55,520 nt of DNA from Candidatus Aenigmatarchaeota archaeon (GTDB lineage Archaea > Aenigmatarchaeota > Aenigmatarchaeia > CG10238-14 > SpSt-28), in contig JAWBMD010000005.1 of the NCBI GenBank assembly GCA_039000985.1, positions 1 to 55,520 on the forward strand. The letters are read 5' to 3'. Position numbers and translations under genes: made by a program. Numbering within the stretch: position 1 is the first letter of the stretch; each line of letters opens with the position of its first letter. The notes below the pieces were generated by a model. It did not search any database, was not told where the DNA came from, and was given only the letters and a program-made list of their open reading frames with translations. Shown piece by piece: positions 1-55,520 of the stretch.

Positions 1-2910
1 TGAATAATTTAATAGCTCTGCAAGCGTTGATAAATAATATTCAAAAGTTTTTAATGGAATTATTGGTTTTAGTTCCTCTGTTAAGTAATCATCAGTTTCA
101 AAAATTATTGTGTTGTTTATTAAAGAATAATTAATGAAGAAAGTTAAATTAAAAGAGCAAATACCATTAATACATTCTAAAACTTTTGAACTATTTTCAT
201 CTATAATTTCTGGATCTTTATAAATGTGGGGATCTCCAAAAAGCATCATTGATAAAGAATTTCTTTTATTTGGATTTGTTAAAATTAAATGATTAACAGC
301 TTTCAAAAAAGCTTTTCCCAAATTGTTTTCATTTTTAAAGAAAACACTTTCAAAAGCAGAAGAGGGGAAGAAATCTTTATGCTTTGATGAACTACCTATA
401 TATGATACTGCCCCTTTCTCCAAAAAACCTTTTGTTAAATCGCTAACAGCTGCATTTGGTGAATTATCAAAAACAAGTTTTAAATTATTAAACGGAATAT
501 CATTATAACCAAACGCTTCACTACCATCATATCTATAATTAGTTATTATAGATAACCAAGTTTCATAATCTAATACGCCATCTTCAGCTGGTAATCTACT
601 TGGTAAAATCCAGTGTGTTTTATTGTTAAAACCAACATAATAAAGAATTGATTTATCTTTAATGTTTTCAATTAAATTTTCTTTTGTTAGTTGCTTCCAT
701 GGTGGTGGCCAAATTTTAATTAATGTATCAATGCCCAAATCTCCTGTTATTACATCATCTATTATTGACCATAAATTCTGTGGAAATGTATCCCAGTTAT
801 ATTCGTAATAAGCTTCCAATCCTTGCTCAATGAATTGAAGACCTTTTAATATAATTAGAACTTTAGAAATTATAACAGCTATCTTTCCTCCAAGAATTGA
901 TTTTAATTTCTTTTCAATTTTTTTAACTGTTGTTAGAAATATTGAAATATCCTTACGAGATAAACTTTTTAAGAAAGCTTCTATATTACTTCTTTTTTCA
1001 ACTAATCTATCAACATCATAACCTTGTTTTTCTAAAATTTCTGCAACATTTCTACCTTGTAACATACCTCCACCCAAAGTTAAAAGAATTACTAAATAAT
1101 TTGAATTTAAATACTCACTAGCAACTAAAGCTTTTTTGTTATCATCTAAAAAAGAGCGAACAAAAACTAAAGACGCTATCGTTGTATTCTCTGGCAATCT
1201 AGATACAGAAACATCAATTATACCATTTTCATCTAAATCACCATATAATACATCACTTTCAAAATCCTTTATATTAAAACTTTTTACTCTATCCATTAAT
1301 AATAAATAAGCTGAATCAATTGGATATTTTGGATTAGAAGTGAAAAATCCTTTAGCAGTTAATCTTTCAACTGCATCAATTATATCTTCTTTTACTTTTG
1401 TTGAATTTGTTGCACTTGTAAAAACAACAAATGCATTTTTCTGCGAAGCTATTAAAACAGCCAAAGGATTATGATTAGAAACAATTAAAAAGTTTGTATT
1501 ATTTAACAAATTTAAATACTTATCTTCAAGCTCTCCAACACTTTCACTGCAAAATTTATAATCTTCATCAGCATAAGTTTTATTAAAAACTACTGGTTTA
1601 TCTAAAGCACTTGCAATTAATGCTGCTCTTAAATACATTCCTTTTAAATTGCTATGACCTTCACATACATAAACTCCTTTCCTACCTAAAAAGAATCTTT
1701 GATAAACATCATTAAAATTCTCTAGCTTTTCTACATTTTGAATAACTTCATAACCAGAAACATTTCCAACAACCACAACATTTGTTGGATTAAATGATTT
1801 TATGAAGTGAAGAATGTTCTCATCTATACTATTAGATATAATAGTTGGTCTTTTTAATGGAGCTAAAGATAAAATATTTTTCCAATCTTCATCTGAAATA
1901 AAAAGAGTTCTTTCTTTAAGAAGTGGTGGAGAATAAATTAAAATTGTAGTGGAATTTTCCACAGATTGATTTTCATAGTTAATTTTTACCTTTAAATTCC
2001 TTTCTCCAAATAAATTAGAAGGTAAAACAGTTGTGAGCAAATAAGATCCATTTAAAAAATTGTGAAAATCGAGAATAGAAAGATTTTGGTCATCTAACAA
2101 TAATTGAAAGTTTGATTGATTTAAGTCTATTAGTGGTGTTAAGTTATAGGAAACTTCTGAATAAATATTAATTGTTTCACTAGCAAAAGCTTGAGAGGGA
2201 GAAGAAATAAAAAGCTTTGGTATCATATGTTTAATGCCAAAAAACAAAATAGAATCATATTCATTACTACTACAATCACTCCCGCTGCAATATCCATTTC
2301 TACTACACCATGGTGAATTTACACCAATACCTTTAATCTTTTCAACTGATGAAATAAAATAAGTATATATTAATTCGTCATCAAAAAACATTTTAAAACG
2401 ACCACTTTCAAAAACTAATGTAAAATTATGCCAACTATTATAACCTGGATTATAACCATCTTTTTCGAATTTCGTCTCACTACCAATAAAAAACTTAAAT
2501 TTATTATCATATCCATCGCCCCACCATGCATATTCGTGTGAATCTGTACTAACAATAATGTGTAAACTTCCAATATCTCCATTAATCCATCTACCCCTTG
2601 ATTGAGCAATCCAGTAAGTAAAATCGTTAGAAGTATTAAAATAATACCTTATCCATGCTGTCTTGTAACATACATTCCTTAAAATAACCGTGGAACTAGT
2701 GAAACTTATATAATTTTCACTACCGATTATGGTCCACCCGCTTTCTTCGAATGATGTAAGATTATAATTTTCTAGTTCGTCTAAAAAACTAAAGAAGTTA
2801 TAATTATCAAGTTGTGAAGGAAGGGATAACACACATGATAAAAACAAAAATGAAAGAAATAAATTGAAAGTTGCAAACTTACCTTTTAAGTATTTTACAC
2901 ATTTTATCAT
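1..2910 (-). CDS. Large secreted surface protein, partial (C-terminus lies beyond the window edge): signal peptide + LamG/concanavalin-like region + peptidase C25 (gingipain)-like domain
   Basis: Absent from the ORF track because it has no in-window stop. I phased the minus strand on ATG at 2910-2908 and checked every in-phase triplet from 1 to 2910. There is no TTA/CTA/TCA, so about 970 codons are open, and an in-frame stop lies upstream at 2938-2940. The N-terminus MIKCVKYLKGKFATFNLFLSFLFLSCVLS looks like a signal peptide. WHNFTLVFESGRFKMFFDDELIY is LamG-like. LYGDLDENGIIDVSVSRLP, EKGAVSYIGSS and MLFGDPHIY are C25-like. Confidence 0.6.
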   Translation of the reverse strand, partial: MIKCVKYLKGKFATFNLFLSFLFLSCVLSLPSQLDNYNFFSFLDELENYNLTSFEESGWTIIGSENYISFTSSTVILRNVCYKTAWIRYYFNTSNDFTYWIAQSRGRWINGDIGSLHIIVSTDSHEYAWWGDGYDNKFKFFIGSETKFEKDGYNPGYNSWHNFTLVFESGRFKMFFDDELIYTYFISSVEKIKGIGVNSPWCSRNGYCSGSDCSSNEYDSILFFGIKHMIPKLFISSPSQAFASETINIYSEVSYNLTPLIDLNQSNFQLLLDDQNLSILDFHNFLNGSYLLTTVLPSNLFGERNLKVKINYENQSVENSTTILIYSPPLLKERTLFISDEDWKNILSLAPLKRPTIISNSIDENILHFIKSFNPTNVVVVGNVSGYEVIQNVEKLENFNDVYQRFFLGRKGVYVCEGHSNLKGMYLRAALIASALDKPVVFNKTYADEDYKFCSESVGELEDKYLNLLNNTNFLIVSNHNPLAVLIASQKNAFVVFTSATNSTKVKEDIIDAVERLTAKGFFTSNPKYPIDSAYLLLMDRVKSFNIKDFESDVLYGDLDENGIIDVSVSRLPENTTIASLVFVRSFLDDNKKALVASEYLNSNYLVILLTLGGGMLQGRNVAEILEKQGYDVDRLVEKRSNIEAFLKSLSRKDISIFLTTVKKIEKKLKSILGGKIAVIISKVLIILKGLQFIEQGLEAYYEYNWDTFPQNLWSIIDDVITGDLGIDTLIKIWPPPWKQLTKENLIENIKDKSILYYVGFNNKTHWILPSRLPAEDGVLDYETWLSIITNYRYDGSEAFGYNDIPFNNLKLVFDNSPNAAVSDLTKGFLEKGAVSYIGSSSKHKDFFPSSAFESVFFKNENNLGKAFLKAVNHLILTNPNKRNSLSMMLFGDPHIYKDPEIIDENSSKVLECINGICSFNLTFFINYSLINNTIIFETDDYLTEELKPIIPLKTFEYYLSTLAELLNYS

Positions 2911-2984
2911 AAATCTATATTTAAAATTATCTACTATTTATTTTAATATTTTTAACTCTATAAGAAAACAACACATATCCCGAC

Positions 2985-3995
2985 CTAACATCTAACAACT
3001 ATGTGAGACTTTAAAACTTTATAGAATGTATACATAAAAGAGCAAATACCAAGTATATTCATAAAATGCTTAATAAAGTGAATGATAAATACCAAAAAAA
3101 AGAAGCTCAAACTTTTTTCCCTTTTTAAAACTTTAAGAGATACCATTATACTTAACATAAATAAAAAAAATAAGCCTACTAGAATAAATATTAAAAATAA
3201 ACTTAGATTAATAAAAATAAGAGCGAGAGAAGCTAAAAAACTCAAAAATACAAATATCTTCCATCCTAATATTTCTATTGCTGCTCTGGGTGATTTTATT
3301 ATCATCTCAAAACCGCCCAAACCGTAAAAAAACTGCTGCTTAATAAACTTTTTCAATGTATTTTTATAGAAATGTTCAAACCTTGCCTTACCAGTAGCAA
3401 GTATTTTCCAACCCTTTTTTCTCATCCTGTAATGCAGTTCTGGGTCCTCGCCCCAATTCAACTTCTCATCAAATAAACCTGCGTCTACAACTGCCTTTTT
3501 TCTCCATAAACAACACTCGCATGGTGTGTTTTTAACCTCCACATCGCCTCTCATAATAGCAGGAATTCTTACTTCTGAAATCTCTGCCATTCCTGGTATA
3601 TACCAAATTGCTTTGGCAATATAATTTTGATTCTTCGGATATACTTGAATAGCGCCGACACTACCTATTTTTGAACTAGTCCTAATAACCTTAACCAAGT
3701 TTTCAACACAATCTTTTTCTAATCTCGCGTCCGCGTTTAGACAAAGAATATAATCTGTTGATGTTTTAGATATAGCTATATTTCTTCCTTGTGACCTGTT
3801 ACAACCTTCTTTAACTATAAGTCTTATTGGATATTTTCGAGAAAGTCTCTTAATTAACTCGGTTGTACCATCTGTTGAACCGGCGTCTACAATAATTAAC
3901 CTCCTAGGAGGTAAAGTTTGATTAAAAATACTGGGAATAGAAATAATAAGATTTTCCTTTTCATTATAAACTGTCATTATAGCATCTATTTTCAT
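2985..3995 (-). CDS. Family 2 glycosyltransferase with C-terminal membrane helices
   Basis: 336-aa ORF. GT-A pattern: IDAIMTVYNEKENL, IIVDAGSTDGT, CLNADARLE. The last ~110 aa are hydrophobic helices. Confidence 0.85.
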   Translation of the reverse strand: MKIDAIMTVYNEKENLIISIPSIFNQTLPPRRLIIVDAGSTDGTTELIKRLSRKYPIRLIVKEGCNRSQGRNIAISKTSTDYILCLNADARLEKDCVENLVKVIRTSSKIGSVGAIQVYPKNQNYIAKAIWYIPGMAEISEVRIPAIMRGDVEVKNTPCECCLWRKKAVVDAGLFDEKLNWGEDPELHYRMRKKGWKILATGKARFEHFYKNTLKKFIKQQFFYGLGGFEMIIKSPRAAIEILGWKIFVFLSFLASLALIFINLSLFLIFILVGLFFLFMLSIMVSLKVLKREKSLSFFFLVFIIHFIKHFMNILGICSFMYTFYKVLKSHIVVRC

Positions 3996-4657
3996 AATTG
4001 TTTAATTTCAAAGTAAAAATTAAAAATTTAAGTACATCTATTTTACTAAACAAAAAACTGAAACCAACTAACAAAATCTTCAAATACTACTACTTATTAT
4101 ACATTTATACGTTCTGGAGAAGTATAAATTAAAATTGAAAACAAAAGATTAAATGCTTTACCTAATACTTTTTTATTCTTTCTTTTTATCTTATTGAGAC
4201 TATAGATATATTCATATTTGTAGATATAACCATTCTCCTTTTTAGTTTATTAATTATAAATCTTTTGACCCTGTCTAACTTAATCACTATACTATTTCTG
4301 ACAGATATAAAGAGAAGTGGATATACACTTCTGCTAATGATTACCCTTTTTATCATTCAGATGTTTAGTTACACTTTGTTACAAATAATAACTAAAAGAA
4401 CTATCGAAAATTGAATACAGTTGAAATCTTCTTAATTTACAGATCTCTTCTAATTTTTATAACTGTGTTTTACAAATAAGTTGAAGTAAAAAATTACAAT
4501 TATCTTTTATATTATCTTTAAGTTATAGTTATCTAATAAACTCGGAGCGTTTTCTTTCTAACTTTTATTCTAGTTTTTCGTATAAGAATATATTTTAAAA
4601 ATTGTCTAGAAGTTAACATTTAAAAAAATTAAATTCTCTATAAATTTATAAGCTAAA

Positions 4658-5755
4658 TCAAAATAAAATTTTCTTGAAATTTTTCTTAAAACTCTTAATA
4701 TCAAACCTCTTTGAACTTTTTATACATTCTTTAACACTGAAGTCATAACTATCGAATGTTTTAATTATTTTCATTAAATTATCCTCATATGGAGGTTCGA
4801 TTATTAGACCGGTCTTTTCATGTACAATAGTTTCTGGCAAACCCCCTTCCTTGCTTACAATAGCTGGCTTTCCTGAAGCATTTGCTTCAACTGGCACAAT
4901 ACCAAAAGGTTCCATCTCAGATATGTAAATTACTGCCTTACACTCAGCATATAGTTGTCTCAATTTTTTATCTGAAACTGTTCCGAGATAAACTATATTC
5001 TTATGTTTTAAAGCTAATTTTTCAATATAATTTGAAAGTGGTCCAGAACCTACTATTGTTAATTTTTCATCAGTAAGTTTGGTAAAAACTCTAGCAACTA
5101 CTTGAACCCTTTTGTGTGGATATAATCTACTTACTAGAAGAAAAAAACCACCTATTTTCTTAAAATAAAACTTTTTTGTGTCAACAGGTGGATAAACTAC
5201 ATTTTCAACTTTTACATTAAAGTAATCTTCATAAATTTTTTTTGTGTAATTGGAGTTTGCAATTATCTTATCCATACTTAAAATTCCATCTTTTTCTAGT
5301 TTTCTAAGAAAAATCTTGTAAAATAAGCTATAAAATCTTGATGAAATTTTGCCCTTATAGCTTTCTCTTTTTAACACATAACTTAAAGGCTCTGTCTGTA
5401 TGTAATAGATCTTTGGAATGTTAAGAAACTTCGTGAAGAATACAGAGTAAAATCCTGAAAAAATCGCAATATCGAAAATCTCATTAAATAAATTTTTAAT
5501 ATTTTTTAGTTGTCTGTCAAAAAAGAAAGAAGCCCCAAATAATTTTAAAGGCTTTATGTGAACAGCAATTTTGTTTAAAATGTTATTATTATAAAATATC
5601 TTAGAAGTCTTAAAGCTATCGTAAGTTAAATCCTTCTCATAAAACCAAGTAACTATAGATGCATTCAAAAATTTGCTTAAAATATCTACAACTCTCTCCC
5701 CACCACCCCTTTCTATTAAAAAATCATGAAAAATTATGCATCTTCGTTTTTTCAC
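4658..5755 (-). CDS. Family 4 (GT-B) glycosyltransferase
   Basis: 365-aa ORF with a GT4 C-terminal signature, EPFGIVPVEANASGKPAIVSKEGGLPETIVHEKTGLII. It has a 4-nt overlap with the upstream methyltransferase gene. Confidence 0.85.
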   Translation of the reverse strand: MKKRRCIIFHDFLIERGGGERVVDILSKFLNASIVTWFYEKDLTYDSFKTSKIFYNNNILNKIAVHIKPLKLFGASFFFDRQLKNIKNLFNEIFDIAIFSGFYSVFFTKFLNIPKIYYIQTEPLSYVLKRESYKGKISSRFYSLFYKIFLRKLEKDGILSMDKIIANSNYTKKIYEDYFNVKVENVVYPPVDTKKFYFKKIGGFFLLVSRLYPHKRVQVVARVFTKLTDEKLTIVGSGPLSNYIEKLALKHKNIVYLGTVSDKKLRQLYAECKAVIYISEMEPFGIVPVEANASGKPAIVSKEGGLPETIVHEKTGLIIEPPYEDNLMKIIKTFDSYDFSVKECIKSSKRFDIKSFKKNFKKILF

Positions 5756-6309
5756 TTCCTTCCAACTATTTTTATTCTGGGATATGCCAAATTCTCAAAA
5801 ATCTTAGTAAATGCCAAAAACCTACAAATCAAATTAAATATAGGCCTGAATTTTCCTAATTCTTCATTTTTTGGAAATGGTAAATATTCTATGCTTTCTA
5901 TTTTCAGATTAATTCTTTTGAAATGATTAACAAGATGCTGTTTTGTAAATAAACAATAGTGTGTATCCAGATTACCTCTACCTTTATAGAAACTAAGCCT
6001 TTTTAATTTGAGCTTAGGCAAAACGTGTGTCCCAAAAATATGGAACTCATAAAAACCTGCATTATCAGTTATTATAATAATTTTCCCTCCTGGTTTACAA
6101 ACCCTTTTCATCTCTTCTAGAACAAACCCAGGGTTTCTCAAATGCTCGAAGAGATTTTTAGAATAAACTATGTCGAACCTGTTAGACCATTCTTTAGGTA
6201 AGCCCTTCTCTATATCAAAAACATGAGTTGTAGTTTTAGATGGATATAAATCAACCCTTATATCTCCGTAATCATCCTCGCCGCACCCCAAATTTAAAAT
6301 TAGAACCAT
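5752..6309 (-). CDS. Small class I SAM-dependent methyltransferase (paralog of 8644..9165)
   Basis: ILNLGCGEDDYG is motif I. KNLFEHLRNPGFVLEEMKRVCKPGGKIIIITDN follows. The HYCLF motif is shared with the paralog. Confidence 0.8.
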   Translation of the reverse strand: MVLILNLGCGEDDYGDIRVDLYPSKTTTHVFDIEKGLPKEWSNRFDIVYSKNLFEHLRNPGFVLEEMKRVCKPGGKIIIITDNAGFYEFHIFGTHVLPKLKLKRLSFYKGRGNLDTHYCLFTKQHLVNHFKRINLKIESIEYLPFPKNEELGKFRPIFNLICRFLAFTKIFENLAYPRIKIVGRK

Positions 6310-6408
6310 ATAGTTAATTAAAAAATATCTATTAAATATGATTTGTAAGAAAAGGGAGCGGATGAAACTCGATTTTTTATCACTTCTTACTAAATAGTTT
6401 AATTGAAA

Positions 6409-7635
6409 CTAAATAAAATAATGAGGAATAAATGCGACTTTTGTGCTATTAATTTTCTCAACTCCAAATTTTCCAAAAGTAAAAACTATTGCAAATTCCG
6501 GCTTATATGCTTTAATAAAACTAATAAATCCTCTACTCAATTTAAAATCCCTACACTTCACTTCAATTGGAATTATTTTTGAATTTAATGTTAAAATAAA
6601 ATCGATTTCGGCTTTTCCTGTAGTTCTCCAAAAGTTTAATTTTTCGAAATAATTTCTCAATTGAATAAAAACAAAATTTTCAAGCAATTTTCCAAAATCA
6701 TATCTTCCTTCTAAAGAACTAAAATCATTTAATATCGAATTCCTTAATCCAGTATCTAAAAAATAAATTTTCTTTGCTTTTCTTAATTCAGTAACAATAT
6801 TTTTAAAAAATGGTGAAAGAAAAATAGTAATGTAAGTTTGTTCTAAAATCGATAAATAAGATTCAAGTGTTTTATAATCTATCCTTAAATTTTGACAAAT
6901 AGTTGAATAATTAACTAAATTCCCTATGCTAAAACTTAAAAATTTCATTATTTTTAATTTTAAGAAAATAGAAAACGTCTCTCTCCAAATAAGTTCTTTT
7001 AAGATTTTTTAATAATTCTTTCTTTATGCTCAAATTACTTTCTTTAACAATAGCTGGAAATCTACCAAACAAAATATATTCCTCAAACAATTCATAAAAT
7101 TCTTTTTCGAAAATTGGATTAGCTTCTAATTTTCCTTCTTCAATAAAAGTTAAAAAAGAACTAAAATACTCTTTAAAAATTCTGCAAAGATCTTTTGCTT
7201 TCCAAAGCAAAAATTCCTCGAAACTAAGTGGAAGTAGCTCTAAATAAATTGCCCTGCCAACTAAATGTTTTCCTATTTCCACTTTTACATCAAAAGAACC
7301 AGAGCCACTTGTAATTACTTTTAGCTTTTCTTTGTATAAATCAAAAATTAACTTTAGCCTTTTTCCTATATTCATAACATATTGAGCTTCATCTAAAAGC
7401 AAAATTCGTTTGCCTTTTTCTATTAGCCTTTCTATAGCAATTTTAACATCCTTCTCAAAAGCACTCTTCCATTCCTCATCTTCAAGAGTAATATATTCTG
7501 AATTTTCTGTTATTTCTTTTAAATGTAAAAGAGTTGTGGTTTTTCCGCTTTGTCTTGGACCTTTAATAATTATATACTATTTTCTTTTTAATCGTTACTC
7601 CAATTTTTGTCTATTTTTCTTGGATAATATTCCAT
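6409..7635 (-). pseudogene. Decayed AAA+ ATPase with C-terminal PD-(D/E)xK-like (DUF4143-type) domain; paralog of 15789..17027
   Basis: The gene survives in three pieces. The N-terminal piece is MEYYPRKIDKNWSND-stop. After a frame change it continues LKRK-TAG(7577-7579)-YIIIKGPRQSGKTTTLL (Walker A) ...LLLDEAQYV (Walker B). A further 1-nt frame change near 6940-6950 (KIKNNEIFKF-stop versus MKFLSFSIG) joins the C-terminal part, which carries AEIDFIL...IIPIEVK. Confidence 0.75.
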
Positions 7636-7765
7636 AAATAATTCTATTAAAATTGGAATATTTATTTGTTATTCCTATTAATTCGTTAATTTTAGTGGTA
7701 AAGTTAAATGAATTAGTAATAAAGCTTAAAAAATAGGAAACCATCTAATAAGCTTATAAAAGAAT

Positions 7766-8647
7766 TTATTTTGTCGTTTCTGTTCTTTCCCAAATTTTTT
7801 CAAAAGGTTTTTCCCTGAAAATTAGCCAATAAGCTCTGAGCCAAGCTAATAAGTAAATTAATCCAACAAAAATCATTTTACAAAATTTTCTCATTCCATA
7901 AGCTTTAAATAAATCTTTTACTCCAATTGAAATTTCAGTTGAGATTTTTCTTGCTTCAAAACCAAACCACTTTTTTAACTGTAAAAATCCTGCTCTTGTT
8001 CTTGACTTTTGCTTTATAAAATCTGTTATAGTAGAAGGAAATTTAACATAAACTTTTGCTTTGGGCTCATATTTTATCAAATATCCTTTTGATTTAATCA
8101 AATAACCAATTAAAGCATCGTCACTTAAAGCATTGGGAGGAATTTGTTTTACTAAACCGTTTCTTATAGCATACAAATAGCCAGTGGGATGCCAAAGCTC
8201 ATTTTTCTTATCTTGCGATTTTCTCATTTTATCAAAAACTTTTTCACTCAACTTTGCCCATTCATAAAATAAAGAATCTTTTGAAATTCGATAGACAACA
8301 TTTCCGCTAACAGCAGCAACTTTTGGATTCTTAAAATGCTTTAATAAAAAAGAAATTGAATTTTTTCCTAGTATCACATCACCATCTGTTAAAACTAAAA
8401 ATTTTCCTTTAACTTTTTTAAAAAGTAAGTTTAAGGCAGTTGGTTTTCCTTTGCCAGGATCTCTTATTAATTTTATCTGTCTATATTTTTTCATATATTG
8501 TTTTACAATATTAGCTGTTGGCTTATCCGGACAAGAAACTATTATTTCATAATTTCTGAGATTTTGAGATAAAATAGAATTCAAGCATTTACTTATACTT
8601 ATTTCTTCTTTGAAAGCTGTGATTCCTATAGAAAGCATTTTTATCAC
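7766..8647 (-). CDS. Family 2 glycosyltransferase
   Basis: 293 aa. Motifs: SIGITAFKEE..., VLTDGDVIL (DxD), and a C-terminal hydrophobic segment. It has a 4-nt overlap with the methyltransferase gene upstream. Confidence 0.85.
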   Translation of the reverse strand: MIKMLSIGITAFKEEISISKCLNSILSQNLRNYEIIVSCPDKPTANIVKQYMKKYRQIKLIRDPGKGKPTALNLLFKKVKGKFLVLTDGDVILGKNSISFLLKHFKNPKVAAVSGNVVYRISKDSLFYEWAKLSEKVFDKMRKSQDKKNELWHPTGYLYAIRNGLVKQIPPNALSDDALIGYLIKSKGYLIKYEPKAKVYVKFPSTITDFIKQKSRTRAGFLQLKKWFGFEARKISTEISIGVKDLFKAYGMRKFCKMIFVGLIYLLAWLRAYWLIFREKPFEKIWERTETTK

Positions 8648-9165
8648 TTAAAACCAATTATCTCAAATTGTTTAAACCCCATTCTCCTAAATGGGGTAAG
8701 TTGTAAGATTTTATCGATTAAAAAAACTAAAAAATTATCGCTTCTACTAATGAATTTAAATCTAACTCTTTTTAATCCCAAACGTTTAAAATAATTTAAT
8801 AAATGTTCTGGTACAAATAAGCAATAATGTTTATCTTCTTTAAAACCACGATAACCACCATGATGCGTTCTCCCTATACACCAAACCCAATATGATGCGT
8901 TATCGGTAATTAAAACAATTCTACCACCTTTCTTAAGAACCCTGTACATTTCTTTTAAGGCAAAACCTGGATTAGTCAAATGTTCGAGAAGATTTTTTGA
9001 ATAAACTTCATCAAAGAAATTATTAGGATATGGTAATTTTTCTTTGTCAACATCCACTTTTTTAACTTCAACTCTAGCGGGATATTTATCAACAAAATCT
9101 GTTCCATAAGTATCTCTTCCACAACCTACGTTTAGAATTTTTTTATTTTTCAAGAATCTCTTCAT
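8644..9165 (-). CDS. Small class I SAM-dependent methyltransferase (paralog of 5752..6309)
   Basis: ILNVGCGRDTYG, KNLLEHLTNPGFALKEMYRVLKKGGRIVLITDN and HYCLF. It overlaps the 3' end of the upstream GT4 gene. Confidence 0.8.
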   Translation of the reverse strand: MKRFLKNKKILNVGCGRDTYGTDFVDKYPARVEVKKVDVDKEKLPYPNNFFDEVYSKNLLEHLTNPGFALKEMYRVLKKGGRIVLITDNASYWVWCIGRTHHGGYRGFKEDKHYCLFVPEHLLNYFKRLGLKRVRFKFISRSDNFLVFLIDKILQLTPFRRMGFKQFEIIGFK

Positions 9166-10306
9166 AAACCTTTATTAGTTTATTAACTATTTTACTCCAT
9201 GTAAATTGTCTTGCCTTTTTTTTATTATTTAAAGAAATCCTTTTGTAAAGCTTCTTATCTTTTAATAATAACTCAATACAACTAGCTAAAGATTTTATAT
9301 CACCATATTTAACTAAAAAACCATTTTCACCATTTTTTATTAAATATTCTGGTCCGTCACTCTCAACAGCTATTACTGGCTTACCCCTAGCGAAAGCTTC
9401 CAAGATAACAATCCCAAATGGTTCATAAATGCTAGGAAGAACTAATACACTAGAGAGAAAATATAGAGCAATTTTTTCATCCTCAGTAATATAACCTGTG
9501 AATATAACTGATAATTTATTGAGATTAATAAATTGTATAAGCTCCTTGTAGTATTTTTGGTCTTGAATTGGACCAACGATTATTAGTTTTAGTCCCTTTA
9601 TTGCTTTTGATAATTCATAAAAAGATTGTAATAAAAAATATAAACCCTTTGTTGGATGAATTCTTCCAACAAATAGAATTATTTTATCATTTTTTCTTAA
9701 ATTAAATCTTCTTATCACTAATCGAATCGCTTTCTCATTTACTTTTCTAAAAGTTGTATCACTTATACCGTTCGGAATTACAATTATTTTGTTCTTGTTA
9801 ACATGTTTAAAATACTTTATTTCAGAATTTGTTATCAATATTATCCTTGAAAAAAAGCGGTCAAAAACCCTGCCTAAAAAAAGATCATAAAACAAGATAA
9901 AAAATCTAGATAAAGATTTCCTAATAGTTGGCGGATGAAATGGTGAATGTGTGGTTAGTACACAAGGTATATTTTTAATTTTACAAATTAAAGCAGAAAG
10001 AATTGTATGAACATGTCTATAATTATGAACATGAATTATATCATACTTTTTTCTAATTAATTCTATAATAAATCCTGGCCAAACTTTACCAAAATCCCCT
10101 AAACTAAAAATTGTGTTAAATCTAAAAACTTTTATTCCATCTATTATTTCAAAACTTTTTTTTATTTTTCCGTCTCTTGAAGAATCAGAAGTCAAAACCT
10201 CGACTTCGTGCCCCTTATTTATTAATTCTTTAGAAATTTGAAAAACACTCTCTTCTAAACCCCCTTTTACAGGATAAAAAAATGGACAAATTTGAGCAAT
10301 CTTCAT
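9143..10306 (-). CDS. Family 4 (GT-B) glycosyltransferase
   Basis: The track ORF runs to 10354, but the likely start is MKIAQICPFFYPVKGG at 10306. GT4 signature: EPFGIVILEAFARGKPVIAVESDGPEYLIKNGENGFLV. Confidence 0.85.
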   Translation of the reverse strand: MKIAQICPFFYPVKGGLEESVFQISKELINKGHEVEVLTSDSSRDGKIKKSFEIIDGIKVFRFNTIFSLGDFGKVWPGFIIELIRKKYDIIHVHNYRHVHTILSALICKIKNIPCVLTTHSPFHPPTIRKSLSRFFILFYDLFLGRVFDRFFSRIILITNSEIKYFKHVNKNKIIVIPNGISDTTFRKVNEKAIRLVIRRFNLRKNDKIILFVGRIHPTKGLYFLLQSFYELSKAIKGLKLIIVGPIQDQKYYKELIQFINLNKLSVIFTGYITEDEKIALYFLSSVLVLPSIYEPFGIVILEAFARGKPVIAVESDGPEYLIKNGENGFLVKYGDIKSLASCIELLLKDKKLYKRISLNNKKKARQFTWSKIVNKLIKVYEEILEK

Positions 10307-10337
10307 TTTATTATATACTAACAAGTAAAAATAAATT

Positions 10338-11045
10338 ATGAAAAACCTTATCAAGAAACTATTAATAAATTTTTATCGAAGACTCCTATTAAAAAAAGCA
10401 ATTGAAAAGCTTCGAAAGTATGAACCTATTTCCATAAAAAATTTGGTAGATTTTTCATTCAGTTTTTATGTCGGTATAAACTACAAACATATAGGTATAT
10501 GTATAAAACCTACGCAAATTAGGGATGAGATAGAAGAACTATTAAAAATTATAACAAGAATCAAACTAAGAAATATTCTTGAAATTGGTACCGCAGATGG
10601 AGGAACTTTATTTCTTTTTTCAAAAATAGCAGGAAAAAACAGTAAGGTGATTAGTATAGATCTTCCAACTGGTTATCCGTTTTGGAGAACTCTACTATAC
10701 AAATCGTTTGCCCAAGATAATCAAAAAATATACTTAATTAGGGCAGATTCGCACAAAAAAGAAACTCTAAATGAAGTTAAACAAATTCTTAGTGAAAAAA
10801 AGCTTGATTTTCTTTTTATTGATGGAGATCATTCTTACTATGGGGTTAAAAAAGATTTTGAAATGTATGGGCAGTTAGTTAGAAGAGGTGGAATAATAGC
10901 ATTTCATGATATTGTGAGAGGTATTCGGAATGATGCTGGTGATGTATGGAAATTTTGGAAAAAAATTAAAAGTAATTACAAATATAAAGAGATAATCAAA
11001 GATTATAATCAAGATGGATATGGAATAGGTATCGTTTATGTCTAA
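10338..11045 (+). CDS. Class I SAM-dependent methyltransferase (CmcI / O-methyltransferase-like)
   Basis: ILEIGTADGGTLFLFS and DFLFIDGDHSYYGVKKDFEMYGQLVRRGGIIAFHDI. Divergent from the GT4 gene, with only ~31 nt between the starts. Confidence 0.75.
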   Translation: MKNLIKKLLINFYRRLLLKKAIEKLRKYEPISIKNLVDFSFSFYVGINYKHIGICIKPTQIRDEIEELLKIITRIKLRNILEIGTADGGTLFLFSKIAGKNSKVISIDLPTGYPFWRTLLYKSFAQDNQKIYLIRADSHKKETLNEVKQILSEKKLDFLFIDGDHSYYGVKKDFEMYGQLVRRGGIIAFHDIVRGIRNDAGDVWKFWKKIKSNYKYKEIIKDYNQDGYGIGIVYV

Positions 11046-12027
11046 TAATGAAGATTTCGTAGCATTAATAATTTTAAATTGGAACGGAAAGAAAATAACA
11101 GATAGACTTATCAATTCAATTTTAAACCTTACAATTTACAAAAATTATAAAATAGTAGTGGTTGATAACGGATCTGTAGATGATTCGGTAGGTTTCTTAC
11201 TAAAGAAATATAAAAAGAAAATTGATATATTGGAGTTAGACAAAAATTATGGATATTCAATAGGAATCAATAAAGGAATAGAATACGTAATTAAGAAATA
11301 TGATCCAGATTATCTTTTATTTCTTAATAATGATATGTTAATCGTAGATAAACTATGGATAGACAAGATGTTAGAACCTTTTAAATATAATGAAAAAATA
11401 ATGACAGTAGGATGTAATTTAATCTTTCCGGATGGAAAACTTCAGTATGAAGGCATAAGAAATTTTTCTAGAATTTTTCTTCCTTTTGAAGTATCAGCAA
11501 GAAAATATCCGAAGTATGAGAAAAAATTTAAATTAGTATATGTTGGCACTGGGGCACCTATGATTATTAAGAAAGAGGCAATTGAAAAGATTGGTTACTT
11601 CGATGAAGCCTTTACTCCATCTTCTAGCGAAGAAATAGACTATCTAATAAGAGTTAAAAAAGCCGGATATTACAATGCATATTGCTATAATACAAAAGTT
11701 GTACATTTTATGTCATTAACCTGGAAAAGATTTCCTGATCTTTATAGGTTTTGGTTAGTGAAAAGAAACATATTTTACTGCCATCTAAAACATTTTAAGA
11801 GATTTTTACCACTTGTTTTTATTGGACAACTTATAGCTACTATCATAGATAAAAAGAATGATTTAGAACCGTTTTCATTGAAAAACATAAAAATTAGGGA
11901 ATTTTGTATATTGATGGTGAGACAACTACTCCTTGCTTTTTTTGATGCACTTAGAATTTATCTATCTAAAAATAAAAAATTTTTCATTCAAAAACAAATT
12001 GAAAAACTAAATTCAATTTCTACTTAA
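11038..12027 (+). CDS. Family 2 glycosyltransferase (rhamnosyltransferase-like)
   Basis: ALIILNWNGKK...VVVDNGSVDDS...LNNDM. 8-nt overlap with the upstream methyltransferase. Confidence 0.8.
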   Translation: MSNNEDFVALIILNWNGKKITDRLINSILNLTIYKNYKIVVVDNGSVDDSVGFLLKKYKKKIDILELDKNYGYSIGINKGIEYVIKKYDPDYLLFLNNDMLIVDKLWIDKMLEPFKYNEKIMTVGCNLIFPDGKLQYEGIRNFSRIFLPFEVSARKYPKYEKKFKLVYVGTGAPMIIKKEAIEKIGYFDEAFTPSSSEEIDYLIRVKKAGYYNAYCYNTKVVHFMSLTWKRFPDLYRFWLVKRNIFYCHLKHFKRFLPLVFIGQLIATIIDKKNDLEPFSLKNIKIREFCILMVRQLLLAFFDALRIYLSKNKKFFIQKQIEKLNSIST

Positions 12028-12937
12028 TAATTCTGTAATTTTTATATATTATGGCAGAAAAAAAAGCTAGCATTACCAACACTATTCTTATCGGAAAATA
12101 TAAGTTAAAAGTTGTTTCACGTTTCTCATTTCTTTCTATCATACACTTAGCTAAACAGATTAATAACTCTTTAAAAACAGTAGTGAGTGGGAAATAACGT
12201 AAATGAAATATGAGAGCATTTTTAGTTGTAACAAAAATTCTCAAAAGTTTATTTACTTTCTCTACAGTTGTTTTTGACACTTTATGTATAACATTCGAAG
12301 TACCACAATAAAAAACCTTGAATCCTGCCTTTTTGGCTCGTATGCAAAAGTCACAATCTTCTGCAGAGAAGAGAAAAACCTCATCTAAATAACCTATTGT
12401 TTTAAAAACCTCAGTATTAATTAATACGCAACCAAACTGAGAAATATCAACTTCTTTAATAATGTCATGTTGGCCTCTATCTTTTTCTAATCGACCAACT
12501 ATTCTTATTCGATTGTTTATTAGCGATGTATAAGCATGCTGAATGGTTGTTCTATCAGGGTAAAGCAACTTACATCCTACAATACCAATTCTTTCATTTT
12601 CCTTAAAAACATTAATTACTTTGAGTAACCAATTCTTATCAAAGAATTCCAAATCATTATTCAACAAACCTATATATTTAGGGGAATACTTACTTAGAAC
12701 ATATTTAATTCCTCTATTCATACCACCTGCAAAACCATAATTTTTTTCTAATTCTAAAACTTCAACATCAGGAAAATGTTTTTTTATATATTCAACACTT
12801 CCATCCTGAGAACCATTATCTATTACCAATACTTTATAGTTTGGATATTTCGTAATTTTTAAGGTACGTAAACAATCCTTTGTCAATTCTTTACCATTCC
12901 AATTCAAAACCAGTAAACAAACCAAAGGTAAGTTCAT
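12020..12937 (-). CDS. Family 2 glycosyltransferase (paralog of 11038..12027)
   Basis: LLVLNWNGKELT...VIDNGSQDGS...LNNDLEF...AEDCDFCIR. Its 3' end overlaps the convergent GT2 gene by 8 nt. Confidence 0.85.
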   Translation of the reverse strand: MNLPLVCLLVLNWNGKELTKDCLRTLKITKYPNYKVLVIDNGSQDGSVEYIKKHFPDVEVLELEKNYGFAGGMNRGIKYVLSKYSPKYIGLLNNDLEFFDKNWLLKVINVFKENERIGIVGCKLLYPDRTTIQHAYTSLINNRIRIVGRLEKDRGQHDIIKEVDISQFGCVLINTEVFKTIGYLDEVFLFSAEDCDFCIRAKKAGFKVFYCGTSNVIHKVSKTTVEKVNKLLRIFVTTKNALIFHLRYFPLTTVFKELLICLAKCMIERNEKRETTFNLYFPIRIVLVMLAFFSAIIYKNYRIIK

Positions 12938-13500
12938 AATTAAAAATTAAGTTAAGTTAAATTTAACTGTTTGTTAAATAAAGAAATTTGTGACAAAATA
13001 GTAAATATGATTTTGATTCATTTTTCTTTATTAGTACACACATCTATGGATATAAAAAACCTGAAGAAAAGAATACAATTTTGATTCAATCTCTATTTAT
13101 TATCCATTATATCAATGTCGTAATAAATTAAAAGGGAAAATATTTCAAAAGAGAAACCGAAAGTAATTCTAAAAATTATGCCGAGAATTGGGGGTGAGAA
13201 ATTTTCACTCATGTTCTATAAAGAAAAGTATAAGCATAACATCTCTTAATTTTATTAAAACTCATTCAACAAGTAAAAAGATTTATTCATAAAAAGTAAC
13301 TCTCGGTAACTAAAAAGATTTAAAATTATTAGAAAACTCCCGATAAAGATAAAATAATAGATGTGTCGTTTATCGGTAAGTAATGATTATTGGGAAAAAC
13401 GAAAGTTGGTAGATTGTTGTTTTAAAAAATAAAATTTTCATATTAGATTTATATATAAAGTCTGTAGTACTAGATTTATATTAAAGAGAAGAATTTATTC

Positions 13501-14277
13501 TCAAATTTCTTCAATTTTATACTCTTTCCATCTTGTGGACTTTAAAACCATATTTTTTGTAAGTTTTGGTGAGTCTGGATTTTCATTATAATATTCTTCC
13601 AAAGTCATAGGTTGTACATTTTCGCTTTCTGGGCAAAGTTTAGCTAATTCGTACATAGATAATACCCTATTTCCAATTATATGTATAATTCCTGTTTGAT
13701 TCGCTTCTATAACTTCTTTTATACCTTTTGCAAGTTGATGTGCAAACAAATAGTTGCTTTTTCTATCTACAAAAGCCTTAGGGTATGGCCACTTTTCGTA
13801 GGGTACAAAATTCCCCCTTATAATCAACCATTTTAATTTACTTCTTCTAACAACCATTTCTTGAATAGCTTTACAAAAACCATAGTAATTATCTGGATTA
13901 TAAATGTAGTTTTCGTCTTTGGGATTTTCATCCTCACCAGAAAACACACATGGTGTCGACATTAAAACGAAATAACATTGTGGAGAAAATATTTCGCAAG
14001 CATCTACCAAATTTATAGTACCTTCTACAGTTATTCTCCAAGATTCTACTTTATTTTTCTCACACCTAGGTGGAGAGGTTAAAGCAGCTAGATGAATTAT
14101 TATTTCAGGTTTATTTTTTTCAATTATTTCGAATACCTTGTTTCTGTCTTCAACAGGCATATCTTTATGTGATAGTGCTATTACATTATATTTTTTGTCA
14201 CTCATAAAAAGTATCATTAACGGTTTTCCTAGTCTACCAGAAGATCCTGTTATCAGTATTTTTGTTTTTTCTTTCAT
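13501..14277 (-). CDS. Extended SDR, dTDP-4-dehydrorhamnose reductase (RmlD)-like sugar-nucleotide reductase
   Basis: ILITGSSGRLGKPL is a Rossmann motif and YGFCKAIQE is YxxxK. 258 aa. Confidence 0.7.
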   Translation of the reverse strand: MKEKTKILITGSSGRLGKPLMILFMSDKKYNVIALSHKDMPVEDRNKVFEIIEKNKPEIIIHLAALTSPPRCEKNKVESWRITVEGTINLVDACEIFSPQCYFVLMSTPCVFSGEDENPKDENYIYNPDNYYGFCKAIQEMVVRRSKLKWLIIRGNFVPYEKWPYPKAFVDRKSNYLFAHQLAKGIKEVIEANQTGIIHIIGNRVLSMYELAKLCPESENVQPMTLEEYYNENPDSPKLTKNMVLKSTRWKEYKIEEI

Positions 14278-15221
14278 TTTTTTCTCATCTCTCTCAAAAC
14301 TTCAATATTGTAATAAATTGATGAATAAGGATTTTTTATTTCCCCAGTCTTTATAGAATTAGCTATTTCTTTAATACCCTTATTTAAGGAGCTCACATCT
14401 GTCTTTATTTTGAAATAGTTTTCAGCCTTCTTTGTGCTAACTCTATAATCTCTAGGATCTACTATTTCTTTTTTAATATCCATTTCGCAACCTAAATTCT
14501 TACTAATTAGTTGGCCTAATTTGAGTATTTTTATATTGAAGCTAGAGATATTAAAAATTTCTTTTGGAAAACAATTATTCTCTATAGTTTTATAGTAAAA
14601 TTCGATTGCATCCTTCATGTATAAAAAAGGTCTCCATTGATTACCACCAAATATTGTTATTTTTTTCTTTATTACTGCATCAGCTACAAACTTATTAAGT
14701 ACGAGATCGAACCTCATTCTATCTGATAAACCAAAAATTGTTCCCATTCTAAAAATCACATAATTTATTTTCGATCTTTCTATGTAGTTTTCAGCAGCAA
14801 GCTTTGTTAAAGCATAAATCGAAAGTGGTAAAGTCTTCGACCGTTCTGTTAGCAAATTTTTACTGGCTCCATAAACACTACAAGTAGAAGAAAAAATCAA
14901 TTTCTTATTATACTTCTTTGCTAATATTATTATTTTTTTCGTCCCATTCAAGTTAATGTCTACAGCTTCTTCTTTGATTAAATCACAGGCTGGATCACCA
15001 ACAATAGCGGCCAAATGGATTATTACATCAGATTCTTTAATTAATTTAATAGACCTTTGAGATAATCTTCTAACATCTTCTTTTATTATACTGCTACCTA
15101 CGTTTAAAAAATTCTTATATAAACAGGAATCTATAATATAAACTTTAAACCCTTTCCTTTCAAGAAATTTCGACAATTCAGCTCCTAGATATCCCAATCC
15201 ACCTGTTATAATAATTTTCAT
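14274..15221 (-). CDS. NAD-dependent sugar-nucleotide epimerase/dehydratase (extended SDR)
   Basis: IIITGGLGYLGAEL and YALTKLAAE (YxxxK). 4-nt overlaps with both neighbours. Confidence 0.8.
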   Translation of the reverse strand: MKIIITGGLGYLGAELSKFLERKGFKVYIIDSCLYKNFLNVGSSIIKEDVRRLSQRSIKLIKESDVIIHLAAIVGDPACDLIKEEAVDINLNGTKKIIILAKKYNKKLIFSSTCSVYGASKNLLTERSKTLPLSIYALTKLAAENYIERSKINYVIFRMGTIFGLSDRMRFDLVLNKFVADAVIKKKITIFGGNQWRPFLYMKDAIEFYYKTIENNCFPKEIFNISSFNIKILKLGQLISKNLGCEMDIKKEIVDPRDYRVSTKKAENYFKIKTDVSSLNKGIKEIANSIKTGEIKNPYSSIYYNIEVLREMRKK

Positions 15222-15688
15222 CTATTTTTCACCCTAAAAAATTCCAAAAAGTTATCTGGCGGTATTCTGTAATCATCTTTTAATGATTCCTCTAAAGATA
15301 ACGAAGAAGCGCCCAATAATATTGTATAATCTTCAAGCGCTCTCCATCCATTATAATAGCTTGGTGGGATGATGAGGACTTCTGGCTTTTTTTCTGATAA
15401 AACAAATGTTTGTGTTTTTTCAGTTGGAATATCTGTTGGACTTAGCACAAATTTAACCGAACCCTTTATAACAATAAAATATTTCCATTCTATCTTATGA
15501 AAATGCATTCCTCTTATAGTATCTTTTAAAAAATTTTCAACCTTATAAATTCTTTTTATTGGTGGTAATTCTTCGTAGTTTATACCATCAAAACTAATCT
15601 TGCTGTTTATAACATCGAACAACTGCCAAAGACATCCTCTATCATCAATAACTATTTTAATAGGTAATTTTTTCGGTACGTACATCAT
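15218..15688 (-). CDS. Cupin-fold sugar-nucleotide isomerase/epimerase (WxcM/FdtA-like)
   Basis: 156 aa. Has the RGMHFH motif and sits upstream of the two SDR genes. The family assignment is tentative. Confidence 0.55.
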   Translation of the reverse strand: MMYVPKKLPIKIVIDDRGCLWQLFDVINSKISFDGINYEELPPIKRIYKVENFLKDTIRGMHFHKIEWKYFIVIKGSVKFVLSPTDIPTEKTQTFVLSEKKPEVLIIPPSYYNGWRALEDYTILLGASSLSLEESLKDDYRIPPDNFLEFFRVKNR

Positions 15689-15788
15689 AAGAATAATTTA
15701 ATACATAACTATTTAAATATAATTTACTATGAAATTGTTATAAAAAAGCAAAATTAGTACATCAATTAACAATAGCTACCATAAAAAG

Positions 15789-17027
15789 CTAAAAAGCTAA
15801 TTCAAACAAAGGTAAAAATTCTATTTCAACCTCATCTAACCTTTTCACTTCTCTATCTTTACCTTCATGCAATAAAACACCTTTATTTAATTTCAGTCTC
15901 TTTAAAAGCTTAAAAAATTCAATTTCAGCTACAGATTTAACCTCAACAGGAATTAATTCTTTGTTTTTTAAAATAAAATCAATTTCCTTATTTCCTTTTC
16001 TCCAATAAAACTTTGCATCAAGTAAAGAAGAAGCTATACACTCTAATAACTTACCTTTTTCTATTTCCTTGTAAAGACCAAAAATTAATGACCAGTGATA
16101 TGGATAAACTTTCTGAAGTTTTCTACTAGCTACCAACATCGAAATTCTAAAATTTTTCACAACTCTTATTAAATAGGAAAATTTCAAGTAAAACAAATGG
16201 TTTTGTAAAGTCTTTTTTGCTATATGCAAATTTTTAGCAAGGTTATTTAAATTCAAAGTCATTCCCGGATTTTGATAGAATATCTCAATTAAGCTGAAAA
16301 GTAACCCCTCATTTACGTTTTTAAATTTTTTTGGTAAGTCTTGATAAATTATTTTACCAACGACATTCTCCCTCAAATACTCCATTATTCTCTTCTCCTC
16401 GCTCTCTTTAACTATTTCTGGAAATGGCTTTTTTACATATTCAGGAAAGGATAGAAAGAGCTCTTCTCTCCATATTTCAAAATTATCAACCTTTTTACCA
16501 GTTTTTAATTCAAAAAATTCTTTTAAAGAAAGTGGCTCAACTCTTAAAAGAAAATGTCTTCCAACTAGATTTGAATAAGCTTCCCTCTCTAATTCTACTG
16601 AACTTGAACCAGAAACGAAAAACTTTATGTTTGGAAAATTATCATAAAAAAGTTTTAACTTAGAAGCCCAACCATCTAATTTATGTATTTCATCAAGAAA
16701 AACATAGATTTTTTCATTTTTCCACTCAACATTAGTTATCCTTTGATACTCGTCTAAAATTTTCTTAATATCCTCTACTTTTTCATCAAATGAAAAATAT
16801 AATACATGAGTTGGCTTTACTTTTTTTAACATTTCTTGAATAAGCTGGAAAAAAAGTGTAGTTTTACCAACCCTTCTTAAACCCGTTACTACAATTATTT
16901 GTCTTATATCGACCATTTCTTTAAGCTGTTTAAAAACATCTCGTCTAAAAAATGGAGCTAATTCCTCCTTAACCTTTTCCGTTGTCCACCATTCATTTTC
17001 AATTCTTAAAACCTCATCTATCTTCAT
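15789..17027 (-). CDS. AAA+ ATPase with C-terminal PD-(D/E)xK-like (DUF4143-type) domain, intact copy
   Basis: TGLRRVGKTT is Walker A and VFLDEIH is Walker B. The C-terminal KEIDFILKNKELIPVEVKS is a nuclease-like E-x-D ... E-x-K pattern. Confidence 0.8.
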   Translation of the reverse strand: MKIDEVLRIENEWWTTEKVKEELAPFFRRDVFKQLKEMVDIRQIIVVTGLRRVGKTTLFFQLIQEMLKKVKPTHVLYFSFDEKVEDIKKILDEYQRITNVEWKNEKIYVFLDEIHKLDGWASKLKLFYDNFPNIKFFVSGSSSVELEREAYSNLVGRHFLLRVEPLSLKEFFELKTGKKVDNFEIWREELFLSFPEYVKKPFPEIVKESEEKRIMEYLRENVVGKIIYQDLPKKFKNVNEGLLFSLIEIFYQNPGMTLNLNNLAKNLHIAKKTLQNHLFYLKFSYLIRVVKNFRISMLVASRKLQKVYPYHWSLIFGLYKEIEKGKLLECIASSLLDAKFYWRKGNKEIDFILKNKELIPVEVKSVAEIEFFKLLKRLKLNKGVLLHEGKDREVKRLDEVEIEFLPLFELAF

Positions 17028-17062
17028 AAGTATATTTAAAGAAACTAATATTTAAAATTTTA

Positions 17063-17078
17063 GTTTCCAACTGGAAAC
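17063..17078. promoter_or_regulatory. Palindrome gtttcca-ac-tggaaac upstream of the ATPase gene, flanked by near-identical AT-rich words
   Basis: It has 7-bp perfect arms and a 2-nt spacer and lies 36-51 nt upstream of the ATG at 17027. It is flanked by aatatttaaaatttta and aatatttaaattttaa. TATA-like tttaaata sequences lie between it and the start. Confidence 0.3.
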
Positions 17079-17369
17079 CAATATTTAAATTTTAAATCAA
17101 AAACTAATAATTATGAAAACAAACTGGGTTCTTTAATTTTTTATTAAAAAACATAAAAATAGATTACAAAACATTGTAAACTAAAGTATTAAAAGGATGA
17201 AAAAATTACTAAGAAAAATATTTGATAATTTAGAAGAAAATAAAATGATAAGATAGTAATTGAACGGTTTTTTGATATGAAAGGGGTTGAAAGACAGCCT
17301 TATATAAAAAATTTTTATAGCAAAAATTGGCTTCTAATAAGAAAAAATTGTACAAAAATAGAACGAAAA

Positions 17370-18173
17370 CTATTTCTCTGCTAAGAAATTTCTGTCATCT
17401 ATTCTAACTACACTTTTATAACCAAGTTCATTAAGTATTTTTTCACATTTTTGTAAGTGTTCTCTATTGTGACTCTCGAAAATAATTCTTGCATTAGTTT
17501 GTTTAAGTGTTCTCCTTGCACCCTCTAATATATCTGGTTCTGCTCCTTGCACATCTAACTTAATCAGTTTTATTAATTTTGGATTAACTTTTAATTTTTT
17601 TACTATTTGATCAATAGTAATTGTTTTTACTTCTTGGTATTTACTGGTTTTCTTATAAATAGAATGTCCGTCTATACCAATCGCTGGAACTAAATAAAGC
17701 TTTAGTTTGGATGCTTTAGAATAAAGCGCTAAATTCAATGGAATAACATTATTTAACTTGTTGATAGCAATGTTATTAAGTAACGCTTGAAAATTTCCTC
17801 TTTCTGGCTCAAATGAAATAACCATTCCTTTATTTCTAAGTTTACGGGCAACCATTATTGTATATCTTCCAATATGTGCACCAACATCTATGAAGATGCC
17901 TCTATTTATTTGAAAATATTTTCTAAGTTTTATTTCATAATCTTCTCTAACATAAAAAGAATCCCAACTTCTTTTTCTACAAAAATAAATACCGTCCTTT
18001 GTTCTAATAAGTACATCTGAAAGAAAAAACAGTTTAAAATAATCAAACTTTTTAATCATCCAAATGGGATAAGTTAACGTACGAAAAATATAAAAAAGTA
18101 ATAGAAAAATTTTTCCTTTTGTGCCAGAAACTGTTTTAAGTTGCTTTATTAACCATTGAAACTTTGTTATCAT
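17370..18173 (-). CDS. FkbM-family methyltransferase
   Basis: IDVGAHIGRYTIMVA...VISFEPERGNFQALLNNIAINKLNNV...KLDVQGAEPDIL. Confidence 0.75.
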   Translation of the reverse strand: MITKFQWLIKQLKTVSGTKGKIFLLLFYIFRTLTYPIWMIKKFDYFKLFFLSDVLIRTKDGIYFCRKRSWDSFYVREDYEIKLRKYFQINRGIFIDVGAHIGRYTIMVARKLRNKGMVISFEPERGNFQALLNNIAINKLNNVIPLNLALYSKASKLKLYLVPAIGIDGHSIYKKTSKYQEVKTITIDQIVKKLKVNPKLIKLIKLDVQGAEPDILEGARRTLKQTNARIIFESHNREHLQKCEKILNELGYKSVVRIDDRNFLAEK

Positions 18174-18212
18174 AAATAAATTTTGCTAAAAAGGATTGAA
18201 ACAAATATATAA

Positions 18213-18544
18213 GAAATAATTTTGAATGTTGGTTGTGGTGGCGAGACTTATCTTTCAAGAAAAGAAGAAAACTTTTGACGAATTTTATTTAAGTATTAAT
18301 AACATATAATGCAAGTTTTAATTTTCGGTTCAGAAATACATTAAGAAGGTGATGGTGGTGAAAAGAATATTCACTACTCAATTTTAAGTGTAAAGCATTT
18401 TAAAAATCATTCAAAAGCTATTGACTCGAAAAACATAAGAATAGAATACAAAGATGCATGTGCTTCAATGATAAAGTAATTACAGTACTGTTGAAGAAAA
18501 ATGTATTTCAACACCTAAAAGATGGAACATATAGAAAATGGTGA
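18213..18544 (+). pseudogene. Relic of a third copy of the small SAM methyltransferase family
   Basis: 18213-18278 reads EIILNVGCGGETYLSRKEENF-stop (compare KKILNVGCGRDTYGTDFVD at 8644..9165). 18485-18544, in a different frame, reads VLLKKNVFQHLKDGTYRKW-stop (compare SKNLFEHLRNPGF). There are stops and frame changes in between. Confidence 0.55.
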
Positions 18545-18573
18545 TTTTTATTTTACAGAGCAATTAATAAAAC

Positions 18574-19515
18574 TTACCAAATGTTTTCAGCTTTTCTGAT
18601 ATCATAAATAGTTTTTTCTATAGCATCTATTATTTTTGTTTTTGGATGCCATCCAAAACTTTTAGCTTTGGAAATATCTAGAAGCATTAATGAAACATCA
18701 CCAGACCAACCTCTTTCACCACCAGTAAATTTAAAATTTGGATTTAATCCTAGATTTTTACAAATAATTTCTGCTATTTTTCTAACCTCAATCCAATCCT
18801 CTAAACCAATATTAAAAATTTCAAAATTGCTATTACATTTTTTAGCTATTAATATCATTGCATCTATACAATCATCAATATAAATATAAGATTTTTTCTG
18901 ATTTCCATTTCCAAGAATTTCCAACTCATTTGGATTTTTTCTCAATTTATTTATAAAATCATAAATTACCCCATGTGTCATTCTTGGACCAATTACATTT
19001 GCTATTCTAAAAATTAAAGCTTTCATATCAAACATATGGCAATAAGTAGAAATTAAAGCTTCACAAGCTAATTTTGAAGCACCATATAAAGAAATTGGAA
19101 TTAAAGTGGAATGGTTTTCTGGAGTTGGTATGACTTTAGCCTCCCCATATACAGTAGAAGATGATGTAAAGAAAATTTTCCTCACATTATTTTTTCTCAT
19201 TGCCTCCAAAACATTATATGTTGCCAAAATATTTTGCTCTATATCTATTCTAGTATTTTTTAAACCAGACCTTACATCAGAATTAGCAGCTAAATGCCAT
19301 ACTTCATCAATATTTTTAAAACAATAACTTATTTCATCCTTTACTAAATCTAATTGATAAAACTTAAAATTTGGGTTAGAAAAATGTGCTTGAATATTTT
19401 CCTTTTTACCACTACTTAAATTATCTATAACAATAACCTCATTACCCTCTTTTATTAACCTATCAACCAAATGAGAACCTATAAACCCTGCTCCTCCTGT
19501 AACTAAAATTCTCAT
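18574..19515 (-). CDS. NAD-dependent epimerase/dehydratase (UDP-glucose 4-epimerase-like)
   Basis: ILVTGGAGFIGSHLVDRL and YGASKLACE. 313 aa. Confidence 0.85.
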   Translation of the reverse strand: MRILVTGGAGFIGSHLVDRLIKEGNEVIVIDNLSSGKKENIQAHFSNPNFKFYQLDLVKDEISYCFKNIDEVWHLAANSDVRSGLKNTRIDIEQNILATYNVLEAMRKNNVRKIFFTSSSTVYGEAKVIPTPENHSTLIPISLYGASKLACEALISTYCHMFDMKALIFRIANVIGPRMTHGVIYDFINKLRKNPNELEILGNGNQKKSYIYIDDCIDAMILIAKKCNSNFEIFNIGLEDWIEVRKIAEIICKNLGLNPNFKFTGGERGWSGDVSLMLLDISKAKSFGWHPKTKIIDAIEKTIYDIRKAENIW

Positions 19516-19550
19516 GAATATTATATTAAACTTTTAAATAATATATATTT

Positions 19551-20000
19551 GTGCCAACTTTAACAACAGGATATATAAAAGCAACTGGATTTGGAGTAAA
19601 AATAAGAAAAGCACTTTTTGCAGCAAGAAAAGTAAACTTTCCAAATATACCAAATGAAAAAATAGCACAAGTAGTTGGAGAAATAAACCAGAAAATATTT
19701 GAAGCATTGCAAAAGCTTTCTGTAGGTAGAGATGATGTTTTAAAAATTCAATTCGATTATAATATAGAGGGAGATAATATAAAGATAGATTATAATACAT
19801 TGCAAATCAAAGTATTCAAACCAATAGAAGAATCATTAAGAAAAATATTTGACAATCCAGAAGAAAAGAAAATAATAGAAAAAGTAATTGGAGAGCTTAA
19901 GAAATATAATGAAGAAATGATAAAAATTTCAAACGATATGCTTCAACTAATAACAGAAATCGAAAGAGTTTATCAAGCACAAATAGCTAATCAAAAATAA
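19551..20000 (+). CDS. Hypothetical protein with C-terminal coiled coil
   Basis: 149-aa ORF. The opposite-strand ORF 19534..19800 is a low-complexity shadow. Its 3' end overlaps the HerA-like gene by 10 nt. I do not recognise the family confidently. Confidence 0.5.
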   Translation: MPTLTTGYIKATGFGVKIRKALFAARKVNFPNIPNEKIAQVVGEINQKIFEALQKLSVGRDDVLKIQFDYNIEGDNIKIDYNTLQIKVFKPIEESLRKIFDNPEEKKIIEKVIGELKKYNEEMIKISNDMLQLITEIERVYQAQIANQK

Positions 20001-21421
20001 GAATTTTCAAATTCAGAAATTAAGTCAGAAAAACTTTTAGATATTGCACTACTTATTGTTTTTTCTTTTATTTTTACCAATATTGGAAATCTAACAACTT
20101 CTCCACAAACAAATGCTTCTCCTATTGACAAAGATGTTAACATGCTTAACTCTTCACTACTCAATTGTTCAACACTTCTACCAACATGATCTATATCATA
20201 TGGATTACTTAAATGCATGATTATTTTTGTATCACATTGACTTAAAGCTGTTTTGCTAAGCTGTATTGGTCTTTGTGATATTAAAACTAATGATAAACCA
20301 AACTTTCTTCCTTCTCTTGCAATTGTTTCTATTATTCCTTTTGATAAAGCATTAAATTTATCTTCTTGTTCGGGAGCAAATTGATGACTTTCTTCTATGA
20401 AAATTATAGCTGGTGGAATTTTATTTGCAATTCTTAAATTAAATAAATTTCTCAACAATAAAGAAACAAAAGTTTGTTTTTTTCTCAAGCTAGTTGTTTG
20501 AGATATATCGAAATTTAAAATTTTGCTTGGCTTTACCTCTTCTTCCAAAACAGGAAAAGAAACTTTATCAAAAAGATTTGTTAAGGCTAAATTTTCTAAA
20601 GATGAAAGCATTGGTGCTTTAACATTTTCATTTATCCTACTTCTCTCTACTTCCAAAATCAAATCATTAAAATCAAAAATTTTCTTTTTCTCTTTTAAAT
20701 TTCTAACAATTTTTTTCAGCTCTCTTTTTCCAACTTCTGTTAATTCTGGTAGAACTTCATAAATTCTTTCCTCACTTAAATTATAAACAGCAAATCTAAC
20801 TTCTTCTATAGAAAAATTTTTAAACTTTTGTGGAAAATAATTTTGAAAATGTTTATATTCACCATGTGTATCTATTATCAAAATAGCTGGAAATTTATTT
20901 TCACTTTTTAAAAATTCCTCAAGCATTACTTGAACAGTATAACTTTTTCCATATCCAGATTGAGCAATTATTGCACAATGTTTTCTAAAAAGTTTATCAA
21001 TGTTTAACTTAACATCAACATTGTTAGATTTTATATATCCAATATGAATACCATTTTTATCCAAACCCAAAACTTTCTCCACATTTTCCTTTTCTAAATA
21101 TTCAACAATACTACCAACTCTAACAACTTTATTAACTCCTTTTATTTCACCATTTTCAAGCAAACAAATATTTCTAGCCTTTGCCAAAATAACATCCCAT
21201 TTATCTACTGGTAATAAATCTTTAATATCTTTACCAGAATCGAAAAATTCTTTAACAGAAAAAATATTTGAATAATATTTGTTTGCACTAACAATTTCAA
21301 CAACTTTTGCAACAACATTATCTGCCTTAACAAAATCCCCTAAATTTATAGAAGTATTTGCAACAAACCAAAACTCTTTTGTATTTGGTGAATTTTCTAA
21401 AAATATTACTCTCCCTATCAT
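19991..21421 (-). CDS. HerA-like (DUF87) P-loop ATPase/helicase
   Basis: The N-terminal barrel-like region is GRVIFLENSPNTKEFWFV...VAKVVEIV. AIIAQSGYGKSYTVQ is Walker A and IIFIEESHQFAP is Walker B. REGRKFGLSLVLISQRPIQLSKTALSQCDTKIIMHLSNPYD is also present. Confidence 0.8.
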   Translation of the reverse strand: MIGRVIFLENSPNTKEFWFVANTSINLGDFVKADNVVAKVVEIVSANKYYSNIFSVKEFFDSGKDIKDLLPVDKWDVILAKARNICLLENGEIKGVNKVVRVGSIVEYLEKENVEKVLGLDKNGIHIGYIKSNNVDVKLNIDKLFRKHCAIIAQSGYGKSYTVQVMLEEFLKSENKFPAILIIDTHGEYKHFQNYFPQKFKNFSIEEVRFAVYNLSEERIYEVLPELTEVGKRELKKIVRNLKEKKKIFDFNDLILEVERSRINENVKAPMLSSLENLALTNLFDKVSFPVLEEEVKPSKILNFDISQTTSLRKKQTFVSLLLRNLFNLRIANKIPPAIIFIEESHQFAPEQEDKFNALSKGIIETIAREGRKFGLSLVLISQRPIQLSKTALSQCDTKIIMHLSNPYDIDHVGRSVEQLSSEELSMLTSLSIGEAFVCGEVVRFPILVKIKEKTISSAISKSFSDLISEFENSYF

Positions 21422-22044
21422 ATCAAATTCAATTTCAATATTCCATTGTTTACATAAAATGAAGTGTTTATAAAAGGTATTCCTGCTATTGTTTGTAAAG
21501 GTAATGAAAAATGAGAATGAGCATAAAAAACAATATTTGGCCTATTTTCCAAAATAATTTTTTCATATGAAGAAGAAGAAATAAACTTGCTTTTCTCTTT
21601 TTCGCTACTAATTAAAAGTTTTGGGCTTGGAACATAATGAATTAAAAGAATTGTTTGATAATATTTTTTGGATGATTTTAACTTTTCTTTAACAAATTTA
21701 ACCCTTTTTAAATGCAAATCTTCATCAAAATTTTCATCTGCACTACCTGTTGTACCTATGAACAAATATTTTCCAAATGTCATTGATTTATCATCCAAAA
21801 AATTTATTTTTTTGCAATTTTTCACTATTTCCTCTTTATTTTTTTCCATATTACCAAAAATTCCTATAAAATTTTTTGCAATATCCTTTATTTTATCATA
21901 AACTTCAAAATAGCTTGCTGTATCATTAGCTAAATCCCCTAATATTAAAAAAAGATCTACTTTTTCATCTATTCTATTTAAAGCATCTAAAAAGCTTTCT
22001 TTATTGTTTGGATAATGTAAACATCCAATTGCTAAAACTTTCAT
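21418..22044 (-). CDS. Small calcineurin-like metallophosphoesterase
   Basis: Motifs: GCLH in the motif I position, LILGDLAND, FGNME, LIHYVP and AHSH. It has 4-nt overlaps with guaB upstream and the HerA-like gene downstream. Confidence 0.7.
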   Translation of the reverse strand: MKVLAIGCLHYPNNKESFLDALNRIDEKVDLFLILGDLANDTASYFEVYDKIKDIAKNFIGIFGNMEKNKEEIVKNCKKINFLDDKSMTFGKYLFIGTTGSADENFDEDLHLKRVKFVKEKLKSSKKYYQTILLIHYVPSPKLLISSEKEKSKFISSSSYEKIILENRPNIVFYAHSHFSLPLQTIAGIPFINTSFYVNNGILKLNLI

Positions 22045-23495
22045 ATAAATTCTATTTCTGGTAAGCTTTCTTTTATTCTATTAACTTTAACAAACTCAGC
22101 ATTTCCTATTAATTCTTTAACACTTTTAACACCACAATAACTTAAACCACTTCTTAAACCATTTACCAATTGAGTTATAACATCTTTAACAGAACCTCTA
22201 TATGGAACTATTGCTTCTAAACCTTCCGGCACATAATCCAAAAATTCTTCATCTAAAATTTTTTCCTCTCTAATTTTTCTTTCAATATTTGCTAATGAAG
22301 AAGCCATTCCTTTATAAAATTTATATTTTTTACCATTTCTAACTATTAAAACACCAGGACTTTCATCTGTACCTGCTAATAAACTACCTATCATTACAGA
22401 GCTAGCACCAGCTCCAATAGCTTTTACAATATCACCAGAATTCTTTATACCACCATCAGCTATTAACGGAATATTTTCCTTTTTAGCAACCTTACTACAT
22501 TCTAATAAAGCTGTTATTTGCGGAACACCACAACCAGTAACAATCCTTGTTATACATATGCTTCCACTACCAATACCAACTTTTACAGCATCTGCACCAG
22601 CGTTAATTAAATCTTTAGTTCCTTCTGCAGTAGCAACATTTCCGGCTATTAAACAAAGTTTATCACCAAACTCCTTTCTTATTTCTTTAATTGTTTTAAT
22701 AGCTTGCTCTGAATGACCATGTGCTATATCTAAAACTATAACATCTGTTTCGCATTCAATCAAAGCTTTTGTTCTTTCATACCAATCCTTTATTCCAATT
22801 GCTGCTCCAACTATTAATCTACCTTTTTTATCTTTACTTGCATTTGGATGCATTTTTAAGCTAATCAAATCCTTTAATGTTATTAAACCTTTTATAAAAC
22901 CTTTTTTATCAATTAATGGTAGTTTTTCAATTTTATGCTTTTTAAAAATTTTGAAAGCCTCATCGATCGAAATACCATAATTAGCGAAAATTAAATCTTT
23001 CCTCTTTGTCATCACATTTTCTACTTTTTCGTTTTCATCAGCAAGCAAAACATCTCTTCTTGTTATTATTCCAACTAATTTACCATTTTCTTCAACAAGC
23101 AAACCATTTACATTAAACTTTTCCATTTCCTCTTTAGCTTCTTTAACAGTTTTTGTTTTTTTAATAGTATATGGTTCTTCTATTACTATATTTTCTGCTC
23201 TTTTAACTTTTTTAACTTCTTCAACTTGCTCATTTATTGACATAAATCTATGTATTATACCAATACCGCCTTCTCTTGCCATGGCTATTGCCATTTTATA
23301 CTCAGTTACATTTACCATATTTGCAGAAATAATAGGAATTTTAATTGTTAAATCCTTAGCTAAAATAGTTGAAGTATCTGTTTCTTTTCTACTACTTACT
23401 ACAGATTTTTTAGAAATAATTAAAACATCATCGAATCCAAGTGCTTCCTCCACCAAAGATTTATTAATGTATTTAAATTTATTTTTATAAACCAA
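22041..23495 (-). CDS. guaB: Inosine-5'-monophosphate dehydrogenase with CBS pair
   Basis: GGIGIIHRF, a CBS-like insert, and the catalytic loop IGSGSICITRIVTGCGVPQ. TTG start as given in the track. Confidence 0.95.
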   Translation of the reverse strand: MVYKNKFKYINKSLVEEALGFDDVLIISKKSVVSSRKETDTSTILAKDLTIKIPIISANMVNVTEYKMAIAMAREGGIGIIHRFMSINEQVEEVKKVKRAENIVIEEPYTIKKTKTVKEAKEEMEKFNVNGLLVEENGKLVGIITRRDVLLADENEKVENVMTKRKDLIFANYGISIDEAFKIFKKHKIEKLPLIDKKGFIKGLITLKDLISLKMHPNASKDKKGRLIVGAAIGIKDWYERTKALIECETDVIVLDIAHGHSEQAIKTIKEIRKEFGDKLCLIAGNVATAEGTKDLINAGADAVKVGIGSGSICITRIVTGCGVPQITALLECSKVAKKENIPLIADGGIKNSGDIVKAIGAGASSVMIGSLLAGTDESPGVLIVRNGKKYKFYKGMASSLANIERKIREEKILDEEFLDYVPEGLEAIVPYRGSVKDVITQLVNGLRSGLSYCGVKSVKELIGNAEFVKVNRIKESLPEIEFI

Positions 23496-23699
23496 GAATT
23501 TTTTAGCTCTTTTGGATATTCGCCCTTAACTTCTAAAGCTTTTTGTTTAACAGAAAAAAAGGATTTGTTAAAGTCATTAATATTTTAATATTTCCATTTT
23601 TCTGAAATTTTGTATATCTACTATATTAACTGGTATTTCTGGATTAAAGCACTCTCTTAGCTTTTTATTTATTTTTAACTCACAATACTTTTAGACACT

Positions 23700-23915
23700 T
23701 TATAAGCTTCGTAACCCAAGTATGAAAGAAGCTAAAAACACTCTTACTACTATTATCAGTATAATTAACTCTCTAGCAATTCCTACAATTAATAACTTTC
23801 TTCCAAAGTGCTTATTCTTATTTTCAACCAACAAATACCCTGCTAAACCACCTAATAAACCAAATATAATTGGTAAAAGATAGTAAAGTCTGCTTGGTTT
23901 TTCTTTTTCTACCAT
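23700..23915 (-). CDS. Small two-helix membrane protein
   Basis: 71-aa ORF with two hydrophobic segments. No recognisable family. Confidence 0.4.
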   Translation of the reverse strand: MVEKEKPSRLYYLLPIIFGLLGGLAGYLLVENKNKHFGRKLLIVGIARELIILIIVVRVFLASFILGLRSL

Positions 23916-23948
23916 AATTTTAATTATTTTTCAAGAAATATATACTTT

Positions 23949-25853
23949 ATGAAAAGAGAAATAGAAGTATTCATATGGATATTTTTAATACTGATCTTTT
24001 TGTTAAATTTACATGTATCGTTTAAATCACCAATAAGCTTTGGAGATGAAGGATTTCATTCCTTTGTAGCAAATTATATAGCTAAAAAATTAGAATATCC
24101 TGCCTATATTAAAGAAACAGGAGGAGAAACTTATTTAACATTTGAAAGACCTCCATTTTGGAATATATTTGAAGCAAGCTTTATTTTCATTTTTAGATTT
24201 ATAGATGATAGCATTATAATAAAATTTTTAACACCATTTTTAACTTTTTTGCTTGGCTTATTTACATTTTATTTAGCAAGAAGAGCTTTTAATGAAATTA
24301 TAGCTTTGATAACTTCTATTCTAATATCAACAATACCTTCAATTGTTACATATGCTGTCCTTTTTTATACAGATATATTAGCAACACTCTTTTACACTTT
24401 GTTTTTCTTTTTATTTTTAATTGGATATAAAGAAAAGAACAAAAAATTTTTAATATTAAGTGCTGTTTTTGCTGGTTTTGCTTTTTTAACAAAAGTAAAT
24501 TCAATAGTTTTATTTGCTTTTTATCCTTTAGTTTTTTTAATAAACAAAAAAGATTTTAAACTATATTTACAATGCTTTCTAATATTGCTTTTAGTAACAT
24601 CTGGCTATTTCATAAGAAATTATTTTGAATATGGAACACCATTTTGTAGAGAAATTCCTTTAATAGGAAAATATTTATTTGACTTAGAAAAATGTAAAAA
24701 AGAAATATATAAAAGCAAATATAGCTTTGAAGGAAGAACAGAAGAAGTTGGTTCTGAAATGAGTGTTTTTAGAATGGGTATTACAAATTATTTAAAATTT
24801 GCTTATGGTGATATAGATCAAGCACAATACTATATTCCATTTCTTTTCTTTTTTGCTGGAATTCTTTTCTCTTTAGTATCGAAAGAAAAATACTTCCGAG
24901 AAATAATACTTATTAATCTTTTATTTTTCTTAATCATATTTTTCTCATCAACAGGTAGAAGTGAAGATACAGCAAGATATACATTAATTTTTGCTCCTGT
25001 AATAGTTTTGATACCATCAATATTTGTTAATGAGTTCTTTGAAAGATATAAAAAGAAAAATTTCCTTCTTTTATTTGTTCCTATTTTTTTCCTCTTGCTC
25101 TACTTTTCAAAAAATATTGTTGCTACAATAATTTCGCTTATATTACTAATAACATCAATTCATTTTTACTTAAAAAAGAAGAAAGAAGAATTTACAATAC
25201 TTACATCTATTGCTACAATAATAATAGTTTCATCAAGTATTTTAACAAACATTAATAGCTTAAACTTAATAATTCTTTACCCAGTAATAATACTCTTAAC
25301 AATTTTTTTAATCGGATATTTTATAACCAAAAAACTTTATGAAAATGCTTGCTTAATAATTTTAATATTTTGTGTAGCTATAATTAGTATACAAAACTTT
25401 AATGATAAGCTTACTACAATGGAATCTGTAAAAAGATTTTCTAATTTATTTTTTGAAGCTTGTGAATGGGTAAAAAATAATTTGCCGGAAAATTCAAAGC
25501 TTATGACAATATGGGCATCTAGAGCTTTATATAATTGCAAAAGAAGTGCAGTTTCAAATATTGCTGATATAAGTGCTTCAAGAGATATAAATATAACATT
25601 AAAAGCAATAAATGAAATAGGGATAACCCATATATTTATACAAAAATTTAGCATTGGTAATAGGGATTTGGTAGAATCTCAAAATATAGAATTTGTTAGA
25701 TTTTTAGAAAGAAATAATAATTATTTCAAAAAAGTTTTTGAAAATCCAGTAAATGATGCATGCTTTGAAAATTGTTTGAATGGAATTTATATTGAATTGT
25801 ATGGTAGATGTCCTTGTGATGGTAATATAATTTATGAGGTAGTAAAAAGCTGA
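23949..25853 (+). CDS. GT-C fold membrane glycosyltransferase (PMT/ArnT-like)
   Basis: 634 aa with many TM helices. FGDEGFH sits in the first loop, resembling the acidic loop-1 motif of PMT/ArnT-type enzymes. The C-terminal ~150 aa look soluble. I saw no WWDYG-type AglB motif. Confidence 0.55.
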   Translation: MKREIEVFIWIFLILIFLLNLHVSFKSPISFGDEGFHSFVANYIAKKLEYPAYIKETGGETYLTFERPPFWNIFEASFIFIFRFIDDSIIIKFLTPFLTFLLGLFTFYLARRAFNEIIALITSILISTIPSIVTYAVLFYTDILATLFYTLFFFLFLIGYKEKNKKFLILSAVFAGFAFLTKVNSIVLFAFYPLVFLINKKDFKLYLQCFLILLLVTSGYFIRNYFEYGTPFCREIPLIGKYLFDLEKCKKEIYKSKYSFEGRTEEVGSEMSVFRMGITNYLKFAYGDIDQAQYYIPFLFFFAGILFSLVSKEKYFREIILINLLFFLIIFFSSTGRSEDTARYTLIFAPVIVLIPSIFVNEFFERYKKKNFLLLFVPIFFLLLYFSKNIVATIISLILLITSIHFYLKKKKEEFTILTSIATIIIVSSSILTNINSLNLIILYPVIILLTIFLIGYFITKKLYENACLIILIFCVAIISIQNFNDKLTTMESVKRFSNLFFEACEWVKNNLPENSKLMTIWASRALYNCKRSAVSNIADISASRDINITLKAINEIGITHIFIQKFSIGNRDLVESQNIEFVRFLERNNNYFKKVFENPVNDACFENCLNGIYIELYGRCPCDGNIIYEVVKS

Positions 25854-25883
25854 AATTTTATTACAGAAACTAAACTTTAATTA

Positions 25884-26759
25884 ATGGCAGAAACAATAGT
25901 TAAGCTATCTACATCTGTCTTTGGTTATTTATCATTTTTTTTAGCTACTTTATTCCCTGATTTGCAAAGCAATTTAAAAAAAGCAAAATATAAAAGAATG
26001 AGTTTTGAGCATATTTCTGTTTCTTTATTTTATGGTTTTTTATCATTTACAATTTCACTTCCATTTCTCTCAATAGTTACAAGTTTTTTTACTCAATCGG
26101 CAATAGTTGGTTATATGCTTTCCTTAATAATATCTTCTTCACTTTTTATTATGATTTTTTTTATTGTTTTAAGTTATCCAAAAGCTGTTGCTAAAAGTAT
26201 TAGTAAGGAAGTAGATAGCTATCTCCCATTTTTAGCTCTTAACATGTCACTTCTAGCTTCTGCAAAAATTCCATTTGATAGAATTATTTTAATGATTGGA
26301 AGATTAAAATTACCAAAAAAAGTAGAAAAAGAAATAAGCCCTTTAGTTTATGATATTGCTAATTTTGGCTTAGATGTAAGAAGAGCTATAGATAGAGAAA
26401 TAGAAAGGGTAGCTAGTGAAAATTTCAAAGAGCTTTTATATGGAATATCTTCTTTATTAAAAACGGGTGGAGATTTATCAAGCTTTTTAAGAGAGAAATC
26501 AAAAACATATATAGCAGAATATAGAAGAAAATTAATGGAATTTGCAAGAAAGCTTGGTGTTTTTACACAAATATATTTAATGTTAATAATAGTTGCATCA
26601 ATATTTTTAACTATATTATTAACTGTATTTGGTGCTATGCAAGAAATTGGTGAAACTGCAGTAATACTTCAATTCTTTTTAATAGCTGTTGTTATACCAA
26701 TGGTTTCAATAGCATTCATGTTCTTCCTTAAGTCAATAACACCAACAACACTTTATTAA
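25884..26759 (+). CDS. T2SS-F domain platform protein, FlaJ/TadB-C-like (first half)
   Basis: LPFLALNMSLLASAKIPFDRII...ISSLLKTGGDLSSFLREKS, followed by TM helices. Confidence 0.7.
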   Translation: MAETIVKLSTSVFGYLSFFLATLFPDLQSNLKKAKYKRMSFEHISVSLFYGFLSFTISLPFLSIVTSFFTQSAIVGYMLSLIISSSLFIMIFFIVLSYPKAVAKSISKEVDSYLPFLALNMSLLASAKIPFDRIILMIGRLKLPKKVEKEISPLVYDIANFGLDVRRAIDREIERVASENFKELLYGISSLLKTGGDLSSFLREKSKTYIAEYRRKLMEFARKLGVFTQIYLMLIIVASIFLTILLTVFGAMQEIGETAVILQFFLIAVVIPMVSIAFMFFLKSITPTTLY

Positions 26760-26760
26760 C

Positions 26761-27717
26761 ATGGAAAATAAAATAAAAATATTAATAGCTTCGCTAATAA
26801 TTTCAACTTTTTTAATATTGCTGGGAATAATAATGAACGATATAAGAATATTGGGAAATTCTTTCATAATCTCAATTGTTTTAATAATAGTTCCGCAATC
26901 AATATTTTATTATTTGGAATTTAGAGCAGCTAAAGAAATGGAGGAAAAATTTCCCGATTTTTTAAGAGATGTTGTTGAAAATATAAGAGCAGGAGTACCA
27001 TTATATCAAGCAATTTATTTTTGCTCTAAAAATGAGTATGGAAAGGCATTAACAAAAGAAGTAAGAAGAATGGCAAACAAAATAAGCTGGGGAATAAAGC
27101 TTGAAAAAGTTTTAGATGAATTTTCAAAAAGAGCTTATATTAGTAAAAAAATACCAATAGCTGTACAAATGATAAAAGAAGCTTACATTTCTGGCGGGGA
27201 TGTTGTAAATATTATGGAATATTTATCAGAAAGCTTAGTAGAAATAGAAAATGCAGAAAAGGAAAGAGCAAGCATTTTAAATCAATATGTATTTCTCATG
27301 TATACATTATCCATAATATTTTTAATAATAGTTGTTGCACTACATAGATTTTTAATTCCATTATTTTCAACAGTTGGAGGTGGAACTTTGCTTGAAGCGG
27401 GCAGAATGGAAAATCCTTGTATAAATTATGATTACACTGATATTTTGGGTAATTTTGTAAATGGAAATATTCCTGGATTTGTTTGTAGTTCCTTATATTT
27501 ATTTTCCTCTATACTATCCATAAATTTTGAAAATACATCCTCTTATTACTTAACACTATTCTTTTTAATGATAATAGTACAATCTACATTCTCTGGTTTA
27601 GTTGCTGGAGAAGTTTCTCATGGAAGCTTAAGAGCTGGAATAAGACATGCATTAACATTATTATTCATAAATTCTGGTATATTTATACTATTAGTCGGAC
27701 TAAAAATTCTTGTATAA
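26761..27717 (+). CDS. T2SS-F domain platform protein, FlaJ/TadB-C-like (second half)
   Basis: FPDFLRDVVENIRAGVPLYQAI...IKEAYISGGDVVNIMEYLSESL, plus TM helices. It starts 1 nt after the previous stop. Confidence 0.7.
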   Translation: MENKIKILIASLIISTFLILLGIIMNDIRILGNSFIISIVLIIVPQSIFYYLEFRAAKEMEEKFPDFLRDVVENIRAGVPLYQAIYFCSKNEYGKALTKEVRRMANKISWGIKLEKVLDEFSKRAYISKKIPIAVQMIKEAYISGGDVVNIMEYLSESLVEIENAEKERASILNQYVFLMYTLSIIFLIIVVALHRFLIPLFSTVGGGTLLEAGRMENPCINYDYTDILGNFVNGNIPGFVCSSLYLFSSILSINFENTSSYYLTLFFLMIIVQSTFSGLVAGEVSHGSLRAGIRHALTLLFINSGIFILLVGLKILV

Positions 27718-27741
27718 ATTTGATTTTTTAATACTAAAGTT

Positions 27742-28362
27742 ATGAGAGATATTAAAACTCTTGTTAATGAATTAAAATCATATGGTTTTATAAAATCAAA
27801 AGAAGTTGAAAATGCTTTTTTAAAAGTGCCAAGAGAATTGTTTGTGTCAGATGATTTAAAAGAAAGTGCATACTTAGATATTCCACTACCAATACCTGGT
27901 GGGGTCACAATATCTGCTCCACATATGCATGCTATATATCTGGAAAATCTGCAATTAAAAGAAAATGAAAAATTTTTAGAAATTGGATGCGGATCTGGTA
28001 TATTGTTGGTATATGCTTTTGAAATTGTTAAATCAACAGTATATGGAATAGAAATTAATAAAGAAACTTTTGAATTTTGTATGAAAAATCTTGAGAAGAC
28101 AAACTATTTAGATAAAGTTAAAATATTTTTAAAAGATGGGAAAGAAGGATTAGAAGAATATGCCCCATTTGATAAAATAGCAATAAGTGCATCTTGTAAA
28201 AAAATTGAAAAAGCATGGATAGATCAATTAAATAATGGCGGAAAACTAATAGCTCCTATAGGTAAAGCTTACGAATTTCAAAAGTTAGTGTTGATAGAAA
28301 AGAAGGATAAAAAAATTGTTAAGAAATATTTAATGGATGTAGCTTTTGTTGAACTTAAATGA
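27742..28362 (+). CDS. pcm: Protein-L-isoaspartate O-methyltransferase
   Basis: ISAPHMHAIYLENLQL...FLEIGCGSGILLVY...GGKLIAPIG. Confidence 0.85.
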   Translation: MRDIKTLVNELKSYGFIKSKEVENAFLKVPRELFVSDDLKESAYLDIPLPIPGGVTISAPHMHAIYLENLQLKENEKFLEIGCGSGILLVYAFEIVKSTVYGIEINKETFEFCMKNLEKTNYLDKVKIFLKDGKEGLEEYAPFDKIAISASCKKIEKAWIDQLNNGGKLIAPIGKAYEFQKLVLIEKKDKKIVKKYLMDVAFVELK

Positions 28363-28583
28363 AAAACTTCATTAAAAAGAAAACAATTAGAAAATTAATA
28401 AAACAAATGGGTGTGAAAAGAATATCAGATGATGCCATTGAAAAAATTATTAATTATTTGAAAGAGAAAAGCAAATTAATAGTAAAAGATTGCTTAGAAT
28501 ATTCGAAATTTTATAAAAGAAACACATTATTAAAAAAAGATATAGAATTATGGATAAAGAAGAAATCATTAAAAAGATTTTAG
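28359..28583 (+). CDS. Archaeal histone-fold protein
   Basis: 74 aa. IRKLIKQMGVKRISDDAIEKIINYLKEKSKLIVKDCLEYSKFYKRNTLLKKDIELW aligns with the HMf-type pattern (...RVSDDA...GRKTIKAEDIELA). Confidence 0.75.
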   Translation: MKNFIKKKTIRKLIKQMGVKRISDDAIEKIINYLKEKSKLIVKDCLEYSKFYKRNTLLKKDIELWIKKKSLKRF

Positions 28584-29443
28584 AAAGAACAAACTATGAT
28601 ATAAAAGAAATAGAAAAAAAAGTAGAGGAAAAGAAAAAGTTGTTTAAAGACTTCATATCAGAAAAGGGTATTTATATGTTAATAGCTAGAGAACTTGGTA
28701 TTGATGTAACAAAAGATTTTGTAAAATTGGGAAGCATTGTTAATGGAATGAAAAACATTTCAGTAATAGGAAGAATTTTTAAAATATCCGAAATAAAAGA
28801 ATTCAAAAATGGAAAAGTAGCTAATGTTTTTATAGGAGATAAAACTGGTTATGCAAAGCTTACATTATGGAATGATCAATGTGATATTTTAAATAAAATT
28901 AATGTTGGTGATATAATTGAAATAAACAAGGTTTATGTAAAAGAAAATATTTTTGGAGATTTAGAAATAGCTCTTGGTAGATTTAGTAGTATAAAAATTT
29001 TGGAAAAAGGTGATTTGCCATCATTAGAAGAATTACAAAAACAATACTTATCAAAAAATTATAAAAAGTGTAAAATAAATGAAATAACTTCAGTTGGTAA
29101 TTATGAAATTGAAGGTACTGTTGTAAAAGTAATTGAAAGTAAAAAATTCCTTTATAATTTTTGCGAAATTTGTAATACAATAAATTGTGAACAACATTTA
29201 AATTCTAGTATAGCATTAATTTTTTCTGTTATAGTAGATGATGGTTATGGAAATATTAGATCTGTTTTCTTTAGAGAACAAAGCAAAAAAATTTTAGATA
29301 TAGAAAATCTATTAGAAGAAAATGCTTTTATAGAAATAAGTAAAAGAATATTAGGAAAAGATTTGCTATTAAAAGGAAGAGTTAAAAAAAATATTATTAG
29401 AGATAGTCTTGAGATGATTGTACATTATTGTGAATTTTTATAA
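28550..29443 (+). CDS. Replication protein A-like ssDNA-binding protein (OB folds + Zn finger)
   Basis: ISVIGRIFKISEIKEFKNGKVANVFIGDKTGYAKLTLWNDQ is an OB fold. CEICNTINCEQH is Zn-finger-like. A second OB-like segment follows. Confidence 0.7.
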   Translation: MDKEEIIKKILERTNYDIKEIEKKVEEKKKLFKDFISEKGIYMLIARELGIDVTKDFVKLGSIVNGMKNISVIGRIFKISEIKEFKNGKVANVFIGDKTGYAKLTLWNDQCDILNKINVGDIIEINKVYVKENIFGDLEIALGRFSSIKILEKGDLPSLEELQKQYLSKNYKKCKINEITSVGNYEIEGTVVKVIESKKFLYNFCEICNTINCEQHLNSSIALIFSVIVDDGYGNIRSVFFREQSKKILDIENLLEENAFIEISKRILGKDLLLKGRVKKNIIRDSLEMIVHYCEFL

Positions 29444-29476
29444 AAGTTTATTAGTAAGTATTTTTCATTACCAAAC

Positions 29477-29512
29477 AAAAAATTAACATTAATAAAAAAA
29501 TTAACATTAATA
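29477..29512. repeat. Perfect 18-nt tandem duplication aaaaaattaacattaata x2
   Basis: Read directly: 29477-29494 is identical to 29495-29512. It lies in a convergent intergenic region. Confidence 0.9.
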
Positions 29513-29692
29513 AAATATATAACATTGTTATATTTTTATTTTGATTTGTTAAATTATAAAATAAAACAACTATAACTATATCTATACCTAACTAATAATT
29601 TGATATTCTCTCTATTTTAAATAGAATTTTTGTTAGTAAAAATTTTCTTTTCAATAACATAAATATTCCATATATTCACAAAAATTTTCTAA

Positions 29693-30085
29693 CTATTTTT
29701 GTTTATTTTCTAAATATTCTTCAATTATTTTCTTAACTTCATCTTTTGTAACAAAACTTGTTTTTAATGGATTCCATATATCAATATAGGTTTTAAGCTC
29801 TTCAACCTCATGCTTATATGCGAAATTTTTGATGTCTTTTTCTAGGCTTGAGGTTTTTTCTCCAATCAAATTAATAGCTTCTCCAAATACTTTCAAAGTT
29901 TCTTCAATTTTTTTTATTTGATCTTCAATTTTTTTTATTTCCTCTTTTAATTTTTCTTTAGATTCTTTTGTTTCGCTTTCGCTTCTTGCTAGTTTATCCT
30001 CTATTCCAATTATTCTTATATTTATTTCATTCAATCTTTTAACAATTTCCGAAATTACTATGTTAATATCTACTTTTTCTGGCAT
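29693..30085 (-). CDS. Coiled-coil protein of unknown function
   Basis: 130 aa with K/E-rich heptad-like repeats. No recognised family. Confidence 0.5.
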   Translation of the reverse strand: MPEKVDINIVISEIVKRLNEINIRIIGIEDKLARSESETKESKEKLKEEIKKIEDQIKKIEETLKVFGEAINLIGEKTSSLEKDIKNFAYKHEVEELKTYIDIWNPLKTSFVTKDEVKKIIEEYLENKQK

Positions 30086-30091
30086 TGTTTT

Positions 30092-30368
30092 GAACGGGAA
30101 GAACGCTTTTGCTCGATAGTGTATAGTTACAAGCTTTTCTGTTGAGCATCCTTTGCTATGTTATCTCATAAGCATAGATGATACAACTTACTCTTGCTAC
30201 CTTCCGGTCCTGGGAGATTCGTTGTATCATCTATCCTATGAGGCACAGCTTCATTGTTATCTCAACAGGGCTTGTAAGTATACACTACCTTACAAAAGCT
30301 TTCGAGTCGGCCATTATGGACCATTTGCCGATATAGGTGAGGCCCAGCCACCCAGCTCTATCTTCCCT
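30092..30368 (-). ncRNA. Signal recognition particle RNA (archaeal 7S)
   Basis: The minus strand reads GGGAAGAUAGAGCUGGGUGGCUGGG.... It contains CCCAGGACCGGAAGGUAGCAAG, matching the conserved helix-8 motif (CAGGUCCGGAAGGAAGCAGC in E. coli 4.5S). Long helix-5 complementarity is visible: GAUAGAUGAUACAAC/GUUGUAUCAUCUAU, CUGUUGAG/CUCAACAG and GGUAGUGUAUA/UAUACACUAUC. The 5' GGGAAGA pairs with the 3' UCUUCCC. Confidence 0.8.
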
Positions 30369-30412
30369 TTATTCACAAATTTTATTTATTTTTTTTATCT
30401 AAATTAATTTTT

Positions 30413-30970
30413 ATGAGTAATAAAGAATATAAAGTTAGTATTGAAAACATAGTATCCTCTATAAAGTTTCAGGAAAAAATACCATTAGATGAGTTGATAA
30501 ATTATAGCGAAAATATAGAGTATGAACCTGAGCAATTTCCAGGAGCTGTTTATAGAATAGAAAATATGCCTGTTACATCTTTAATTTTCAGTTCTGGAAA
30601 AGTAATATTAACAGGAGCAGAAAATACAGAAATGATAAATCAAGCTGTAGAAAAGGTAAAAAAGCTTTTAGAGAAAGCTGGTGTAAAAACTAGAAATATG
30701 GAGGAATTAAAAATAGAAAATATAGTAGCATCAACCAAATTTCCATATAGAATAAATTTGGATGTTTTGGCTTATAATTTGGAAACTACAGAATATGAGC
30801 CTGAGCAATTTCCAGGATTAATTTATAGGGATAAAGAATATAATTTGGTTTTACTTGTCTTTAACTCTGGAAAAGTAATATGTACTGGTGGAAAAAATGT
30901 AAAGGAAGTTAGAGAAGTTATAGATAAATTTTATAAAATTGTAAAAAAAGTTAAGGCTTTTGTAGAATGA
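30413..30970 (+). CDS. tbp: TATA-box binding protein
   Basis: Two direct repeats, each with IENIVSS/IENIVAS ... EYEPEQFPG ... SGKVILTGA/SGKVICTGG. Confidence 0.95.
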   Translation: MSNKEYKVSIENIVSSIKFQEKIPLDELINYSENIEYEPEQFPGAVYRIENMPVTSLIFSSGKVILTGAENTEMINQAVEKVKKLLEKAGVKTRNMEELKIENIVASTKFPYRINLDVLAYNLETTEYEPEQFPGLIYRDKEYNLVLLVFNSGKVICTGGKNVKEVREVIDKFYKIVKKVKAFVE

Positions 30971-31104
30971 TAACTGTATGTAGTAGTTGCAAAAGGAGTA
31001 GCAGAGTTGTTGGAAGATTAATGAAAGTTAGTTTAAAATCAGGTACTGTATATCTATGTAAATATTGCAAGAGAGATATAAAGCTTGGAAAAAAGAAGAT
31101 ATGA
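30967..31104 (+). CDS. 45-aa zinc-ribbon miniprotein (not in ORF track)
   Basis: MITVCSSCKRSSRVVGRLMKVSLKSGTVYLCKYCKRDIKLGKKKI has CxxC...CxxC. It makes ATGA overlaps with the TBP stop (30967-30970) and with the DUF211 start (31101-31104). Confidence 0.5.
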   Translation: MITVCSSCKRSSRVVGRLMKVSLKSGTVYLCKYCKRDIKLGKKKI

Positions 31105-31352
31105 TTAAAAAGATTGTTTTGGATGTTTTAAAACCACAAACACCAACAATAGTAGAGTTTGCACAAGCTATTTTAAAAGTGAAAGGAGTAAAAGGTTTTG
31201 AAGTAACACATGTAGAATTGGATAGAGATGTAGAAAAAATAAAAATGATTGTAACAGGAAATAACTTAAACTTTTCTAAAATAAAAAAAGTAATAGAAGA
31301 GTCTGGTGGTGTAATCCATTCAATAGATGGAATACTTGCAGAAAAAGATTAG
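31101..31352 (+). CDS. DUF211-family archaeal protein
   Basis: MIKKIVLDVLKPQTPTIVEFAQAILKVKGVKGFEVTHVELDRDVEKIKMIVTGNNLNFSKIKKVIEESGGVIHSIDGI matches my recollection of DUF211. The track's TTG start at 31065 is less likely. Confidence 0.7.
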   Translation: MIKKIVLDVLKPQTPTIVEFAQAILKVKGVKGFEVTHVELDRDVEKIKMIVTGNNLNFSKIKKVIEESGGVIHSIDGILAEKD

Positions 31353-31908
31353 AAGAATTTTAGAAATTTATGGTTTACATAGCATAGCAAGAAGGTATTT
31401 TATAATAAACTCATTTGATGGCATAATATTAGTACTTTCAATTTTTCTAATTTTTTTTATTTCTGGATATTTTTCAAGAATATTAATAATAAAAACAGTT
31501 TTGGCAGCATCTTTTGGAGCTTCTCTTTCAGGCTTTATAGGTGCTTACTTTTCTGAAATTAGCGAGAGAAAGCATTATAGAAAAAAATATGAAAAACTTT
31601 TGTTAAGAAGCTTGAAAGGAAGTATAATACAAAAATATGAAAAATATGCTGCTATTTTAATGGGTTTGATTGAAGGATTATCTCCAATGATATTTGCTAT
31701 ATTTGCATTATTACCCATTTTTTTAATTCCCGATATAATTTTATCCATACTTTTTGGTATGTTGATTTGTATTTTTGAAATTATTTTTTTAGGTTATTTT
31801 CTTAGCAATATAGCTGGAGAAAGAAAAATAGAGACAATTTTAAAGCTTCTTTTTATTTCAATTGTTTTAACTTTTGTAATAGTTTTTTTAGATATCTTTA
31901 TTAAGTAA
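31327..31908 (+). CDS. Membrane protein, VIT1/CCC1-like (tentative)
   Basis: RRYFIINSFDGIILVLSIF and GAYFSEISERK resemble VIT-family motifs. Roughly 5 TM segments. The start is uncertain because it overlaps DUF211 by 26 nt. Confidence 0.45.
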   Translation: MEYLQKKIRRILEIYGLHSIARRYFIINSFDGIILVLSIFLIFFISGYFSRILIIKTVLAASFGASLSGFIGAYFSEISERKHYRKKYEKLLLRSLKGSIIQKYEKYAAILMGLIEGLSPMIFAIFALLPIFLIPDIILSILFGMLICIFEIIFLGYFLSNIAGERKIETILKLLFISIVLTFVIVFLDIFIK

Positions 31909-31923
31909 ATAGCAAATTTATTT

Positions 31924-32373
31924 ATGGAAGAATATGATATAGAAACTGCTAAAAGAGTTATTAGTTTATTAAAAAATAATCCAAGAGGTTTGGATATTTC
32001 TGAGATTTCTCGTGAGCTTAAAATAAGTAGAAATACAGCTATTAAAGTTCTTGAAAGATTATTAATTGAAAAAAGAGTAGATTATGTTTCAAAAGGGCCT
32101 GCAAAAATATTTTTTCTTCTTGGAGAGTCTAAGTTTGTTGGTAGAATAGATTTGAGTGATACAGAAAAAATATGGATAGATGTCATTTATCCTTTGGATG
32201 AAAAATATGGTGAAAAATTAATAAGGCTAAATCAAACTAAGCTTGATTATCTTTCAAGATCTTCTTCAAAATTTAGATCCGTTGGAGCAATTCTAATAGA
32301 TAAAAAAAATATAGTAAATATAATTAGATTGCTTAGAGATATAGCAAAAGATGAGTTTGGTTTAGAGATTTAG
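31924..32373 (+). CDS. Winged-helix transcriptional regulator
   Basis: LDISEISRELKISRNTAIKVLERLLIEKRVDYVSKGPAKIFFL. Confidence 0.6.
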   Translation: MEEYDIETAKRVISLLKNNPRGLDISEISRELKISRNTAIKVLERLLIEKRVDYVSKGPAKIFFLLGESKFVGRIDLSDTEKIWIDVIYPLDEKYGEKLIRLNQTKLDYLSRSSSKFRSVGAILIDKKNIVNIIRLLRDIAKDEFGLEI

Positions 32374-32374
32374 T

Positions 32375-32665
32375 ATGGTAAAAATTTGCCCAAAATGTAA
32401 TTTTGAGAATTCCAATGAAGCTAGATTTTGTAGGTTTTGTGCATGGCCAATAATAGATGAACCTATAATAGAAAAGGAGAAAAAGGCAGAGGAAATCGAG
32501 CAATACAGTCAACCTACCGAAAAGCAAGAGTATTTAGAGGAAGAACAAAAGATGCCTGTTAAAAAACCATATTTTTCTAAATCTACAATAGCTTTAATTG
32601 TTATAATATCTATTGAAATTTTTATAATAGTTTATCTTATAAAAACTAAACTAATTTTTATATAG
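32375..32665 (+). CDS. Zinc-ribbon protein with C-terminal TM anchor
   Basis: CPKCNFENSNEARFCRFC, then an acidic linker, then the TM helix IALIVIISIEIFIIVYLI. Confidence 0.55.
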   Translation: MVKICPKCNFENSNEARFCRFCAWPIIDEPIIEKEKKAEEIEQYSQPTEKQEYLEEEQKMPVKKPYFSKSTIALIVIISIEIFIIVYLIKTKLIFI

Positions 32666-32750
32666 TTTACATTTTAGTTTATATTTGTTTAATATTTTTT
32701 ATAAAACAATATAAAATGATTATACAAAAAATTTTTAGAAAATAAATATT

Positions 32751-35057
32751 GTGAAAGAAAATAAATTAGCTGAGATCTTATTCGACAGTGATGAAGTAGT
32801 AAAAGTAGAGGGTACTATCGATTTATCTAAATATAGATTTAGAAGAAAAAAGTTAAGCATTGATGAAATGCTAAATTTACTAAAAGAACATCCAAGTTTA
32901 GGGTTTAATGCTTATCAAAGATTGTATGCTGCTGTAAAAATGTTTGGAAGAATAGGAGATAGATGGAGAATATTAGATTATCCAATTATTAATCCTTATG
33001 TAGATAAAACAGAAGTAGGAGCATTATACGGAATAGAAAAAGAGTTTAATTCAATTGTTAATTACCTTAAAGGAGCTAGTGAAGGAAGACATGAAAAAAG
33101 AAAATTACTTGCATTATTTGGTGATGTAGGTTCAGGAAAAACCAATACAGTTAATTTGTTATCAGAAGCTTTATCCGCATATGGTACATTTCCAGAAGGA
33201 GAAGTATACACAGTTGTTTTTGATTTAAATGGATTTCTAAAATCTATAAAAGATGATAGTTTAAGAGATAATATAGGAAAGTTTATAAATGAAAAAATTC
33301 CGGGGGATGTTAGAGTGATAGAATGTCCTGCACATGAAAACCCTGTTTCCACTCTATTAGCTCTTAGCGAGGAAAGAATTATAGATGAAAATGTTAACGA
33401 AATTTTACAAGAAATAAATTCAAATGAAAAATACCAATGGAGAAAACTTGATGTCCCCTGTGCACCGTGTCCGCACTGTTCATTCGTTTTGGAATTATTT
33501 GGTGAAATATTAGATAAAAATAGAGATAAAATTGAAATTAAAGAAGCTATAAGGAGGTCAATATACTTTATTAATTTAAGAACACATGGAGTAAATCCAG
33601 AAGTGACAACAGTAGAATTTAGAATTCCTGATAAGAGATCTGAAGTAAGAACGATAGCATTTGAAGGTAGTTTTAGCTTGGAGAGAGTAGGAAAACTAGG
33701 TAGTAAAGAACATCCATTAGTTATAAACTTAGGTTTAGCCGGTGAAATTGATAAACCTTCATGTCAAAGAGGTTTACTTCATTTAACAGAGCTTTTAAAA
33801 TCTGATGAAGATATGATAAAACAATTATTAGATTTTGTAGAAACTCATAGGATTCGTATTGGTAGCAGGAATTTATCTGCATACTTAGATGCCGTGATGA
33901 TTTCTACTAGTAATCTCGACGAACTTATGAAAATAAGAGAAAGAGTTACTAAGACAATAGAAGACAGAATGTATAAAGTGGTTTACCCACATCCGGTTAT
34001 AATCGATGATGTTGAAAAGGCATTAAAAGGAAGAATATTTGCTGGAGAGACCTATCATATACCTCCACATTTTCTTAGGTTATTATCAATAATTTTTGTT
34101 TTATCTACACTAGAAGAACCTACAGAAATTAAAATAGGAAGCAAATCAGTAAAAATGAGTTTAATAGAAAAAGCACTTCTTTATAATGGAGAAGTACCAG
34201 CAGGAATGGAAGGAGATGCAGCTATTTTGGTACAGGAGTTAAGGAGAGTAGCTGAAAACAAAGATATTCGTGAAAGAAAAGAAGGTTTAATTGGAATTTC
34301 TATGCGATTAATGCAAGATTTAGCTTCTTATTTAAGAGGAGAAATAGAAAAAATAGTGAGAAAAAATAGTGAGAAAGGATATAAACCTTGTATAGCTATA
34401 TTGGAAAACGAATATTCAGATGGTATAAAAGGTTTTTTAGCTGATTTTTTTAATACAAACCTAGGAAAAGAGGAAGATAGAGAAACAAGAAGTAAAATAA
34501 TTCAGAATATATTACCTGTTGTTTTTGAACCAAATGAAAAGTATGGTTTATATTTACCACACCTTGCTAGTGATGTTAGAAGGGCAATTGTTGGAGATGA
34601 GAAAATTATTGAAGTAGCTATTACATATATTTCAATGATTATGGCGTCGGTGAAGAGAGATTCAGTTTTCGTGCATCCGATTCGCGGCACTCAACATGTT
34701 GTAGATGAAAAATTTATGGAAAGTATAGAAAAATACATGGGCGTATCATCTTCTTACAGGGAAAATTTTGTTGCAAAATTTAATTATCAGTTGAAGGCAA
34801 TAAAGAAATTGTATGGAACTGAAAAAGAGGCCATATTAAATTTTATTAAAGACTTTTTAGAAGAAGAAAAGAATTTTAGGAAAGCTATAGAGGAATATAC
34901 AGTTAGACAATATATTTCTGAGATAGCAAGGGATATTTCATCTGTTTATAATCCAAGAAATGAAGAATTAGTAGCAAAGTTAGTTAAAGAGCTTGGATAT
35001 TGTAATGAGTGTGCACAATATGCTATTAACATAGCAAGTAAGTTGAGACCAAAGTGA
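32751..35057 (+). CDS. prkA: PrkA/YeaG-family P-loop protein (putative serine protein kinase)
   Basis: 768 aa with a GTG start. YGIEKEFNSIVNYLKGASEGRHEKRKLLALFGDVGSGKTN parallels the YeaG N-terminal/Walker A region as I recall it. Confidence 0.8.
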   Translation: MKENKLAEILFDSDEVVKVEGTIDLSKYRFRRKKLSIDEMLNLLKEHPSLGFNAYQRLYAAVKMFGRIGDRWRILDYPIINPYVDKTEVGALYGIEKEFNSIVNYLKGASEGRHEKRKLLALFGDVGSGKTNTVNLLSEALSAYGTFPEGEVYTVVFDLNGFLKSIKDDSLRDNIGKFINEKIPGDVRVIECPAHENPVSTLLALSEERIIDENVNEILQEINSNEKYQWRKLDVPCAPCPHCSFVLELFGEILDKNRDKIEIKEAIRRSIYFINLRTHGVNPEVTTVEFRIPDKRSEVRTIAFEGSFSLERVGKLGSKEHPLVINLGLAGEIDKPSCQRGLLHLTELLKSDEDMIKQLLDFVETHRIRIGSRNLSAYLDAVMISTSNLDELMKIRERVTKTIEDRMYKVVYPHPVIIDDVEKALKGRIFAGETYHIPPHFLRLLSIIFVLSTLEEPTEIKIGSKSVKMSLIEKALLYNGEVPAGMEGDAAILVQELRRVAENKDIRERKEGLIGISMRLMQDLASYLRGEIEKIVRKNSEKGYKPCIAILENEYSDGIKGFLADFFNTNLGKEEDRETRSKIIQNILPVVFEPNEKYGLYLPHLASDVRRAIVGDEKIIEVAITYISMIMASVKRDSVFVHPIRGTQHVVDEKFMESIEKYMGVSSSYRENFVAKFNYQLKAIKKLYGTEKEAILNFIKDFLEEEKNFRKAIEEYTVRQYISEIARDISSVYNPRNEELVAKLVKELGYCNECAQYAINIASKLRPK

Positions 35058-35063
35058 AGAATA

Positions 35064-36920
35064 ATGCTGGAATTCCAGAAAATTCTTTCATTAAGGGAAT
35101 TTTACAACCATGTAAAAGAAGGTAAATATTCCTATTTAAATGTTTATGAAAGATTATACAGAAAATTATCTGAAGATTCAATTGGAGTATATCCTGGTAT
35201 AAAATTTTATAAAAATTTTTATAAAAATAGCACTATAAAAGGTTTACCAGAAGTTATAAATAAACTAGTAGATGCATTATTTATAGGCGATACTCTTTTT
35301 AAAAGTAGAGGAAAACTATCAATTCTATATCTTTATGGGCCAACCGGTTCTGGTAAAACATTAATTGGTAAAGCACTTGATAATATTTTTTATCATGATT
35401 TAGAAGAAAACCCGTGTATGAAAGTTGTTAAAATTATGAAAAAAGAAGATAATACTATAACAAGCATAGAGCCTGTATGTATTTATGGCGAATATCCATT
35501 AGCTGTTTTCACTTCAGATACACTAAACTTAACAAGTGATATAAAAAGTGAAATTACTAAAGAAACAAATTTTAATTATAAAATGAAGGCATGTGATAAT
35601 TGTATTAATGAAGTTAATAATTCGATCGTCGGAGAAATATACAAGTTACAACGTGATATAGAATTTCTCACAACAACTACTTTTAAACAAAAAATAAGTT
35701 CTAACACTTTATTAAAAATGCTAGATTCACTTTATGTAGTAGAGTATAAGCCTCAAAATTTAAGTATAGATTTCTCTAATGAAAAAATGCTTGAAATGAT
35801 CGAAGGTATAGTAAAAAAGAGTAATCGTGGTATACTACATATAAATGCAGATAATGTAAAAAATTTCAAGGATCAAAATGTTCAATTTCTTTTAAGAATT
35901 GCTGATGGACAAGTAACATTTGAAAACGCCTCGTCTGTTAGTTTAGATATGTTACCAATTTTATATTCTAATGAAGCTTTTTTCGAGTGGATAAAGGGTA
36001 ATACTGTGCTATATTCTAGAGTAATACCAATACCTGTCAGAAGATTATTGTCATATAGTTTAGAATCTGAAGTTCTAAAAAGCTTTATATTACCATTTTC
36101 TCATATTTCACCAAATTCATTGGAATTGTATTCGATGTTTATAATAGCTACTAGAATACAAGGTAGTTATTCCAATGAGATTGAGAATCTTTTAAGATTA
36201 TACGAAAAGTACGAAAATTATAGAGTATTGACAGAAGAGGAATTTAAAAAGATAAAAGAGAGATTAATGGGCGAAGTATTAAAAGATGGATGGGCACAAG
36301 GTTTAACATCAGAGGAAGCTGTTAAGTATCTTTATTCTTTGACTAGTGAAGATAGAACAAAGTGCTTAACACTAAGTACCATAAATAGTTTAACGAATAG
36401 TATAGTTTCAGAAAGAGGATATAAAATTCAAGCAGATATTATAAACAAAAAAATTGTTGAACATGCTTTAAAGGATATTATTATTGCTACAATGCTTGCT
36501 ATTGAAGATAAATTTCTAGAAAGCTTAGAAATGGAATTCGAGGAATATAAAAAATTGCACTATATGAAATATGCAAAAGGAGAAACATTTGTTAGAAAAG
36601 CTGGTGAGCTAATTAGTATAGATAGCGAAATGGAGAATATTCTCAAAAGACTTCTATTAGTTGATAAAAATAAAATTGATAATATTTTGACAACGGAAGG
36701 CGGAGCGGTAACTTTCTATTCTCTATTAAAAGAAAATCCCCAATTAATTGGGGCAGATGAAAGGATTAAAAAATATATTGACTGGAAAAATTTCGAACAT
36801 CTTGTTGGTGAAGGTATTGAAAGAAAAGAAAAAATAATAAACAAAATGATTACATTAGGTTATTGTAGAGAATGTACTATTTCTGCAATTAAAATAGCTT
36901 TGGAGAAATTGATAACATGA
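35064..36920 (+). CDS. Divergent second PrkA-like P-loop protein
   Basis: 618 aa. KLSILYLYGPTGSGKTLIGKAL lies in the same relative context as in the first paralog. Its C-terminal LGYCRECTISAIKIALEKL resembles LGYCNECAQYAINIASKL of the upstream gene. Confidence 0.65.
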   Translation: MLEFQKILSLREFYNHVKEGKYSYLNVYERLYRKLSEDSIGVYPGIKFYKNFYKNSTIKGLPEVINKLVDALFIGDTLFKSRGKLSILYLYGPTGSGKTLIGKALDNIFYHDLEENPCMKVVKIMKKEDNTITSIEPVCIYGEYPLAVFTSDTLNLTSDIKSEITKETNFNYKMKACDNCINEVNNSIVGEIYKLQRDIEFLTTTTFKQKISSNTLLKMLDSLYVVEYKPQNLSIDFSNEKMLEMIEGIVKKSNRGILHINADNVKNFKDQNVQFLLRIADGQVTFENASSVSLDMLPILYSNEAFFEWIKGNTVLYSRVIPIPVRRLLSYSLESEVLKSFILPFSHISPNSLELYSMFIIATRIQGSYSNEIENLLRLYEKYENYRVLTEEEFKKIKERLMGEVLKDGWAQGLTSEEAVKYLYSLTSEDRTKCLTLSTINSLTNSIVSERGYKIQADIINKKIVEHALKDIIIATMLAIEDKFLESLEMEFEEYKKLHYMKYAKGETFVRKAGELISIDSEMENILKRLLLVDKNKIDNILTTEGGAVTFYSLLKENPQLIGADERIKKYIDWKNFEHLVGEGIERKEKIINKMITLGYCRECTISAIKIALEKLIT

Positions 36921-38299
36921 GTTTACCTGTCGATCCTGTTGGTTCCTCAAAAATAAAATATAAGGAAAAGCTAGAAAGGGATAAAAATAAAGCAAATAAC
37001 ATTTTTCTACCATATCAAACTGATGAAGGCAAAATTTCATTACTTCAAATACCTTTTTTTGAGATAGAGGTTTTAGAATATGGTCCTAGATCCGATAGTC
37101 CAGTTTTAAAAAGTGGTTCATTACCCAACAAAGGAATGGGAGCACCTTCAATAGGTACTGGAGGTACAGGTATTTCTCAACCATCAGATTCAGGCGAAAT
37201 CTCTTTACCAGGTTCTGGTCTTCCAGGCTCACCACTTTATCCAGTAGAAGACGAAGGAGAAGGAGAGGGGAAGTTAGCTGGTGTTATACCAATGGATCCC
37301 ATAACAGGAAAACCTATTGAAGAAACAGTTAATATTGATGAGATAGCAAAGGAATTGGAACTTGAATTAATAAAGCCAGGTAAGATAGAAACTGAGTATG
37401 ATATAGAATTCCCATCTGTTGGAAAATCTGGTCCAGAAAATTTATTAGATTGGGATACTACGGTTATGTCATCTATAGAAAGACAAATGTTATTTAAAAT
37501 TATTTTGGATAAAAGAATTACTGAATTAAATGAAAAGAGAAAGGAATTAGAAGTAAAGTATAAGAATAAAGAAATAAGTGATGTAGATTATTCTATAGAA
37601 ATAGATAAGATAGAAAAAGCAGAGAAAAACTTGAAAGCATTATTAAAATATCCATTAGAAAATCCATTTAGGATTAAATCAATAGAAAAAGAAGATGAGA
37701 GATATATATTACCTGAATTTATACCTTTAGAACATAAAAGTTGTGTAATAATGTTTATTAGAGATATAAGTGGTAGTATAACTTTAGATCAATTAAAGGC
37801 ATCTTCAAAATTAAGTAGTTGGATAGAAGAATGGGTAAAAAAGTTTTATGAAAATACAAAATTAATATACATTCTCCATAACTACGATGCTTGGGAGGTT
37901 GAAAGAGAAGATTATTATGGTGTAGTTGAAAGTGGTGGCGGTACTAGATTTTCTTCGGCATATGAAATAGTTTTAAAGATTTTTATGGGAGAAAAATATA
38001 GTAGTAAAGCTAAGGAAATAAAGAAAATTAATCCAGATATAATTGATGTTTACATTGTTCAAATAACCGATGGTTTTGGACAATCTAACGAAGAAGAAGT
38101 AAAACCACTTAAAGAAATAATGCCAAAAATAACAAGATTCTGCTATGTACAAGAAGAACAAGGTGGTTATATATCAGAATATAAAGAATATCTTGAAAAG
38201 CTATTTGGGAAAGAAAAATTAAGAACAACATCTCTTAAGGGATATGAGGATGAAGATATAAAAAATGCTATGAGAGATTTATTTGGTAAAAGAAAATGA
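36917..38299 (+). CDS. DUF444 (YeaH/YhbH)-family protein with vWA-like domain
   Basis: It has a G/P/S-rich acidic tract (GMGAPSIGTGGTGISQPSDSGE...EDEGEGEG), a MIDAS-like IRDISGSI, and ITDGFGQSN. 4-nt overlap with the upstream gene. Confidence 0.75.
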   Translation: MSLPVDPVGSSKIKYKEKLERDKNKANNIFLPYQTDEGKISLLQIPFFEIEVLEYGPRSDSPVLKSGSLPNKGMGAPSIGTGGTGISQPSDSGEISLPGSGLPGSPLYPVEDEGEGEGKLAGVIPMDPITGKPIEETVNIDEIAKELELELIKPGKIETEYDIEFPSVGKSGPENLLDWDTTVMSSIERQMLFKIILDKRITELNEKRKELEVKYKNKEISDVDYSIEIDKIEKAEKNLKALLKYPLENPFRIKSIEKEDERYILPEFIPLEHKSCVIMFIRDISGSITLDQLKASSKLSSWIEEWVKKFYENTKLIYILHNYDAWEVEREDYYGVVESGGGTRFSSAYEIVLKIFMGEKYSSKAKEIKKINPDIIDVYIVQITDGFGQSNEEEVKPLKEIMPKITRFCYVQEEQGGYISEYKEYLEKLFGKEKLRTTSLKGYEDEDIKNAMRDLFGKRK

Positions 38300-39909
38300 A
38301 AACAAGAGTTTTTTCTGGTTATAAATTGGATGAATATTGGACAGAGATAGCCCAGAATATAGCTGAAAAAATGGAAAATAAATATAAATTGGATTTACCA
38401 AACATAGATTATTATTTTATTTCCTTAGATGAAATGGCATCCATAAAAGCTACACATGGATGGATTGTTTTTCCACATTCCTGGGAAGAAGGGCAATCAT
38501 ATTATCTGAATAAAATGATACAAAAATTGTATGGAGAAAGTGTTTTTGAGATAGTGGTTAATAGTTATGATGAGATAAGGAATACATCAGTAACTGCATA
38601 TATTAACAAAAGTATTAGTGATTCTGCTAAAAAACTTGTTATTGCACATGTATTGGGTCACGCGTATCTCTTTAAACATAATAATATTGAAAAGAAGTTT
38701 GAGGTAAACGATCCGGAATCATTTTTATATAGACTATCTCAAAAGATAAATAGATATGAGTATTTGTATGGAATAGAGGAAGTACAAGATTTTATAGAAA
38801 CTATAAAACATCTTTCAACACTAATAGATTTCTATCCACCTATAGAAGTAAAAGATGAGAGTAAAAAAGAAAGGAAGAAAATTATTGAAAAAATCCTAAC
38901 TAAAGAAATGTTTAAAAAGAAGATACCTGAGAAAAATGAATATGATATACTAGGTTTTCTAGCAAATTATGCTCCATTAGAAGATTGGCAAAAAGATTTA
39001 TTACTTGATTACAGGGAGTTATTCTATTTTTTATATTCTAGAGCTAGAATAAAGATTTTACATGAAGGATTTTCATCTTTAATAGAACTTTTATATTTTT
39101 TAGAATCTACTGAAGAAGAATTACCACTAAAGGAATGGATACCCTACTCTAGATTAATGGTATCGCTTAGAAGAGAAGTGCCAATAGGATCTTCAACAAT
39201 AAAAGAAGGATTTGACCCATATTTTTTAGGTTATTATTTATTGCTTTATGGATTAATAAAGTTAACTTTTAAAGAATATGGTGAAATACCTAAAAAGAAG
39301 TGGTATGAAAGAATAAGAAGAGAAGATTTTATAGATATTATTGAAAAGCCCGAATTCTTAGAAGCATGGGAAGAAGTTTTGGAGAAAGTAAAAGCATATG
39401 ACGATTTTCTATTAATAAAAGAGCTTTTTGATGAAGAGTTCTTCAACTCTATAGCTAGGAAATATTATTTTGTTTATGAGGGAGAAAATTATCCATGGAA
39501 CAAAAAAATAGTTGTTTCAAGAAGTTATGAAGATGTTTATAAAACTTTCCTTTTTTCTTCATTTAACATGAAATTACCTAGAGTTTACATACCAGAGGAT
39601 GGGGGCATGTATAATAAAAAAGAGAATGAAAAACTTGGTGAACTTTTGTTAATTCAAGATACATCATTCCCAGAAAGTTTAGGTATATCTAAGCAACAAT
39701 TAACTTTGGATGAAAGAAAGGAGAAGGAGGTTTTAAAAGCTTTGTTTAAGATATGGAAAAAGCCAGTTAATCTTAAAACATTTACAGTAGAGTTTGAATA
39801 TACTCCATTAGATCCATTTGATCCATCTTCACTCGAGGAAGCAAATGGAAAAATTAAAGAAATAATAGATAGATACGATGGCGAAAGTTTTAAAACAATT
39901 AATGTATAA
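38296..39909 (+). CDS. spoVR: SpoVR/YcgB-family protein
   Basis: 537 aa with VIAHVLGHAYLFKHNN and LHEGFSSLIE. 4-nt overlap with the upstream gene. Confidence 0.75.
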   Translation: MKTRVFSGYKLDEYWTEIAQNIAEKMENKYKLDLPNIDYYFISLDEMASIKATHGWIVFPHSWEEGQSYYLNKMIQKLYGESVFEIVVNSYDEIRNTSVTAYINKSISDSAKKLVIAHVLGHAYLFKHNNIEKKFEVNDPESFLYRLSQKINRYEYLYGIEEVQDFIETIKHLSTLIDFYPPIEVKDESKKERKKIIEKILTKEMFKKKIPEKNEYDILGFLANYAPLEDWQKDLLLDYRELFYFLYSRARIKILHEGFSSLIELLYFLESTEEELPLKEWIPYSRLMVSLRREVPIGSSTIKEGFDPYFLGYYLLLYGLIKLTFKEYGEIPKKKWYERIRREDFIDIIEKPEFLEAWEEVLEKVKAYDDFLLIKELFDEEFFNSIARKYYFVYEGENYPWNKKIVVSRSYEDVYKTFLFSSFNMKLPRVYIPEDGGMYNKKENEKLGELLLIQDTSFPESLGISKQQLTLDERKEKEVLKALFKIWKKPVNLKTFTVEFEYTPLDPFDPSSLEEANGKIKEIIDRYDGESFKTINV

Positions 39910-39933
39910 AAATAAGAATTCTATTTTAATTTT

Positions 39934-40266
39934 ATGGAGTATATAGAAGATAAAAAATATATAAGGAGAAAATCAATTGATACTTTTGTAAACGAGAGAA
40001 AAGATTATTTGTTAGATATACTAAAAAAAGAAAGTGGTAGAAATATTTATCTTTTACTTCAAGCGACATTAATGGAATCAAGAGAAGGAAGAGATATTTT
40101 TCAGACAGATTACGCACTATTTTCATTTGAGAATGATGATAAAGCCAAGAAGTATGTTAGTGAAAACTATAAAATAGTCTATGGTAAGAATAAGATAGGA
40201 TTAGTCAGATTAGCTTTAACAAGTTCTGGAGATTTGGATTATATACCAATATTATATAGCGATTGA
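39934..40266 (+). CDS. Hypothetical 110-aa protein trailing the SpoVR gene
   Basis: ORF 24 nt downstream of spoVR on the same strand. The opposite-strand ORF 39932..40126 is low-complexity. No recognised family. Confidence 0.45.
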   Translation: MEYIEDKKYIRRKSIDTFVNERKDYLLDILKKESGRNIYLLLQATLMESREGRDIFQTDYALFSFENDDKAKKYVSENYKIVYGKNKIGLVRLALTSSGDLDYIPILYSD

Positions 40267-40292
40267 TAACCAAATTTTTCTATTTTTTCTAG

Positions 40293-40646
40293 CTATTGAT
40301 TACCTTCATCAACGATCATTACTTTTACTTTAATTGGTTTAATATACTTTAAAATTCTTGTAATTTTACAAACATTTTTTAATGAATCTGTATCAAATCC
40401 ATATATTTCCGGTTTTCCCCACCAGATAAGCCAGCATTTAAATCCATAAAATTTTATTGATTTCATTTTTGAAGTAAATTTATAAAAATTCCTATTCATT
40501 TGCTGGAAAATTTTTTATTTCCTTTGTTATCTTGTATTTTAGATAGACGGCTATTGTTAATGCTATTGTAGTTTTTCCGCAACCATTCTGTTCCAATATA
40601 AAAACTTTTTCACTTTTTTCTACATGTGGGTTTTTTATTTCAAGAA
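40293..40646 (-). pseudogene. Relic of a small P-loop NTPase (ParA/MinD-like?)
   Basis: The piece directly after the FKBP stop has no ATG and reads ...KVFILEQNGCGKTTIALTIAVYL...NFPANE-stop. After a frame shift comes the 68-aa ORF 40293..40499, with IYGFDTD and KVKVMIVDEG (Walker B-like). Confidence 0.4.
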
Positions 40647-41228
40647 TTAGTAGTTTAAAATTATTTTTATTTTTTCTAAACCTAAAGCTGCTTTTATTTT
40701 ATTTAAAAATTCTTTAGTTATTTCCAAATTTCTTTGAGTTTTCAATTCTATTTTTAACAAATTATTTTCTATTTCAAATTGCTCAACATCATCTTTTATA
40801 TTTTTTATATTAAAAATTTCTTCTAAGATTTCTTTTTTATCTGTTAGTATTTTTTCTAATATTAACTTGGCTTTTAAAATCTTTCCAGCATATGGATGAT
40901 TAAAATCTATTTGAACTCTTCCTCCACTAACACTTTTTATTATACCAAAATAATTACCAATTTTAACATATTTTCCAACAGATAAATCATTTTCATTTAT
41001 ATCTAATTCAGAAGTTCTAAATATTTCAACAAGCTTTTCATTTCTTTCACCAAATATTTTATCAATTACTTCTATTTCTTTGTTATTTTCATTTATTTTT
41101 GTGCATTCTTTTATTAAGCTTTTTGGTATTCCATCTGGTTCATAAAGTTCTTCATTTATAAAAATTAGTTTTTCTCTAGCTATTTCTGTTTCATCATCAA
41201 ATATTATGCATTCAATTTTTTTCACCAT
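40647..41228 (-). CDS. FKBP-type peptidyl-prolyl isomerase, SlyD-like
   Basis: FGERNEKLVEIF...LSVGKYVKIGNYFGIIKSVSGGRVQIDFNHPYAGKILKAKLILEKI aligns with the SlyD IF-domain/C-terminal FKBP region (VDGNHMLAGQNLKF). Confidence 0.6.
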   Translation of the reverse strand: MVKKIECIIFDDETEIAREKLIFINEELYEPDGIPKSLIKECTKINENNKEIEVIDKIFGERNEKLVEIFRTSELDINENDLSVGKYVKIGNYFGIIKSVSGGRVQIDFNHPYAGKILKAKLILEKILTDKKEILEEIFNIKNIKDDVEQFEIENNLLKIELKTQRNLEITKEFLNKIKAALGLEKIKIILNY

Positions 41229-41234
41229 AAATAT

Positions 41235-41981
41235 TTAGAGGAAGATTTCCTTTATAAATTCTTTTTCTATTATTGTAACAAAAGGTTCTGTTCCATATAA
41301 CGAGGTAGAATTTATTGTTAATACTTTTTTCTCATGCTCATAAAATATACCATTTATTGCTTTATATGGTTCATGACTTCTTATTATTTTTTCAACATTA
41401 AGTCTTTTGCAAATAGTTTCTGTAACATCTTTTCCAAAAAGTACTCCAGCTCCTCTTGGATTTGGTTGCTCACCATTGCCATCAAATGGATCACTCCACA
41501 AAATATCTTCTTCTATTTTTTCTTCTGGGTTAGAAAGATTATTTCTATTTTTTATTTTTAATGAAACACCACCATGTACTAGCAAAAATTTATTGTTTAA
41601 AATAGCAGAAATATGTAGTTTGTTAATAAAATTAATTAAAAAATTGTTGAAGTATTCATTCCAATTACCTCTTTTTATTTCTACTTCATTTATTAAATCG
41701 CAAGGTGAAAAATTTGGTATGCCATTTTTTGAATAGCTTTCATGATTTCCTTTCAATGCAATAATGTTTTTGTTTTTTTCTATTAATTCATTAATTTTTT
41801 CTATAATTTCTACTCCATGTTCTCCTCTATCAGCATAGTCTCCAAGAAAAATTATTACAACATCTTTTCTAATCAATTTAATTATTTTTGAAAATGTTTT
41901 ATAATCACCATGTAAATCTCCAATAATAAAACATTTATCACATTCTATTTCCACCAATTTACCATTTTTTTCAATTAACAC
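41235..41981 (-). CDS. PPP-family Ser/Thr protein phosphatase
   Basis: IIGDLHGDY, FLGDYADRGEHG, LKGNHES, LLVHGG, ILWSDP and IIRSHE. Confidence 0.85.
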   Translation of the reverse strand: MLIEKNGKLVEIECDKCFIIGDLHGDYKTFSKIIKLIRKDVVIIFLGDYADRGEHGVEIIEKINELIEKNKNIIALKGNHESYSKNGIPNFSPCDLINEVEIKRGNWNEYFNNFLINFINKLHISAILNNKFLLVHGGVSLKIKNRNNLSNPEEKIEEDILWSDPFDGNGEQPNPRGAGVLFGKDVTETICKRLNVEKIIRSHEPYKAINGIFYEHEKKVLTINSTSLYGTEPFVTIIEKEFIKEIFL

Positions 41982-41991
41982 AATATTAATT

Positions 41992-42432
41992 ATGAGGAAA
42001 ATTATTTACATCAAATTTTTACTTTACTATATTTTAGTTGTTTTATTAGTTTCTTTATCCACAATAGTTTTGCATGAAATTGGTCATTTTATTTTTGGTT
42101 TAATTTCTAAATGTAGTGAGATAAAAGTTGTTTTAATAGATCAAACTATGTATGGGAGCTATACAGAAATGAGATGTCCTCCAACAACAAACACAATCAT
42201 TTTAGGCTTAAGCGGATTTTTCATAGTTTTACCTATTTCTTTTCTTTATTTATTTCGTTTCAAAAACTTTGAAAGATATGTTGGTTTATTAATTTTTGGA
42301 TTCAATTTAATAATTTCTGTAGATGATTTTAACAAATATTTAAAAATTCCATTTGCAGAAATTTTTTCTATTTTTGGAATTATTTTAGTTATGATAGGAG
42401 AATATAAAATGATAAAAAGTGTAGTAGATTGA
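41992..42432 (+). CDS. Small polytopic membrane protein with HExxH motif (putative zincin-like)
   Basis: 146 aa. VLHEIGHFIFG sits at the end of the first TM helix, followed by 3-4 more helices. Confidence 0.5.
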   Translation: MRKIIYIKFLLYYILVVLLVSLSTIVLHEIGHFIFGLISKCSEIKVVLIDQTMYGSYTEMRCPPTTNTIILGLSGFFIVLPISFLYLFRFKNFERYVGLLIFGFNLIISVDDFNKYLKIPFAEIFSIFGIILVMIGEYKMIKSVVD

Positions 42433-42435
42433 ATT

Positions 42436-43344
42436 ATGGAGTTTAAACCAAGTTATCTTAATTTGATTGAAACTGGTGAGCTTGAGAAAAAAATAAAGGA
42501 ATTATATTCTATACTAGAGTGTTGTGAGCTTTGCCCAAGGAAATGCCATGTAAATAGATTAAAAGGTGAAAAAGGTTTTTGTAGATCTGGTAGTGAATTA
42601 ATGATTTCAAGTTTTGGTCCACATTTTGGTGAAGAGCCAGAGTTAGTAGGTATCCATGGCTCTGGCACAATATTTCTTACAAATTGTAATTTGCTTTGTG
42701 TTTATTGCCAGAATTATGAAATAAGTCATTTAGGTGAAGGAAGAGAAGTAAGTTTGGAGGAAGCTGCTGGAATGATGCTTACATTGCAAAAAATTGGTTG
42801 TCATAATATTAATTTAGTCACACCAACCCATTTTGCACCCCAATTAGTAAAAGCAATAAAAATTGCAGCTGAAAAAGGATTAAAATTACCGATAGTTTGG
42901 AATTGTAGTGGTTATGAGAATGTTGATGTTATAAAAATTTTAGAAGGAGTAGTTGATATTTACATGCCAGACATAAAATATAGTAATAGCGAATCTGCAA
43001 GAAAATATTCAAGAGCTCCAGATTATTTCGAAAGATGTAAGGAAGCTGTTAAAGAAATGCATAGACAAGTTGGGGATTTAAAAGTTGACGAAAGAGGAAT
43101 TGCTTATCGTGGTTTAATTATTAGACATTTGGTTTTACCAAATGATTTAGCTGGTTCTGAAAAAATTTTGGAGTTTATTGCCAGTCTTTCAAAAGATAAT
43201 TATGTTAATATCATGGATCAATACATGCCATGCTGGAAAGCCTTTGAATTTAAAGAGCTAAGTAGATCAATAACAGCAAGTGAATATTTAAAAATTATTA
43301 AAATTGCTAAAAAGCTAGGTTTACATAGAGGTTTTAATTATTAA
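42436..43344 (+). CDS. Radical SAM enzyme, PflX-type (PFL-activase homolog)
   Basis: CNLLCVYCQN is a Cx3Cx2C cluster. There is an N-terminal Cys cluster, CCELCPRKCHVNR...FCR. 302 aa. Confidence 0.8.
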   Translation: MEFKPSYLNLIETGELEKKIKELYSILECCELCPRKCHVNRLKGEKGFCRSGSELMISSFGPHFGEEPELVGIHGSGTIFLTNCNLLCVYCQNYEISHLGEGREVSLEEAAGMMLTLQKIGCHNINLVTPTHFAPQLVKAIKIAAEKGLKLPIVWNCSGYENVDVIKILEGVVDIYMPDIKYSNSESARKYSRAPDYFERCKEAVKEMHRQVGDLKVDERGIAYRGLIIRHLVLPNDLAGSEKILEFIASLSKDNYVNIMDQYMPCWKAFEFKELSRSITASEYLKIIKIAKKLGLHRGFNY

Positions 43345-43721
43345 TGACGGGTCCTGGAGAAGGGAAATTGCTTTTGAATGGAGCTAAAGTTTATTTAAAT
43401 AATGAGAAAATTCCTGCTGAAGTTTATATTCATGTTAAAGGTTATTCACTTGCAAGAGTTACTCATTTAGATATTGAGCATGAAAAATCGAATTCTATTA
43501 TAGAGGCTGAAAAAGGAGGATTTTTTACTATTTATGGTATTGAGAAAGGCATTAAAATTGATTTTGGTAAAAAATTTGTTTTAGTTATTTATGATTTTCT
43601 TTCAAAAGTTTTAAGTAAAGGAGAAAAAATTAGAGCATGGGTTGGTGGTATTTATATTGGTTTTAGAAAAGAGCAAATTGTTAAGCTTGAAAAAATTGCA
43701 AAGGAAAAATTTAATTTTTAG
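43344..43721 (+). CDS. Hypothetical 125-aa protein coupled to the radical SAM gene
   Basis: TAATG overlap with the upstream stop. No recognised family. Confidence 0.45.
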   Translation: MTGPGEGKLLLNGAKVYLNNEKIPAEVYIHVKGYSLARVTHLDIEHEKSNSIIEAEKGGFFTIYGIEKGIKIDFGKKFVLVIYDFLSKVLSKGEKIRAWVGGIYIGFRKEQIVKLEKIAKEKFNF

Positions 43722-43810
43722 TTTTTTATTTTAAATGTGTAGAAAATAGTAAATTTATTATATCGTGCTATAAAACTTAATTTAAGTACGGTAATATTAA
43801 ATTATATTAT

Positions 43811-46231
43811 ATGATAAAGAGGAACAATTCTAATAATTCATATTTTAAATATTTTTTAATGTATTTTTTGGTTTGCTCATCTGTTTTAATGTATTTTTTA
43901 GGTAATAGATTTCTTATTCTTTTTTTATTAGCAGTATCTGGAATTTTTTTCTTTAATTGGAAAAGAAGAGAAATTATTATTTATTATCTTTTTATTTCTT
44001 TTATAGTTATCTATAGATTAATTCTTGGAAATTTTCCAGTAATAATATTAGCTTCTACTCCAGTTCCATCCCCACCAACTGTAGTTGATAGTCCTGATCC
44101 TCAGCAAGGAGGAGGAACTATAACTTTTAGTTGTAGTCCAACTGCTTGTCAACCAGGAGCTTATGATGAATTAATTAAACTTTTAATTTGTAAAAATAAT
44201 TCTGCGTCATGTGTTTTAGGAAGCCAATGGAGCTATAGAAGACCAATTACAATAAGCAATACTCAAAATTCTAATACTTTAACTGATTATCAAGTTTTAG
44301 TTACTAATCCAATTTATAATGAAACTGGCTTGATTGCAAGCTGGCATTTTAATGAAGGAAGCGGAACTATTGCTTTTGATTCCTCTGGTTATAACAACAA
44401 TGGTAATTTGGTTAATGGCCCCACTTGGGTTAATGGAAAATTTGGGAAAGCATTAAGTTTTGATGGAAGCAATGATTATGTTTCTACTGCTAATCAATTT
44501 AGTAATCCTCAAACATTTTCAATAGTTGTTTGGTTTAAAACAACTAGTAAATCTGGACGTAAAATTATTGGATTTGAAAATGCTCAAACAGGAACACGTA
44601 GTACTAGTTACGATAGACACTTATATGTTGGTACAGATGGTAAGCTCTATTTTGGTGTTCATGATGGATCAACTAGAACTATTTCTACTACAACTACAGT
44701 TACTGATGGTAATTGGCATTTTGCAGTTGCAACATTTTCTTCTAATGTAATGCGTTTATACTTAGATGGTAATTTTGTTAACTCATCGTCTACAGGAAGT
44801 GCACAAAATTACAATGGTTGGTGGAGAATAGGCTCTTACAAATGCGCTGGATGGCCAAATTGTGGAGATGGCTATTTCCCTGGTATAATAGATGAAGTTA
44901 GAATTTATAACAGAGCTCTATCTGCGTCTGAAATTCAAGCTTTATATCAAGCAAAAGCAAGATTGGATTATGGAGATATTAGATTTACAGATTCGGATGG
45001 AACACAATTAAATTATTGGCAAGAAGCAGATGGTAAATTCTGGGTAAAAGTTCCTTTTATTCGAGCTAGATCAACAAAAACAATTTACTTGTATTATGGA
45101 AACCCCAATGCTACTTCTGTAAGTAATGGGGATAATACTTTTATATTCTTCGACGATTTTTCAACCACCGATACTAACAAATGGCCAACTAGAGATACTC
45201 ATCTCCGTGTTTCTAATGGACTATTGGTCGGTTCTTCTACTGTAACAGAAAGCGGGTTGTGGTATTGGATTTCAAAGTCGCTTAGTTATGGTAATTTTAG
45301 TATCGAAGTTCTTCAGCGCACACCAAATGCAAATGGTGCTGAAGGTACTGTGTTGAGAGCAGAAACTAGTGGAGGCGGATACTATACTTTTAACAGCGAG
45401 GATTCACAAAGAGCTTTTCGTCTCTATCGCGGTACAACACAACTTGCCTCACTAACATCCCAACCGACAGCTACAGATTGGCAAATTCTTAGATTTAATT
45501 TTAATGGAACTATGCTAGAAGGCTATCGTGGCAATTCTTTAAAAGTCAGTGCTTCAGATTCAACATATAAAAGCTTTACTTTATTTAGATTAGGTCATTT
45601 AGATGGTTCAACCGCATATTCGGCAACTACCTATATAGATTGGGTTCGTATTCGCAAATACACTTCTCCAGAACCAACAACAAGCATAGGAAATGAAGAA
45701 ACTAATATAGCTTCTAATTATCTTTGGAATCAATCTTCAGCTGTAGCAAGCAATCCAACAGCAACTTATACTTGCCCTTCTTGTACATCCGCTACAAACA
45801 CTTATTATGGAGTTACTTATAGTGTTGATGAAGCAGTATGGACAAATTTTACTCAAGCTTTAAGTTTTACTTGTAAAAAAGAAAGTTCTTGTCCTTGTAC
45901 TAATCATAGAGAATGTTTTAATTATTGTTCAAATTGGATTTATAAGGATGGTACTTGTTATGAGGGCAGATGCTGGAATGCACATGAAGGCAGTCAATAT
46001 GGTGCACAACAATCATGCATAAATGGTATTTTGCTTGAAAATAATCAAAATTATAATAGATATTTAAATGTTAATGGTGAACTTTACTATTGTAAAGGTT
46101 CTGATAATTCCGATTCTCCCTATCCATTTGTTGAAAATGTATCTTCTAATAACAAAGTAGGATTTTGTACTTGTTTAAGTGATGGAAATTGGAGTTGTAC
46201 TAGACCTAAAGTAAAAATCAGAATTATTTAA
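43811..46231 (+). CDS. Membrane-anchored surface protein with LamG (Laminin_G_3), DUF2341 and Cys-rich C-terminal domains
   Basis: The N-terminal part has 3 helices followed by a PVPSPPTVVDSPDP linker. The LamG region reads WHFNEGSGTIAFDSSGYNNNGNLVNGPTWVNGKFGKALSFDGSNDYV...DGNWHFAVATF...MRLYLDGN...IDEVRIYNRALSASEIQALY. The DUF2341-like region reads DIRFTDSDGTQLNYWQE...FWVKVPFI...IYLYYGNPNA. The C-terminus is rich in Cys. Confidence 0.8.
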   Translation: MIKRNNSNNSYFKYFLMYFLVCSSVLMYFLGNRFLILFLLAVSGIFFFNWKRREIIIYYLFISFIVIYRLILGNFPVIILASTPVPSPPTVVDSPDPQQGGGTITFSCSPTACQPGAYDELIKLLICKNNSASCVLGSQWSYRRPITISNTQNSNTLTDYQVLVTNPIYNETGLIASWHFNEGSGTIAFDSSGYNNNGNLVNGPTWVNGKFGKALSFDGSNDYVSTANQFSNPQTFSIVVWFKTTSKSGRKIIGFENAQTGTRSTSYDRHLYVGTDGKLYFGVHDGSTRTISTTTTVTDGNWHFAVATFSSNVMRLYLDGNFVNSSSTGSAQNYNGWWRIGSYKCAGWPNCGDGYFPGIIDEVRIYNRALSASEIQALYQAKARLDYGDIRFTDSDGTQLNYWQEADGKFWVKVPFIRARSTKTIYLYYGNPNATSVSNGDNTFIFFDDFSTTDTNKWPTRDTHLRVSNGLLVGSSTVTESGLWYWISKSLSYGNFSIEVLQRTPNANGAEGTVLRAETSGGGYYTFNSEDSQRAFRLYRGTTQLASLTSQPTATDWQILRFNFNGTMLEGYRGNSLKVSASDSTYKSFTLFRLGHLDGSTAYSATTYIDWVRIRKYTSPEPTTSIGNEETNIASNYLWNQSSAVASNPTATYTCPSCTSATNTYYGVTYSVDEAVWTNFTQALSFTCKKESSCPCTNHRECFNYCSNWIYKDGTCYEGRCWNAHEGSQYGAQQSCINGILLENNQNYNRYLNVNGELYYCKGSDNSDSPYPFVENVSSNNKVGFCTCLSDGNWSCTRPKVKIRII

Positions 46232-46778
46232 TAAATGCAAATATTAAAACAACAGCTATGATAAAAATAAAAACAATTATTGTTGTTATTACTTCTTCTG
46301 GAATTTCACCAAATATAACACCTCTCGGAAATAGTATAGAAGTTAATCCAGATGTGAATAATAGTCCAACACCTATTAATATTCCTATTATTGCTAAAGA
46401 AAAGTAAAAAGCTGTTTTTCTATTACCTATTAGTTCTGCAAACTTTTCAGGTAGATTAGGTCCAATGAACATACTCATTATTAAAATACCAATAATAAAT
46501 ACAAACATTATTGAAAGTCCTTGCATTATAAATAATGAAAGCATTTTTTCAAAGTTTGTTATTCCTAATAGAATTGGAGAAGCCCAAACTAAAAGTGCCG
46601 CACTTAGTGCAATTATTGCATTAACAACTACATTTCTATCAGGATCCCCAAACAATTGACTTTTTCTTAAAAGTCCATAAAATATTGCCGAAGTTATCAT
46701 GTAAGGTAAAATAAATTGAAAAAATCCTATTGCTTCCAAATTTCTTATTGCAATTTCAATTGGTGTTTGGAAAATCAT
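46224..46778 (-). CDS. Polytopic membrane protein, paralog 1 of a four-gene tandem family
   Basis: GFFQFILPYMITSAIFYGLLRKSQLFGDPDRNVVVNAIIALSAAL. Roughly 5 TM helices. Confidence 0.6.
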   Translation of the reverse strand: MIFQTPIEIAIRNLEAIGFFQFILPYMITSAIFYGLLRKSQLFGDPDRNVVVNAIIALSAALLVWASPILLGITNFEKMLSLFIMQGLSIMFVFIIGILIMSMFIGPNLPEKFAELIGNRKTAFYFSLAIIGILIGVGLLFTSGLTSILFPRGVIFGEIPEEVITTIIVFIFIIAVVLIFAFIK

Positions 46779-46781
46779 TTT

Positions 46782-47324
46782 TCATTCGCCCCTTGTTGAT
46801 GCCGCTCCAATTAAAATTATTACTAAAAAAATAAATATTGCTGCTATAAAAACAGTAACATTTGGTGGAATTGGAGCACCTTTTATACCTTTATCACCCG
46901 CATCTCCTAAAGAAAATGTGAGTATTCCAATTAAGTTGCTTGTTATTAAAAGTATAAACGCTAGTGCAAACATTACCCAGATTTGAGTTCTTCTAGTAAA
47001 TAATTTTCCAATAGTTTCCCAAAGATTTGGATAAAAAAAACTAGCCAATAAAAGTGAAAAAACAAGAATAATTAAAAACAAAGATAGTTGAGCAAAGTAT
47101 AGTGAAAAATTAAAAACATAATTAATTCCGCTTAAGTATGGAAATGCAAATATGAAGAATGAAACAGTTAAAGCCACTATACCATTTATAAAAGCAGATT
47201 CCCCAAGCAATTTTGTTCTTCTCAATATACCATAAATTATTGCAGAAAACAAAATCCAAAGCAAAAGATTGAAAAATCCACTTCTTGAAAGAAAATCTAT
47301 AGCTGATGAAAATATATCTGCCAT
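46782..47324 (-). CDS. Polytopic membrane protein, paralog 2
   Basis: GFFNLLLWILFSAIIYGILRRTKLLGESAFINGIVALTVSF. The PNL motif is shared with paralog 1. Confidence 0.6.
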   Translation of the reverse strand: MADIFSSAIDFLSRSGFFNLLLWILFSAIIYGILRRTKLLGESAFINGIVALTVSFFIFAFPYLSGINYVFNFSLYFAQLSLFLIILVFSLLLASFFYPNLWETIGKLFTRRTQIWVMFALAFILLITSNLIGILTFSLGDAGDKGIKGAPIPPNVTVFIAAIFIFLVIILIGAASTRGE

Positions 47325-47333
47325 AATTTTATT

Positions 47334-47837
47334 TCATGTCAAAAACTTATATATTATAATCAAAATTATCAGAAAAATAGCTAGTACAAGATATGGTACA
47401 AAATTCGGCCCAATATAGTTTTCTAGATTTATTTCAAAATATAATGGAATAAATAATCCAGTTGTTATAGCAAATATTAAAGCTATTATAAAACCTAAAA
47501 CAAAAGAACCAATTCCCGGCTTGCCTCCTTTTAAAGATGAAATCATCATTGTAGATAATACGAAAAAAGCTAAGAAAACTATAAGGATAAAACCTCTTGA
47601 ATAAATATTTGCAAGTAAATTACTCCAATTTATATTAAGTGGGTTATAAAATACTATTAAAAAAGAAAGAGAGAGTGATATTATTACATTTATTTTTTTT
47701 GCTAAGTTTCCTTCTCCAAATACCTTAGATTTTTTTAGTAGGATATAAAAAGTTAAAAAAATTATTATGAAAGGAATGAAATAATCTATAAGCAAAGGGA
47801 TTCCCATTCTTCTATTTGTGGAGAAATATAGCTCCAA
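47334..47837 (-). CDS. Polytopic membrane protein, paralog 3
   Basis: LIDYFIPFIIIFLTFYILLKKSKVFGEGNLAKKINVIISLSLSF. The true start is probably MGIPLL at 47807. Confidence 0.55.
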   Translation of the reverse strand: MELYFSTNRRMGIPLLIDYFIPFIIIFLTFYILLKKSKVFGEGNLAKKINVIISLSLSFLIVFYNPLNINWSNLLANIYSRGFILIVFLAFFVLSTMMISSLKGGKPGIGSFVLGFIIALIFAITTGLFIPLYFEINLENYIGPNFVPYLVLAIFLIILIIIYKFLT

Positions 47838-48349
47838 ATATAACCAAACATTCCAACAACTATTATTAAAAATATTATTCCTGGAAAAACTACTCCACCA
47901 GTTCTAAATGTTGCTAATCCAACTAAAAATGCAGAAAGTATAAAACCAATAGCTGCCCAGAATAATACTTGTTTTAATGACGCTGTTATCGGTTGATAAT
48001 GGAGTATTGCTATTGATAAAGCCAAACTAATTAAAATAGCTACTTTTCTAGCAGTAGATGGTATTTCGGCTATTTTTTTCTCTGTTAGTGGTCCCGCGCT
48101 AACTTCCTCTCTTCCGAGTGTTTGTAAAAATACAAAATAAAATACAAAGAAGAATATTGAAATAAAAAATATGAATGGTACTAACTTTACAGCACCTATA
48201 CATTTTATGCATGTTGGAGATATTGAGGAGCTACAAATAGATGGCAATTCCCCAAAAATTAATGAAAGAATTGATAATGTCCATTCTTCAGAGCTATATT
48301 GTGCAAATACTAACGGAAGCAAAATTAACATTAATATTAGCTTTTTCAT
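47786..48349 (-). CDS. Membrane protein with signal peptide and Cys-rich ectodomain, distant paralog 4
   Basis: MKKLILMLILLPLVFAQ is signal-like. ICSSSISPTCIKC and FVFYFVFLQTLGREE...KVAILISLALSI echo the family motif. Confidence 0.5.
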   Translation of the reverse strand: MKKLILMLILLPLVFAQYSSEEWTLSILSLIFGELPSICSSSISPTCIKCIGAVKLVPFIFFISIFFFVFYFVFLQTLGREEVSAGPLTEKKIAEIPSTARKVAILISLALSIAILHYQPITASLKQVLFWAAIGFILSAFLVGLATFRTGGVVFPGIIFLIIVVGMFGYIWSYISPQIEEWESLCL

Positions 48350-48378
48350 AATTTTGTTTTGTTTACAAAAAATTTATT

Positions 48379-49140
48379 ATGATTATTAAGGTAGGGTGTT
48401 GCGGATTTTCAAGAAGTAAAAAAGAATATTTCAAAAATTTTTCTCTTATTGAATTACAATCAACATTTTATGATTTACCAAAAAATATCGAAACTGTTAA
48501 AAAATGGAGGGAAGAAGCTCCAAAAGATTTTGAGTTTTCATTAAAAGCATGGCAAGTTATAACGCATGAAATTTCTAGTCCAACATATAAAAGGATGAAA
48601 ACCAAATTTGGCAATGTTAAAAACTATGGGAATTTTAAAAATAGTAAAGAAGTTTTTGAAGCTTGGGAAAGAATTAGAGAAATTGCTAAAATTTTAAAAT
48701 CTAAAGTTATTGTTTTTCAATGCTCGCCTTCTTTCAATCAAACTAATGAAAATATTAAAAATATAAAAGGTTTTTTCACTAGTATTGAAAGGAATAATCT
48801 TTTATTTGCTTTAGAAATTAGAGGAAAATGGGATGAAAAAGTTTTAAAAGAAATTTGTGAGGAATTTAATTTAGTTCATTGTGTAGACCCATTTAAACAA
48901 AAATCTGTTTATGGAAACATTAATTATTTTAGATTGCATGGAAAAAATGGTTATAATTTAAGGTATATATATACAAAAAAAGATTTTGATGAAATTTTAA
49001 GTTTTTGTACAAGAAAAGAAAACTATGTTTTGTTTAATAATATAGAAATGTATTCAAATGCTTTGCAATTAAAATCTTATATTATTAAATACAGTGACAG
49101 ACCGAAATCCAAATTAACCTCTTCTTTAAATTCTAATTAA
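48379..49140 (+). CDS. DUF72-family protein
   Basis: VGCCGFS...FSLIELQSTFYDLP...WREEAPKDFEFSLKAWQVITH. Confidence 0.7.
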   Translation: MIIKVGCCGFSRSKKEYFKNFSLIELQSTFYDLPKNIETVKKWREEAPKDFEFSLKAWQVITHEISSPTYKRMKTKFGNVKNYGNFKNSKEVFEAWERIREIAKILKSKVIVFQCSPSFNQTNENIKNIKGFFTSIERNNLLFALEIRGKWDEKVLKEICEEFNLVHCVDPFKQKSVYGNINYFRLHGKNGYNLRYIYTKKDFDEILSFCTRKENYVLFNNIEMYSNALQLKSYIIKYSDRPKSKLTSSLNSN

Positions 49141-49549
49141 ACTCAAAGTATTAAAGGAATTAATCTTGTGTTTGAGTTATTCCTAATAAAGAATTTGTGA
49201 TTAATTGTTCATTTAAGTGTTTTTCTCAATATAAGCGTTATTAGCTCCCCCCTTTTCTATAAGCTCCAAATTTATCAGCAAAATACACATGTTTGCTTAT
49301 TTTTAATCTTAAAACCCATGCTTTTAAATATATAAAATAGCCCAACATTACTAAATTTTCATTAAAACATATAAATGATGAAATCAGGAAAAGAGATACG
49401 TCTAGACAGAGTTTAGATTTTAAGTTTTTTTAATACATTGACCGCACCATTCGATGTAATAAAAGTTCGAGCTGTTTTACTTATCCCAATGGTATTTTCT
49501 CCGATTACAGGAAACAATAAAATTTATATTACCAAATCTAATATAAATT

Positions 49550-51523
49550 ATGAAGCTTATATCGAAATTTTCTTTCATGTTAATATTTATTTTATTAGTA
49601 CCATTAGTTAGAGCAGACGGTATGCCTTGGCCAAGAAAACCAATTGTTTATGAATTTTCAGCAATACAAGAAAAAGATCAGATTGCTTTTATCGAGGTTT
49701 TAGATAAGAGCCGTGCAGTAATGCATCTTTATTTGTCTTTTGTTTCTATGGATGCGGATTATCACAACATAACTATAATACTCCCCTTTAAATCAATTCC
49801 ATATGCATTCCATGGTCAAAAGATGAAAGAAGATGTGTTTTCCATAAATTATGGAATTCCCCGAACAGAAACATTGGTCCAAAGTCAATCTTTTAGAACT
49901 ATGATTAGCAAAGTTTTAAGAGAAACTTCAACTGCTATAGAATCCTACTTTAGACTTGTATCTGGAGAATCGTTTTTTAAGTTAGTGCCGGTGATATATT
50001 ACAGTGGGAGATTAGCTGCTCCAATGGCTATGGTGCGGAACGAAACACGAGACGTTATTCCTGTTACACGATACTTATTTGAGGGAGGAGTCATAGATGT
50101 TTATGAGGTTTCGTCTGGTCAAACTCTTGCCGATTTCTTAAGTAGGCAATATCAGATAGAGTTACCAGAAAAGGTAAGAGAGGCTATAGATAAGTACGGT
50201 AGCCACTATATTGGTGTATTAACTGTGGATATTCAACCACCAGTTTCTAAAGGAGTTCTTGATAGCTTAGAAAATATATGCCCAAATACGCTGAGAGAGA
50301 TGAAGGATTATGTTACAACACATCCTTTTATAAAAATTGAAGTTCCAGGATGGTATAGATCACGAGGTGTTGAAGAAACTTGGTTCCCCTCTTATTATGA
50401 ATGGGATCCAGTTAAAATCGAGATAAAACATATGTTTTCAGATTTCATTAAAAAGTGTAGAGAAGAAAGTAGTAAAGCAGAAAACTTTATACCAATAAGT
50501 GGAGAAGTTGATGGGTATAACCACTTATGCATAAAAGTAAAGGATATAAAGGCAGGAGACACATTATCTTTTGAATATAGAAGTATTAACGATACATACC
50601 CTAGGGTTTTTATGATTGGAATCGACTGTCCAGAGATAGCAGGAAAAAGGACATACTTATATTCAGGATGTGAAAATTGTAGAATAGGTAAATATTGTTA
50701 CATAGGAGGAAGAGTTTATTATGGAAGTTATAACTATACTTTTGCCTCTAATTTAGCAGGTGAGCACGAAATATGTACTTGGCCATCTAGTGAAAGAGGT
50801 TACAGATGGTTCGTGAAAGTTAGTAGGGGAAGTGTAGTAGATATAGAAAGAATTGTTGTAGAATTTTTCTATGGGGTTTATGTCAAAAGAGATACTGACA
50901 AGGGGGTTGAACTAAACATGGCTTTCAATTTGAAGGACAACGAGATATTCTATCCTTTGGGTACTGGAATGGCGTGGACACAACCAATAGAGAATATAAA
51001 AGTTATTGTTAAAGTACCGAGCAATTTAGAAGTTTCCTTTAAAGGATTTCAATATTCTGGAATTGGAGAAGGATGGAGATATTATGTGTGGAAATATGAA
51101 AATAAAAATCCAAGCGTAGATATAATAGGAAAGGTTAGAGATATCACAATCTTCACTATGGTTTATGATAGAATAAAGAGAGTCATAGAGATTGTCTATA
51201 ACAATAGTAGTTGGATCGATGCTATATTGATAATTTTAATATTTTCTTTTGCAGGACTTCTAACTCATCAAAAAATTAAAGAACCAAAAAAGTTTTTCAT
51301 TTCCAAACCCAAAAAAATAGACAAATCAACCATCTATACTATTCTTGCCACAGTACTTTTATCTCCACTACTTACGGTTTGGGCTACTCTAATCTTAATA
51401 GTTTTTTTAAGAGAAAGGCCAAGTAAAAAACTTTTAAAAGAAACTATTAAATTAATGGCTATACTGTTTATAACTTTAATAGTTATCTATATGGTAGTTA
51501 AAATGGCAAGTTGGTTAATATGA
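49550..51523 (+). CDS. Secreted protein with C-terminal TM helices, DUF2330-like N-terminal region (tentative)
   Basis: MKLISKFSFMLIFILLVPLVRA is signal-like. IDVYEVSSGQTLADFLSRQYQIELPEKVREAIDKYGSHYIGVLTV resembles my recollection of the DUF2330 core. Three C-terminal TM helices. Confidence 0.5.
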   Translation: MKLISKFSFMLIFILLVPLVRADGMPWPRKPIVYEFSAIQEKDQIAFIEVLDKSRAVMHLYLSFVSMDADYHNITIILPFKSIPYAFHGQKMKEDVFSINYGIPRTETLVQSQSFRTMISKVLRETSTAIESYFRLVSGESFFKLVPVIYYSGRLAAPMAMVRNETRDVIPVTRYLFEGGVIDVYEVSSGQTLADFLSRQYQIELPEKVREAIDKYGSHYIGVLTVDIQPPVSKGVLDSLENICPNTLREMKDYVTTHPFIKIEVPGWYRSRGVEETWFPSYYEWDPVKIEIKHMFSDFIKKCREESSKAENFIPISGEVDGYNHLCIKVKDIKAGDTLSFEYRSINDTYPRVFMIGIDCPEIAGKRTYLYSGCENCRIGKYCYIGGRVYYGSYNYTFASNLAGEHEICTWPSSERGYRWFVKVSRGSVVDIERIVVEFFYGVYVKRDTDKGVELNMAFNLKDNEIFYPLGTGMAWTQPIENIKVIVKVPSNLEVSFKGFQYSGIGEGWRYYVWKYENKNPSVDIIGKVRDITIFTMVYDRIKRVIEIVYNNSSWIDAILIILIFSFAGLLTHQKIKEPKKFFISKPKKIDKSTIYTILATVLLSPLLTVWATLILIVFLRERPSKKLLKETIKLMAILFITLIVIYMVVKMASWLI

Positions 51524-51545
51524 TTGAAGGCGAATATATATATTT

Positions 51546-51923
51546 ATGATAGATTATCCGAACTTAATATCTATGGCAGGTTTGATAATGGGTATAGTTG
51601 GAATAAAAGTTCATGAGATACTAAAGGTCAATCTTAGTTGGAGAGTTTTTGCTTTCATTTTTTTGATGGTTGGCGAAATAGTACCAGATTTCATTCTTTT
51701 ATTTTTATCAACAGCACAAATGGATACTATTGTATTCTTCTTTTTCTACTCTTCATTTGTTGGGATGGCTTGTCTTGTATTCATGACGTTATTTGACTTG
51801 AGAAAAACTTTAAATAGTAATTATTGGTGTTTTATTCTTTCTTATTTTTTGGCTTTCTATGTTGTCTCTTTAATATTTAGTATTTTCGTTTATTTATCCC
51901 CTATTTATAAAGTATTATATTGA
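51546..51923 (+). CDS. Small 4-TM membrane protein
   Basis: 125-aa hydrophobic ORF, 22 nt after the previous gene. Confidence 0.45.
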   Translation: MIDYPNLISMAGLIMGIVGIKVHEILKVNLSWRVFAFIFLMVGEIVPDFILLFLSTAQMDTIVFFFFYSSFVGMACLVFMTLFDLRKTLNSNYWCFILSYFLAFYVVSLIFSIFVYLSPIYKVLY

Positions 51924-52134
51924 TTTATCAATTATAGATATTTATAGCAACTTAGTATTATTGCACGATTATGAAAAGATAGATATCATCAATTGCCACT
52001 AATACATAAAAATTATGAAAGAATAAAGAAAATTGGATAATTAATTAGAGGCACGTGTCAAACTTGTGAATAGTATATTGAATTTGTGGATTATTAAAAA
52101 CTTTGGAAATGAACCAGGTTAAAATAGTAAAGAT

Positions 52135-52249
52135 CGCCGGGACTGGGATTTGAACCCAGAAGGGGCAATGCCCCACCAGCTTTCTCTCACTATTCAAACC
52201 TTGATTAAAACTCAAGGCTGGCCCGTTAACCTGGTTCCGGCATCCCGGC
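52135..52249 (-). tRNA. tRNA-Ser(UGA) with a 29-nt intron at the canonical 37/38 position
   Basis: I folded the cloverleaf by hand. The acceptor stem is GCCGGGA/UCCCGGC with G73. The anticodon stem is CCAGC/GCUGG and the loop is CU-UGA-G[intron]A. The long variable arm is GGGGC-AUU-GCCCC and the T arm is CUGGG-UUCAAAU-CCCAG. Confidence 0.85.
52182..52210 (-). other. tRNA intron
   Basis: The intron UUUUAAUCAAGGUUUGAAUAGUGAGAGAA has a UCAAGG segment that pairs with CCUUGA spanning the anticodon. This is the extended helix expected for a bulge-helix-bulge substrate. Confidence 0.7.
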
Positions 52250-52289
52250 TACAATTTAAATTTAAATAATTTTACAATAATTTTATAAA

Positions 52290-52511
52290 ATGGGTTCAGA
52301 AAGGCCTATAGACGTATTAGATAAAGCAAAGGGAAAGAGAATTTTAGTAAAACTAAAAAATGGAGAAGAAATAACAGGAAATTTAGTAGCACTTGATTTG
52401 CATTTAAACATGTGGCTAGATGGAGCAGAAATAGTTAAAGATCAAACAAAAACTAAGGTTGGCAATATTTTTGTTAGAGGGGATACAGTAGTTTATTCAA
52501 TAATTTTGTAA
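52290..52511 (+). CDS. Sm-like archaeal protein (LSm/SmAP)
   Basis: PIDVLDKAKGKRILVKLKNGEEITGNLVALDLHLNMWLDGAE...FVRGDTVVYS contains the Sm1 and Sm2 motifs. Confidence 0.9.
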   Translation: MGSERPIDVLDKAKGKRILVKLKNGEEITGNLVALDLHLNMWLDGAEIVKDQTKTKVGNIFVRGDTVVYSIIL

Positions 52512-54136
52512 ATATCAGCAATTCCATATGGAATAGCAAAAGCAAGCATTTTTCTATTTATATTAATATTCTTTCCCAAAATTGATTTTATATAATCTTC
52601 TATTTCACTAATTTTTTTATTTCCAGGATAAATGTAAAAAACATGTTTAAAATTTTGTTTAACTAATCTTTCATGAGAAGCAAAAACTTTTCCACTTTCA
52701 ATATCAATTCCCAAGCACAATTCTAACTTAACTCCTTTTACAAACTTTTTTTCACCAATAATACCAAATGTACCAACAGGCATCCAATTTTCTTTCACAA
52801 GCTGTTCTGGTTTTACATAAAAGATATCGCAATAATCAAACTTTAATAACCATGCTTTTGAATAGCAAGCAGTTATTAAAGCAGCTTCCTCTATGGTTGT
52901 TTTCGGTACTTCTTTTCCATTAGTTTTTATTATAGTTATTGGAGATCCTTTTATATTTGCTTTCATTACAATATCATTTCTTTCACAAAACTTTTTGATT
53001 AGTAATTCATTTTTATAAGAATTTGTTCCAATAACTACCAAAAAGCCATCTGAGCTAATAAAATATCTAAATTGCTTATACCAAACTTTTTCTTCTTTTT
53101 CTTCGCTAACAATTCTTCTTTTTAATTCAGCTAACATATTTTTATAAAATTCAATGTTTCCATCCACATCTTTATTTAAAAATAACTTTATCCTATTTTC
53201 ACCAAACTTTAAGAAAAAATAATCTTTATCTTTTTCCAATTCAACACCTTCTTCACTTTTATAAGAATAAACATTTTTTATTATTTCATCAATAATCTCT
53301 TTGTTTTCTTCTAAAATTTTTATTATTTCTTCAACATCTTTTATTTGCTGTTCAATTACATCTTTTTTTATGGAAACTTCTCTTTCTTTTACTTTTTCCT
53401 TCTTTTTTGCTGTTATTATTTCAAAAGCTTTTTTAATTGTTTCATTTAAGCTATCATATTCATAGCATATTTCATCTTCTCTTTCATAATTTATTGAAAA
53501 TGAAACACTATTATCTTTTATAACTAAGTAAAATTTTTTTGGCTCAAGCAAATTTTTCAATTCATTTTTTATTAAATTGATTTCATAATTGCTAAGTGTG
53601 CTTGTATTAATATTTTCACTAATTTTGCAACTTTTCAAAATTTCTTTTGAATAAAATTCTCCAAGAAAAAAATCTTTACTTAAAAATTCTAAAATATTTT
53701 TATTAGCTTTTTTAATTTCTCCAAATATTTTTTCTATGTTATTAGTTCTTTCTTCATAAATAGCTTTATATTTTTTCAAATGAGCAACATCCTTATTGTT
53801 TTCATCTAAAATGATTATGTTTCCCTTTCCAAAAAATTTTATTATTATTTTCAAAACATCTAAGTTAATTCTAACTATTCTATCAAAATCTATTTGTTCT
53901 ATGCTTTCTATAATTTTATTATTAATTAACCTTGAAACTAAAATAGAAAATTTAGATCTTTTTTGTGTTATTTGTTTTTCATCATAAAAAAAGAAATATG
54001 GCAAAAAAATATTTAGAAAACCATCTTCAAGTTTTATTGAAAATAACTTTTTATATCCAAAAAAATCTATAATTTTTTTCCCATTTACAAATTCTTTTAT
54101 TTCATTTAAAAGAGCTTTTATTTCAACGCTTCTCAT
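52493..54136 (-). CDS. NFACT-family protein (archaeal Rqc2/NEMF/FbpA homolog)
   Basis: It has an N-terminal NFACT-N-like region, a central coiled coil, and a DUF814-like FRYFISSDGFLVVIGTNSYKNELLIKKFCERNDIVMKANIKGSPITIIK. Confidence 0.7.
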   Translation of the reverse strand: MRSVEIKALLNEIKEFVNGKKIIDFFGYKKLFSIKLEDGFLNIFLPYFFFYDEKQITQKRSKFSILVSRLINNKIIESIEQIDFDRIVRINLDVLKIIIKFFGKGNIIILDENNKDVAHLKKYKAIYEERTNNIEKIFGEIKKANKNILEFLSKDFFLGEFYSKEILKSCKISENINTSTLSNYEINLIKNELKNLLEPKKFYLVIKDNSVSFSINYEREDEICYEYDSLNETIKKAFEIITAKKKEKVKEREVSIKKDVIEQQIKDVEEIIKILEENKEIIDEIIKNVYSYKSEEGVELEKDKDYFFLKFGENRIKLFLNKDVDGNIEFYKNMLAELKRRIVSEEKEEKVWYKQFRYFISSDGFLVVIGTNSYKNELLIKKFCERNDIVMKANIKGSPITIIKTNGKEVPKTTIEEAALITACYSKAWLLKFDYCDIFYVKPEQLVKENWMPVGTFGIIGEKKFVKGVKLELCLGIDIESGKVFASHERLVKQNFKHVFYIYPGNKKISEIEDYIKSILGKNININRKMLAFAIPYGIADIYKIIE

Positions 54137-54650
54137 ATTTCACAATTTCTTTTTTTATTTCTTCCAAATCCTTTCCAAAATATTTTTCAACTTCGCTTGT
54201 TATTTTTATTAATCTTGTTCTACCTTTTTTCTCTCTTCTTATAAATCCTTTTCTTTCTAAATGTTCTAAATATGAATATGCTTTGTTTCCTTGGATTTTA
54301 ACTATTTCCGATTGTAAGCAATTTTCTTTTAATATTATTAAAGCAAGTGTTTTGAGCATTCCATTACTTAGTTCTTTTATTGGAGCTATTTCTCTAACTA
54401 AATCCAAATATTCTGGTTTAACTCTAAATTCATAGCCAGAAGGAGTTTCTACAATGAAAATGCCATGATTTTCATCTTTATATTTTTCGATTAATTCATC
54501 AATTATTTTTTTAACAGCTTTTCTATCAGAGATTTTTAAAAGTTTTGCTAATGTTTCCAAGCTTAATGGCTTGTCTGAAACAAATAATGCTGCCTCTATT
54601 AAAGATTTTTGATTCATAAATATATTATTTATGAGAGACATTTTAATCAC
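54123..54650 (-). CDS. scpB: Segregation and condensation protein B
   Basis: LIEAALFVSDKPLSLETLAKLL plus two wHTH-like halves. The real start is probably MNQKSL at 54617. Confidence 0.75.
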   Translation of the reverse strand: MIKMSLINNIFMNQKSLIEAALFVSDKPLSLETLAKLLKISDRKAVKKIIDELIEKYKDENHGIFIVETPSGYEFRVKPEYLDLVREIAPIKELSNGMLKTLALIILKENCLQSEIVKIQGNKAYSYLEHLERKGFIRREKKGRTRLIKITSEVEKYFGKDLEEIKKEIVKYEKR

Positions 54651-55155
54651 AAAAAATGTTGTTTATGGAAGTGAAAGAAAAACTAAAGATATGGAAAAGT
54701 TTATACTTAGAAAATTTAGGAATAGATATATTTTTAATAAAAGGATAATTCAAGAAAGGATAAAAATAGTTTCTAAGTTCATTTCAAATAAAAAAATACT
54801 TTTATATACAAGGAATAAAAATTTTGAGGAAATTGTTAAAAATTTTGCAGAAGCATTAAAAATTAAAAATTATGTGGGGAGGTTTTTACCAGGAACTTTT
54901 ACTAATCCTCAAATTGATGATTATTATGAAGCAGATGCTGTTTTTGTTTTAAATCCAAAAACAGATAAAAGGGCAATAAAGGAAGCAACAATAGCAAATA
55001 TTCCTGTTATAGCTATTTGTAATTCCGATGATGTTACAAGTAATATAGATATAGTAATACCAGCAAATAACAAAAGCAAAGCTTCAATTTCTGTTATTTT
55101 CAATTTATTGCTTAAAAATATTTCTCCATCAATAGAGATTTCTGAGCTTAAATGA
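54631..55155 (+). CDS. rps2: 30S ribosomal protein uS2
   Basis: VYGSERKTKDMEKFI...VGRFLPGTFTNP...DAVFVLNPKTDKRAIKEATIANIPVIAICNSD...VIPANNKSK. Confidence 0.85.
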   Translation: MRDILITKNVVYGSERKTKDMEKFILRKFRNRYIFNKRIIQERIKIVSKFISNKKILLYTRNKNFEEIVKNFAEALKIKNYVGRFLPGTFTNPQIDDYYEADAVFVLNPKTDKRAIKEATIANIPVIAICNSDDVTSNIDIVIPANNKSKASISVIFNLLLKNISPSIEISELK

Positions 55156-55157
55156 AT

Positions 55158-55233
55158 GGGAAGGTCGTCTAGCTTGGTCTAGGACGTCGGCTTGGGGTGC
55201 CGAAAATCCTGGGTTCAAATCCCAGCCTTCCCA
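55158..55233 (+). tRNA. tRNA-Pro(GGG)
   Basis: The acceptor stem is GGGAAGG/CCUUCCC. The anticodon arm is UCGGC-UUGGGGU-GCCGA, giving anticodon GGG with G37. The T arm is CUGGG-UUCAAAU-CCCAG. No CCA is encoded. Confidence 0.9.
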
Positions 55234-55261
55234 CAGCTTTTTTATTTTTAATTAAATTTGA

Positions 55262-55520
55262 TTATATTTCCAGTTTTTCCAATCTTTTTAATGATTCCAA
55301 TTTTTCTTTATTACCAATTTCACTTGCCTTTATACATTCTTTTAAAATCATAATGCTTTCATCATAAGTTTTTCTATCTATTGGATAAGGAATTTTATCT
55401 TTTCCACCATGTGCAAATGTGTATTTAACTGGATCAACCCAACTTGCTTCCTTTCCATAAATTATTTTAGCAATTAATGCTAAAGCTCTTACAGTTTTTG
55501 GTCCAACACCTTTAAAGGCT
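55262..55520 (-). CDS. DUF763-family protein, C-terminal part (5' end beyond window)
   Basis: The minus strand reads ...KGVGPKTVRALALIAKIIYGKEASWVDPVKYTFAHGGKDKIPYPIDRKTYDESI...LEKLEI-stop. Not in the track because it is partial. Confidence 0.6.
   Translation of the reverse strand, partial: AFKGVGPKTVRALALIAKIIYGKEASWVDPVKYTFAHGGKDKIPYPIDRKTYDESIMILKECIKASEIGNKEKLESLKRLEKLEI

Follow-up and report, generated by a model that had tools for sequence, protein, structure and literature searches.

Four adjacent genes in a 55,520-nt stretch of archaeal DNA (the window) represent, in a version with two ATPases, the stress and starvation module known as PrkA-DUF444-SpoVR (YeaG-YeaH-YcgB). We propose that it works as an ATP-driven remodelling machine, and put the probability of this reading at about 0.45. 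The host is a Candidatus Aenigmatarchaeota archaeon (DPANN) represented by a hot-spring metagenome-assembled genome (MAG). Bearing out the archaeal origin proposed in an earlier note on this DNA, the window carries an archaeal SRP RNA and a TBP gene (Table 1), and close homologues bear the name Candidatus Aenigmatarchaeota archaeon. The host genome is presumably small, judging from DPANN membership.

A compact four-gene block in AT-rich DNA

The four co-directional ORFs occupy positions 32751-39909 of the + strand, a span of 7159 nt, and encode proteins of 768, 618, 460 and 537 aa. Since the window is so AT-rich (GC ~22-35 % per 2-kb window, mostly ~27 %), ORFs of 460-768 aa are well above chance expectation. 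PrkA1 and PrkA2 are separated by a 6-nt gap, while PrkA2/DUF444 and DUF444/SpoVR each overlap by 4 nt, in agreement with the 7.2-kb arrangement described earlier. This spacing points to translational coupling and counts for reading the genes as a single module expressed as one operon. Judged against the Pfam gathering cut-offs (GA; 25 bits for AAA_PrkA and for PrkA, 27 for DUF444 and for SpoVR), all four proteins score above threshold, matching AAA_PrkA plus PrkA, AAA_PrkA, DUF444 and SpoVR in gene order. The HMM search that the earlier note had asked for thus upholds its family calls of PrkA, PrkA-like, DUF444 and SpoVR.

Table 1. Features of the operon and its surroundings (positions in the window)
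Feature	Position (nt)	Strand	Description
SRP RNA	30095-30368		archaeal
TBP gene	30413-30970
Presumed promoter region	32666-32750	+	85-nt AT-rich intergenic stretch upstream of PrkA1
PrkA1	32751-35057	+	GTG start, 768 aa; PrkA/YeaG-type AAA+ ATPase with PrkA C-terminal domain
PrkA1 Walker A	33120-33143	+	GDVGSGKT, aa 124-131
PrkA1 conserved loop before Walker B	33627-33749	+	~aa 293-333; motif/alignment
PrkA1 Walker-B-like motif	33789-33791 (E347)	+	LLHLTE, last residue E347
PrkA2	35064-36920	+	618 aa; PrkA paralogue
PrkA2 Walker A	35337-35360	+	GPTGSGKT, aa 92-99
PrkA2 Walker B	35832-35855	+	ILHINAD, then N264
DUF444/YeaH-type protein	36917-38299	+	460 aa; Pfam DUF444 107.1 bits, 1.4e-30 (GA 27)
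DUF444 G/P/S-rich acidic linker	37082-37291	+	aa 56-125; 37/70 residues G/P/S; includes EDEGEGEG
DUF444 MIDAS D283-x-S285-x-S287	37763-37777	+	DISGS, residues 283-287
DUF444 MIDAS G341-G342-T343	37937-37945	+	motif
DUF444 MIDAS D385-G386	38069-38074	+	motif
SpoVR/YcgB-type protein	38296-39909	+	537 aa; Pfam SpoVR 100.9 bits, 8.9e-29 (GA 27)
SpoVR H118, H122	38647-38661	+	AHVLGH; invariant
SpoVR E257-G258	39064-39069	+	HEGF; invariant
110-aa ORF	39934-40266	+	starts 24 nt past the SpoVR gene; may be a fifth cistron, though its place in the operon is uncertain
Oligo-T runs T5 and T6	40275-40288	+	just 3' of the 110-aa ORF; read from sequence
Next gene past the T runs	40293-40499	-	convergent

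The stretch upstream of PrkA1 is the presumed operon promoter because it is the sole gap in the block of sufficient length. TATA-like strings are plentiful there, which means little at 27 % GC, and alignment with the closest operon-bearing relative (L001) revealed no convincing conserved block. At the other end, ORFs of 107-120 aa follow SpoVR in the window, L001, L009/L010, L013 and L015; homology among them is confined to close pairs (40 % identity between the window and L001, hhalign probability 0.06 % between lineages), and Pfam, NCBIfam and PADLOC searches with the 110-aa ORF gave no match. The T5 and T6 runs beyond it are plausibly an archaeal oligo-T terminator. Two further ORFs lie upstream of the operon on the same strand, as previously described, but their proposed wHTH and Zn-ribbon identities correspond only to matches below Pfam GA (E 4e-4 to 9e-3). 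Because the Zn-ribbon gene is absent from L001 and the wHTH gene is retained only where the entire neighbourhood is syntenic, neither can be tied to the operon.

Two PrkA homologues that differ around the ATP site

PrkA1 matches the Pfam AAA_PrkA (68.2 bits, 8.9e-19) and PrkA C-terminal (47.4 bits, 2.7e-12) domains, aligns with bacterial PrkA over 614 columns (hhalign E=3.4e-50) and with PDB entry 9xip (E=7.5e-25), and bears GYCNEC at its C-terminus. PrkA2 scores lower against AAA_PrkA (35.7 bits, 6.4e-9), and hhalign aligns it over ~569 columns with both bacterial PrkA (E=3.8e-35) and PrkA1 (E=7e-26). Its family profile matches the solved PrkA 9xip over the full length (E=3.1e-36), and its C-terminal domain is complete, GYCREC included. 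On these alignments, PrkA2 is a full-length PrkA homologue. Among the structures compared, which do not include 9xip, its AF2 model (pLDDT 90.4) has fold matches to generic AAA+ proteins only. The family is rare, with 29 clusters among 1.84e9 representatives, and its members so far come only from DPANN-type archaeal MAGs.

Motif comparison shows the nucleotide-binding motifs to be intact in both paralogues. The PrkA2 family has a strict Walker A, near-invariant as GP[ST]GSGKT, whereas that of PrkA1 is relaxed. Both proteins retain the sensor-1 Asn and Arg residues, which in AAA+ rings act across subunit interfaces. PrkA2 is without the conserved loop motif that precedes Walker B in PrkA1, and its Walker B lies a median of 64 aa beyond the internal CxxC, versus 94 in PrkA1. 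MAFFT, hhalign and HMMER place the missing segment differently; what is robust is its absence, which amounts to ~20-35 aa. The equivalent Bacillus loop bears the inhibitory PrkC phosphosite T217 (PMC9512850) and a proposed pore-loop Tyr-Gly (PMC13001217). 'Divergent', the word used earlier, is too weak for PrkA2, a full-length homologue whose P-loop is more canonical than that of PrkA1 yet from which a conserved loop is missing. The strict Walker A of PrkA2, the relaxed one of PrkA1 and the loss of the loop speak for sub-functionalisation of the two paralogues.

Conserved motifs in DUF444 and SpoVR

The G/P/S-rich acidic tract and the DISGS reported for the DUF444 protein are both real. The protein also has an N-terminal basic motif, an ELELxxxKPGK motif, a K/E-rich helical segment and a C-terminal vWA-like domain, in which the MIDAS is complete and shows no substitution across 11 sequences from archaea and bacteria. 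The DUF444 profile found a single, marginal match in the PDB (E=0.28), to the vWA domain of ITIH1, with the alignment stopping at the MIDAS.

In SpoVR, columns scored in 11 sequences are also invariant at N129, P308-Y309, G312 and D370. The invariant set contains His/His/Glu, and the protein is probably metal-binding. Its AF2 model is moderate (pLDDT 68.2), and no PDB neighbour was found by fold (best E=0.38) or by profile.

Gene order and co-divergence

The survey of relatives that had been suggested found the order PrkA1-PrkA2-DUF444-SpoVR in all seven other PrkA2-carrying lineages examined (L001, L009/L010, L011/L012, L013, L014, L015 and L099), which include one Parvarchaeota MAG; in none of the seven does PrkA2 occur without an adjacent PrkA1. 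Bootstrap support is 100 % for the clade of PrkA1 and for that of PrkA2, whose subtrees mirror each other, and across the four proteins pairwise identities are correlated (r=0.95-0.97). The phylogeny shows an old PrkA duplication, after which the two paralogues have co-diverged; simple vertical co-inheritance in one operon would also produce such mirrored trees and correlated identities. Among 80 bacterial SpoVR loci none has two PrkAs, and 40 carry a single PrkA-DUF444-SpoVR set; in 33 of these the sequence reaches 4.5 kb or further upstream. L006 also has two PrkAs in a different layout (PrkA-DUF444-SpoVR-PrkA), showing that more than one arrangement can arise by adding a second PrkA.

A putative remodelling machine and its alternatives

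We propose that PrkA1 and PrkA2 form a mixed AAA+ ring, to which PrkA1 would contribute a regulatory or substrate-contacting loop and PrkA2 a strictly conserved ATP site; hydrolysis by PrkA2 may be altered because its Walker B reads AD-N. DUF444 would serve as an adaptor that docks on the ring through its N-terminal part and the flexible, acidic Gly/Pro/Ser linker and clamps an acidic residue of a partner with its vWA-MIDAS domain; this AAA+/vWA-MIDAS logic is taken from the MoxR-vWA pairs RavA-ViaA, CbbQ-CbbO and NorQ-NorD. SpoVR would be the remodelled client or an effector that is switched on. ATP hydrolysis would thereby drive protein remodelling or activation at nutrient or stress transitions, and the machine would not be a protein kinase. 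For a DPANN archaeon, which does not sporulate, the most likely role would be to enter, or to survive, starvation or host-free dormancy. The bacterial trio behaves as one unit, its cofitness exceeding r>0.7 across six species (bioRxiv 072470). In natural populations of Haloquadratum, prkA2 ranks with the 25 genes of highest expression (PMC9684190), which speaks for relevance in non-sporulating archaea. As the earlier note had it, the module still has no established mechanism; the kinase label has been contradicted and a protease claim disputed (PMC9512850, PMC13001217).

A hetero-ring is not demanded by the chemistry of the module, since bacterial systems run on one PrkA. PrkA1 might be the working homo-oligomeric ATPase, as its counterpart is in bacteria, and PrkA2 either a distinct regulator that senses nucleotides or an alternative motor competing for DUF444 and SpoVR. 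The single-PrkA bacterial loci and the layout of L006 agree with such a division, as does the rapid evolution of PrkA2, the fastest of the four proteins (51 % identity between the window and L001 versus 64-68 %). We consider it unlikely, however, given the constant pairing of PrkA2 with an adjacent PrkA1 in the other lineages, the mere 6 nt between the two genes here and the interface-acting sensor-1 residues kept by both.

B. subtilis PrkA was reported to degrade casein in an ATP-dependent, Walker A-dependent manner (PMC9512850), which points to a protease rather than a pure remodeller and counts against our proposal. A Lon-like ATP-dependent protease, with a PrkA ring that unfolds and degrades specific regulators in starvation and DUF444 and SpoVR as substrate adaptors, would accommodate this activity. 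With PrkA itself set aside, the PrkA2 profile finds its best sequence matches in the PDB among Lon AAA+ modules (E ~1e-5), and LonC and HslU are among the fold matches. Highly purified B. anthracis PrkA nevertheless showed no protease activity, the earlier activity being ascribed to a contaminating hydrolase (PMC13001217). The Lon matches are limited to the P-loop region (profile positions 75-128) and no Lon_C or other peptidase domain was found in PrkA1 or PrkA2, and we regard proteolysis as quite improbable.

An adjacent AAA+ and vWA-MIDAS pair, such as this operon has, is a hallmark of cofactor-insertion systems (CbbQO, NorQD, CoxDE, BchID). By this precedent ring and adaptor could equip SpoVR with a metal cofactor or exchange it, and SpoVR would then be the active enzyme. 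It has an invariant H-x3-H plus an E, N, D set and a few zincin/YbeY-type metallo-hydrolases among its non-significant fold matches. Such a MoxR/vWA-style metallochaperone seems to us as improbable as proteolysis: PrkA lies outside the MoxR family (no AAA_3 match, AAA_5 faint at most), the SpoVR fold matches are at noise level (E no lower than 0.38, probability no higher than 0.18), and we know of no SpoVR for which metal binding has been established. The Ser/Thr protein-kinase signalling cassette implied by the database name 'PrkA family serine protein kinase', a historical annotation for which E. coli YeaG and B. subtilis PrkA have been reported to phosphorylate in vitro (citations in bioRxiv 072470 and PMC4664914), is largely refuted, as two dedicated studies in B. 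subtilis and B. anthracis found no kinase activity or autophosphorylation (PMC9512850, PMC13001217), the AAA+ Walker A is the sole functional ATP site and PrkA1 and PrkA2 have no Pkinase-family Pfam match.

Relation to described systems

The widespread bacterial modules, yeaG-yeaH/ycgB of E. coli and prkA-yhbH/spoVR of Bacillus, comprise the same three families, usually in one operon and as one genetic unit, and share the conserved Walker A/B region, MIDAS motif and invariant SpoVR residues. They differ in having a single PrkA, only ~22-23 % identical to PrkA1 here, and the DPANN proteins miss all NCBIfam equivalog cut-offs by a wide margin. The SpoVR motif reads HEGF in archaea versus NEGW in E. 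coli, HEGF being common to many bacteria. The 692-aa 'Serine protein kinase' of PDB entries 9xip/9xiq/9xir is homologous in sequence over its full length to PrkA1 and the PrkA2 family, and the Cys motifs CP.HE.P, C..C and C-terminal GYC..C are common to all; compared by sequence, 9xip has the loop that is missing from PrkA2, as a stretch of 25 residues.

The MoxR-type pairs offer a works-like analogy, in which an AAA+ ring gene adjoins an intact-MIDAS vWA gene and the MIDAS would anchor the motor on an acidic residue in the client. PrkA belongs to another AAA+ lineage, distinguished by Cys-rich inserts and by a C-terminal helical domain of large size, and its pairing with DUF444 falls outside that family. 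Hetero-hexameric AAA+ rings (RuvBL1/2, Pex1/6, Yta10/12) likewise involve adjacent or co-inherited paralogues, and the complementary motif retention of PrkA1 and PrkA2 would suggest, by analogy only, alternating subunits.

The closest precedent, prkA1-prkA2-DUF444-spoVR, is a signature cluster of haloarchaea (Anderson et al. 2011; PMC3102087) and bears out the statement in the earlier note that some archaea have a duplicated PrkA. There too, two adjacent PrkA genes always have DUF444 and SpoVR genes with them, in a non-sporulating archaeon. The host here is instead a DPANN archaeon, and the cluster had been given as absent from non-halophilic archaea (PMC3102087). In an exhaustive phmmer search with PrkA2, none of the matches had a haloarchaeal composition. 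The DPANN protein must therefore be very distant, at the least, from its haloarchaeal namesake, compared here by its published description. As the haloarchaeal cluster was published in 2011, the two-PrkA architecture is not new; the DPANN operon is a solid new example of this archaeal arrangement rather than a new type of system.

Four genes in one tightly packed operon

The four genes form a single co-directional unit in the window. The earlier note had described a 6-nt gap and two 4-nt overlaps between them, and the coordinates match this exactly: read from the sequence, the junctions are a 6-nt gap followed by two 4-nt overlaps of the ATGA type. Because the GC content of the window is only about 27 %, a chance origin of four open reading frames this long is excluded. 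The families named in the same note were all recovered over the curated Pfam cut-offs. AAA_PrkA (PF08298, gathering cut-off 25) scored 68.2 bits in the first protein (P1, hereafter PrkA1) and 35.7 bits in the second (P2, PrkA2), DUF444 (PF04285) scored 107.1 bits in the third (P3) and SpoVR (PF04293) 100.9 bits in the fourth (P4), the last two against a cut-off of 27. The PrkA C-terminal domain (PF06798, cut-off 25) reached 47.4 bits in P1 and was not detected by Pfam in P2, and SpoVR_C (PF24755) reached 13.9 bits in P4, under its cut-off of 27.6; judged by this score, the C-terminal region of P4 is divergent.

The E. coli and Bacillus equivalog models of NCBIfam were widely missed. The YeaG equivalog (NF011999, cut-off 576 bits) gave 46 bits for P1 and no match for P2, and all equivalogs for P3 fell far under their cut-offs (e.g. 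TIGR02877, 70 versus 468), indicating that the four proteins are family members and not close equivalents of the bacterial proteins. We regard these identity statements as close to certain. An archaeal host, also claimed before, is supported by an archaeal SRP RNA gene, a TBP gene and closest protein relatives labelled Candidatus Aenigmatarchaeota archaeon. Aenigmatarchaeota is a phylum within the kingdom Nanobdellati (DPANN), which makes the proposed tiny genome plausible. An 84-aa ORF with a TTG start lies opposite the SRP RNA gene and is almost certainly spurious. Overall, the four-gene finding is real and its first interpretation was essentially right.

Coordinates of the operon genes, of other features of the window and of features at related loci (L001, L010, L013 and L015, homologous loci; L006, a metagenomic locus)
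Feature	Sequence	Positions	Strand	Details
P1, PrkA1	window	32751-35057	+	768 aa, GTG start
P2, PrkA2	window	35064-36920	+	618 aa
P3, DUF444	window	36917-38299	+	460 aa
P4, SpoVR	window	38296-39909	+	537 aa
PMT_2 glycosyltransferase	window	23949-25853	+	Pfam label
Pair of T2SSF-family membrane proteins	window	25884-27717	+	Pfam label
SRP RNA, archaeal	window	30095-30368	-	118 bits
ORF opposite SRP RNA gene	window	30153-30407	+	almost certainly spurious
TBP gene	window	30413-30970		
96-aa ORF	window	32375-32665	+	
Small ORF 3' of SpoVR	window	39934-40266	+	107-120 aa class, no family match
T-runs	window	40275-40288		
Laminin_G_3/DUF2341 protein	window	43811-46231	+	806 aa, Pfam label
Small ORF 3' of SpoVR	L001	16510-16833	same as SpoVR	
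Small ORF 3' of SpoVR	L010	15149-15511	same as SpoVR	
Small ORF 3' of SpoVR	L013	15164-15502	same as SpoVR	
Small ORF 3' of SpoVR	L015	12438-12767	same as SpoVR	
PrkA(740)-DUF444-SpoVR-PrkA(840)	L006	4488-12040		ENA k141_44952

PrkA2 is a rare, full-length PrkA at the profile level

By BLASTP, P1 and P2 are barely alignable, with matches limited to the N-terminus including the P-loop and to the extreme C-terminus. Only 2, 5 and 5 matches came from word-indexed searches for homologues of P2, P1 and the family alignment, respectively; this type of index fails on the K/E/I-rich composition, which made an exhaustive HMMER search necessary. A scan of genome contigs with PrkA2 alignments gave no match, probably because much of its list of 600 stretches was filled by the generic P-loop pattern. 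Exhaustive phmmer searching of 1.84 billion representative proteins identified 29 clusters of P2 relatives at E<=1e-3, none of which has an acidic composition of the haloarchaeal type. The few named members of the family come from Aenigmatarchaeota, one Parvarchaeota MAG and an unclassified MAG ('archaeon CG10_big_fil...'). No haloarchaeal replicon was matched when a plasmid and chromid collection was searched by tblastn with P1 and the Thermomicrobium PrkA as queries.

Profile comparisons indicate that the PrkA2 family is a full-length PrkA at this level. In hhalign it aligns with bacterial PrkA over about 569 columns, including the whole C-terminal domain (E=3.8e-35), and with the PrkA1 group over about 569 columns (E=7e-26). 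Its profile covers residues 45-686 of the solved PrkA structure 9xip (E=3.1e-36). The AlphaFold2 model of P2 (pLDDT 90.4, pTM 0.87) retrieved by Foldseek only generic AAA+ neighbours (RFC, RuvB, CbbX, McrB, HslU, LonC) from a PDB copy that does not contain 9xip.

Both paralogues keep the ATP site and PrkA2 lacks a conserved loop

As read from their sequences, both paralogues keep intact ATP-site motifs. In P1 these are Walker A K130, the acidic Walker B residue E347, sensor-1 N388 and the conserved R406, and the corresponding residues of P2 are K98, D263, N303 and R319/R326/R327. The P-loop GP[ST]GSGKT is near-invariant in PrkA2, and several lineages have a relaxed P-loop in PrkA1 (GPTATSKS, GPAGTGKN, GPPGSAKT). 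Walker B of PrkA2 reads hhhhD, with D, E, N or K as the next residue (ADN in P2), and that of PrkA1 is hh[S/T/N]E, which resembles the bacterial EFVE.

A loop preceding Walker B is present in P1, where F304, G306 and HPL are invariant. This loop, conserved in PrkA1 and bacterial PrkA, is absent from P2 and from all 25 PrkA2-family sequences. Consistent with this, the distance from the internal CxxC to the NRG motif, a measure of the CxxC-to-Walker-B distance, has a median of 64 residues in PrkA2 versus 94 in PrkA1 (94 also in Thermomicrobium PrkA) and is 77 residues in P2 versus 102 in P1. Gap placement in PrkA2 differs between MAFFT, hhalign and HMMER and the exact loop boundaries depend on the alignment; only the lack of some 20-35 residues and of the loop motif is robust.

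In B. subtilis PrkA the loop corresponds to peptide 210-235, which contains T217, the site phosphorylated by PrkC; the phosphomimetic change T217E leaves the protein without function (PMC9512850). For B. anthracis PrkA a model assigns the loop to pore loop 1, with a Tyr-Gly pair (PMC13001217). The pentapeptide SIDFS is identical in P2 and the B. subtilis phosphopeptide, and we considered it as a retained part of the loop; it was dropped since the three alignment methods disagree. MAFFT places P1 E305 (nt 33663-33665) opposite T217, a pointer only, given the uncertain alignment of the loop. At this MAFFT-equivalent position the three PrkA1 of the Aenigmatarchaeota type carry a native Glu and the other PrkA1 a Gly.

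Two groups of cysteines were also seen, at aa 192-243, 547 and 751-754 of P1 and at aa 139, 177-180, 434 and 601-604 of P2. The first comprises CP.HE.P and C..C within the AAA+ insert, and the second a Cys in the middle of the C-domain and a C-terminal GYC..C. Both are common to archaeal PrkA1, many PrkA2 and 9xip, and are lost in E. coli YeaG. The C-terminal C..C occurs in 8/8 PrkA1 and 13/25 PrkA2 and is mostly gone from subgroup 2, one of two PrkA2 sequence subgroups. These groups may have a zinc-binding or redox role.

The DUF444 and SpoVR proteins

P3 begins with a short basic motif, followed by a 70-residue Gly/Pro/Ser-rich linker containing EDEGEGEG, a conserved ELEL...KPGK, a K/E-rich helical stretch and the C-terminal domain. 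No MIDAS residue (D283, S285, S287, G341-G342-T343, D385-G386) varies among 11 sequences, which range from archaea to E. coli. Both the acidic G/P/S-rich tract and the MIDAS-like motif of the earlier note are borne out. A PDB profile search gave a single, marginal match to the vWA domain of ITIH1 (E=0.28), ending at the MIDAS, and Pfam listed no VWA match. The C-terminal domain is predicted to be vWA-like on the basis of the MIDAS motif and the Pfam clan placement of DUF444.

Nine residues of P4 (H118, H122, N129, E257, G258, P308, Y309, G312, D370) are invariant in archaeal and bacterial members. Sequence profiles found no SpoVR relatives in the PDB, and Foldseek found no significant fold neighbour (best E=0.38, for a model with pLDDT 68). 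A putative metal site formed by the H-x3-H...E pattern is a reasonable guess.

The operon is conserved and co-inherited in DPANN archaea

The order PrkA1-PrkA2-DUF444-SpoVR on one strand was identical in all seven other PrkA2-family lineages for which gene context could be obtained (L001, L009/L010, L011/L012, L013, L014, L015 and L099), which cover both PrkA2 sequence subgroups; the earlier note had proposed such a survey of relatives as a check, and its four-gene order is upheld. A uniform custom-HMM scan covered all of these lineages except L099 and confirmed the order in each, and the contigs of the seven lineages bear archaeal hallmark genes (PolB, primase small subunit, GINS, ribosomal protein L15e). 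In a neighbour-joining tree PrkA1, PrkA2 and bacterial PrkA were recovered with bootstrap values of 100 %, 100 % and 67 %, respectively, and the PrkA1 and PrkA2 subtrees are mirror images. Pairwise identities of the four proteins between lineages are strongly correlated (r=0.95-0.97), PrkA2 being the fastest-evolving. The mirrored subtrees and correlated identities show that the duplication is older than the split of these DPANN lineages and that the four genes have been co-inherited since.

As a bacterial control we used 80 SpoVR loci from a GTDB genome scan with archaeal SpoVR motifs, in which the matches listed were all bacterial. A single PrkA-DUF444-SpoVR was present at 40 of the 80 listed loci (33 with at least 4.5 kb of upstream DNA), SpoVR had no partner in the retrieved DNA at 28 (18 with at least 4.5 kb upstream), and the arrangement was partial or rearranged at the other 12. 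None of the 80 has two PrkAs. HEGF[AS] is present in bacterial SpoVR among the matches listed, so this motif is not specific to archaea. The 18 partnerless loci with at least 4.5 kb upstream belong mainly to Phycisphaerales and other Planctomycetota (L022, L025, L029, L031, L034 and L036 among them), and no PrkA or DUF444 was detectable in their flanks within the retrieved DNA. The trio is evidently split in this planctomycete-rich group, the same split as in E. coli, where ycgB likewise lies apart from its partners.

A different two-PrkA layout occurs at metagenomic locus L006, which has bacterial-looking neighbours. The second PrkA there resembles PrkA2 in its Walker B region (NCGILHIHDAF), yet still has the loop and the C-terminal domain as defined by Pfam. 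This distinct layout shows that a second PrkA was recruited more than once.

Flanking genes cannot be assigned to the module

The 85-nt gap 5' of PrkA1 is the sole possible promoter position, and no footprint of a promoter could be made out within this AT-rich gap. The earlier note had placed a wHTH regulator and a membrane Zn-ribbon protein just upstream. Both ORFs exist, with family assignments below threshold and a link to the module that is unsupported. The 149-aa ORF has only sub-threshold wHTH matches in Pfam and is retained only together with the entire TBP-DUF211-VIT1 neighbourhood, distant loci having unrelated neighbours. Between that ORF and PrkA1 lies the 96-aa ORF, which has a sub-threshold Zn-ribbon match and a hydrophobic tail. 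It has no counterpart in L001, where the flanking genes are only 88 nt apart, and is a recent gain or loss outside the module. We therefore rejected both genes as module parts.

A small ORF of 107-120 aa, with no family match, follows SpoVR in the window, where it is followed in turn by T-runs, and in four other lineages. These ORFs are homologous within close pairs only (window and L001, 40 % identity; L010 and L013); between groups hhalign gave a probability of 0.06 %, and the subgroup-2 loci L011, L014 and L099 have no small ORF after SpoVR. A conserved fifth gene was thus rejected as a homologous component, given a shared position with no detectable similarity. The window also encodes a laminin-G protein, a T2SSF pair and a PMT_2 glycosyltransferase. 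Such cell-surface functions are typical of DPANN, and these neighbours are unlinked to the operon.

Possible mechanism and significance

To our knowledge, few conserved gene sets without a known biochemical function are as widespread in bacteria as the PrkA-DUF444-SpoVR trio, which has been linked with nitrogen starvation, stationary phase, osmotic stress and sporulation. In six bacterial species yeaG, yeaH and ycgB show tight cofitness, with phenotypes that differ from species to species (bioRxiv 072470), and YeaG is required to survive prolonged nitrogen starvation (PMC4664914). Phage families in PHROGs match P1, P3 and P4 (PrkA, DUF444 and SpoVR) and include no counterpart of PrkA2; the jumbo phage RsoM2USA carries PrkA and SpoVR (PMC8504454). 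In the literature searched we found no mention of the module in DPANN archaea.

We propose that PrkA1 and PrkA2 would assemble into a mixed AAA+ ring, in which PrkA1 would bring the loop for regulation or substrate contact and PrkA2 the conserved nucleotide site. DUF444 would be the MIDAS adaptor, a role suggested by the MoxR-vWA pairs, and SpoVR the client or the effector. We give this specific mechanism a probability of roughly one in three. A further reading, which we consider less likely than not, is that the DPANN PrkA2 is distinct from the haloarchaeal PrkA2 and is a separate, lineage-specific, loop-less AAA+ partner that alternates with PrkA1 in an obligate ring, where one type of subunit would engage or regulate the substrate and the other would mainly bind and hydrolyse ATP. 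If so, the module would have a DPANN variant of its own, and a compact, probably thermostable four-protein set would be at hand for reconstituting the long-unsolved YeaG-YeaH-YcgB function.

One rival to a mixed ring is that PrkA1 and PrkA2 form separate homo-oligomers. The module might instead be a metallochaperone; P1 and P2, however, have no AAA_3 or AAA_5 match in Pfam, which argues against membership of the MoxR-vWA chaperones. For a Lon-like protease speaks an ATP-dependent protease activity reported for PrkA (PMC9512850), which another study ascribed to a contaminant, classing PrkA as an AAA+ ATPase whose oligomerisation accompanies ATP (PMC13001217). P1 and P2 have no Lon_C match in Pfam, and the matches of the PrkA2 profile to Lon in the PDB are limited to the P-loop region. 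A kinase role, as in the PDB label of 9xip ('Serine protein kinase'), is unsupported for PrkA in two biochemical studies (PMC9512850, PMC13001217), and we found no match to the Pkinase family of Hanks-type Ser/Thr kinases, for P2 not even at E up to 10. An anti-phage defence reading was rejected, PADLOC giving only marginal matches at the level of the P-loop (E>=4.6e-4).

Several DPANN phyla with strongly reduced genomes keep the module intact and co-evolving, with its motor duplicated. This speaks for a basic function other than sporulation, which probably helps cells to withstand the loss of nutrients or of a host. PrkA is naturally divided here into one ATPase with the loop and one without it, a division that reveals the separable parts of the protein. 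We assume that the MAG is of hot-spring origin, and the proteins are therefore probably thermostable; the four DPANN proteins are attractive for reconstitution and cryo-EM. The picture would change fundamentally only if the mixed-ring mechanism were confirmed.

Among known systems, the operon may work like the MoxR-vWA systems, yet it is not a member of them. The closer likeness is to the prkA1-prkA2-DUF444-spoVR cluster of haloarchaea published in 2011 (PMC3102087), which agrees with the earlier note's statement that a duplicated PrkA version exists in some archaea. Two adjacent PrkAs, DUF444 and SpoVR in one locus are common to that cluster, the window and its relatives. The known archaeal two-PrkA cluster is now extended to DPANN and a rare loop-less PrkA paralogue is characterised, and the cluster's occurrence there means that the archaeal version is not peculiar to haloarchaea.

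Follow-up and report, generated by a model that had tools for sequence, protein, structure and literature searches.

A conserved tandem array of small membrane proteins in Aenigmatarchaeota, possibly accessory to a type IV filament machine

Small, membrane-anchored, non-catalytic proteins are encoded alongside the ATPase and platform genes of several type IV filament systems, including ArlX of crenarchaeal archaella and PilN and PilO of bacterial type IV pili, and these components are restricted to particular lineages. Adjacent genes for paralogous small membrane proteins, an arrangement that implies a heteromer, are also found in the SMR (EmrE, EbrAB) and Fluc/CrcB families, and small membrane proteins encoded in tandem pairs are often heterodimeric transporters. 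MotA, TolQ and ExbB (PF01618) are likewise small, polytopic and oligomeric, and work with a surface machine, while DUF350/YjfL proteins (PF03994) are small multi-helix membrane proteins of unknown function. An array that shares features with each of these was analyzed in a 55,520-nucleotide stretch of DNA (the window) from a member of the Aenigmatarchaeota, uncultured DPANN archaea thought to depend on a host and likely to make contact with it through their surface machines.

The array comprises four minus-strand genes, named M4 to M1 in order of transcription (Table 1). A first-pass annotation of the window listed tightly packed open reading frames (ORFs) of 184, 180, 167 and 187 amino acids (aa), separated by 3 to 9 nt or overlapping. 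This matches the coordinates, with 3 nt between M2 and M1, 9 nt between M3 and M2, and an overlap between M4 and M3. The 167-aa ORF of M3 exists, starting from a TTG at 47837; however, the start codon is most likely the downstream ATG, judging from the sequence (MGIPLL...), which favors a protein of 157 aa. The M3 gene call in a near-identical genome (L055) is also 157 aa long. A Shine-Dalgarno-like AAGGGG sits within the 3' end of M2, directly ahead of the M1 ATG. The entire spacer between M4 and a divergent DUF72 gene measures 29 nt. The TATA-like ATAATAAA upstream of M4 is a weak candidate for the promoter of a leaderless transcript of all four genes, since the genome has a G+C content of 27% and such motifs are frequent by chance. 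A scan for sigma-70 promoters and terminators was disregarded, as it is not meaningful for an archaeon.

Table 1. Features of the array and associated genes in the window.
Feature	Coordinates	Strand	Description	Evidence
LamG/DUF2341 surface protein	43811-46231	plus	806 aa	Pfam Laminin_G_3 1e-29, DUF2341 3e-27
M1	46224-46778	minus	184 aa; M1-type core subunit	ORF list
M2	46782-47324	minus	180 aa; M2-type core subunit	ORF list
M3	47334-47807	minus	157 aa, ATG at 47807	ORF list and start-codon reading
M4	47786-48349	minus	187 aa; first gene of array	ORF list
TATA-like ATAATAAA	48373-48380	minus	24-31 nt upstream of M4 ATG	Sequence reading
c4 homolog	29693-30085	minus	homolog of the 131-aa coiled-coil protein c4	BLAST/phmmer vs c4 of L003, L005, E 2e-17

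The motifs by which the four proteins had been proposed to be paralogs, located at the boundary of the first helix, are all present. M1, M2 and M3 are clearly related, with a sequence similarity that exceeds chance: M1 and M2 share 35% identity over 150 aa (BLASTP, E 3e-14), a profile built from 58 M1 homologs matches M2 at 1e-27 and M3 at 2e-13, and hhalign relates the M3-type to the M1-type with a probability of 97.7%. M4 is probably a divergent member of the same family. It aligns with the M3-type (hhalign 84%, E 7.5e-6), scores 0.9% against the M1-type, and is matched among the ORFs of the window by the M3-type HMM (E 2.7e-5). The proposal of a single family of four paralogs stands for M1, M2 and M3, with moderate support for the membership of M4.

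M1 is the most conserved paralog, with 61 homologs found. It starts with an amphipathic helix on the outside (residues 6 to 16), followed by five membrane helices, and in 11 homologs a Sec signal peptide immediately precedes the N-terminal helix; M4 has a signal peptide too. Positively charged residues of the M1-type concentrate in loop 1, loop 3 and the C-terminus (means of 3.6, 2.9 and 1.8 K+R, respectively), while loops 2 and 4 average 0.3 and 0.2. These analyses predict an N-out, C-in orientation for the family, with the chain crossing the membrane in five helices. The K/R residues of M2, counted by us from its sequence, fall in the loops that match loops 1 and 3 of the M1-type. With these loops placed inside in both proteins, the M1/M2 pair is predicted to be parallel.

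The conserved core consists of the outside amphipathic helix, helix 1 with an LPF kink, a cytoplasmic YGLLRKSxxFG turn and a helix 2 that opens with Asn. In M1, the invariant motif AIFYGLLRKSxxFG...N runs from where helix 1 reaches the cytoplasm into the first part of helix 2, and residues 21 to 60 reach a pLDDT of 92 to 98 in an AlphaFold model with an overall pLDDT of 80. Alignment conservation revealed no conserved charged column within the membrane helices of the M1-, M2- and P3-type (third paralog) proteins, and the single conserved polar residue there is the Asn at the cytoplasmic edge of helix 2. Beyond the core, family proteins differ: some continue with more membrane helices, others with a charged coiled-coil tail in the cytoplasm, which occurs on M3-type and long paralogs. 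In the clade of the window, M3 has five membrane helices and no outside N-terminal helix; its equivalent in most other genomes aligns as a protein of three membrane helices with such a tail.

M4 carries a Sec-type signal peptide, as annotated (MKKLILMLILLPLVFA directly followed by QY). Behind it lie a short outside segment with a C-x7-C-x2-C pattern and then four membrane helices, and the penultimate residue of the protein is a Cys. The Cys-rich ectodomain described earlier amounts to no more than some 35 residues, three of them invariant Cys; a fourth invariant Cys lies by the C-terminus. By sequence, M4 is confined to a narrow clade, with five homologs found, every one from a close relative and all four Cys residues invariant. 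Its AlphaFold model, computed from six sequences, was of low confidence (pLDDT 57) and was left out of the fold comparison.

The first-pass annotation regarded the family as unrecognized, and library searches bear this out. Searches of M1 to M4 against Pfam, NCBIfam, PADLOC and PHROGs gave nothing exceeding noise, with no match to the anti-phage defence profiles of PADLOC and one PHROGs match at E 0.1. A comparison of the family profile to PDB sequences returned a single noise-level match (E 0.054), and no family relative was present in a scan of 2.9 million viral contigs. Foldseek had been proposed as a means of assigning the family from predicted structures. Run with the M1 model, it gave no match among 350,542 PDB chains at E up to 10, and none in BFVD. 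Scanning the 58 homologs singly against Pfam produced scattered weak matches to DUF350 (5/58), VirB3 (4/58) and PolyA_pol_RNAbd (13/58), which were judged compositional. The best DUF350 match (P0039, 31.5 bits) covers residues 77 to 175, the poorly conserved C-terminal helices outside the core, and the DUF350 profile has no match for M1 to M4. The T2SSF/PilC/ArlJ platform family (PF00482) was rejected as well, giving no Pfam match and an hhalign probability of 7% between the family profile and the neighboring 650-aa platform proteins. An identity as type IV pilin or archaellin was also discarded: M1, M2 and M3 have five membrane helices, whereas class III signal proteins have a short basic N-terminus, a K/R-G/A/S cleavage site and a single hydrophobic helix that leads into a globular domain on the outside. 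When a highly diverse alignment of the family served as search profile, it proved too weak, returning only seven proteins.

The family profile matched 1385 representative clusters. The array was located in 48 genome loci at the species level, almost all of them from Candidatus Aenigmatarchaeota, to which the family appears specific. Tandem paralogs occur in 48/48 loci, with two to five per locus in a fixed order, ruling out the possibility that homologs elsewhere occur singly and lack conserved neighbors. The median gap between family genes is 4 nt, and overlaps of -1/-4 are numerous. Aenigmatarchaeota genomes are compact, and short gene gaps are common in them regardless. Of the 44 loci in which genes could be typed by position, 41 have an M2-type gene directly upstream of an M1-type gene, the positional types form separate orthologous groups (44/44, 41/41 and 32/32), and the best match of M2 in another genome is of the M2-type in 41/41 cases. 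These data show that the paralogs are ancient, that their gene order is fixed and that nearly every locus has the M2-type/M1-type pair. A metatranscriptome contig that crosses the M2/M1 junction weakly suggests joint expression. The idea of a hetero-oligomeric membrane complex, raised from the window alone, is a reasonable one given the tandem arrangement in 48 other genomes, the median gap and the separate orthologous groups.

In most genomes, the array lies downstream of two genes for cytoplasmic coiled-coil proteins, c4 and c2, and back-to-back with an operon encoding a Tad/type IV pilus ATPase, platform and pilins. Among the 32 informative loci, defined as those having at least 6 kb upstream, 29 share the same order, in which T2SSF and T2SSE read in one direction and c4, c2 and the array in the other. 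The neighboring ATPase is closest to afGspE, CpaF and FlaI, and related loci carry genes with class III signal peptides (pilins) downstream of the one for the platform. The PDB yielded only generic coiled coils when searched with profiles of c4 and c2, and their NCBIfam matches to FliJ and DotF were dismissed as weak and far under the cut-off. In the clade of the window, the array is separated from pilus genes, and a pilus ATPase is absent within 8 to 20 kb of the array in the window, L055, L007 and L001. The window retains a c4 homolog approximately 16 kb from the array, for which Pfam gave weak sub-threshold matches only, mostly to coiled-coil-rich families. In most Aenigmatarchaeota, c4 is the first gene of the c4-c2-array string beside the pilus ATPase.

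Because the same array lies beside pilus genes in most relatives, we tentatively favor the view that it encodes a hetero-oligomeric scaffold in the membrane that has no catalytic activity and probably assists a type IV filament machine. Of the roles initially suggested (channel, transporter or surface-structure base), the last fits this neighborhood best. The paralogs would be made together and assemble into a complex that neither catalyzes a reaction nor conducts ions. Its conserved cytoplasmic face, together with the coiled-coil tails of some paralogs, could dock the coiled-coil proteins and the filament motor, a scaffold role that would be analogous to that of ArlX or PilN/PilO. In the clade of the window, the array would have left the pilus locus; it would also have acquired M4 and a five-helix M3 and dropped the P3 paralog. 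A point against this view is that comparable five-helix subunits are not known from any type IV filament system. A bolder version, which we consider doubtful, is that three to five ancient paralogs build a multi-subunit ring or stator in the membrane, of a kind not described before, and thereby link the ATPase and the cytoplasmic coiled-coil proteins to the membrane. Such a design would be without equivalent in the pili of bacteria or other archaea, and it may underlie host attachment by these DPANN symbionts.

Proximity to pilus genes could also reflect inherited gene order instead of shared function, since housekeeping genes belong to the same conserved block. Diphthine synthase is present in 33/36 loci and TRM5 is also conserved; as neighbors of the array, these genes are no less consistent than the one for the pilus ATPase. 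The array would then be a structural hetero-oligomeric membrane complex unconnected to type IV pili, acting with the two coiled-coil proteins in envelope organization, surface-layer anchoring, a cell-cell contact site or division. The clade of the window keeps the array with no pilus genes close by, and the c4 homolog in the window lies next to SRP RNA and TBP genes and not an ATPase; both observations agree with such a role. However, in 29 loci only some 40 nt separate the start of the c4-c2-array string from the pilus ATPase gene, which is divergent to it. Additional paralogs have built up specifically in the interval from this ATPase to the core array, and in L001, from the wider clade of the window, pilin-like genes again flank the array. 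We regard a pilus-unrelated complex as credible, if somewhat improbable. A small heteromeric channel or transporter, like paired SMR or Fluc proteins, is unlikely. The general tendency of tandem small membrane proteins to form heterodimeric transporters and the tight coupling of the M2-M1 pair in nearly every locus speak for it. Yet the membrane helices conserve no charged or polar residue except the Asn noted above, the conserved motif is a cytoplasmic loop, and many family members have cytoplasmic coiled coils in place of the last helices. Moreover, no transporter was matched in Pfam or by structure, and the parallel M1/M2 pair differs from antiparallel dual-topology transporters.

The initial annotation further linked the array to the adjacent LamG/DUF2341 gene and, through it, to MotA/ExbB-type proteins. 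The convergent 8-nt overlap between this gene and M1 is confirmed (46224-46231), and the Pfam description of DUF2341 presumably names some MotA/TolQ/ExbB proteins. An energizing module of this kind working with the LamG/DUF2341 protein is nonetheless close to refuted. The gene adjoins the array only in the window genome and the near-identical L055, and in none of the other loci; as the linkage is kept solely in a near-identical genome, it was rejected. The two are not co-transcribed, the genes being convergent. MotA_ExbB (PF01618) has no match at E up to 1 in M1 to M4 or the 58 homologs, Foldseek retrieved no PDB chain from a library that we assume to hold ExbB, MotA and TolQ structures, the helices have no conserved acidic or polar residue of the kind expected, and no ExbD/MotB-type partner gene occurs in the 50 neighborhoods examined.

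Invisible to every annotation library tried, the family is at present annotated solely as 'hypothetical protein'. Should it belong to a type IV filament machine, it would represent a new kind of membrane subunit in a very widespread prokaryotic nanomachine and a concrete structural target for studying the attachment of DPANN archaea to their hosts. If it is not related to pili, it would still be a membrane complex that belongs to the conserved core of a phylum about which little is understood. In both cases, annotation of these genomes would gain from a family definition that combines the AIFYGLLRKSxxFG motif with N-out topology and a fixed order of M2 and M1.

Helices 1 and 2 of the M1 family are not separated by a large cytoplasmic domain, in contrast to MotA/TolQ/ExbB. 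SMR and Fluc/CrcB pairs are antiparallel and rely on an essential membrane-embedded charged or polar residue, whereas M1 and M2 share one orientation and have no such residue. Sequence and fold similarity to ArlX, PilN and PilO is likewise absent, and the link to pili is one of gene neighborhood, which the window lacks. These three proteins have one membrane span, while members of the array family have between three and five helices and lack a soluble domain. ArlX, PilN and PilO often carry cytoplasmic or periplasmic coiled coils, however, a feature they have in common with some paralogs of the array family and with the products of the neighboring c4 and c2 genes.

The four consecutive minus-strand ORFs reported in the first-pass annotation, M1 to M4, were found at exactly the positions claimed for them, with M4 first and M1 last in transcription order. 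M2 and M1 are separated by 3 nt and M3 and M2 by 9 nt, M4 and M3 overlap, and M1 shares 8 nt with the convergent LamG/DUF2341 gene. Because an in-frame ATG (MGIPLL...) can be read at 47807 and the M3 counterpart in the near-identical genome L055 is called as 157 aa, M3 probably starts at this codon, giving a 22-nt overlap with M4. An AAGGGG motif lies within the 3' end of M2, immediately ahead of the M1 ATG, and a candidate TATA-like sequence, ATAATAAA, is located 24-31 nt upstream of the M4 ATG; the latter is weak evidence, since the genome is so AT-rich (G+C content of the window, ~27%). The window organism stems from hot-spring metagenomes. The sole RNA-run signal found for the region is a 201-nt sediment metatranscriptome contig (run X14), which maps to 46597-46794 with 1 mismatch in 198 aligned bases. 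It runs from the end of M2 into the start of M1, consistent with co-transcription, and is a single, low-depth contig that could be DNA carry-over.

Features of the window discussed in the text
Feature	Position	Strand	Description
HerA-like DUF87 ATPase and calcineurin-like metallophosphoesterase	19991-22044	minus	476 and 208 aa; 4-nt overlap
PMT_2 glycosyltransferase, then two separate T2SSF-domain genes	23949-27717	plus	T2SSF-domain genes, 291 and 318 aa
c4 homolog	29693-30085		adjoins SRP RNA
Archaeal SRP RNA	30095-30368	minus	118 bits; directly upstream of c4 homolog, beside TBP gene
TBP gene	30413-30970		
Four-gene PrkA string	32751-39909	plus	PrkA-type AAA kinase (768 aa), PrkA-like AAA (618 aa), DUF444 (460 aa), SpoVR-like (537 aa)
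LamG/DUF2341 gene	43811-46231	plus	806 aa
M1	46224-46778	minus	184 aa ORF
M2	46782-47324	minus	180 aa ORF
M3	47334-47837	minus	167 aa ORF; 157 aa if start is ATG 47807
M4	47786-48349	minus	187 aa ORF
Signal peptide/ectodomain protein	49550-51523	plus	657 aa
Small membrane protein	51546-51923	plus	125 aa

M1 and M2 share 35% identity over 150 residues in BLASTP (E 3e-14), and M1 matches M3 at E 5e-7; a profile built from 58 M1 homologs retrieves M2 at 1e-27 and M3 at 2e-13. In profile-profile comparison, M3-type and M1-type paralogs align with 97.7% probability over a stretch running from the N-terminal helix through membrane helix 1 and the loop to helix 2. M4 reaches 84% (E 7.5e-6) against the M3-type profile and 0.9% against the M1-type, and the M3-type HMM matched it among the window ORFs at E 2.7e-5, making M4 a probable, divergent family member. 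Its homologs are restricted to a handful of close relatives and carry four invariant cysteines, three as C-x7-C-x2-C past the signal peptide and one in the region of the penultimate residue.

The description of the family as unrecognised holds: searches of M1 to M4 against Pfam, NCBIfam, PADLOC and PHROGs gave nothing above noise, and the family profile had a single match among all PDB sequences (E 0.054). Scanning the 58 homologs one at a time yielded only sparse weak matches; the one inspected, to DUF350 in homolog P0039, fell outside the conserved region. The AlphaFold model of M1 (mean pLDDT, 80; 92-98 across residues 21-60) consists of five long helices preceded by a short N-terminal one. 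The structure search run with this model in Foldseek matched no known family, with 0 PDB chains at E ≤10 and no meaningful match to viral models. The family has no detectable relative among the curated libraries tried or solved structures, annotated only as hypothetical.

Among 1.84 billion representatives searched, the M1 profile detected 1385 representative clusters at E ≤1e-3 and 351 at 1e-10, and the named homologs all belong to Candidatus Aenigmatarchaeota. Scanning one genome per GTDB species revealed 48 loci, nearly all with the same label, so that the family appears specific to this phylum. Two short contigs with the c4/c2/array order described below are labelled Planctomycetota (L042, 3.8 kb) and Heimdallarchaeota (L045, 5.7 kb, which also has the pilus ATPase gene); these are probably binning errors in public MAGs. 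Homologous arrays are the rule, as every one of the 48 loci holds at least two family genes in tandem and some hold five or more, with a median same-strand gap of 4 nt and many gaps of -1 or -4. Paralogs were typed by position relative to the best M1 match (upstream of it, the match itself, or downstream of it). In every case the best match in another genome belonged to the same positional type (44/44, 41/41 and 32/32), and the duplications are therefore older than the sampled radiation of the phylum. Each copy has been retained in fixed order, as expected of non-redundant parts of a single complex. Nearly every locus has the M2-type/M1-type pair; a third type, P3, is absent from the window.

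In M1-type proteins, lysine and arginine are concentrated in loop 1 (mean, 3.6), loop 3 (2.9) and the C terminus (1.8), with 0.3 in loop 2 and 0.2 in loop 4. A classical Sec signal peptide directly precedes the N-terminal helix in 11 representative homologs, and M4 also has one. The N terminus therefore lies outside and the C terminus inside. Near-invariant M1-type residues (G18, P25, AIFYGLLRKS at 31-40, G44, N53, A60, G72, F83 and G144) concentrate where helix 1 ends on the cytoplasmic side and where helix 2 begins. The paralog at the M3 position consists, in most genomes, of three helices and a highly charged coiled-coil tail in the cytoplasm, and longer paralogs (243-327 aa) end in the same kind of tail. 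The homolog P0177 (MBI2542841.1, Candidatus Aenigmarchaeota; 317 aa) combines a Sec signal peptide and five-helix core with a C-terminal Peptidase_S74 domain (E 8e-17), known from phage tail fibres as a trimerising chaperone that cleaves itself; under the proposed topology this domain would, oddly, be cytoplasmic.

All ORFs of 50 non-redundant loci were clustered to map the neighbourhood. The constant order comprises the platform (~650 aa, T2SSF) and ATPase (~747 aa, T2SSE) genes facing one way, then c4, c2 and the family genes facing the other, followed by diphthine synthase (reverse) and TRM5 (forward). The c4 product is a 131-aa coiled coil and that of c2 a 223-aa protein with a small helical domain and a coiled coil; c4-c2 and c2-array gaps are mostly 24-49 nt, with occasional overlaps. 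Two further loci (L056/L057 and L058) share the ATPase-to-array order. The ATPase is nearest to Archaeoglobus GspE, CpaF and FlaI, far under every NCBIfam cut-off, and short and long class III signal peptide proteins (e.g., MKKG|LSGFILAILI...) are encoded downstream of the platform gene. These genes form a genuine Tad/type IV pilus-like locus. In three related genomes (L050-L052), the usual platform-gene slot holds a family paralog of 307-327 aa whose gene converges on that of the ATPase; besides a signal peptide, the protein has additional helices and a long coiled-coil tail on the cytoplasmic side.

The clade of the window departs from the common gene order. The window has a c4 homolog, and no homologs of the ATPase, platform or c2 of that locus were found within it. 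L055 shares its M4-M3-M2-M1-LamG arrangement. Two other loci, L007 and L001, have an M4-like gene and no ATPase within 8-10 kb; in L001 the array is flanked by large proteins with pilin-like N termini. The two T2SSF-domain genes of the window correspond to the N-terminal and C-terminal halves of ArlJ/UpsF-type platform proteins and thus represent a split platform gene; no ATPase gene for it adjoins or occurs anywhere in the window. The 657-aa protein has a Sec signal peptide and a large ectodomain and carries membrane helices at its C terminus. Neither it nor the 125-aa protein after it matches Pfam or NCBIfam, and both genes are kept in L055. Elsewhere in the window, the HerA-like pair adjoins IMP dehydrogenase. 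PrkA/YeaH/YcgB-type modules are best known from bacteria; here one occurs in a DPANN archaeon, with PrkA duplicated.

The genomic pattern of the family is strong and clean, and it is reasonably probable that the paralogs would assemble as a structural hetero-oligomeric complex. Its invariant cytoplasmic face and the coiled-coil tails of some paralogs may dock cytoplasmic partners, c4, c2 and the pilus ATPase being the best candidates, and the complex would then form the membrane scaffold of a type IV filament machine. This pilus-scaffold role, read from the neighbourhood alone, is tentative, and we place it somewhat below an even chance. The ATPase lies ≤9 kb away in 29 of the 32 loci with ≥6 kb upstream; diphthine synthase adjoins in 33 of the 36 with ≥4 kb downstream, and phylum-wide conserved gene order could by itself explain the pilus proximity. 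An independent envelope or division-related complex is only somewhat less likely than the pilus scaffold.

No conserved catalytic or charged residue was found within the membrane helices of any paralog type, and a channel or transporter, raised earlier for these polytopic proteins, is improbable. The proposed linkage to LamG/DUF2341 genes did not extend beyond the window and L055, the adjacency being absent from the other loci among the 50 clustered; that the array is a MotA/ExbB-like partner of LamG is scarcely credible. Several membrane helices lie in the N-terminal part of the LamG/DUF2341 protein, and its C-terminal region is Cys-rich; its best NCBIfam match, to the TafC family fimbrial protein, is weak and sub-threshold (41 bits, cut-off 410; E 1e-10). 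DUF2341 proteins of methanococcal pilus loci have been proposed as tip adhesins (Makarova et al. 2016, PMC4858521). The adjacency is compatible with a surface-structure theme and is not evidence for one.

The family matters mainly for the DPANN symbiont cell surface and for genome annotation. As a pilus scaffold, M1 to M4 would be analogous in role to ArlX and PilN/PilO, to which they are unrelated as proteins. The family itself is new, and on the best-supported reading it adds a novel type of accessory subunit to a machine of a known kind.
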